Shown: one piece after another, positions 1 to 64,000 of the stretch
Layout of the letters: every line of letters begins with the position of its first letter
Position numbering within the stretch: position 1 is the first letter of the stretch
Source of the DNA: Hormiphora californensis
Taxonomy: Eukaryota > Animalia > Ctenophora
Direction of reading: 5' to 3'
Length of the DNA: 64,000 nucleotides
NCBI GenBank assembly: GCA_020137815.1
Contig: CM035350.1
Coordinates: forward strand, 8,804,001-8,868,000
Translations under genes and position numbers: made by a program
The notes under the pieces: model-generated
What the model was told of the DNA's origin: nothing
Databases searched by the model: none
Seen by the model: the letters and a program-made list of their open reading frames with translations, nothing else

Positions 1-232
1 AGTGTTTTAGAACAATAAACGTTGCAAAGCTCATTTCTTCAATCAGTTGCTTTAGCTCATATTTCGTGTGTACAGAGTTGATTTTAACTGATGACGGTAT
101 TTCAGCATCGTTGAAATCTGGACTGCTCCTGCACTTTTTTAAGACATTGCCAGCGACAGAGCTCTCTCCACTTTTGGCCAGCGTCAGAATCCGTCTTACA
201 GCAAAGTCCAATTCTCGTTGTTCGTCTGCCAT
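1..232 (-). CDS. 5' part of an unidentified protein-coding gene running off the left edge
   Basis: ATG at 232-230 opens MADEQRELDFAVRRILTLAKSGESS...ATFIVLKH with no stop before base 1; no family recognised. Confidence 0.4.
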   Translation of the reverse strand, partial: MADEQRELDFAVRRILTLAKSGESSVAGNVLKKCRSSPDFNDAEIPSSVKINSVHTKYELKQLIEEMSFATFIVLKH

Positions 233-360
233 TATCTTACGTTCTGCCCTTTGGGGCCGTTACATCGCCATGTTGCTCAAATTAATTTGTTTAAAGTAGT
301 GTTGAAAAGTTTGAATAAACTAAACGGTACCTGATAGAGAATCGATAGCCCTAACCGATA

Positions 361-542
361 GGTAAGCGGTAAAGGTGCGACGCGCAATTTGCGCCAATTT
401 TCATTTTCTTGAGCTCATTTGAAAGAGCTCAATGTCCTCTTTCCAATGAACCCAAGATGTTGCAAATTGGTCAAGAAATGGCTGAGTTATTGCCAAATAA
501 AATTAAAATTCTCAGGAGACGGGTCAACCTTTACCGCTTACC
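361..542. mobile_element. MITE (Tc1/mariner-type, TA target duplication)
   Basis: TIR GGTAAGCGGTAAAGGT...ACCTTTACCGCTTACC, with TA on both sides. The flanking repeat recurs uninterrupted (inverted) at about 54700-54760. Interior resembles the arms of the 42011-42404 foldback element. Confidence 0.75.
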
Positions 543-1283
543 TAACCGGTAACCCAAAAAAACCCTAACCCGACCCTAACAACAGCCCTAACCCGTCTCG
601 ACCACCAAAATCGATGAATTGTTAGCAATGGCACCCAGATTTTAACGTTTTCCAGATTAAAATCGCGCCCTTCGCTTTCTTAAAAATCGGACGTGCGTGG
701 ACTTTAAATTGCAGCTTCGCGCGGCGCGGCACCCTGTCAAAATGCGCGCGTTCGGGACTGCAGCGCAAGCCAATAAAGTCCGTCTCTTCCTGTATGGCGG
801 CGCCAACTCGGTCTGGGTGGCTTTTTGAGGGAGGGCGCTGTCAGACACTCGAGTACACTTTGCGAGACAAGATCAGGGAGGGCAGAGACAGAGTATCAGA
901 ACTTGCCCCTAAACAACTAGAAGTTTCCAGTTAAGTGCTTTTTTAGTTTGTTCATTGACTATGACATTAATTATAATTAACAATAACTAGGTCGGGGTTT
1001 ATCACGAAAACATAAAACGTAACTTTACACACAATATCCAATTGACATAAAGGGTCACACACTTCTCCAAAATATACACACAATATGAAAAACATAGTGC
1101 TGGTAGACCACGGGTAATACAAAAAGCAGGTCACGAAAACATCATTGTATTTTAAAAAATCTATATTTTCTCTTTATAAAAATTGAGTCCAGTCCCTTTC
1201 TCAGTTGATCAACCTCAGTCTCAGTGAGACTCTCACGACACGAAACCCCCCTCAAATCACTGCAACTCCCAATCAAATCCAAT

Positions 1284-4200
1284 TTACAGGGTCTGCAGGA
1301 GCTCAGGATCAGTTTCATTGCACACAGTGAGGTTGTAGCCTGGTATTCTCTCTTGAGTCTTCCTGATGGCCTCTTTAGCAAGGGGGTGTCCATCCCAGGC
1401 CCTCCTGTTGACACCATTGCTAACGTCCCAGTCCAACATTGACTGGGCCTTCTCTCCTGACTCCTCACTTCCATCAAGCAGCATTCCAAACCCTCCATTC
1501 ATCACCTGGAGAGGGAAATAGTTTAAAGGGGGTTTCTTTCTTTGTCCTAATAGACAACACTTTACCTCACCTCACCCACCCTACACCCCGTTACAACTCA
1601 CCTCACCCCACCCTACACCCCGTTACAACTCACCTCACCCCACCCTACACCCCGTTACAACTCACCTCACCCCACCCTACACCCCGTTACAACTCACCTC
1701 ACCCCACCCTACACCCCGTTACAACTCACCTCACCCCACCCGACACCTCCACCATTGTGAATGCTAACGTATGTAGCCCCTCTGAGGGCTCCACCAATAA
1801 CATTCTGCACCGCCATGTCCGCACACCACATCGAGCCATCTGTTATGTTGGATGTCTCCCTGAAGGGTGAGTCCGTGCCGCTCACGTCGTGGTGATCCCG
1901 AGACAGCACCTATAGGTTAAAGTTTGTGGTGAGTCAATTGACAAAGCCTTGTTCGGCACAAATGTAAAGGAGGGTTAGAGCATAATGAGCCTGACACTGT
2001 GTTCCGTGTGGAGTATATTTTGTACTTACGATTGGTGCTGAAATATGCCCTGAAGCGATGGCCTTGTTGAATGCCAGGGCTATACGAGCTCTCCCGGCTT
2101 GGTTGCTATACAAGATACGGGCCTGTGATCCCACTACCATCTGGTTCTTACCTGCCTCCTCGATCTACATAAAGAGAGCACAGTGCAGGTTATTGACAAT
2201 CATTAAATCTGGTACTACATATCTACCGGTGCGAAATATAATACTATCTGACAGCGCCAACCTAATCTAATAATAATCAGAATAATCATTACCCATCGGA
2301 GGTTATCATTTAGATTTCCAGTTTCCTCAGGAGAGGGATTTTCCGAAAGTTGTTCTCTAATGACTTCGGCTGCTATTTTATCTGACTTCTCAAGATCTAG
2401 TGGATCACCTGAAGAAATTGTGTGATATGACCGTAGTAGATAGATATCCTTTTTTCCATGTCCATATCTCATTTCCAACTTCAAAAAGGACCGTGTTCAA
2501 GATTGAACTTGAGCCCCCTAAAACTGCCATAATTGTACCCACCACTTGTGCACACCCAACGGAATGGCCCAAATCCAAGAGAGAAGACGTCTCCCAGAGT
2601 TAGCTGAATGTAGGTTGGGTAGATAAAAGTACCGTCTTCAAACACCACTTCAGCACCAGCTCGACGTGCCTGCAGCGGAGAAGGGTATATATATGTTTTA
2701 TAAGTCCCTACTACCCTGCTCTTGTTTTGTCCAACAAACACATAAAAACTGTTATCCCCATCATACTGAAGAACAGCCAAGAGATACATTATTTGTACCC
2801 ACTACCCTGATATTACTATACCTCAAGAAGGAAGGCGTTTCCATAGTCCCAGAAATAAGTTCCTGATTCACACATGTAGTTGACTGCTGCCACATGCCGC
2901 CTCAAAGACTCCTGTACTAGCTCCTTGAACCTGGTCGGGTCGTCTATCATCATCTTGTTGCTTTCCTCGTAGGACAACCCAACGGGATAGTAGCCTCCAT
3001 TATATGGGTTGTGGAGGGAAGTCTGATCACTCCCCAACTCGACCAGGTTCTCTCCTGTCTTGCAATAATGTTTCTTGAATGCCTCCCAGAGATCAACCAC
3101 GTTACCATGGTACCTGGTAAAATGGAATTCAGGTAGTTACCATGGTACCTGGTAAAATGGAATTCTGGTAGAAACGTTACCATGGTATAGTACCTGGTAA
3201 CATGGAATTCAGGTAGAAACGTTACCATGGTACCTGGTAACATGGAATTCAGGTAGAAACGTTACCATGGTACCTGGAATTCAGGTCAAATGTTTGAAAA
3301 ACACGGGATCCCAATACAACACCTCGACAAGGAACAATCAATTGTAGGTTGGGTAAATACACAACAAACAGTTACCCGATGCTAAGTACGGCTTTATTGG
3401 ACCGTGCCTCAATCACTGCTTCTATACACTCCTTGACAGTCCCACATGCCTTTTGGATCCACCCCTGGCGATGACGCTTATCCAGAGCTTCCTTTGATAC
3501 CTGGGGTTATTTGATGGTAGATTCGGGTCTGAGTTAACAAGCGAGAACAATACAAGGGTATTCTTTTCAGTTAGACTGACTAAACTGACAAGCAGTAGAC
3601 TGACTAAACTGACAAGTTAAAATATCAGTTATTTCATTTGTACCTCTGCAATTACTCCAATCATTCCAGCGATCACAACAGCTTTCCCCTGTGCTCCACT
3701 CATGCCACCCAGGCCAGCAGTCAAATACACTTTCCCAGCCATACTGCCCTCTCCTAGATACTTCCTGCTTGCATTCATGACAGTGATGGTAGTGCCATGA
3801 ACTATACCCTGGGGACCAATGTAACAGTAGCTACCCGCTGTCATCTGCCCGTACATGGTACACCCCAGTGCAAAGAGCCTGTCATAGGTTGCCTTGTCGC
3901 TGTAGTTAGGGATTACCATTCCGTTAGTTAACACTACCCTGGGAGCACCAGGATGGGAGGGAAACAGACCTGAGTATGAATGTTGGAATCTATTAACATG
4001 GATATTTGATAAAGATTCTACCAGACTCTTCTGACTCGTTCGTCACGTTGCATTTCGTTTCACTTTTGCTTGTCTCAGACACCAAAAAGGGCTATTCTCA
4101 TCAATAAAATGCAACTCAAATCTGTCTCTAGTTCTCATTTCCATCACACATGACCTCCCAGTTACCACTGAACTGTCTCTCGAGCCTTGCCTGGTCTCAT

Positions 4201-7200
4201 TACTAAATTACAGCTGCATTATTGTCCAATATTAGCTCTTCCCCTCACTAAAATGCAACTTAAATCCGCCTCAAATACCAATATTTGAGAACATATGATC
4301 TCTCAGTCACCAGCGAGCAGTCTCCCCGGCAACGCACAGTCCAATAGTTAGTTTAGGGCAGCAATTTTGGCTAAAATCGACCAAAACTTTAGAATTTCGC
4401 ATTTAATTAAATTTGGGAAACTTTGTACTTTGCCATTGCGTGTTTGATAAAGGAGCACTAACAAGTCACATAGCAGAATTCTATTCATTACTCGTTCGTC
4501 ACGTTGCATTTCGTTTCACTTTTGCTTGTCTCAGACACCAAAAAGGGCTATTCTCATCAATAAAATGCAACTCAAATCTGTCTCTAGTTCTCATTTCCAT
4601 CACACATGACCTCCCAGTTACCACTGAACTGTCTCTCGAGCCTTGCCTGGTCTCATTACTAAATTACAGCTGCATTATTGTCCAATATTAGCTCTTCCCC
4701 TCACTAAAATGCAACTTAAATCCGCCTCAAATACCAATATTTGAGAACATATGATCTCTCAGTCACCAGCGAGCAGTCTCCCCGGCAACGCACAGTCCAA
4801 TAGTTAGTTTAGGGCAGCAATTTTGGCTAAAATCGACCAAAACTTTAGAATTTCGCATTTAATTAAATTTGGGAAACTTTGTACTTTGCCATTGCGTGTT
4901 TGATAAAGGAGCACTAACAAGTCACATAGCAGAATTCTATTCATTACTCGTTCGTCACGTTGCATTTCGTTTCACTTTTGCTTGTCTCAGACACCAAAAA
5001 GGGCTATTCTCATCAATAAAATGCAACTCAAATCTGTCTCTAGTTCTCATTTCCATCACACATGACCTCCCAGTTACCACTGAACTGTCTCTCGAGCCTT
5101 GCCTGGTCTCATTACTAAATTACAGCTGCATTATTGTCCAATATTAGCTCTTCCCCTCACTAAAATGCAACTTAAATCCGCCTCAAATACCAATATTTGA
5201 GAACATATGATCTCTCAGTCACCAGCGAGCAGTCTCCCCGGCAACGCACAGTCCAATAGTTAGTTTAGGGCAGCAATTTTGGCTAAAATCGACCAAAACT
5301 TTAGAATTTCGCATTTAATTAAATTTGGGAAACTTTGTACTTTGCCATTGCGTGTTTGATAAAGGAGCACTAACAAGTCACATAGCAGAATTCTATTCAT
5401 TACTCGTTCGTCACGTTGCATTTCGTTTCACTTTTGCTTGTCTCAGACACCAAAAAGGGCTATTCTCATCAATAAAATGCAACTCAAATCTGTCTCTAGT
5501 TCTCATTTCCATCACACATGACCTCCCAGTTACCACTGAACTGTCTCTCGAGCCTTGCCTGGTCTCATTACTAAATTACAGCTGCATTATTGTCCAATAT
5601 TAGCTCTTCCCCTCACTAAAATGCAACTTAAATCCGCCTCAAATACCAATATTTGAGAACATATGATCTCTCAGTCACCAGCGAGCAGTCTCCCCGGCAA
5701 CGCACAGTCCAATAGTTAGTTTAGGGCAGCAATTTTGGCTAAAATCGACCAAAACTTTAGAATTTCGCATTTAATTAAATTTGGGAAACTTTGTACTTTG
5801 CCATTGCGTGTTTGATAAAGGAGCACTAACAAGTCACATAGCAGAATTCTATTCATTACTCGTTCGTCACGTTGCATTTCGTTTCACTTTTGCTTGTCTC
5901 AGACACCAAAAAGGGCTATTCTCATCAATAAAATGCAACTCAAATCTGTCTCTAGTTCTCATTTCCATCACACATGACCTCCCAGTTACCACTGAACTGT
6001 CTCTCGAGCCTTGCCTGGTCTCATTACTAAATTACAGCTGCATTATTGTCCAATATTAGCTCTTCCCCTCACTAAAATGCAACTTAAATCCGCCTCAAAT
6101 ACCAATATTTGAGAACATATGATCTCTCAGTCACCAGCGAGCAGTCTCCCCGGCAACGCACAGTCCAATAGTTAGTTTAGGGCAGCAATTTTGGCTAAAA
6201 TCGACCAAAACTTTAGAATTTCGCATTTAATTAAATTTGGGAAACTTTGTACTTTGCCATTGCGTGTTTGATAAAGGAGCACTAACAAGTCACATAGCAG
6301 AATTCTATTCATTACTCGTTCGTCACGTTGCATTTCGTTTCACTTTTGCTTGTCTCAGACACCAAAAAGGGCTATTCTCATCAATAAAATGCAACTCAAA
6401 TCTGTCTCTAGTTCTCATTTCCATCACACATGACCTCCCAGTTACCACTGAACTGTCTCTCGAGCCTTGCCTGGTCTCATTACTAAATTACAGCTGCATT
6501 ATTGTCCAATATTAGCTCTTCCCCTCACTAAAATGCAACTTAAATCCGCCTCAAATACCAATATTTGAGAACATATGATCTCTCAGTCACCAGCGAGCAG
6601 TCTCCCCGGCAACGCACAGTCCAATACTTAGTTTAGGGCAGCAATTTTGGCTAAAATCGACCAAAACTTTAGAATTTCGCATTTAATTAAATTTGGGAAA
6701 CTTTGTACTTTGCCATTGCGTGTTTGATAAAGGAGCACTAACAAGTCACATAGCAGAATTCTATTCATTACTCGTTCGTCACGTTGCATTTCGTTTCACT
6801 TTTGCTTGTCTCAGACACCAAAAAGGGCTATTCTCATCAATAAAATGCAACTCAAATCTGTCTCTAGTTCTCATTTCCATCACACATGACCTCCCAGTTA
6901 CCACTGAACTGTCTCTCGAGCCTTGCCTGGTCTCATTACTAAATTACAGCTGCATTATTGTCCAATATTAGCTCTTCCCCTCACTAAAATGCAACTTAAA
7001 TCCGCCTCAAATACCAATATTTGAGAACATATGATCTCTCAGTCACCAGCGAGCAGTCTCCCCGGCAACGCACAGTCCAATAGTTAGTTTAGGGCAGCAA
7101 TTTTGGCTAAAATCGACCAAAACTTTAGAATTTCGCATTTAATTAAATTTGGGAAACTTTGTACTTTGCCATTGCGTGTTTGATAAAGGAGCACTAACAA

Positions 7201-10200
7201 GTCACATAGCAGAATTCTATTCATTACTCGTTCGTCACGTTGCATTTCGTTTCACTTTTGCTTGTCTCAGACACCAAAAAGGGCTATTCTCATCAATAAA
7301 ATGCAACTCAAATCTGTCTCTAGTTCTCATTTCCATCACACATGACCTCCCAGTTACCACTGAACTGTCTCTCGAGCCTTGCCTGGTCTCATTACTAAAT
7401 TACAGCTGCATTATTGTCCAATATTAGCTCTTCCCCTCACTAAAATGCAACTTAAATCCGCCTCAAATACCAATATTTGAGAACATATGATCTCTCAGTC
7501 ACCAGCGAGCAGTCTCCCCGGCAACGCACAGTCCAATAGTTAGTTTAGGGCAGCAATTTTGGCTAAAATCGACCAAAACTTTAGAATTTCGCATTTAATT
7601 AAATTTGGGAAACTTTGTACTTTGCCATTGCGTGTTTGATAAAGGAGCACTAACAAGTCACATAGCAGAATTCTATTCATTACTCGTTCGTCACGTTGCA
7701 TTTCGTTTCACTTTTGCTTGTCTCAGACACCAAAAAGGGCTATTCTCATCAATAAAATGCAACTCAAATCTGTCTCTAGTTCTCATTTCCATCACACATG
7801 ACCTCCCAGTTACCACTGAACTGTCTCTCGAGCCTTGCCTGGTCTCATTACTAAATTACAGCTGCATTATTGTCCAATATTAGCTCTTCCCCTCACTAAA
7901 ATGCAACTTAAATCCGCCTCAAATACCAATATTTGAGAACATATGATCTCTCAGTCACCAGCGAGCAGTCTCCCCGGCAACGCACAGTCCAATAGTTAGT
8001 TTAGGGCAGCAATTTTGGCTAAAATCGACCAAAACTTTAGAATTTCGCATTTAATTAAATTTGGGAAACTTTGTACTTTGCCATTGCGTGTTTGATAAAG
8101 GAGCACTAACAAGTCACATAGCAGAATTCTATTCATTACTCGTTCGTCACGTTGCATTTCGTTTCACTTTTGCTTGTCTCAGACACCAAAAAGGGCTATT
8201 CTCATCAATAAAATGCAACTCAAATCTGTCTCTAGTTCTCATTTCCATCACACATGACCTCCCAGTTACCACTGAACTGTCTCTCGAGCCTTGCCTGGTC
8301 TCATTACTAAATTACAGCTGCATTATTGTCCAATATTAGCTCTTCCCCTCACTAAAATGCAACTTAAATCCGCCTCAAATACCAATATTTGAGAACATAT
8401 GATCTCTCAGTCACCAGCGAGCAGTCTCCCCGGCAACGCACAGTCCAATAGTTAGTTTAGGGCAGCAATTTTGGCTAAAATCGACCAAAACTTTAGAATT
8501 TCGCATTTAATTAAATTTGGGAAACTTTGTACTTTGCCATTGCGTGTTTGATAAAGGAGCACTAACAAGTCACATAGCAGAATTCTATTCATTACTCGTT
8601 CGTCACGTTGCATTTCGTTTCACTTTTGCTTGTCTCAGACACCAAAAAGGGCTATTCTCATCAATAAAATGCAACTCAAATCTGTCTCTAGTTCTCATTT
8701 CCATCACACATGACCTCCCAGTTACCACTGAACTGTCTCTCGAGCCTTGCCTGGTCTCATTACTAAATTACAGCTGCATTATTGTCCAATATTAGCTCTT
8801 CCCCTCACTAAAATGCAACTTAAATCCGCCTCAAATACCAATATTTGAGAACATATGATCTCTCAGTCACCAGCGAGCAGTCTCCCCGGCAACGCACAGT
8901 CCAATAGTTAGTTTAGGGCAGCAATTTTGGCTAAAATCGACCAAAACTTTAGAATTTCGCATTTAATTAAATTTGGGAAACTTTGTACTTTGCCATTGCG
9001 TGTTTGATAAAGGAGCACTAACAAGTCACATAGCAGAATTCTATTCATTACTCGTTCGTCACGTTGCATTTCGTTTCACTTTTGCTTGTCTCAGACACCA
9101 AAAAGGGCTATTCTCATCAATAAAATGCAACTCAAATCTGTCTCTAGTTCTCATTTCCATCACACATGACCTCCCAGTTACCACTGAACTGTCTCTCGAG
9201 CCTTGCCTGGTCTCATTACTAAATTACAGCTGCATTATTGTCCAATATTAGCTCTTCCCCTCACTAAAATGCAACTTAAATCCGCCTCAAATACCAATAT
9301 TTGAGAACATATGATCTCTCAGTCACCAGCGAGCAGTCTCCCCGGCAACGCACAGTCCAATAGTTAGTTTAGGGCAGCAATTTTGGCTAAAATCGACCAA
9401 AACTTTAGAATTTCGCATTTAATTAAATTTGGGAAACTTTGTACTTTGCCATTGCGTGTTTGATAAAGGAGCACTAACAAGTCACATAGCAGAATTCTAT
9501 TCATTACTCGTTCGTCACGTTGCATTTCGTTTCACTTTTGCTTGTCTCAGACACCAAAAAGGGCTATTCTCATCAATAAAATGCAACTCAAATCTGTCTC
9601 TAGTTCTCATTTCCATCACACATGACCTCCCAGTTACCACTGAACTGTCTCTCGAGCCTTGCCTGGTCTCATTACTAAATTACAGCTGCATTATTGTCCA
9701 ATATTAGCTCTTCCCCTCACTAAAATGCAACTTAAATCCGCCTCAAATACCAATATTTGAGAACATATGATCTCTCAGTCACCAGCGAGCAGTCTCCCCG
9801 GCAACGCACAGTCCAATAGTTAGTTTAGGGCAGCAATTTTGGCTAAAATCGACCAAAACTTTAGAATTTCGCATTTAATTAAATTTGGGAAACTTTGTAC
9901 TTTGCCATTGCGTGTTTGATAAAGGAGCACTAACAAGTCACATAGCAGAATTCTATTCATTACTCGTTCGTCACGTTGCATTTCGTTTCACTTTTGCTTG
10001 TCTCAGACACCAAAAAGGGCTATTCTCATCAATAAAATGCAACTCAAATCTGTCTCTAGTTCTCATTTCCATCACACATGACCTCCCAGTTACCACTGAA
10101 CTGTCTCTCGAGCCTTGCCTGGTCTCATTACTAAATTACAGCTGCATTATTGTCCAATATTAGCTCTTCCCCTCACTAAAATGCAACTTAAATCCGCCTC

Positions 10201-13200
10201 AAATACCAATATTTGAGAACATATGATCTCTCAGTCACCAGCGAGCAGTCTCCCCGGCAACGCACAGTCCAATAGTTAGTTTAGGGCAGCAATTTTGGCT
10301 AAAATCGACCAAAACTTTAGAATTTCGCATTTAATTAAATTTGGGAAACTTTGTACTTTGCCATTGCGTGTTTGATAAAGGAGCACTAACAAGTCACATA
10401 GCAGAATTCTATTCATTACTCGTTCGTCACGTTGCATTTCGTTTCACTTTTGCTTGTCTCAGACACCAAAAAGGGCTATTCTCATCAATAAAATGCAACT
10501 CAAATCTGTCTCTAGTTCTCATTTCCATCACACATGACCTCCCAGTTACCACTGAACTGTCTCTCGAGCCTTGCCTGGTCTCATTACTAAATTACAGCTG
10601 CATTATTGTCCAATATTAGCTCTTCCCCTCACTAAAATGCAACTTAAATCCGCCTCAAATACCAATATTTGAGAACATATGATCTCTCAGTCACCAGCGA
10701 GCAGTCTCCCCGGCAACGCACAGTCCAATAGTTAGTTTAGGGCAGCAATTTTGGCTAAAATCGACCAAAACTTTAGAATTTCGCATTTAATTAAATTTGG
10801 GAAACTTTGTACTTTGCCATTGCGTGTTTGATAAAGGAGCACTAACAAGTCACATAGCAGAATTCTATTCATTACTCGTTCGTCACGTTGCATTTCGTTT
10901 CACTTTTGCTTGTCTCAGACACCAAAAAGGGCTATTCTCATCAATAAAATGCAACTCAAATCTGTCTCTAGTTCTCATTTCCATCACACATGACCTCCCA
11001 GTTACCACTGAACTGTCTCTCGAGCCTTGCCTGGTCTCATTACTAAATTACAGCTGCATTATTGTCCAATATTAGCTCTTCCCCTCACTAAAATGCAACT
11101 TAAATCCGCCTCAAATACCAATATTTGAGAACATATGATCTCTCAGTCACCAGCGAGCAGTCTCCCCGGCAACGCACAGTCCAATAGTTAGTTTAGGGCA
11201 GCAATTTTGGCTAAAATCGACCAAAACTTTAGAATTTCGCATTTAATTAAATTTGGGAAACTTTGTACTTTGCCATTGCGTGTTTGATAAAGGAGCACTA
11301 ACAAGTCACATAGCAGAATTCTATTCATTACTCGTTCGTCACGTTGCATTTCGTTTCACTTTTGCTTGTCTCAGACACCAAAAAGGGCTATTCTCATCAA
11401 TAAAATGCAACTCAAATCTGTCTCTAGTTCTCATTTCCATCACACATGACCTCCCAGTTACCACTGAACTGTCTCTCGAGCCTTGCCTGGTCTCATTACT
11501 AAATTACAGCTGCATTATTGTCCAATATTAGCTCTTCCCCTCACTAAAATGCAACTTAAATCCGCCTCAAATACCAATATTTGAGAACATATGATCTCTC
11601 AGTCACCAGCGAGCAGTCTCCCCGGCAACGCACAGTCCAATAGTTAGTTTAGGGCAGCAATTTTGGCCTAAAATCGACCAAAACTTTAGGAATTTCGCAT
11701 TTAATTAAATTTGGGAAACTTTGTACTTTGCCATTGCGTGTTTGATAAAGGAGCACTAACAAGTCACAGAGCAGAATTCTACTTCATTACTCGTTCGTCA
11801 CGTTGCATTTCGTTTCACTTTTGCTTGTCTCAGACACCAAAAAGGGCTATTCTCATCAATAAAATGCAACTCAAATCTGTCTCTAGTTCTCATTTCCATC
11901 ACACATGACCTCCCAGTTACCACTGAACTGTCTCTCGAGCCTTGCCTGGTCTCATTACTAAATTACAGCTGCATTATTGTCCAATATTACCCCCCGCCCC
12001 CCCCACCCACCCTCCCCCACCCACCTCTCCCAATATAGCGGACATTGCTAAATACCACACTACAGAGACAATCCTTGTGTTCTGGTGCACTAAGTCGCTT
12101 ATCGCGTGTAACAATTAACAAATGTTCTTATCTGTCCCGTCCTCATTGTCTTCTAGAACATTATACATTCTAGTGGTGTCACAATTTGTCTTACCCCGTA
12201 TTTGTGTTTGATCGTATTCGTTTATCTCTATCTCAACTGAAAATGGACAGTGGACACACCACTCATCTCATCATCAACAACATCACGGTACCAATCATGC
12301 ATCAAAATGCTGTAAGTTCAATCTGTCCGTATTGTCTGTCCATCTATTGTGTACACATTTTAAATGATATTATGTAGCATTGGGTTTGAAAAGTGGATGT
12401 GGCGATTGAGAGATTTGATTTATATTTTTATTTACTGTTTTTTAGCTAGCTATAGCGCCACCAACAGACCCACTCGCAAAGGCAAAACGTTACCTCGATC
12501 CAGACCAACTCCAAGTTACACGCAGAGGCAAAATGTTACCTTGTTCCAAACCAAACTAAACTCAAGACACCCTCAAAGGCAAAACGTTACCTTGTTCCAG
12601 AACAAACTGGGCCCAAGACACTCTCAAAGGCAAAATGTTACCTTGTTCCAGACTAAACCAAACTCAGGACTCTCTCAAAGGCAAAACGTTACCTTGTTCC
12701 AGAACAATCCCAACTCGACAGACTTTATGACTGATGCCATAGGTTCCCCCCATTTCATCAAAATCGAGAAAGGGGGGAGCTTAGCGCCATAGTTACCCAT
12801 ACCCGGGTGGTATGAGGTTTGCTCAGCGTGTGGCTAAGTGACCCAAAAAAAAAAAAAAAAAAAAAAAAAAAACCAGACTCTTCTTCTTCGAGAGTGATTG
12901 AAGGAAGGATACCGGGTCGGTCGCGGTGTACAAACTGTAAACAAAATGGGAAACTTTGCCAGTTGTTGGTATATGATTTAGCAATTCAATAAATTCGTAC
13001 CAGCAGGATGACCCGACATCATGGAGAGAGTCTGTTCCTCTGTCATAGTGCTGAGATAGTGTAGAGTGAGCCTGAACTGTCCCCAGTTGCTAAACACCTG
13101 AAAGAAATTGTGTTATTACATAAATTGTCAGACTTTATCTGATCTCTCCAGACATCTTTAGGATGGCTATCGATAATGATAATGGTATATTAAATGCATA

Positions 13201-13818
13201 TTTTACATTTTATATGAGATACTACGATGACTATCGCGATCGATAATCGGAGGTCTGATGGTCAGAGAAAATGAAAGCTCAAGGGAATTTGGGTTCTGAC
13301 AGGGTTCACATGTTATGGTTGTTGCTGAAATTGTGTACTTTGCGCACACTGCAAGGGCATGGTGCTGCGCGTTACATATTTTACAGAGACGGACTGCGGG
13401 ACTGATTGGTATGGGACCGGAAACTGAGTTTTCTGGATAACTCTGTTTATACAGGTCTTGTGTGACACGTCACCCAGGCCACAATAAACCGAGACAGGAA
13501 TTGTGTGTGTAACAGACGGATAATGTTTCGATATTTAGGGGTTTGGTACTCAACCCAGAGTCCAAAAAAGGAAGATATCTCCCTCCCCTCACCTGCCCAT
13601 TTCCTCCATAAGTAACGAGCTCCTCAGGAAACTGTGCAACTCGTCTGTCCAAGTTGTTCATGATCATGAGTATAACCGCGGCTCCAGCGGTGGTGACACA
13701 ATGGGGAGTGTACTCAGAGATTGGGTAGGCTTTCATTAGCGAGGTGTCCGGCATAAACCTGGGAATGAGTAGTTTGTGAGAGAGAGGGAGATAGAGATAG
13801 AGATAGAGAGAGATAGAT

Positions 13819-13896
<78 letters not shown>

Positions 13897-15877
13897 AGAG
13901 AGAGAGAGAATATGAAATTGCAAAATGAGACGACAGTTGTACAGTTGTTAGTGAGCATGTTCATATTTGTTTTGTTACTTTTAGCTCTCTCAGCAGCTAT
14001 CGATAACTCAGCATCAGTACGGCGATACATGACAACGAAGGTACGGTTTGTTATTTTCTAACCCTCCCTTTTTACGCCCGAAACACAGTCCAGCCAGGCA
14101 AGGTATGGTCCAACCATGTAATAAATCATCATCATCATCATTACTTAATTGCCCTCTCCGAACCCTCGCCCAACCCCCTATTCCTACACCCCTGCCCTCT
14201 CCCTCGCCCCTCTCCATTTTCCTACACCCCTACCCTCTCCGATCCCCCCCCCCCCCCATATTCCTACACCCCTGCCCTCTCCCTCGCCCCCTCCCCCAGC
14301 CCACTATTCCTACACCCCTGCCCTCCCCCATCCCCTATTCCTACACCCCTGCCCTCTCCGAACCCTCGCCCCCTCGGCCCTCCCCCTACTCCTACAACCC
14401 TGCCCTCTCCTTCGCCCCCTCTCAATATTCGTACACCCCTGTCCTTTCTGAATCCGTTGCAGATAGGAACAGTCTTACACCAATGGGTCTACTCAGATTC
14501 TAAACGTATGTTTCTGAGGCTGTACCGTGTGGGATGCATGAAGATACAGTATATGGCAAAGTCAACAGGGATCGGAGATATATTATCGTCCGTTTCTTAG
14601 GTGTTACATGCACGCCTGTTATCTGATGTCCTGATAGGTCTCAATTGCCTCACTCCAGGTACTGTGTGGTAGTAGAGATGGATGGATCAGCTACAAAGTA
14701 AACAACCTTCCCTCTCACACTAACATGGACAATAGGGAGCTGGAGAGTGCAATTCAGGATTCATTCAATGCCTGGACAAACGCCAGTTCGGACTGTTTTA
14801 GGTCGGTAAATACATTATACAATTACAGCCTGCATGTACTGATCAATTAAAAATCTAGATATTTTAGAACTCATATATCCTGTTTACAGGTTTCGACAAG
14901 AGACGGATATCAGAAAAGCGAACATCGTTATTTCCTTCCAGAGTGGCAAACACCGGTGTGTGGTCCGTCAATGTCCCTCAAACCCTGACCTAGCTCTGCC
15001 AGTTCTGGGTCACACATTTCGACCTGCTGACGGTTCAGAGATACACATGAATGACAAAGTGACATGGATAAAAGATTGTGATAGATATGGGGGAATTGTG
15101 CTTAGAAGTGTTCTAACACATGAAATAGGGCACGCACTGGGATTTATGTAGGTGTATATCACGCTCAAATTATTATACTACGACTGGCCTATATGTTTGT
15201 GGTCTGTGCAGCTGTTTGTCTTATCATGGTTGGTGATGACATCCCCTATTACTCAGCCTGCTTCGCAGGCTTCGTTTAGCTGCGCTGCACACGGCTAGTG
15301 TAGGGGTGGCTGCGTCACCAATTATCATGGTTAACTGTTATTCTTTTCAAACATCCTAAGTTTTTACTCCATTGTATTTAGTTCTAAGGATTTAATATAC
15401 CATTACTTTTCAGGCATGTAGTGAGTCCTAAAACGATAATGAAGTCTGGTTATCAGTGTAAGGACGTGGATATCGGACCATTGGATTATGGATTCATGAG
15501 AGAATTGCGAGAGAGATGCAAAGCACAGAATAAACTTTACCTGTACATATAAATGTGCCCAAACGTATCCAATTCTTTAGCAAACTCTGTTCCTAGTTCA
15601 GCGTGGCAGGATTTAGGAAAATACCGTAGGGCATTTCGAATTGCCAACAACCTGAGATAACGGCTTATGTTATTTTTTTGTCCTTGAAGTGTAAATTAGC
15701 GTTTTAGTTATTTGTATCTGTACATGTTTGCAAAACAATGTATCTTATATTTTCTTACCTTTCCGTTCCGTTTAATCCGGTATTTCTGTTAGGTGCATGT
15801 GCAATATCAGGGCATCTCTCTCGTGCTGGAGGCAGAGGGTCAACTTGTAAACCAGAACATAGCTCTTTGAGATCCAT
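1284..15877 (-). CDS. UROC1: Urocanate hydratase, 12 coding exons
   Basis: Exons 15877-15759, 15651-15541, 13758-13593, 13097-13001, 3969-3644, 3500-3376, 3113-2822, 2669-2543, 2408-2293, 2164-2030, 1909-1730, 1505-1284, all GT-AG. Motifs NALRYFP, ELVTYGGNGQVFSNW, YGQMTAGSYCYIGPQGIVHGT, GLGGMSGAQ, SDQTS, GFGPFRWVCTSG, RDHHDVSGTDSPFRETSNI, HNGGGVGWG. Confidence 0.97.
1567..1740. repeat. 32-bp minisatellite (about 5 copies) spanning a UROC1 donor site
   Basis: Unit ctcacctcaccccaccctacaccccgttacaa; on the minus strand each copy contains GGTGAG/GTGAGT. Confidence 0.9.
3101..3285. repeat. About 40-bp minisatellite spanning a UROC1 acceptor site
   Basis: Repeated gttaccatggtacctggtaa..tggaattcaggtag; the minus strand reads CCAG/GTACCATGGTAAC. 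Confidence 0.85.
4034..11989. repeat. 456-bp tandem array, about 17.4 near-identical copies
   Basis: Exact 456-bp periodicity (identical ORFs at 4413, 4869, ... 11253). One substitution seen at 6627; a few indels in the last unit. Confidence 0.99.
12478..12710. repeat. 51-bp diverged minisatellite (about 5 copies) in the 3' part of the insertion
   Basis: Recurrent aaaggcaaaa(c/t)gttaccttgttcca at 51-bp spacing. Confidence 0.85.
13779..13908. repeat. (GA)n microsatellite
   Basis: Direct reading. Confidence 0.95.
14148..14445. repeat. C-rich degenerate minisatellite
   Basis: Repeated ctattcctacacccctgccctctcc. Confidence 0.8.
14483..15552 (+). CDS. Minimal matrix metalloproteinase (M10 catalytic domain only), nested antisense in UROC1 intron 2; N-terminus uncertain
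   Basis: Exons about 14504-14587 (VPCGMHED switch-like, RDRR/YII furin-like site), 14659-14801 (ISYKVNN..AIQDSFNAWTNAS), 14890-15147, 15414-15552. Splicing assembles HEIGHALGFMH and the Met-turn TIMKSGY. In-frame TAA at 14501-14503 follows ATG 14483. Confidence 0.85.
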
Positions 15878-17505
15878 TCTAAAACTTAAAGAATCAAGTG
15901 GAATTTTTACTACAGTCGGATCACGATTTACCGACTTATCCCGATGATTGTAGGGGTAAGCCGTAAGGGTAGTTAATATCGGATGGATATGTAAATGTAA
16001 TATAATCACTTTATAGTGTAAAATAATGGAGCAGGCACCAACAGCCTACGCTTGGCATACTCGCTCACTTCAAAAAGTGAATATGAATATGAATATGAAC
16101 TTCACAATTTATATCAAGTCAATATAAGAAAATATATGACTCTCCCGCTCTTACACTATACGTATAAAATATAGTTAAAAATTAAGTACATTAATATACG
16201 CTTCTAGGCCGAGGCTAATAGCACAACAGCAGTTACCTAAAGCGGGACAAACACACACAGACGAACCAATGAGACGGGTAACAATGAGCTGAGAGCTAAA
16301 CGGACAGATAGATTTAACCAGGTTTAATAAATTACTAAAATCGAAAAGAAAAAGGCGAATAAGTTAGTTAAAAATACGGTAGTTACAGAACACCACCACA
16401 CATACACACACACTCACACACACACACACACACACCCACACACACACAGAACTCACACTCAAACTCACACTCACACTCACATTTATAACCCAACACCCAA
16501 AAAATAAAGACATACACAAAACACAAATAAGTTAAGTTAAATAAGTTAATTAAAAATGGTCATCTCACAAGAGAACACAAAGGTGCACACACAAACGGAC
16601 ACAGCATACCTAGACTACTTGGAAACAGTAAATCATGTTCAGCACACATCGTTTACATAAAAATAGTAAGATTGTCATTGATAAACACGTACTTATCATC
16701 ACTTTCGAAGTGTTCATTTACAGTCTGCAGGAATAACTGCACTTTCAGCCGTTTTCGTAACGGTACACGTTTCTTGTAACTGTTTTCTCCTGGCCCATAC
16801 TCGGCCAATTCTCGACTACCCTCAGACTCTACTCCACATCTCAGTTGCCAAGATCCTACTAACCCATACACCCACCACACACAAACGAACAAGAATACGC
16901 ACTCAAAAAACCCTAGCTCTGAACAATATGTGGAGGACGTCTCTCCTAACTCGGGATGGTGGTGAAATAGGACGGATGGTGGAGGATAGGAGTGATGGTG
17001 AAGGATGGATGGTGGAGGATAGGAAGGATGGTGGGGGATTGGTTAATATTTTCAAGTGATTTCAGGCTATATCAAGGATACCTCGAACCTCATATATGGA
17101 GGGATTCATAGGCCATAAAGCTTGGTGGCAGCGAGATGTGAGCCACAGAACACGGGAAAGAAGATGTAGAGAGGTGCAAAACTGAAAGAGAAAACCACGG
17201 GAAAACGGCCATCTTGAAAAGGTTCGGGCTTCGGCTGGCTGACGTTTTCATTCTTTCTTTTCAAAACGGCAGCTCGCGCGCGGAATATTTTTGCGCGTTA
17301 TCATGCGCGGCGTAAACTGACTGCTGACACAGAAGTGTCTCTGAGTGGCTGTCCTCGCGCCTTCCTGCTGCGAGAACCGTTACACCGAAAAGCGGGAAAT
17401 TTGAGAACTGACCAGTAAAACATTGATCATGCACGACGCATTCAAAAACTTACATTAGTTTGGTCAAATTTAGAATTGTACTATACATGTATTCACAGTA
17501 AAAAC

Positions 17506-31491
<13,986 letters not shown>

Positions 31492-32262
31492 ACTAAAATA
31501 TATTTAGGAAGTAATTCTAATATCTCCTTCTGGTGTTGATACACACACGCCCTCTGTACAACAGATGAATGGCGATTCTTGCCCAGATCCGATTCAGAAC
31601 AAAATATGCTGCAAAACAAACGTAATACGAATTTTTGAAACTTTCGCGTATTATTTAAACTCGATATCCCTTATGGCGAGGGATTCATCATTCATCATTC
31701 AGTTATAAGAGGACCGAGGCGTGACTTTTTCAGTTAGAAATCTCAGAGCACTGCCTCAAAAAATGGAAGAAAAGTTTTGAAAAATTTGAATTTTTAGAAT
31801 TTCAAAACTAAAATCGCCGCGCCGCGCATATTGGCATGCGCTGCAGACCCCGAAAGCGCGCGTATCGGATTTTTCTTTCACTTTTTAAAAACGAAACTCA
31901 GTTTTCTGTTTTTTCTGTTGAACTTTTAACGTAAAATGATGAGATTTTAGTTACTATTTATTTATTTATTTATTTATTTATATTTATTTATGTTTATAAG
32001 TCGCATGGGACGTGCGTGGTGTACCAGGAGTGGTGGATTGTGAAGCCACTCTTGTTGTGTCCCTCTCCCACCTTCTCCGTGTGCCAACACAACACTATAC
32101 TGGTACACCCGCACAGTCGTGTTCCATTGTTTCTGCTTTTTCAAAACTGACTCGTGTAGTTTCGAGCGTGGTGCGTGAAGAAAGCATCTAAAATCATATG
32201 ATAAATAAGTAGTTTTTAGCCCAAATTATGTGATCTGATGATTGAGCAGTTTCGCGACAATA
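31492..32262. promoter_or_regulatory. Probable bidirectional promoter region RTTN/EXOC1
   Basis: Head-to-head ATGs 771 bp apart; CGCG-rich block at 31815-31865. Confidence 0.55.
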
Positions 32263-35200
32263 ATGAACCTTCCCCCTCGACTGAACACCCTTGCAAACTC
32301 AGTCACTACTCGTCAGAGTCCTCTGTTCCACGCTCTTCAGTGTTTCTTCGACAATGCAGTGTAAGATTAAACAACACAATATACACACTTGAAAGTGTAC
32401 TAACCTCACAACTATTTCAGTGTCGAATCTTTTGTCCACGCATCGAAGACCGGTGCAAAGAAAGCTAAAGTCTTTCTAGCTGTGCTACTCGTTGTCAAAG
32501 GTAACTAAATTAAAACTATTTTTGGTCCAAATGAAAATGTAATCGATAATTTTCCAGTGAAAGAGCAGAGCCAGGCTTATTTATATCAAGTCAAGAAAAT
32601 GGACAGCATCAAGTCACCATTCCAGGTACCGCTTGTAGTTGCCAAGTTAGACTGTTTTTCGTGCGTCTAAAGGGAGGGTTAGAACATAACAAGCTTGTAG
32701 TAGGTAACATTACGAGTCACAAAGTCAATATCGATTTATTTTCATGTAAAACATAGTTTGAATCTACAGCCCTTTCCTTGTTAGGTGAAGGCCAAGTTTG
32801 AGCTCACAAAGCTCCGATTGGTTAACGGTGTTAGTGAGGGAGATAATGAGATTGATATTGTGCTGGACTTTGAACGGGCGAACAACCACACTTTAAATCT
32901 GAAATGGAGTATTGATACCCCACAAACTCGGCGGAATTTCCTTATCTCCCTATGGAAGCTAGTGAACGAGTATCCCATGACAAACCTACCCCAGTTCCTG
33001 AACATCAACTACAACCTACTCCAGGTAGGAGCGACTATATTTCTTAGCTCCTGAATATCAGTCTTTTTTAAAGAAAATAACGAGTCCTGTGTAGCAGGGA
33101 GAGGGTGAAAACTCTACCGAAGGCCAGGTCGTAAGTTCATCTGTTGAACACTCTTCTCTACATTCAGCACCTTCCACTTTATTCATTTTACTCGATGATT
33201 TGTGTGTCTTTCCTGATCTTAGCCCTCTTTTAAACAAACCCATAAAATACAATTCATGTCACAGGACTCCCTGTCGCTGTCCAAGACCCTGAAGGAGGTT
33301 GGATTGTTAGGATCACCGGTCCTGGACCAAGGAGCAGAAACCCGGGAATACAAGTATCTCACGGGGGAGGAAGAACATGATTTAGGTAGGACAATGTTGT
33401 ATCACGCACAATTGTAACTATTAATCCAGTTGTCAGGCACTGACTGTAACATTCCGAACGCTGCCTCACGCATACGGTCTCACGCTGCCTCACGTAGCAG
33501 CTCACACTGTTTCCAGGTTTGGTGACACAGGGAGTTGATTGGTCGGTGCACCGTGCTGAGGACTTTATGGAGCGACTAATGAACGAGTTATCGGGGTTAA
33601 CCAAGGCTAACATCCATTCTATAATGAGTGTTGAGAATGATGTTGTGAGACTGTTCAGTATAATGGATCACGCTCTACATGAGCTGTGCAGGTGAGATCG
33701 AATTCACTACTAGTATAATCATTAGACACAAGGTAATCACTAGTTTAACATGTGGCAATCACTAGTTTAACATGTGGTAATCACTTGTTAAACATGTGGC
33801 AATCACTTATAGCCTATCATGTGAATAACAGGTTGTACAGTACAAGTGATCACTAAAACATGCCTCTCTCCCTCAGACTGGAGGATATCATGGTTGATTA
33901 CGAGGACAGATTGAACACAGACAGGTACGAGATAGAGGAAAGTCTCCACGCGTACCAGTCGCAGCACATCAGGAATGAAAACAGGGAGAAACTAGTGAAC
34001 TGTGTGTCCAACCTCACCGAAATGGTCTCCATACCATACGAATGCAAGGAGGTAATCACCAGTCTACCACTGAAGACAACAGCCCAGGTTACCCGCATCA
34101 GAGAGGCTGTAGATGTGGTCCAGGCAAAGGCAGAAGAGTGCAGGAACAGCCCTCTAGCGGAGATGGAGTGTGTCAGGGAGGCTGCGGACAGGATGGATGA
34201 TATTCTCAGAGAGTGAGTGGGGTGATGTGGTTTATAATATTCCTCTCGGTATAACCCTGCAGTAAAGAGATAAGCTTCCGTCCAATTCACCACACACCTG
34301 TCACAACTTCCCCCCCCCCCCTCAGGTTTAGTGATAGATTGTTTGAGACCATGTCAGAGATAACATCTCCAACGTGGAATGCAGCACAGTACATTCGACA
34401 CTCTAAACTCCTTCACCTCGCACCTGTAAGTACATTGAGAGATATGGGAGAGAAATATGAGATAGATCATACATTTTTTCGGGTTCAAGGAGCGGTTCAA
34501 AGTTCTCAATTATTGTATGCATACAAAGTAAATAGATGCCGTTTTCTGATGCGAATAATTAGATCACTCATAATAAGGGGTCACAAAATACATCGATCTT
34601 CTAGATCATTTTCAATTATCAACATCTATTATCACTCTGATTGTCCTTTTTTACAACTGTCCTGTTTACATTCCGATGTGTCCTTCTTTGATAATATCTT
34701 TATCTTTAGGATCTCCCTGCAGCTCCCAGTTAACCGGTTCATAATCCCTGGCCTTGAGATAGGACGCAGAGCCATGTCCAGCATCACTGCTCATCTCCCA
34801 GACCACTGGATCCTTGCTCCTCCTCACCCTCATTCGGAAGGCGGTCGGTTTCTTCTCGCACACACCTCCGTTAACACCTTCAGCTGCAGCCTTTCCAGTC
34901 AGATCGCTCTTCAGGAAGCATGCGCTGGTAAGGGATTTAGCACTGCCGGTAATGGTAGAATCAGCAGATAGGAGAGCTTTGGCAGCCTTCTTGTTGGGGA
35001 CAAACATGTACCCTTCGCAGGTTTCAGTAGCGGTACAGGAGTCTTTGCAAGCCTCCAAATTAGCGGCACTAGAGGTGGAGAGGGTGTTACCGATTAGAGC
35101 CTGGTCGGATAAATCAGACCATTCACAAGCAGCCTCCTCTTCTTCATCATCATCTTCTGCTTTTCCATCGGCAAACCCTGCTGCATACCCCTCTTTATAT

Positions 35201-38200
35201 CCCCTCTCGTAATCACTGCTGGTATCATCATCATCATCATCATCATCATCACCATCATCTTTCTTTTCACATTTGATGTACCCAGAAGCGCAGTTGGCCT
35301 CTTCCTTCTTTTCATATCCCTCAGTCTTCAACCAACAGCTGTGCCACCACTCAGTACTCTTCAGATCCTCATTATCGACCCAACTGTAAGCGACGCAGGT
35401 ATCTGTTTCAGAGCACCTCGCCTCGCATTCTGTCCTGGTGTCTTGGGGTGAATTCCTTCCATCCACTAGGTCGTTGCCATGGTAACAGTATGAATCGTCA
35501 GGAACATAGGAACATATCTCCCCGTCGTTACCATCGTTACCATCATCATCGTTACCATCATCGTTACCATCATCTTTCTTTTCGCATTTGATGTACCCAG
35601 AAGCGCAGTTGGCCTCTTCCTTCTTTTCATATCCCTCAGTCTTCAACCAACAACTGTGCCACCACTCAGTACTCTTCAGATCCTCGTTGTCGACCCAACT
35701 GTAAGCGACGCAGGTATCTGTTTCAGAGCACCTCGCCTCACATTCTGTCCTGGTGTCTTGCGGTGCATTCCTTCCATCGACTAGATCATTGCCATGGTAA
35801 CAGTATGAATCGTCAGGAACATAGGAACATATCTCCCCGTCGCTACCATCATCATCATCATCATCATCATCATCTTCATCATTACCATCGTTACCATCAC
35901 TTCCCTCGCCGTTACAGGAGAGATCAGCGATGTATCCGGAGTTAACATTAGTATCATCCTTCTCCTCATATCCACTCTCCTTCAGCCAACAGCTCTGGTA
36001 CCACTTTCCACTTCCAGCGGCGTGGACCCAGGAATATGCGACACACTTGGAGTTTTCCAGACACTTCGCTGCACAATCTTCCTCACTCTCCAAAAGTAAC
36101 TCCAATCCATTCACCAAATCTGCCCCATGGAAGGCTTTGTTGGCGGACTTTGTGAAATCACAAGTTGTCTCTCGCTGGGATGCGGCCTCCTCGGCCTCCG
36201 TGACCTGGATCGAGGAACAGGTATTCCAGATTTGGGGAGTTTGATCGTTATCCCATCTCCATGACAACACATACTCACCCAAAGCAAGATCCCTCGGCAC
36301 GACCACCTTGTCCACGACTGCCCATTTGAAGACATTGCTGATTCCCTTGTAGGTGATACTGAAGCCCTTTAGACCGGGGTAGGGAGGTTCGAACTGGGTA
36401 CCCGCTGGACAGGAGTTATCATCATTTAAGAAACCACCATGATCATACTCACAGGCAGGAATGGGGTTAACCCTCCAGGTAGATCCAGCAGGGACGGTAC
36501 CCACGTTGGTGTCTTTAGCAGCTATCGGCTTCCAATCTGCCTCATTCTCAGTCCAGGCAGCCCACTGGACAGACCCGTAGAACTTTAGGGGTGTCTCCTG
36601 GAAGCATTCCTCGGTCACCCCAGCCCTTCCGGCAGAACCAACCTTGCAAAGTCGATACTGGTAACCGCCACCGTGGTTTGCAGACAGAGTGTACGCGGTA
36701 TTCTGGACACTACCCCGGGGCCAGTTAGTTGTGGGTACATCCCTGTCGGAGTAATACTTTTCAGCATAAGCCCCGTAGGAGTGACCTCCCCCGGTGCAGT
36801 CTTTGTTGACTTTGTTCCCCACGGGGCATCCCTCAGGGTTCCCGCCAGACACCCCACACGGACTGTACACTTTAGCGGTTCCAGGAGCCCCCCACGGGTT
36901 CCTCTGGGACACTTGGTGAGTTGCAAAGGTCCTCATTTCACTCCTCAGAGTGATATCGCCCGGGATGGTGGTGTAGTTGTTGTACCACTGCAATACACAG
37001 CTGTTCTCAACACCCTCGGAAGGGTCATTCCGGCCGCACCCGATAAATCCACCGTGGTTTAGGTACATGTTGTGGAATTTGAGGCCGACGGAGGAGAAAT
37101 CCTGGAAAACTGGCGGGAAAATCATGTTGCCATGGCCAGTTACCATGGGAACCAGCAGGAGGACAAAACATAACATGATGTCGGGAGAAATAAAACGTCG
37201 TGCTACTGCTATAACAGATGTTGTATTTATAAAGGTGTAGAACAATGGCTCGACGGTAGATCTATATTCTTAGAATAGCTTGGTGGTAGTAGTGGTAGAC
37301 GCCCCTGCTCCTATTCAAAAGGGGGGGGGGGGTGGTCTTTGTTGCTCGCCAGTCACATGAGGAAAGGTGGGGTCTGTGACAATTGTGGGCCCTCAATTGA
37401 GGGACCCACGTCCCTAGAATAAAACCACCGCCCACCATGCCTGCTTTTATGTACAGACTTTGAATAGGAGTCCCATTCAAAAGGCCAAGTAGCAGCTAGT
37501 AGTATATTTCCATTGTTGAACCACCACGTACGGCAACATTGTTCAATAATGGAAATATAGCTTAGTGACGGTGGGGGACATTAATTCAAGTTGAGCTGGA
37601 GAATTACGTTATATCGGTTGAGACGTTGAGTATTGGGACACAGTTCTTTATATAATCCGAGTTGGAAATCAACAAGTTCCGAGCTCTTCCGTGCAGATCC
37701 ACAAGACCACAGCTCTATAATATTACAAACCTTTGTACCAACCAGGTATTGCTCAATCACTGTTTCCTCTTTGGAGATCTTTGGGAAACAAAAAGAAAGT
37801 GTACCAGGAAAAATTATAGATGTCGTACCACGTTTTCCTTTTTGATAGGACGAAACGCGTTCTATTTCAGCTGCAGCACATCGTACATGTATGTATCCGG
37901 GTCCCCATACCTCTATTGTCCAATTCAGCTGCTCTCGGCCCATAGCTTCCCATTGACTCTGTAATTCTTCCCCTATTTCCCCTCTTTTCTTCCTCTCTTT
38001 CACCTACAGATACATCTCGAAAAGAACGTCTGTCACGTGTAAAACTTCCAGATGAGGAATTGAAAAGTGTAGCTGCTAGATTCTGTTGGGTTCTCTTTCT
38101 TCTATCGTCCTGCGCTGTCTCTCTCTCATGTTTTCTCGCACGCTACGTTTAATTCGGGATGGGGGCGAGTGAGAAGAGAGGGGACACTGTACCCAATAGA

Positions 38201-41200
38201 TTCTGCTGCTAAGAACATATAAGAACAGCTGATCCTAGCCGCTGTTAGGAACATGCACTCATGCACTTCCTTCTCGTCTGGAAAGGCCCTAAAATCTCTA
38301 TACATAAACACAACCCCTTGTCATACCACGCACCTGTAATATGCATACGCTGTACCGTTTGGAGAGGGAAGTCGTTTGGGACTCAAATAACCTCTAAATC
38401 CCTTTCATCTCAGGCGTTGTATTGGCTTCATGGATATGATAGGAAAATGTTCGATGATCTCTCCGGAAGGTATTTATGGTGCCGTGGTTGTTTTTTAACC
38501 CCAATATCCCCCCCAGTAGGCAGTATCCCATCATTTGTTAACCCTGCCGGCCGCCCCAAATGACCTGTCAATTGTTAATCCCGCCCCCAATATCCTATCA
38601 TTAACATTTCCCAGGTATGTAGAGACAGCCCAGACCACCTACCAGACTGTCCTACAAGAGTACTTCAACGACAAAACTTCAGCAGTCACCAAGAAATCTG
38701 CCGACAAGCTGCTGTCTAAATTCAGTTCCAATCCCAAGAAATCTGACCTGGCGATTAGCCAAAAGATGATGACCTCCAACAACCTGATGATCGCATCCCA
38801 AGTCTCCATGGCATCCAATACCTCCCTGGACTCCATCACGTCTGGCAGGTCGGATCAGGAGGTGTTGGCTGTGGGCCAGGGTGGCAACCAGTTCGAGGTT
38901 CTTGTCAGGGAGGCCCTCGACTTTACTGAGATGTCCATGGAAAAGGAGGAACAGTTTGTTGAAAACTTCTTCCGGGAGACCAAGACACCCAGAGAGAGAC
39001 GAGATCTGGTGGAGATGATATTGTGTCGGTTTGGATCTCAATGGGACGACTTTGTCCATACCAGCTGCAAGTTTGATATCTACTACTCATTGCCAATCTT
39101 CCTGAGCTTGCTAGATAAACTTGACAATTTATCCAGGGAGAGCTTCGCATTTGCAGTTTTTAGGAAAAACCTGGATGTCGCTAATGATTATTTCAACAAA
39201 ATGTACAAGGTATAATTATGGCTGTAAACTTCAACATTTGTTAGCAACCTATTTTAGTAATATAATTTAAATTCTTTGAAGTTTTGTACAAACTTGATGG
39301 TGATCAAAAAATCCTATTTTTTTAGCAACATAAAACCAAGATACTGGAGGTGAATAAGAAGTTAATTCGTGGAACTCTTGCAAGTGTTTTACATTTTACC
39401 CAATTTCTTCTGTTTTCTGAATCTCTCCAGAGAACTACAAAACGCAACTCAATAGGTGAGGTGTTTAGATACACATTATATATGTCGAGTCTCGCAGTCT
39501 GTGTATACTGTATTAACAAGAAATGATGTATGTGTGTGTCACCATGTGTAATGTGATATGTAATGATAATGTAACTATGAATGATTGCATGTTGCTACAG
39601 ATCAGTGTTACATTCAACTCTCCAACGCTGTCACGGAGTCCATTGATTCCTTTGCTGGCCAACAAACCAAGGTACATGCAATCAATTGATAAAATGCTGC
39701 TGCTTTAATCAATCAATTGATAAAATGCTGCTGCTTTAATCAATCAATTGATAAAATGCTGCTGCTGCTGGAATGTTGTCAATGTGTTATACCAGCTGTG
39801 TTAAATTAAACAGAGTTTTAGTATGTGTACCATCTTCATGTTCCTATCTTCCCCTAGCTGCCTGTTGAGGTCGTTATTGTGGAGAATTACCACTTTATCT
39901 ACACGTTCCTACTGAAAAACAAGATAGAGAGTCTCGACAAATACCGATCGGTGAGTGAGGAAGGTTCCCCAATCAGGGCTCTATCCTAGTAGCAGGAATC
40001 AGGGCTCTATCCTAGCACCTCGAATTAAGGCTCTATCCTAGCACCTCGAATTAAGGCTCTATCCTAGTAGCAGGAATTAGGGCTCTATCCTAGTAGCAGG
40101 AATCAGGGCTCTATCCTAGTAGCAGGAATCAGGGCTCTATCCTAGCACCTCGAATTAAGGCTCTATCCTAGTAGCAGGAATCAGGGCTCTATCCTAGTAG
40201 CAGGAATCAGGGCTCTATCCTAACACCTCGAATCAGGGCTCTATCCTAGCACCTCGAATTAAGGCTCTATCCTAGTAGCAGGAATTAGGGCTCTATCCTA
40301 GTAGCAGGAATCAGGGCTCTATCCTAGTAGCAGGAATCAGGGCTCTATCCTAGCACCTCGAATTAAGGCTCTATCCTAGTAGCAGGAATCAGGGCTCTAT
40401 CCTAGTAGCAGGAATCAGGGCTCTATCCTAGCACCTCAAATCAGGGCTCTATCCTAGTAGCAGGAATCAGGGCTCTATCCTAGTAGCAGGAATCAGGGCT
40501 CTATCCTAGCACCTCGAATCAGGGCTCTATCCTAGCACCTCGAATCAGGGCTCTATCCTGGTAGCAGGAATTAGGGATCTATCCTAGTAGCAGGAATCAG
40601 GGCTCTATCCTAGTAGCAGGAATCAGGGCTCTATCCTAGTAGCAGGAATCAGGGCTCTATCCTAGTAGCAGGAATCAGGGCTCTATCCTAGTAGCAGGAA
40701 TCAGGGCTCTATCCTAGCACCTCGAATCAGGGCTCTATCCTAGCACCTCGAATCAGGGCTCTATCCTAGTAGCAGGAATCAGGGCTCTATCCTAGTAGCA
40801 GGAATCAGGGCTCTATCCTAGCACCTCGAATCAGGGCTCTATCCTAGCACCTCGAATCAGGGCTCTATCCTGGTAGCAGGAATTAGGGATCTATCCTAGC
40901 ACCTCGAATCAGGGCTCTATCCTAGCACCTCGAATCAGGGCTCTATCCTAGTAGCAGGAATCAGGGCTCTATCCTAGTAGCAGGAATCAGGGCTCTATCC
41001 TAGTAGCAGGAATCAGGGCTCTATCCTAGTAGCAGGAATCAGGGCTCTATCCTAGCACCTCGAATCAGGGCTCTATTATTTTCAGCCAGTTTTCACAACT
41101 CCCTTGAATACAAGAACAAATTAATAAATCTTTGAAATTTGAACCCTTTCTAGTTTTGCCACAAGAGATATAAAGACAGTCTAGAGGAGTATGTTAAAGC

Positions 41201-41978
41201 GTATCTAACTTTACCCCTGGAGCGAATAAACGTGTTCTTTTGCGGTGTCCAGAACAAACTGGACTCTGGTGTCCGTGTCACTGAGGTAACTACAAGATAT
41301 TGGGTCCCATTGGAGTTTAATTTAGTTGGTAAAGTTGGCCATGAAACTTTACTGATGAGTGATAAATATACATTTTATTTGTTTTTCAGATTGGTTTCGA
41401 CCCTGAGTTCTCTAAGCAGAAGCTGAAAGCTCTGATTGGAGAATACTCTGTGAAGGAGCTCAAAAAGGGAGTGGAGGCTGTCATGAAAAAGATAGAAAAA
41501 CACTTTAGCAAAGACAAAAACTTGTTTATGGTAAGTTATTTCTCAATCTGTGAGAGTTTGTACGGGGCAGGTCAATAAAAAAAAGTATTCAGCATTCCAT
41601 CCATTGCTGTAAACCACACACAGAATTCCAGGGCAGAAGAGTTGACATGTATCATGTTTGTAGCGCGCGATACCTCCTAAACAGACACATCTGCGCAGAT
41701 GTACGCGCGCCACACCTTTTCCTGGTTCCAAGTCCATTTTGTGTCACTGTGTGACATGTGTCACGTGTCACACAGCTCTTCACTTGACAGGTCACTATAC
41801 ATTTAGTAACCCCCGACTGTTATAGGTGGCCTGTCTGACGGTACAAGCAGAGTTGATCAAACAGGTGGAGGGACACGAGAAACTGATGAAAAATTGTTAT
41901 CCGGGGGCCGGTCTGAATTTCAACTTTACTGTGGCCCAAATTCATGGAATTTTCGACAAGAAGAGTCCAAAACAATAA
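32263..41978 (+). CDS. EXOC1: Exocyst complex component 1 (Sec3), multi-exon
   Basis: N-terminal PH-like HALQCFF..KKAKVFL, YQVKK, KWSIDTPQTRRNFLISLWKL; ELSGLTKANIHSIMS; VVENYHFIY; C-terminal KKIEKHFS..LFMVACLTVQAELIKQ..CYPGAGLNFNFT. Confidence 0.92.
34666..37176 (-). CDS. Intronless secreted LPMO-like (histidine-brace) protein with four PAN/apple modules, nested antisense in EXOC1 intron 34426-38414
   Basis: Signal MLCFVLLLVPMVTG then HGNMIFPP (His1 at 37134-37132), ANHGGGYQYRLC, EYVLSWRWDNDQTPQIWNTCSSI. Four C-x3-C-x5-C..C(W/F)LK modules joined by Asp-rich linkers. TATAAATA about 50 bp upstream. Confidence 0.85.
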   Translation of the reverse strand: MLCFVLLLVPMVTGHGNMIFPPVFQDFSSVGLKFHNMYLNHGGFIGCGRNDPSEGVENSCVLQWYNNYTTIPGDITLRSEMRTFATHQVSQRNPWGAPGTAKVYSPCGVSGGNPEGCPVGNKVNKDCTGGGHSYGAYAEKYYSDRDVPTTNWPRGSVQNTAYTLSANHGGGYQYRLCKVGSAGRAGVTEECFQETPLKFYGSVQWAAWTENEADWKPIAAKDTNVGTVPAGSTWRVNPIPACEYDHGGFLNDDNSCPAGTQFEPPYPGLKGFSITYKGISNVFKWAVVDKVVVPRDLALGEYVLSWRWDNDQTPQIWNTCSSIQVTEAEEAASQRETTCDFTKSANKAFHGADLVNGLELLLESEEDCAAKCLENSKCVAYSWVHAAGSGKWYQSCWLKESGYEEKDDTNVNSGYIADLSCNGEGSDGNDGNDEDDDDDDDDDGSDGEICSYVPDDSYCYHGNDLVDGRNAPQDTRTECEARCSETDTCVAYSWVDNEDLKSTEWWHSCWLKTEGYEKKEEANCASGYIKCEKKDDGNDDGNDDDGNDGNDGEICSYVPDDSYCYHGNDLVDGRNSPQDTRTECEARCSETDTCVAYSWVDNEDLKSTEWWHSCWLKTEGYEKKEEANCASGYIKCEKKDDGDDDDDDDDDTSSDYERGYKEGYAAGFADGKAEDDDEEEEAACEWSDLSDQALIGNTLSTSSAANLEACKDSCTATETCEGYMFVPNKKAAKALLSADSTITGSAKSLTSACFLKSDLTGKAAAEGVNGGVCEKKPTAFRMRVRRSKDPVVWEMSSDAGHGSASYLKARDYEPVNWELQGDPKDKDIIKEGHIGM
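39971..41076. repeat. 26-bp minisatellite, about 42 copies, two interspersed variants
   Basis: aatcagggctctatcctag followed by either tagcagg or cacctcg; lies in an EXOC1 intron. Confidence 0.95.
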
Positions 41979-42010
41979 AATTATTGATCAAAGAACTATT
42001 GATACAGTTA

Positions 42011-42404
42011 GGGTCACCACACACCAAAGTTAAAATTAAAATTAAAATTTGACGTTTTTGGTCATAACTCTGCCATTTCTTGGCAAAATTGCTTCATTTT
42101 GGGCTTGTTGGAAAGAGGGCATCGAGCCCGTTCTGAACAGCCCAAGAAACTTAAAATCGGCGCAAAGTGCGCGGCGTTAAGGCACATAATGCGTGCGTTA
42201 AAATTTTAAAATTTTAACACACACATTTTGCACTGTAACGCCGCACACTTTGCGCCGATTTCAAGTTTCTTGGGCTGTTCAGAACGGGCTCGATGCCCTC
42301 TTTCCAACAAGCCCAAAATGAAGCAATTTTGCCAAGAAATGGCAGAGTTATGACCAAAAACGTCAAATTTTAATTTTAATTTTAACTTTGGTGTGTGGTG
42401 ACCC
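42011..42404. mobile_element. About 394-bp near-perfect palindrome (foldback MITE, TA flanks)
   Basis: gggtcaccacacaccaaag...ctttggtgtgtggtgaccc, with arms pairing almost to the centre. Confidence 0.9.
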
Positions 42405-42668
42405 TAAACTGTTTGTGAAAATCAAAACATCGGGATTAATATTTGATAATAATCTGCTGCCTTATTATTTATTCTGAGTTTATGTGTATTTGTATTGTAA
42501 CTGGATTTGTACTTTTTCTTTTTTCTTCTTCCAAATTGAAACCTTTTCTCGTGTTCCCCCCACCTCCAATTCAATGCCAAAAACGGTTAATTCACAGTTG
42601 ATAACTTAACTTAGGAAACTCAGACACAAACTACAATATACAAAACTTTCAGAGTCTATGATCTCTCT

Positions 42669-43943
42669 TTATACATTGTGTCCTAGACGTTTCCTAGCAT
42701 CGGGGCTCCTATTTTCCTCATTTATCAGATTCGTCTGCCACTCATATGTCGCTGGACCATCCTCCTCGGGTCGTACCCAGTTATCAAAGTTGCTTATACA
42801 ATCAAACCCGTCAGTGAGCCAAGGAAGGAGCCAAGTTGGGTTGGTCCAAAGTAGGTAGCCCTGGAGGAGAACGGTTAGAGTAGGAGTTAGGACAATCCTA
42901 GGAAACTGTGATCTCTAATTACACAGAAACAATCCGTCGGCCGTACCTGGAAAAAGGCAAATCCCATCATGATCGAACGGAAAAGAGGCCACCGGTTGGG
43001 TCGTCTGCTCTCGTAGAAGGGAGGGAAGTGTTTTGGCCAGTTCTCGGGATGCTCCATGTCAATCTGGTGGAGAGGGGAGGGGGTGCGTTATGTGGAAGAG
43101 GAGGGGTGGAGAGGGGAGGGGATTTGGGAAGGGGTGCGTTATGGGAGAGGGGAGGGGATTTGGGAGGGGGTGCGTTATGGGAGAGAGGAGGGGATTTGGG
43201 AGAGGGTGCGTTATGGGAGAGGGGAGGGAATTTGGGAGGGGGTGCGTTATGGGAGAGAGGAGGGGATTTGGGAGGGGGTGCGTTATGGGAGAGAGGGGAG
43301 GGGATTTGGGAGGGGGTGCGTTATGGGAGAGAGGAGGGGATTTGGGAAGGGGTGCGTTATGGGAGAGAGGAGGGGATTTAAGAGGGGGTGCGTTATGGGA
43401 GAGAGGAGGGGATTTGGGAGGGGGTGCATTATGTGGAAGAGGAGGGGTGGCCGGTGGGGTGAGAGGAAGGGGATAAGAGAGGGGGTGCGTTATGGGAGAG
43501 AAGAGGGGATAAGAGAGGGGGTGCGTTATGGGAGAGGGGAGGGGATTTGGGAGGGGGTGCGTTATGGGAGAGTGGAGGGAATTTGGGAGAGAGGAGGGGA
43601 TTTGGGAGAGAGGAGGGAATTTGGGAGGGGGTGCGTTATGGGAGAGAGGAGGGAATTTGGGAGGGGGTGCGTTGTGGGAGAGAGGAGGGAATTTGGGAAG
43701 GGGTGCGTGAAGGTGGTTGGTGTTATGAGTTACTCTCCACACAATCTCTCCAACTCTAACCTTGAGGTGGGGAGGGTACCGGCCATCATTTTCAATCAGC
43801 AGCTCCTCGTGTGGTACAGGTGGTTTCTTGAATCCTGGGATTTTCCTTAGTTTCCGGTACTCGAAGGTGTTACCGGTGACATTTCGAACAAGGACTAGGT
43901 TGACAGTGTGCTTTGCACACACCGCACTTCGCCCCAACAACAT
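42669..43943 (-). CDS. 163-aa single-TM protein with presequence-like N-terminus; putative NDUFB8-like complex I subunit
   Basis: Exons 43943-43761, 43063-42947, 42860-42669 splice in frame (GT-AG): basic N-terminus, KPPVPHEELLIENDGRYPPHLKID, then hydrophobic LFRSIMMGFAFFQGYLLW. The gene is well supported; its identity is tentative. Confidence 0.6.
43075..43707. repeat. G-rich about 36-bp minisatellite in an intron
   Basis: gggagagaggaggggatttgggagggggtgcgttat repeats. Confidence 0.9.
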
Positions 43944-44118
43944 CCTATACAGGCGGGGAGTAAGTTAACGGAATAATATTAGCGGGAAAGGGGGTGTCAA
44001 CAGAAAGTGGTATTGGCTAAAACGGGGGAGTTGGTTGGAAAAACGAATGGTCTCGTCATGTGTTGAAAATTTCAATAAATTAGGTCTAAAACAGTTAAAA
44101 TAATGTCCAAAACATCTC

Positions 44119-47100
44119 TCACGCCTGGCCTCGTTTCTTTCGATATTTCAGATCGTTCGCTTCGCCCTGTTCCTTACTCAGGAATCCCATAATTTCATTA
44201 ACCTTCCTCTTCCTTGCCTTATCAGAATCTGACTGATCTTTGTGTTTCAGTCTGTTTATAAACTTGCTGTCCTTCCTTATCTCCCTCACTGCACCCTTCA
44301 TCTCACTCTTGATCTTCTTCTTCAGATGTGTAGTCTCGTCCTTCGTCTTCCTCTCTCTCACCCAGACCTCACCAAACTTGGGCTCGTACATTTTAATACT
44401 GACAGGTTTGTTGTTCTCATAACGGAGGAAGGGCATAGTTTTCTGGCTATACTGTTGGTGAAGGGAGGACAGAGTAGATATGAGGGATGAACAATCAGAG
44501 TGGGCCTGAGAGGTGTCTATCGACTGTAGGGACTGGATCAGAGAGTGGAAGACACCGGAAAATCCTGTGTAATCGTGGTAGCTGCGCATAGCAGCACGAA
44601 TTGTACACAGGAGGCCGTAAAGAACATCACCGCCAGGGGTGTCCTTGGAGTGGAGAGAGGTAAAGGAAAGAGGCTGAGGTCTCGTCCCTGCCTCCGATGT
44701 TAGAAGAGAGGATTTGAAAGAGAAATTGGAGACATACTCACAACTTTTACCCGCTACCCGGTGCACGGTTTGTGATAGGAAATAGACAGCATCGGGAGAA
44801 TAACGTCCTTTAGAGATACGGATTATAAAATTGCAAATGTACAGGCCTAACTTGAGGTCTGCGATGGTCCTGATACCACATGTGGACAAGGCCCACCCTA
44901 GGACCATTAAAACAGGAGTCAGGATAGGATGTTTGTAGTCTGTTACTGGGTACAGCCGTTCCATCAGGTACAGATAGATGATATTGCGTCGTGCAAACAC
45001 CCCTGAAAGGCTCTTACCCCCGGCAGTTTCCACTGTAACTTTTAGGGAGTTGAAGAAGTCAAAAAAGTGTGTATAGACGTGACGGGCAACATGTTTAGTC
45101 AGATTAAACAGCTCGAGAGTAACTGATTCTAGGAGCTGCCTGGTCAGTGTTCCCTCCGTGTACCGTTTTGCAAGATACTTAATCAGCAGCACATACAAAA
45201 CTGCCGTTTTGCCTTTATTATCCTCCTTGAGTGTAGGGAAATTGGAGGCTATGATTCGTTTGATTATCGTCACCTTGATTCCATCATCCCGAGATCCAAA
45301 TAGTTCCACTAGGTCGGTGTAGTGTTCTGGAGCCTCGATTACAAAGGGAATATCTTGGTTTTTACCACTCAAATCAGCATGTTCCTCCTGTTCCACTTCC
45401 TCTCCTCCCTCATCATCATCATCTCCATCATCCTCAGCAACTATCTCGTCTTCAAACACACAGTTGTCTTCCAATGCCTGCACAGAAATGCAAAGTGAGT
45501 GTATGCGCGCCGCAGAAAGCGCGCGAAAATGAGTGTACTTTGCAAGAGTTAGAGTTGTGTGGAGAATGTTGTGTGGCATACCTCACTGATCGCTGGCAGT
45601 GGACCTGTTTCCTTTTCTTCATCAGATTCCTCTTCTTCTTCTTCATCATCACTTGCTTCTTCACCTTCTTCTCCCTCCCCTTCACTCTCCTCGCTCTCTC
45701 CGTCATCACTATCCTCCTCACCGCTCTCTTCTTCACTGTCTTCTTCACCTGGGAATATCAAGTAGTGGACAAAACTTGGAACAAGATGCCAACTATGATC
45801 ATGTATCCTATCATTGCAGTTATTGCGACCGTACTTTGCTCAGCGTTTTTATTCGCCAGGGATTCCACAGCATCGTCAAACTCTTCATTTTTGTTCATTT
45901 TCCCCGATTTATCATAACTAATCATTATCTTTTCCTTCTTTTTCATGGCAGTTTTGGATAGTAATGCATCTGCTGAACCATTCTCAACGTCCCCTGAGGA
46001 TCCTTTTTGGGTCCGGGCCACCCTCTCAGCCTCTAACCTCTCTAACAACTCTCGTCTCTCCCTGAAAGAAGTTTATTATATGTTCGCAAAAGGCAAGCTT
46101 CCCCTCGTCCGACCCGAAGTTGGAATCATATGGGTTTAGTTTGTCGAACCGGCAAGTTGCTAACATGTTTCAAATCTTCACTACTTCTCAAATGATCCCA
46201 TACTTTCAGTCTAATCCCAAAATCCTATTAAAAATAGAGACAAAAATAACGGCACCAAACTGTGAAATGCCCTTGCATTAGTGCGAGTAGAATAAAATCA
46301 ATTTTCTATCTAAAGGCCGAGTTTATAGCAAGAAAGGACTATTTTACAACGAATTCTCTGGTTAGTATGGTAACCAACTCCGTTGTCATGGTAAATCAAT
46401 CGAACTCTATCGAGTTCTATCGCCAGCAAATGGATGAAAATTTATCCATTTCATTATGCACAATGCACAGGCTTTGGTTACGAAGTTACCCCTTGCCAGC
46501 GTGTGCACGCGAAATTGGTGCAGGGGCAAAAGTTTTAATTGATTATAGTTAATTAACTAATTAGAAAATCAAAAATCCGGCTCCGTTATGACTCGTAGTT
46601 ATACTACTAGAACATACATGCAAAGTTTCATTTCGAAATTTCAAACGGTGTGGCCACAGTTTGAATATCAAAGTTGCAAAAAATGTGCAGGGGCAAACAA
46701 AATGGTGCAGGGGCAAATGTTCAGGGGAAAATTGCACAAATTGTGCAGGGGCAAATTTTAATTAATTTGCCTATAATTAATTACCTAATTGATATATTAA
46801 TCATACGGCTCTTCTAGTACTCGTAGTTATGCTACTAGAACATGCATAGAAAGTTTCGTGTCAAAATATTAAACGGTGTGGACACAGTTCGATCGCAATT
46901 TTGGTGCAAGGGCAGCCCCTGAACCATTTGCCCTTGCACATTGCCTGCCCCTGCACCAAATTCCATTTTTTGCACGGCTCTAACTAACTAATTAATTAAT
47001 TTTGACTATTCCCACTTTTCGAACATCATCTTTTATGATTGAAGAACATTCCTACAAAGTTTCAAGTCGATATTTTAAGCAGAACGGAAAATAGAATTTG

Positions 47101-48929
47101 GTGCAGGGGCGCGGTGCAGGGGACAGAACACGCAATGTGCAGGGGCACGGTGCCCCTGCACCATTTTTAATAACCTATAATTAATTAATTAATTAAAAAT
47201 TCAAAAATCCGCCAACGTCATGACACAAAGGAATACTACAAGAACATGCCTACAAAATTTCAAGTCGATATCTCAAACGGTGTGGCCACAATCGTTGACA
47301 TGTTTTTTTGCCCCCCCCCCCCCCCCAAAAAAAGACTTTTCTTTGTTCTTAATAGGGCCGGCATTTTTGGGTTTTTGTGCAGGGGCAAAAAATTTTTTTT
47401 CTTTTTTTCGTTTTTGCTGTTTTCTTCGGGTCGGAGGTGCCTGCCGGCACCTAAATAAAGAAAGTTATTCTGGTTGATATTTTGGGGGTTACTTTATTCA
47501 ATTCTGCGATATGAGTTGGAGTCACTACTACTGACTCAGTACTCAGTAGTCACTACTACTTTAACGGTGGGCGGACTCTAGTGCTAACGGACTCTATATC
47601 TAAACCCAAGGAGGACTCTATATCTAACCCTAACCTTCACACTAACCCCTAACCTCGAACCCAAATATCAGCCCTAACACTTCTAAACGAGTATAGAGGC
47701 ACAGCAAACTCTCGTTTCCGGCCTAACGGCCGAAATATCGAGTTCGCTTTTCGTGATTTTAGCACTAGATTCCGCTTACCTACTTTACTTTAATTACTGA
47801 CTCTCTTACTTGGCAAGCTCTTCCTCTGTCTTCAACCGATCGGTAGGTTTAGCCTTAGTTTCGAATATCAGTTCCCTCACAGCTGTATCATAGTCGTCCT
47901 TTGCCTTGGTCGGAGCAGGGGGCATGTTGTGAACTAGGATTCCCTGTAATTCCTTCCAGTCGTTATCAAGACCTGTAGTTTCCTCCATCATCGCGTCATT
48001 CTCCCTCTGTCTCACTAGCTGAAAGGGGGGGGGGGTTACACAGCTGGGTTACATCTCTCTGTTTCACTAGCGGGGGAAGGGGGGTTACACAGCTGGGTTA
48101 CATCTCTCTGTCTCACTAGCTGAAGGGGGAGGGGGTTACATCTCTCTGTCTCACTAGCTGAAAGGGGGGGGGGGGTAATATAGGATAAAGTTAAGAGAGG
48201 GGTTGGGCCCGAGGGATGGGCAGAGAACCTACTGCATTTAACTATCAATGATATAACAGCATCCTAAGCCTTATACCTTTTTCATTTTTGACTGAGCCAC
48301 CAGTTCCTCCATAAAATCCTTGCCGCTCATGTGTTTGCTGTCCTCAGATTTAGTAAGGAATCCTCCAAAATGCATGTCAGGTCCGTGCTGCCCCCTTGTC
48401 AGCCTCCTCTTCATCATCAGATCTGTACACGTCATCAAAATCCTCAATTTCATCGATATTCTGGCCCTTGTGAGTTAGGATATCTTCCTCATTTTCATCC
48501 AGATTAAACCGCTGTTTACTGTGGTGTTTTTGTCTCTCTACGGTGAACCTTGCCAACATCTTGTCCTCCACACTCAACTCTGTATTGCCCTCTCCAAACC
48601 TACCATCCACGAAGGTACTCTTCTTGTTTCGCTTCCTGTACTCCTGCCCCAGGGTCTTCTGTCTTTTTTCCAGGGCTTTTGATCGGGAAACACCCGGCAT
48701 TCCGGCCACTTTGCTGTCTTTAACTCCCAGGACATGGTGCTTCTTCTTCTTATGGTGTACCTGCAAGAGGGTGAAGAGAGAGATCATATATACAATTTTA
48801 TTATATTGAAGGGATGAATGAATCACAGAGACCAGAGAAGGAACTTGTTACCTCAAATGGATTAGTTTTCTTGGCTCCTATCTCCTTTTTCCTCTCCCTA
48901 GATTTGTCAACTTTACTCTTCTTGGCCAT
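44119..48929 (-). CDS. NOP14: Nucleolar protein 14 (one apparent frameshift near 48391-48395)
   Basis: TNPFEV, FVDGRFGE..EDKMLARF..RFNL..LTHKGQ, HFGGF, YDTAVRELIFETKAKPTDRLKTEEE, IPFVIEAP, YPVTDYKHPILTP, EMKGAVREIRKDSKF. Confidence 0.95.
46260..47560. mobile_element. Non-autonomous repetitive element in a NOP14 intron
   Basis: Many tgcaggggca motifs and about 200-bp diverged sub-repeats (tactagaacat..aaagtttc..aaacggtgtgg); 46473-46510 recurs inverted at 49431-49465. Confidence 0.5.
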
Positions 48930-49259
48930 CTTGGCAGTCTAATAAACAATAGATAAGGGTTCAGCACGATGATTGTACTTTGTGACAGGCTAATAGGAGT
49001 AATCACGAAAACAGAGAATATTTGTATACCACTGCAGGCCGTAATAAAAGAGACAAGTAATTTTTACAAACCGATTATAAACATTGTTACTCCTCCCCGC
49101 CCTTGGGTTCTCAGACTCTCTCTAATATGATCATTACTCTTGAATGTGTTACACAATGTCTCGTTGTATTATTATTATTCTGATCATTCAGCGGCAAACA
49201 GGTGAGAACAGGTCGGAGGTGAAAAACAAACTGACACAAATACTAAATTGGGGGAAATT

Positions 49260-49971
49260 TTAAAAACAGTCATCGGCCACATCCATACTGTAATACGGCA
49301 TGCCGCGGTCTTGGAAGGCTTTCTTTAACAACTTTTGCCGCTCCTCCTTTTCTTTCAATTCTTCTGCCTGAGGATCGGAACATTAACTATAACTTGGTAT
49401 CGAAGACACCTCACACTCTGTTTAGACCTTCGCGCGTGCTGGCAAGGGGTAACTTCGTAACCAAAATTATAACGCGTCAGAAACAGACATTTTGTAAACT
49501 ATGTAGTGCCGAAGCTGTCCAAAGGATACATTGAACATGTGGCCTGTCTGTCTCATAGTGTGCCAATAAAATAATTGTGTACCCCGCCGCAGATTAAACT
49601 GTGTGATTGTGTAACCGTCTATTATGTATACATATTGTTACCTGTATTTTGAGGATTTCCTCCTGCGATACTTGTTTAAGTTTCTCGAATCCTGGCTTCT
49701 GAAAGTCCGTCTCACCACAAAGCAGAACATTCTCGCCCCGTACCAGGAAGACACCCCTGTCTATATCTCCATACATATCTCTAACATGTATCCTCTCTAT
49801 CGTCTGGGTGAGAAGGAGGTTTGCAAACTGGTCGAGTGATCGGAGGAATCCAATTAGAGTCCGGCCATCTCGTAACACCACCATGACCCGCTTATCGATA
49901 TCTTGGACCAGGGAGGCAGTGCCCGGCAGGTAGAGCATCTCCTGCCCCAAATCATCCACCAGATTCGCCAT
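49260..49971 (-). CDS. LSM1: U6 snRNA-associated Sm-like protein LSm1, 2 exons
   Basis: YLPGTASLVQDIDKRVMVVLRDGRTLIGFLRSLDQFANL..ERIHV..YGDIDRGVFLVRGENVLLCGE; second exon 49367-49260. Confidence 0.97.
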
Positions 49972-50062
49972 GATTCACCTCATTGCTAGCTAACAAAATA
50001 AATTAGTTAAAATAAATTACAATTCGTTAAAAATACTGGTAACAATCACACACACACAATCT

Positions 50063-51416
50063 CTAGGAAGAGTCACGGATGCCCAAGGAAGAGACTCGGA
50101 ATCCAGCAGATCCGGTTTTCCCAAACTCGCTGTCCTTCATCAGGGTAGCAGTATATGTCCCGTCTCTCTCCCTCCTCATGTAGACCCTAGTGTCAGCAGT
50201 GTGTGACCAACTCTCTCCCAGACAGGGCTGGAGGCGGCCCTGTTGTCCACCCATTCTGACGTGGTTAACTGTCACCACAGACACGGCGTGTTTCACACAT
50301 AGCGATAGTATCTAAAGGAAGGGCAGAGTGAAGATGATGTGAGAGATTGAATATTTAACTGGTATTTAGAGATTGATTTACAGTGTTAGCAACACCAGCA
50401 AGTAGGTGTGTTCTCTTCCTCATGTCCTCAAACTCGTGTCGGAAATGGGTGGCAAGAGAGTCGATCATCACAACACCGTATTGGCAATCTTCCCTGAGTG
50501 AAAAGACAAGTTATAGCTATTGAAACAGCAGAAAAGGGCCGAAAATAAGATCCCCCTTGCTATGTTCTAACAGGATCGAGCAAGGCAAGATCCCCCACCA
50601 CCCGCTACCTGAGGAGATGAAGTATTGAGATAAGCTGGGTATATTCAGTACATCTCGCAACATGTATCCTTCCCAGCAGCTCCTCAGGACTGAGTCCGCA
50701 CAGAGCCGTCTTCTGAGTATTACTCCTCGCCACCTTATTGAGATGACCCAGGGTGGACTGTGCGAGGTGGGAGAGACGATCAGGGGAACACCCCCCGTCA
50801 CAGTCAATATACAGGACCTGGCACTCCCGTCCTCCAAATGCACGGGGTATGGTGCTGGCTACTGATATCTGGAGACACAGCTGGGTGCACCCACTACCAG
50901 GCTCACCTAGCAGTTCCAGAACCTAGAGAAGGAGAGACAGGTTCTGGACAGAGAAAGAAAGGGGAGTAAGATAAGAAAAGGTAGTAAAGAAGTGAACTAT
51001 AGAAAGACTAGTCAGGTGGTACCTTGCCGGGATGGACTCCACCTGATAGCAATTGATCCAGCTGGCTGCAGTATGTTATAACTGGCGGTATTCTATTTAA
51101 TTCTGTCACATTCTTCGGGGTTACCTGACAAAAACTACACGTAGAACTTCTTGACCTTCTTCTTCTGATGATGATGACTCATGACAGGTATCAAACATTA
51201 AACACCTACTAAGTACTCATCAAGTGCAGAAACAAGGACGGCTGCTTCTTGACTGGATAGCTTCAATCGGGAAACAGAAGAAATCAGTGCATCTTTACAG
51301 AACCCGTCTTGCCAGGGCAGACATTCAATAAAATCCGAAAGACATGTGATACCCTGAGTAGCCAACTTTCGCTGGATGGTCGTTGGGACCGGTATTGAGC
51401 TCACTGGGTATGCCAT
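50063..51416 (-). CDS. RAD51C: RAD51 paralog C
   Basis: ITYCSQLDQLLSGGVHPGKVLELLGEPGSGCTQLCLQISVASTIPRAFGG..LYIDCDG, VVMIDSLATHFRHEFEDM, PCLGESWSHTA, ATLMKDS, GIRD. Confidence 0.88.
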
Positions 51417-52479
51417 TAAAACTTCAGAACTAAGATTAAAAAAAAGAGTTGTTAGAGTTTTAGGTTTTATATGCAGAGGTGAACCGCTCTGAAGCTCCGT
51501 AGTACTAGTGTTTTTTTGGATTCTGGTACCCTACGGGGTCTGAGCGTGTATACAAATTCTGTTATTATTATTATTATTATAGAGTGAGCTGGCTGGGTTG
51601 TTATTCCCAAATTGCAATGCCTTACTATGGTATATCACGTTATAGCAGACCACTTGGTTTGTTTTGCTGGGTGGTCGGAAGACAAGATTGAGGAAAAATC
51701 GGAGGAACCAGGGGACAATCATTGTGCCCTTCATGGTGCAACCTACTGGTTCCCGAATAGGGGAGGCCGGATGGTGATTGGTGTCACAAAAAAGAAGATT
51801 GTGTAAGAGAAGATGGATGCTCGGACCATTGAAGTGAGGTCCAAATCACTGTAACATAAAGATGCTAAACCAGTATCCACAGAGAATGGTTGCAATACGA
51901 AGGACGGCTGCGAAACCGATGACTGGTTTTCCAGGACCGTCCGTCGTGCTCCCAGCTCCAGCCTCCAAGAGAATTAAGATAATAGTAGCTAAGAGGATGA
52001 GGGTAGTGAAGTAACGATTCGACCAAATCTCCAAGCACTGCAGGATCTTGTTTCGATAGCATGGGAGTTGCGACTGACGATGCAGAATGAAACTGATACA
52101 AAAGCCCAAAACCGCTCCAATAAAAGCATGCTTATGCCATTCCTATTGATGTATACTCCATTTTTTTCAACTGTTCACCCCCCAAAGTCGTGCGCGGAAT
52201 TGTTTTGCGCGTCTACCACATGTTAACGTGTAGTGTGCGCCACGAAAATTCTAATTTTTATTAAATATAAACTACACAACCCACTAGGGACCTCAGGGGT
52301 GAAACGGTGCAGAGCAGCCACTAGACACGGTGAGGTGTGAATCAAGTCATCATATGGTCCTTGTGTGGGTTGTGCAGAAAAATAACTTAATCAAACGCCT
52401 ACACATTAAAAAATTGATAATTAATATAAAAACAGTCTCTCATCTCTAATGACATTTCAAAGGTTGAAGTCAAAATTGT

Positions 52480-53570
52480 CCAGTGTTGGTGTTCTTATGG
52501 GTACCCTACAACCTCTCAAGCTCCTCAAAGTTGACCTAAGGATGGAGAATCTCAACTTTTGCTTGCTGGATATCTTTCGCCGTGTTTTTCCTCGATCCTT
52601 GAGGCAGCTTTCTTCAGGGTTTTCATGAACTCTTCTCCAAGTCCTCCTGTAGTTGACATTATCAGAGGGCCCCGATCGAATTTTGGTCCTATCTATAGTA
52701 TTAAACTGGCAGCATCCTGATCTAAAATAAGCAGAATTTTCAGCATTTTAGTCCGCCAATGTGCTGAAAATTCCTCTCAATCATATCAGATACACATGCA
52801 GAGAGATTCTTATTCTTGCAGTACTGCAGCAGTGTGAATGAGAGAGAGAGAGAGAGAGGGGGGAGAGGGGAGGGAGATGGAGGATATGTGTTGGTTGGCG
52901 CCAGTTGTGCGTAGTGCACCGACAACAGTCTAGAGGGGGAAAGGGGGAGATTAGAGAGATTCATACATTACCATTGCAATTGAATTGGCTCTCTCTCTCT
53001 CTTTTTCAGCGCGACCAGTTCAACCAATCTGCTGAAAATCGTGCTGAAAACTGACCATTTCAACCAATCTGCTGAAAATCGTGCTGAAAACTGTTGTCGG
53101 TGCATTACGCAAAACTGGAACATTCCCCAGCATATTCTGTCTCTCTGTCACACACAACCAGCACATAATATCCCCAGATATCTCTCTCTCTCACTCTTCA
53201 GTCTTTCACATTCACTGCACCACCTATATTTTCAGCAGAATTTTCAGCACATAATATGTAGATGAAATTTTTGAATTGTAAAAATCAGCATTCTCGTTAA
53301 AAAAAATCAGCATCCTGGGAGACATTTCTTTCCAATTGGTTGGCAAATTTTGAATTTTCGAACGGGGTCAGAGGGGTGAATGAGCCCCCTTCCACCATCT
53401 GTACTCTCCTCATGTAGCTTCTCTTCTTCGGTCTTCCTCTGTTCATGGTCTCTGTACAGAGATGTTGGAGGTGTTGAGAGATATGATGCAGAATTGGCAT
53501 GGACAACTCTGACATCGAAGAAGTTCAGTTGTTCAGGCTGCCACAATCCGGTTCCGAGTTCCGACAATGT
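52480..53570 (-). pseudogene. Decayed C-terminal restriction-like endonuclease region of a CRE/RLE-type non-LTR retrotransposon
   Basis: GLWQPEQLNFFDVRVVHANSASY..KKRSYMRRVQMVEGGSFTP[insert]LIMSTTGGLGEE..LRFSILRSTLRSLRG, with frameshifts. Confidence 0.75.
52670..53367. mobile_element. 698-bp MITE with 8-bp TSD
   Basis: TCAGAGGG at 52662-52669 and 53368-53375; termini CCCCGATCGAA...TTCGAACGGGG. Excision restores FTPLIM. Confidence 0.8.
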
Positions 53571-53899
53571 CCATACATGTTTTTGGGTGAACAGTTGAAA
53601 AAAAATGGACTTTAATGGTTGAAAGAGGTGAAATAGCTGATAATCTAGCGCATTTTAAGCGACTGCTCACTGCGGGCTACGGGTTATTACTGAAAGTTTA
53701 TCAAAAACTGCCGAAAAACTGGAAACAGAAAATTGCAAACTTTGGTTTTGGCGCTCCAACGAAAAACGCGCGGCGCGAACGCTTTATTTTTTTTGCGCGG
53801 CGTTATCAATGACTGTAACGCGCGATTTTTTAAAATTATCTTTGCACTGTATGTTTTAAAAACAAAACATTTAATTTCAAACTTTCAAAATCGTTCGCG

Positions 53900-54051
53900 A
53901 TGAGGCCCCTCGGAAATGTTCAAGTCATGCACAATCAAGTCACGCCCACCAATCACAGCTCAGAACGCGTGAAGCACTCCGCGCGTTCTGAGCTGTGATT
54001 GGTGGGCGTGACTTGATTGTGCATGACTTGAACATTTCCGAGGGGCCTCAT
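53900..54051. repeat. 152-bp palindrome with perfect about 70-bp arms (probable MITE)
   Basis: atgaggcccctcggaaatg...catttccgaggggcctcat. Confidence 0.9.
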
Positions 54052-54481
54052 TCTTTAAAAAAAATCTTTAAAAAATCGTAAAATTTGATTTATGATGCTC
54101 AATTTGGGTTCTGTGGGAATTGTAAGGCCTGAATTACCCTCAGCATCCATGCTGCAAGCAAGCAATGTTGAATGTGAGAATATCACCGCTTTTGGGGAAG
54201 TTTTTAGGGCTAGAAATTCTTCATTCCCCTGTCCCCAACTCAGGGACGGCCCAGCAAGTCCCTGCGTGTCGGGGGCAGGGGCGACAGCATCTGTCCGCTG
54301 TTAGGGGGAGTGAAATTCCGGAACTCCCCATAAGCAGCGTCCAGGGGAGCAGCCCGGCCCCGGCGGGGATGTAGGGCGGAGCCCCCGCAAGCAGGGTCCA
54401 GGGGCTGCGAACTGCGAAGCCTCAAGCCCCCCCCCCCCCTTCGGAAAAGTTGCCTTGCTCGACCCTCTTTCCGTGCGTGTG

Positions 54482-54980
54482 TAAGGGGAGACTTTAGCTG
54501 AATGGACGAGCATTAATGAGGGCCCATAATTGCCAAAACTCTACTTGTGATAAAGCGTATTCTATTATGAGAATGCGTGACCATGGCTGTATGTATGTCA
54601 TCGCAGGAAAACGTTAAAATCTGGGTGCCTTTTAACAATTTGTAGTTCTAGCGCACGCGACGGGTTAGGGCTATCCGTTAGGGTCTGGTTAGGGTTTGGT
54701 TTGGGGTTATCGGTTAGGGCTATCGATTCTCTATCAGTTACCGTTTAGTTTACTCAAATTGGCATGTGGTTGCGTGGCTATAGCCGTATGAAAAAAGTCG
54801 GTCTAAGTGTACTATTTTGGTAGCACGCACCTGTAAACAGGCTGCAAGGCACCCAGATTATAATCGCGCCCGTCATCGCACGCTACGTAAAAGCCTCTTT
54901 TACGAGCGGGATGTGTTCTCAATAAATACGCTTCATCATTTAATTATGGGCCCATGTCCGTTCAGCTAGAGTTTCCCCTA
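54482..54980. mobile_element. MITE with imperfect TIRs
   Basis: taaggggagactttagctgaatggac versus gtccgttcagctagagtttccccta. Confidence 0.6.
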
Positions 54981-55783
54981 AGGAAGGGTTAGAACATAAC
55001 AACCCCGAAGGACAAAACAGTAGCTCGGACAAAGTCTTGACGAGTGGCGGTACTCTGTTAACATATGAAGTATGAACGTTTGTAGACTGGCGCGTTATGA
55101 AGTTGGCTGTTCCCAGCGCGAGCTGGGGACAGCCAACTGGAGTTTAATCGCCCGGCAGGGCGATTAAACTGGTTTAAATCCCGACTCCGATCCCGAGGCG
55201 CCAGCCGAGGGTGAGGGGGAGGTGATTTAAACCTATAACGCGATAGGCTAACAAACGTTCATATTTTATGAAACCCGATAGTAATTACACACAAATAAGA
55301 GACACAACACAAGGTGAAACACACTAGAACTGCTGGTAAATAGTCAACAGATACCCTGAAAATGTGTGTAGACTTAGTGTCTACTGTTCCTAACATGTTT
55401 GAGAAAGAGAGAGAAAGATTAGGGGCAATACACACTGTCAGAGGTAATGAACAGTAAAAGAGACAATGAGAGAGAGAAATGAATGGAATGTGATTCTTTT
55501 CACTCCTTATGAGAGAGATAACATTGAAACGTGTTGCAGACATGTTTCCCCTTTCTTTTGTTGACAGAACTGTGTGTTTACACACATTTTCAATACTTAG
55601 AATTTTACACGCATGTTATTCAAATGAAGAGAAACGCGTGAAAAAGGACACTGGCCTGATAAATCGCGAGCAGGGTGTTAAATCCCCCAGCTAGCAGTTA
55701 TCATGAGCGCGCAAAATCTTCAAACGACTGATAAATCAACTATCGGGTTTCATAATCATTTAATATTTTAGGAGGGTTATGAG

Positions 55784-64000
<8,217 letters not shown>

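Follow-up and report, generated by a model that had tools for sequence, protein, structure and literature searches.

SVA and LAVA elements of hominoids are described, in excerpts of PMC7353768 and PMC3287187, as non-coding composite elements that are headed by repeats, carry an internal VNTR of ~50-bp units, and bear poly(A) and target-site duplications (TSDs). An insertion in the DNA analysed here has the same makeup. It also resembles SVA and LAVA in an untemplated 5' G and, as we interpret it, in transcription of the polymerase II type and in mobilisation in trans by a LINE (same excerpts of PMC7353768 and PMC3287187).

Other described systems match this insertion in single aspects. Mouse L1Md elements, with promoters built of ~200-bp monomers, are alike in carrying variable tandem units at the 5' end of an element that moves by target-primed reverse transcription (TPRT), and alike in a first unit that is cut internally, which is read as the transcription start (both as given in part of PMC6454616). 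Animal non-LTR retrozymes likewise place tandem, near-identical units between TSDs (as outlined in PMC7761336), and Helentron/DINE and Tetris elements are mobile elements that spread arrays based on ~150-bp repeats in euchromatin (as outlined in PMC9659126).

An insertion in a urocanase intron

The insertion lies in the window, the whole 64,000-nucleotide stretch of Hormiphora californensis DNA that was analysed, within an intron of a urocanase gene on the minus strand. The exon downstream of this intron (3644–3969, minus strand) was assigned from Pfam matches to Urocanase_N and Urocanase, from homologues and from GT-AG boundaries, and the exon upstream (13001–13097, minus strand) from a frame that joins the next exon and from GT-AG boundaries. 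The insert is antisense to the gene and leaves both splice sites intact, with the left TSD 50 nt from the 3' end of the intron and the right TSD 116 nt from the exon at 13001–13097. A preliminary description of this DNA had claimed that excision gives a normal 179-bp intron, and removal in silico indeed yields a urocanase intron of 179 bp.

The 13-bp direct repeat earlier reported to flank 4033–12871 was recovered as an exact TSD. The sequence ACCAGACTCTTCT has two exact copies in the window, at 4020–4032 and 12872–12884 (plus strand, as for all features of the insert), neither of which can be extended in any direction, and a match of 13 bp is expected by chance at ~1e-8 per site. Three A/T runs of at least 10 occur in the window, and only the one that forms the tail of the insert has an upstream partner of at least 9 bp. 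The insert spans 8,839 bp, about nine-tenths of it an array of 456-bp units, and ends in an unbroken poly(A) tract (12845–12871). The poly(A) end thus stands as first described, but the tract holds 27 A residues rather than 28, the additional one being the first A of the TSD.

Four of 21 sequencing runs were compared: X1 and X5 (organism A), X10 (organism B) and X7 (seawater RNA). An X1 contig of depth 104 covers 12882–13032 plus 34 letters on the insert side, a number that would fit a start of the contig within the A run; the alignment tool masks 12836–12881.

Both a TSD of the variable-length kind (13 bp, exact) and a tail next to it (A27) are present, as expected for TPRT. Insertion by this route is well supported by the TSD, the A tail without a nearby AATAAA, the folded tail and the extra 5' G, in agreement with the earlier reading of TSD plus poly(A) as a TPRT signature. 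The endonuclease site of L1 is TT/AAAA. The target here reads TTCT/ACCA, and a site of the L1-mobilised type was rejected.

The tandem array and its 5' edge

The array (4034–11989) comprises 17 full 456-bp units and a further 201 bp (17.4 units). This number of near-identical units had been given previously, with a start directly at the left TSD; the count holds, but the array starts one base later, behind the G at 4033. Fifteen of the 17 full units are identical; units 6 and 17 each show a single substitution, and unit 17 also has three insertions of 1 bp. These insertions are probably consensus errors, since they are missing from most or all of the X1 contig depth at those places. Each 456-mer consists of three diverged ~150-bp subunits (144–168 bp) that are shuffled among copies. 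Subunits 1 and 2 are 65% identical (E 4e-15), and the value for subunit 3 is 42–50%.

At position 11938 the unit of the window is a minority variant, at 1,249 against 27,645 in X1, 2,744 against 8,726 in X5 and none against 20,556 in X10 (25–50% of the records read per run). A rare long parent would account for this, and so would growth at this single locus. Every unit also carries AATAAA on its sense strand (18 such motifs in all), which, if used, would shorten a long polymerase II transcript.

These features bear on a somewhat unlikely alternative in which TPRT delivered a short copy of ~1.5 kb, made up of one unit, the partial unit of 201 bp, the body and the tail, and the array expanded afterwards at its present site. 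The 201-bp direct repeat would have seeded this expansion, by unequal sister exchange, slippage or rolling-circle repair. Such growth agrees with the near-identity of all full units and their one shared minority variant, would leave both ends of the insert intact, and would not require transcription to pass 18 AATAAA motifs over 9 kb; slippage has been proposed for length change of the SVA VNTR (in part of PMC7353768). However, the perfect TSD and unbroken A27 suggest a very young insert, with little time for at least four doublings. Movement of the whole 8-kb array in one event is likely.

The single extra G at 4033 is foreign to both of its neighbours, as the unit has T there and the target continues with T. 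Untemplated 5' G residues were seen in 3 of 11 analysed full-length SVA insertions and in ~33% of genomic SVAs, and are credited to the cap (excerpts of PMC3287187 and PMC6425141). By analogy with SVA and L1 data, the G at 4033 is probably a reverse-transcribed cap and the copy therefore probably full length, because this base, the usual mark of a cap, is part of neither the target nor the unit. A single base is slim support for a cap, and a parental variant, a base from end joining or an error of assembly could also place a G there. We abandoned an argument from an initiator at the 5' edge; the YR step found there is uninformative (107 of the 456 steps per unit are of this kind).

Rfam returned 8 and 4 sub-threshold matches and none at the gathering score in the window, and a spliced-leader or small-RNA gene array was rejected as lacking Rfam support. 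A polymerase III SINE was likewise rejected, as a tRNA-, 7SL- or 5S-type head was sought in Rfam and gave no match. Transcription by polymerase III is unlikely because each unit has two T4 runs and because no tRNA head, and no B box in the unit, was found.

It had also been suggested that the insert could be a rolling-circle copy of a circular RNA. In this extremely improbable scenario, a 456-nt circular RNA, similar to that of a retrozyme, would have been reverse transcribed into multimeric cDNA and joined to a retroposon tail, a route that does yield near-identical head-to-tail units (as outlined in PMC7761336). No hammerhead core (CUGANGA) occurs on either strand, and the covariance-model scan for ribozymes proposed in the preliminary description gave no Rfam ribozyme match in the window. 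The unit folds no better than shuffled sequences (z = +0.85; 79 of 100 shuffles as stable), whereas animal retrozyme units are ~150–300 bp and strongly self-paired (in part of PMC7761336). Priming, moreover, would begin at the A tail, so that a template switch would be required, and the array/body joint is common to a second species. The suggestion therefore finds no support, given also an insert that ends in a non-repeated body and an A tail.

Body, tail and related copies in two species

The array is followed by a C-rich tract (11990–12031), evident in the sequence and from variant C-rich joints in X1, X5 and X10, and by a modular, non-coding body (12032–12470) that was defined by depth bins, deletion joints and loose ends and gave no Pfam or Rfam match. 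Repeat analysis of the window places a 51-bp VNTR of 4.7 copies at 12471–12707, in accord with the minisatellite noted before. The sequence from the end of the array to the end of the tail (855 bp) had been described as ~850 bp of unique sequence, which is true within the window but not of the species, where it is highly repeated.

The tail proper (12735–12844) is predicted to form three stem-loops, is more stable than all but 1 of 200 shuffles (z = −3.65), and may be a recognition site for a partner LINE. A short hairpin pointed out earlier is among the predicted stems, although the strongest lies at ~12740–12784. A second low-energy window at 12374–12473 (z = −3.6), which owes its low energy to a T-rich stretch, is one of two such windows among 21 on the plus strand.

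The longest reading frame of the element, which crosses the VNTR, encodes 142 amino acids, and none of its 17 scanned frames has a Pfam match above cut-off, as anticipated by the statement that no reverse transcriptase (RT) or credible ORF is present. The ORF for endonuclease and RT that defines an autonomous LINE is absent from the element. It is nevertheless conceivable, though unlikely, that the insert is a 5'-truncated autonomous LINE whose array sits inside a very long 3' UTR, the RT part lying upstream in the parent and remaining uncopied. Most LINE copies are 5' truncated (stated for L1Md in part of PMC6454616), satellites are known to arise from tandem repeats within the 3' UTRs of retroelements, as in Ogre and HeT-A (in part of PMC9659126), and the structured tail is LINE-like. 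In contrast, the extra G favours a complete capped RNA, a 3' UTR of at least 8.8 kb implies a parent of at least 12 kb, and the modular, deletion-rich body resembles a non-autonomous mosaic.

Contigs aligning to 11534–13400 number 995 in X1, 861 in X5 and 553 in X10, mostly 90–99% alike. For unit, body and tail, depth reaches 100–1000 times that of the flank in both samples of organism A as well as in organism B. In X1, summed depth, which is not equivalent to copy number, is 12,000–168,000 for the unit, 47,000–247,000 for VNTR and tail, and 100–470 for the flank. Body modules at 12038–12163 and ~12227–12352 are abundant and that at 12353–12478 is rarer, and variants with internal deletions of the body occur among the contigs. 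The exact composite of the window may represent a small subfamily, since block 12353–12478 is nearly missing from X5 (depth 16 and 3).

Variant joints from array to C-rich tract to body were found in three of the four runs, with C-rich joints linking 11993 to 12042 in X5, 11995 to 12472 in X1 and 11668 to 12082 in X10. The X10 joint falls at unit position 338, which, in subunit register, is at most 7 nt from unit position 201 of the window. The exact 11989/11990 junction of the window, with 31 letters on each side, is bridged by none of the 32 contig pieces listed of 2,438. This last result, the apparent consensus errors in unit 17, and the near-perfect identity that polishing can yield would be accounted for if the element is real but the length of the array or one junction is an assembly artefact. 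We consider this very unlikely: a misjoin would hardly create a 13-bp duplication that flanks the insert in such a way that its removal yields a normal intron, the array/body link recurs in three runs, and polishing with multi-mapped reads would tend towards the majority variant, while the array keeps minority letters.

One X5 contig continues from the tail into 606 other letters, with no readable second TSD pair. A 466-letter X7 contig of depth 8 matches 12204–12666 with 4 differences and leaves the array uncovered; since X7 contigs show neither strand nor start and the run may hold DNA, this result counts neither for nor against RNA. Two exact-pattern scans of viral contigs gave no match (0 and 0), nor did one for the tail pattern in metagenome contigs (0). 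The VNTR motif had two matches in metagenome contigs, both inside a bacterial protease reading frame and attributed to chance. From its translation we take this protease to be of the Lon type (ORF listed for L001 only). The four scans thus yielded no true hit, and neither a second complete copy nor a parent, a partner LINE or an empty allele turned up in the material covered, which speaks against the reading preferred below.

Mode of origin and comparison with known systems

We hypothesize, with about an even chance of being right, that a composite non-autonomous retroposon gave rise to the insert as a young copy, through integration of one long capped RNA by the RT of a LINE. The hypothesis builds on what is directly observed, namely the insertion hallmarks, the absence of coding capacity, the abundance of unit, body and tail, and the link of array, C-rich tract and body in variant copies. 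Among the three options offered in the preliminary description, a large non-autonomous retroelement fits best, because the array-body link is family-wide and because the 5' G suggests an RNA that was capped and of full length.

RNA polymerase II would start inside one tandem unit, as in mouse L1 monomer promoters, and, as any upstream unit could supply the start, the head would renew itself. The RNA would run through the array to the folded tail and be bound there by proteins of the partner LINE. Reverse transcription, primed at the nicked intron, would then copy the RNA up to its cap and leave the extra G. The array itself would predate this, having formed as DNA when one three-subunit variant underwent recent amplification.

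More tentatively, and at less than even probability, the locus might exemplify a class of giant non-coding retroposons of ctenophores. In such a class a higher-order satellite array would act as promoter with a start in any unit, a borrowed LINE enzyme would copy multi-kb arrays over their full length, cap to poly(A), and the satellite would colonise introns via RNA, with new higher-order units arising en route.

Scattered euchromatic satellite arrays are usually explained by DNA transposons or extrachromosomal circles. An 8-kb array that lies between TSD and poly(A) and carries a cap-like G would directly attest to satellite spread by way of RNA. If the array instead grew after insertion, the locus would still be a datable record of the birth of a satellite from a retroposon head. 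Two species of a little-studied animal lineage that branched early carry the family in abundance, so that existing long reads can answer the matter.

To our knowledge, Helentrons have no TSD and no poly(A) tail. Helentron/DINE and Tetris elements are DNA elements, whereas the insert has a 13-bp TSD and poly(A). Unlike retrozymes, the insert has no hammerhead, its unit is longer and unstructured, and it includes a non-repeated body and poly(A). It differs from mouse L1Md in having no ORF1 or ORF2 behind the array and in its 17 copies of a 456-bp unit, whose promoter role is putative.

The insert is not a member of SVA/LAVA, as it has no Alu, SINE-R or hexamer homology (no hexamer head; no SRP/Alu match in Rfam), but it shares the composite layout of VNTR, poly(A) and TSD and would work alike. 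It is set apart by a head formed of an 8-kb array of 456-bp higher-order units, a structured tail, a target other than TT/AAAA and a ctenophore host. At 8.8 kb it is twice as long as even the largest cited SVA RNAs (0.7–4 kb, in part of PMC3287187), a gap that counts against movement as one long RNA. If our hypothesis is true, the insert would represent a convergent case that combines the monomer promoter of mouse L1 with the layout of SVA.

Architecture of the insert and its site

Scripts run on the sequence located a 13-bp direct repeat, with copies at 4020-4032 and 12872-12884, that encloses an insert of 8,839 bp (4033-12871). The target-site duplication (TSD) proposed in the preliminary description is exact and has no third occurrence within the window. 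The chance of such a repeat is about 1e-8 per site, and only one of the three long A/T runs in the window has an upstream partner of this kind. An extra G (4033) separates the left TSD from a tandem array (4034-11989), 17 units of 456 bp with a further 201 bp, which makes up 90% of the insert and is followed in order by a C-rich tract, a non-coding body, a 51-bp VNTR of 4.7 copies, a tail and 27 A residues. The roughly 17.4 near-identical units, the 51-bp minisatellite and the poly(A) tail described earlier are all present, but the array does not start right at the TSD, and 27 rather than 28 A residues lie inside the insert.

Removal of the insert and one TSD in silico restores the predicted normal intron, a 179-bp GT-AG intron of urocanase. 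Because this gene lies on the minus strand, the element is antisense to it, with the acceptor 50 nt and the donor 116 nt away. The 113-aa urocanase exon is 79-82% identical to its Mnemiopsis and Bolinopsis counterparts and three further group members. In a tree of 21 rows, hand-picked from about 130 homologues fetched, it clusters on a long branch with the urocanases of these two genera and three unnamed proteins, with support (88/96) under the tool's star threshold. A ctenophore distinct from both is thus the likely host.

Abundance and composition of the repeat family

Four of 21 sequencing runs were compared over 11534-13400, each by 25-50% of its records. Matching contigs, mostly 90-99% alike, numbered 995 (X1) and 861 (X5) for the two samples of organism A, against 553 in X10 (organism B, a second species). 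Summed depth in X1, which by the tool's warning does not equal copy number, is 12,000-168,000 on the unit, 59,000-133,000 on 12038-12163, 2,000-21,000 on 12164-12541 and 47,000-247,000 on the VNTR and tail, versus 100-470 on the flank. By this contrast each of the three parts, unit, body and tail, is highly repeated, and the 3' sequence can no longer be called unique. The element is very probably an insertion of this abundant family by target-primed reverse transcription.

In all three runs the array end leads through a C-rich tract of variable form into the body (11993 to 12042 in X5, 11995 to 12472 in X1, 11668 to 12082 in X10). The X10 joint departs the unit at position 338, which in subunit register is no more than 7 nt from the exit at 201 in the window, so the array/body link is older than the divergence of the two species or was passed between them. 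Body deletions among contigs (168, 476 and 93 bases skipped) and the near absence of block 12353-12478 from X5 show that the family is modular. In X5 and X10, loose ends lead from 12256-12355 into other sequence, which marks this segment as a module of other repeats also.

The unit comprises approximately three diverged subunits, of which 1 and 2 are 65% identical over 152 columns (E 4e-15) and the third is 42-50% identical to the others. Joints from position 60 to 217 (X1) and 52 to 205 (X10) show that some copies lack one subunit.

Other features of the window

The next urocanase intron holds a 40-bp minisatellite (3099-3277, 4.5 copies) that has the core AAACGTTACC in common with the element's 51-bp VNTR, which may be chance. 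VNTR-motif matches of 27-28 bp in two metagenome contigs (L001 6059-6085, L002 9993-10020) were dismissed as chance, lying within a bacterial protease gene that we take, by recognition of its translation, to be Lon-type. Further arrays occupy 39971-41076 (26 bp x 42.5) and 43108-43708 (36 bp x 16.9). A 690-bp dispersed repeat has sharp-ended inverted copies at 27775-28464 and 55065-55754 (97% identity), and its 118-aa frame has no Pfam match. The 400-bp palindrome at 42008-42407, with 200-bp arms 96% complementary and no spacer, is foldback/MITE-like. Within an 867-aa ORF, PAN domains are duplicated by a coding repeat of 315 bp (35226-35881). An intronless 345-aa frame at 20758-21795 (+), between exons of a rotatin-like gene on the opposite strand, has no Pfam match and looks membrane-receptor-like by eye; the same strand carries a matrixin (M10) exon close by (14843-15151).

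Origin of the array and comparison with known elements

Fifteen of the 17 full units are identical, and unit 6 differs by one base. The letter at 11938, common to all 17, is the rarer one in X1 and X5 and does not occur in X10, so one variant was recently amplified, either in the parent or at the present locus. Growth in place following insertion of a 1.5-kb copy would account for the latter, and we consider it unlikely. The G at 4033, where both the unit and the target have T, favours a complete polymerase II RNA begun within a unit, as judged from this single assembled base. Unit 17 carries four changes, of which three are 1-bp insertions that are probably consensus errors, since the contigs mostly lack them. 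Inflation of the array by the assembler is improbable. None of the contig pieces listed (32 of 2,438) bridges the window's exact array/body junction. One X1 contig (depth 104) covers 12882-13032 with 34 extra letters in the insert direction, as expected for a start in the A run, though not proof of it; the depth of 392 on the next exon is compatible with other haplotypes at the locus, again without proving them.

A truncated LINE whose 3' UTR is filled with repeats is a doubtful source. Consistent with the earlier claim of no RT, Pfam scans of 17 frames of the element detected neither RT nor any other domain. Searches of the element for a tRNA and a B box were also negative. Folding of the tail is strong (1 of 200 shuffles as stable), and no AATAAA lies upstream of its A run, as would be expected if the end of the RNA is recognised by a LINE protein. 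Copying from a circular RNA by rolling circle, raised in the preliminary description, is highly implausible. The ribozyme scan suggested there returned no Rfam family, and no hammerhead core is present. The folding of the unit is unexceptional against shuffles (79 of 100 equally stable), which distinguishes it from animal retrozymes as portrayed in the part of PMC7761336 concerned.

The likeliest reading, held with about even confidence, is that a capped polymerase II RNA would start at a unit's start, continue through array, body and tail, and be copied entire by a borrowed LINE. Against this stand the AATAAA present in each unit, a length double that of the SVA range, and the lack of a second long copy in the contigs compared. 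The target site differs from TT/AAAA, the L1 target motif. R2 elements in Mnemiopsis, noted in a section of PMC5035012, show only that the phylum has non-LTR machinery.

The relevant sections of a review (PMC9659126) cover satellites derived from retroelement UTRs and arrays within DNA transposons, and describe no poly(A)-tailed retroposon that carries a multi-kb array. A ctenophore genome paper puts tandem repeats at 13%, and the word 'satellite' is absent from its main text (PMC8527503). Our literature search found no ctenophore element of this kind; genome-paper supplements and Repbase/Dfam may contain the family. On the features tested, membership of SVA, SINE, autonomous LINE and retrozyme classes was rejected. 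The element works like SVA/LAVA, as outlined in part of PMC7353768, and its head resembles L1Md. In mouse L1, according to the portion of PMC6454616 concerned, the start site is marked by the point at which the first monomer is cut, and a similar RNA start inside a tandem unit is proposed for this element.

Follow-up and report, generated by a model that had tools for sequence, protein, structure and literature searches.

A ctenophore gene encoding a predicted secreted LPMO-like protein with tryptophan at the axial position

Results

The window analyzed here, a 64-kb (64,000-nucleotide) stretch of DNA from the ctenophore Hormiphora californensis, contains an uninterrupted single-exon open reading frame for an LPMO-like protein of 836 amino acids (34666..37176; this and all features below lie on the reverse strand). 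No second copy of the gene was found within the window. RNA contigs span the gene alone, with zero coverage on either flank. One contig from run X7 stops at 37201, where its loose end of 25 nt resembles a template-switch adapter, placing the transcript 5′ end near this position and delimiting a 5′ UTR (37177..37201). A TATA-like box (37224..37231) lies about 30 nt upstream, and its position suggests that it is functional. At the other end, a contig from run X8, in which a poly-T loose end precedes 34542, marks a poly(A) site near this position; the stop codon, 3′ UTR, and poly(A) site together occupy 34542..34668. The gene is transcribed, as both its 5′ end and polyadenylation (a poly(A) tail) are seen in RNA contigs; run X8, the only run of small word share used, lacks contigs across most of the catalytic domain and run X7 has a gap inside it, neither of which is informative. 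Other alleles, seen in runs X1, X5, and X7, carry a 9-nt in-frame insertion at 37172 that lengthens the signal peptide by three residues.

The adjoining gene encodes Nop14, which is 59% identical to Nop14 of Mnemiopsis leidyi and 24–28% identical to that of named non-ctenophore animals, a pattern that supports an animal (ctenophore) origin of the locus. The LPMO-like gene is intronless beside this spliced neighbor, and many of its relatives look like copepod or protist sequences, as might be the case for contaminating prey or symbiont DNA or for a non-functional relic. That explanation is largely refuted and in our view highly improbable: DNA run X1 covers 30 of 30 bins over the gene and its flanks, the reading frame and active-site residues are intact, the RNA contigs include a poly(A) tail, and a Mnemiopsis counterpart, 65% identical and also carrying PAN repeats, sits on a 14.9-Mb contig. 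Moreover, the ctenophore-like sequences form one long-branch clade (support 100/99) in a careful 51-row tree. As regards a possible transfer from copepod prey, a quick tree placed nine transcripts beside the ctenophore clade (SH-aLRT 97, on long branches), but the careful tree shows no supported sister to this clade. The gene is not recognizable among the nine Mnemiopsis transfers in Table 3 of PMC6005172.

The protein starts with a hydrophobic leader, a predicted 14-residue signal peptide (37135..37176) recognized by its hydropathy and by Val and Gly at positions −3 and −1, respectively; no further membrane-like stretch was found in the 836 residues (highest 19-residue hydropathy, 0.95). Cleavage is predicted directly before a histidine (His1; 37132..37134), the arrangement found in LPMOs. 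The residue preceding this histidine is Gly, Ala, or Ser in 201 of the 208 relatives with a recognizable N-terminus, out of 376 distinct family sequences. The catalytic domain comprises about 312 residues with 10 cysteines (36199..37134) and is followed by four stretches that match Pfam PAN_4 (105 bits, E 1.8e-30; cut-off 27 bits). PAN/apple module 1 (35905..36156) also matches PAN_1 and weakly resembles kallikrein apple domains (E 0.047). Module 2 (35572..35823) is identical at 83 of 84 residues to module 3 (35257..35508), a recent tandem duplicate with a period of 315 nt. A linker rich in Asp and Glu (35122..35256), which includes a short stretch of Gly-Tyr repeats retained in Mnemiopsis, leads to a divergent module 4 (34849..35121), and the protein ends with a putatively processed furin-type R-x-R-R site and a 50-residue tail (34669..34830). 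No known CBM was found on this protein or on the longer relatives scanned. The original prediction had proposed His1 behind a 14-residue signal peptide and four PAN/apple modules instead of CBMs; these sequence features are confirmed, and PAN-like modules also occur on some non-ctenophore members of the family.

We modeled the catalytic domain with AlphaFold (AF2), and the model (316 residues; pLDDT 90.6) adopts a predicted β-sandwich LPMO fold. In a VIA structural search, all 50 of the 50 matches listed are LPMO-fold entries, including AoAA13 (PDB 4OPB; Z 15.1, r.m.s.d. 3.2, 192 residues aligned, 20% identity), TdAA15A (PDB 5MSZ; Z 14.2, r.m.s.d. 3.5, 169 residues aligned, 18% identity), AA10 proteins (Z up to 11.5), and AA16 (Z 8.0). 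Foldseek likewise ranks AoAA13 first (E 1.7e-6), with TM-scores to LPMOs that are modest because of large insertions (0.35 query / 0.47 target). The window protein alone has no LPMO match in Pfam or among PDB sequences; a weak single-sequence match to a dGTPase (E 0.027) was taken as chance. A family profile, using sequence only, matches AoAA13 (E 1.6e-7), TdAA15A (E 1.2e-5), and AA11 (E 3.5e-3), and Pfam LPMO_10 matches 68 of 112 family members at E ≤ 0.1.

The residues predicted to form the active site are conserved. His1, a predicted copper ligand through its N-terminal amine and imidazole, is kept in 163 of the 176 rows that reach its column, and the model aligns residue 1 with residue 1 of both AoAA13 and TdAA15A. 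A second conserved histidine in a loop between core strands, His154 (codon 36675–36673), lies within Ala152-Asn153-His154 in ANHGGGYQYRLC (36673..36681); it is invariant in a 112-sequence alignment (A1) and present in 259 of 263 rows of a larger set, where Ala152 is kept in 231 of 263. In the family profile, His154 falls on the HGG loop in AoAA13 and on the A-x-H motif in TdAA15A; Ala occupies His−2 as in AA10 and AA15. The final strand carries Gln301-Ile302-Trp303 (36226..36234; Gln301 at 36234–36232, Trp303 at 36228–36226), and the profile alignment matches this strand, ungapped, to Q-I-Y of AoAA13, with Trp303 over Tyr224. The second-sphere Gln301, two residues ahead of the axial aromatic residue, is invariant in the 112-sequence alignment and found in 246 of 263 rows of the larger set (12 of the others are gaps), and an AA13-like Q-T-x-Q loop is also conserved. 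Both the internal histidine and the Q-x-W signature had been picked out in the original prediction, and both stand.

At the predicted axial position, where described LPMOs have Tyr or Phe, the ctenophore protein has Trp, as do most of its relatives: among 245 aligned sequences the column holds Trp in 232, and Tyr (7) or Phe (6), the canonical axial residues, in the others. His1, His154, Gln301, and Trp303 occur together in 133 of the 161 rows complete at these columns, and 10 more have Tyr or Phe in place of Trp. The combination of a signal-like start, His154, and Gln301 exceeds chance, given the invariance of the latter two and the Gly, Ala, or Ser at −1 in nearly all relatives. From topology and alignment, we infer that His1 and His154 would form a copper brace with the aromatic residue axial to the metal.

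We compared the domain with named LPMO families. With AA13 it shares the HGG loop at the second histidine and the final-strand spacing with Gln at −2, and AA13 supplies both the best VIA match and the best profile match. In contrast, the axial Tyr224 of AA13 is invariant, the ctenophore domain is about 80 residues longer and has Ala at His−2, and its appendages are PAN modules rather than CBM20; AA13 is also reported as ascomycete-only in PMC4338556, a range that does not include ctenophores. AA15 proteins are likewise secreted and share the A-x-H motif, TdAA15A having Ala89 and His91; PMC5823890 describes AA15 from animals and algae, with Tyr or Phe at the axial position, plus Thr in a tree legend, and with CBM1, CBM14, GH18, and GH19 as appendages. 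Sequence similarity to AA15 amounts to one profile stretch and no single-sequence match, and the ctenophore domain is more than 100 residues longer, as the original prediction had held in calling it longer than and unlike animal AA15. The domain is a member of neither AA13 nor AA15, which tie as nearest structures because their Z values lie within 1 of each other; that prediction listed AA15 but omitted AA13, the closest solved relative.

LPMO_10 (PF03067), the AA10 model, does not match the window protein, and a minority of relatives pass its gathering cut-off of 23, among them P0142 (30.3 bits) and P0156 (34.3 bits). Some Atlas clusters of the family are labeled automatically as “chitin-binding type-4 domain”. 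Pfam PF24320 (DUF7492) matches 0 of 112 family members at E ≤ 0.1, presuming that the model is present in the Pfam copy used. We found no characterized family with routine axial Trp in the literature searched, and within the same literature the present family is undescribed, although a 2022 LPMO review may already mention it. The predicted fold, the profile alignment, and residue conservation support the uncharacterized LPMO clade with axial Trp put forward in the original prediction.

Axial Trp is the rule across a very large family of marine eukaryotes, which the residue and the domain define; neither is special to this animal. At 50% identity, 804 clusters reach E ≤ 1e-10, and 587 of the 600 metagenome-contig pattern matches listed are true relatives, giving at least 587. 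Members occur in Mnemiopsis and calanoid copepods, and probably in several protist groups; these marine plankton proteins are apparently unstudied. Pattern scans found no relatives among 24 viral and 18 prokaryote (GTDB) candidates, and because such scans require exact motifs, absence from viruses and prokaryotes is not proven by them. A viral fold search gave weak matches only, at about 11% identity.

Discussion

Our preferred reading, which we hold somewhat more probable than its rivals combined, is that the protein belongs to an undescribed LPMO family and cleaves polysaccharide in a reaction driven by copper and H2O2; the ctenophore enzyme likely helps to degrade polysaccharide in food. 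The protein, predicted to be secreted, would likely bind one copper through the His1/His154 brace and, with H2O2 or with O2 and a reductant, cleave food polysaccharide oxidatively. Gln301 may position H2O2, by analogy with AA9 and AA13, while Ala152 may shield the opposite axial side. Trp303 would lie below the copper and, as with Phe in AA10, probably does not coordinate it; because Trp is oxidizable, however, a protective hole-hopping path could begin there. The PAN modules, on their acidic linkers, may anchor the enzyme on glycans or on the surface of prey.

LPMO-fold proteins that do not cleave polysaccharide exist, among them X325/Bim1 and some AA16 proteins. The ctenophore protein could, with a rather low probability, be of this kind: a copper-binding H2O2-producing oxidase or copper scavenger or carrier, serving defense, mucus, or adhesive chemistry, with the PAN arrays for attachment. 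These precedents, the lack of a known CBM on the proteins scanned, and the PAN/apple arrays of 1–5 copies, which suggest an adhesion-like role, agree with such a function. So does the non-canonical axial residue: all LPMOs carry Tyr or Phe there according to a 2024 paper (PMC11137697), so that the larger side chain of Trp might distort the site or silence it. The retained catalytic Gln and Q-T-x-Q loop argue instead for cleavage, as do the nearest folds, which are those of active AA13 and AA15 enzymes, with AA16 more distant. Two relatives also speak for cleavage: P0209, a fusion with a CE4 polysaccharide deacetylase, and P0308, which carries a rubredoxin domain; each fusion is a single record and could be an assembly chimera.

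If the protein is an active polysaccharide-cleaving enzyme, chitin of crustacean prey is in our judgement a plausible though tentative substrate; we regard cellulose or another β-glucan as doubtful, α-glucan (starch or glycogen) as somewhat more doubtful, and any other substrate as unlikely. An active enzyme might also remodel the host's own extracellular glycan, such as copepod cuticle, protist scales or theca, or ctenophore matrix, rather than food. We consider this improbable, although the family spans many lineages that build polysaccharide coverings and PMC5823890 describes developmental roles of AA15 in arthropods; the literature searched contains no statement on ctenophore chitin synthesis, and PMC3942024 does not mention ctenophores.

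We give roughly even odds to the broader reading that this protein is the ctenophore member of a new LPMO family, which would be the first active family to have Trp by default at the axial position. In this reading the family is spread across grazers and protists of the sea (copepods, comb jellies, dinoflagellates, diplonemids, and haptophytes) and was overlooked because searches for LPMOs were filtered for an N/Q/E-x-F/Y motif. If so, plankton food webs would contain an unrecognized oxidative route for breaking down polysaccharide, and ctenophores would gain an LPMO, none having been found published in the literature searched. Given its presence in copepods and comb jellies, an active family would matter for how chitin and glucans are turned over in the sea, and it could be a source of new biocatalysts. 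Whether the axial Tyr or Phe of LPMOs tunes the copper or feeds protective hole hopping is debated. The family would provide a natural test of this role, made directly accessible by the combination of a Trp family with close natural Tyr/Phe variants (P0050, P0052, P0063, and P0073).

The tail beyond the furin-type site may be removed from the protein. A complex prediction addressing whether the tail caps the active site scored 0.02, which speaks neither for nor against capping. Relatives P0303, P0266, P0123, and P0003 have a dibasic site followed by a tail resembling that of the window protein, and P0266 carries an extra C-terminal domain.

A single-ORF ctenophore gene encodes a leader and four PAN modules

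The gene is real, and reads without interruption from 37176 to 34666 on the minus strand, encoding 836 amino acids. Translation placed the codons for mature His1 (37134-37132), His154 (36675-36673) and Trp303 (36228-36226), all on the minus strand, exactly where the original prediction had them. A hydrophobic leader carries Val at -3 and Gly at -1, and the residue preceding His1 is Gly, Ala or Ser in 201 of the 208 family sequences (among 376 distinct ones) with a recognisable N-terminus. A 9-nt in-frame insertion at 37172 in sequencing runs X1, X5 and X7 adds three residues to the signal peptide. Pfam detects only PAN domains in the protein (PAN_4, four stretches, E = 1.8e-30), in agreement with the four PAN/apple modules first proposed. 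Modules 2 and 3, identical at 83 of 84 amino acids and 242 of 252 nucleotides, are a 315-nt tandem duplication. At 34669-34830 (minus strand), a furin-type dibasic site precedes a tail in which D/E-P-V/I-x-W-E recurs and which ends in G-H-I; this tail is similar in Mnemiopsis-type relatives, and may be a sorting signal or a pro-peptide that is cleaved off.

The adjoining Nop14 gene (44125-48929, minus strand) is spliced, aligning to the Mnemiopsis protein in six pieces. Its best named match is Mnemiopsis leidyi at 59%, versus 24-28% for named non-ctenophore animals, so the window derives from a ctenophore genome. Other neighbors are an LSM-domain gene (49594-49971, minus), rotatin exons (30865-31491, minus) and a weak Sec3 coiled-coil match (33860-34216, plus); none of seven adjoining ORFs scanned is carbohydrate-active. 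M. leidyi ACHWQZ_G004161, on a 14.9-Mb contig, shows 65% identity over the whole domain and has 4-5 PAN copies. In DNA run X1, all 30 bins across the gene and flanks are covered. Beside this evidence, a contaminant or relic seems very improbable. Two environmental RNA runs (90-99% alike), X7 and X8, reach 10 and 9 of the 30 bins, and every one of these bins lies inside the gene, none in the flanks. Because both runs were retrieved using the gene itself, they are uninformative on expression level or tissue. Among RNA contigs of the gene, one has a loose end of poly-T at 34542 and another a loose end at 37201 that resembles an adapter, with a TATA-like box 30 nt upstream of the latter. Upstream of the gene, a short element at ~38070-38220, of very high depth and missing from some alleles, is probably a small mobile repeat. 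Elsewhere, an intronless 334-aa ORF (20791-21795, plus) with several hydrophobic segments looks like a seven-transmembrane receptor, with no Pfam match at E<=1.

The domain is predicted to adopt an LPMO fold with an axial tryptophan

A profile built from 112 family members matched the AA13 LPMO AoAA13 (E = 1.6e-7), the AA15 LPMO TdAA15A (1.2e-5) and two AA11s (3.5e-3 and 0.027). This alignment sets the His154 loop against the loops that hold the second His in AA13 and AA15, and places the final strand gap-free on the AA13 Q-I-Y strand. The LPMO-like character originally proposed was supported by an AlphaFold model (pLDDT 90.6, pTM 0.91; below 50 only at residues 15-30), for which Foldseek ranked AoAA13 first. 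VIA likewise scored AA13 highest (Z 15.1, rmsd 3.2, 192 aligned), then AA15 (Z 14.2, rmsd 3.5, 169 aligned), with AA10 (Z <=11.5), AA11 (<=9.5), AA16 (8.0) and AA9 (<=7.8) below. After removal of 18 truncated or misaligned rows from 263 relatives, the column of Trp303 holds Trp in 232, Tyr in 7 and Phe in 6 of 245 sequences with the last strand aligned. Because the family swaps Trp with Tyr and Phe there, we infer that this is the axial position, as predicted. The modeled domain would combine a His brace with an axial Trp, and appears LPMO-like in its predicted working. An extra histidine, mature His27 (37054-37056, minus), lies within the low-confidence loop 15-30 in an H-G-G-F motif conserved in the other four ctenophore-like proteins with an N-terminus; it might serve as a further metal ligand or in the second sphere.

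The family is probably new

AA13 is marked (PMC4338556) by invariant Tyr224, CBM20 and ascomycete hosts; our protein has none of these and falls outside AA13. Nor does it belong to AA10 or to AA15 (PMC5823890), consistent with the initial view that it is unlike the usual animal AA15. Earlier discovery screens relied on an N/Q/E-x-F/Y motif (PMC5320794), a filter that this family would not pass. Searches of open PMC and bioRxiv text, covering the top listings for broad topics, yielded no published description; supplementary lists of the AA15 paper could include such sequences. Some members already bear an automatic LPMO_10 label, and none of the 112 profiled members matches DUF7492. The uncharacterised clade first suggested is probably a new LPMO family.

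A candidate mechanism and substrate

We consider the protein fairly likely to be a secreted copper peroxygenase or monooxygenase. His1 and His154 would ligate copper, and Gln301 would orient H2O2, a second-sphere role of Gln described in PMC11137697 and PMC12186267. Trp303 would replace the axial Tyr/Phe and, since Trp radicals are observed in other LPMOs (PMC12186267), might begin a hole-hopping path. A non-cleaving copper protein is less likely, at perhaps one chance in four.

The PAN modules may tether such an enzyme to its substrate. Ctenophore-like relatives (only P0303 and P0304 named, the remainder placed by similarity and tree) carry 1-5 PAN modules each. Of the 232 relatives whose last strand is intact, 58 have a C-terminal extension >50 aa. 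In two partly overlapping selections of 30 and 31 sequences, Pfam detected PAN-like modules in five sequences of non-ctenophore type; ShK, CE4 deacetylase, rubredoxin and a PQQ-type propeller turned up once each, and no known CBM did. In the last ~220 aa of the Mnemiopsis-type relatives P0303, P0266 and P0123, a ~170-aa domain without a Pfam match replaces PAN module 4; by eye, we take it to resemble a discoidin or F-type lectin fold.

Given a crustacean-eating host, a CE4 fusion in one relative and, at His-2, an Ala as in AA10 and AA15, chitin would be the likeliest substrate. The AA13-like final loop makes an alpha-glucan a further candidate; Diplonema uses amylopectin through enzymes yet to be identified (PMC10161547). 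Remodelling of the organism's own glycans, rather than digestion of food, is improbable.

Distribution and origin

Relatives of the domain made up 238 of 670 candidates of similar length and 7 of 1025 longer ones. Representatives at 50% identity numbered 1990 at E<=1e-3 (the best 150 inspected), 804 at 1e-10 and 139 at 1e-30. Acartia fossae and Neocalanus flemingeri, both copepods, are named members, and locus L066 starts with the calanoid spliced leader of Table 1 in PMC4664967, so that some copepod copies, at the least, belong to the animals themselves. The Atlas clusters come from eukaryotes: Haptophyta predominate and Cercozoa and Ascomycota are named too, on the basis of few labelled members and recognition scores below the tool's mark. 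Among pattern matches, 587 of 600 listed in JGI contigs were true relatives; of the 24 in viral contigs and the 18 in GTDB genomes, none was.

The ctenophore-like sequences form one clade, of 8 rows in a 132-row quick tree (SH-aLRT 100) and 6 rows in a 51-row careful tree (100/99; bootstrap short of full settling). Both trees are midpoint-rooted and of hand-picked subsets, and the careful one gave this clade no supported sister. The gene is intronless and its close relatives on 33-864 kb ENA contigs are single ORFs too, as would be expected if a copy made from mRNA, or a transferred one, had been inserted long ago.

Judged by eye, 5' leaders at 80 loci look diplonemid-like in 2 and dinoflagellate-like in 5; the exact 12-nt dinoflagellate leader matched 0 of 80. 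Seven transcript contigs (L019, L026, L029, L030, L033, L036 and L047) have a common leader (first 20 nt) and sit in one 9-row clade (SH-aLRT 99); this is possibly the spliced leader of one eukaryote lineage.
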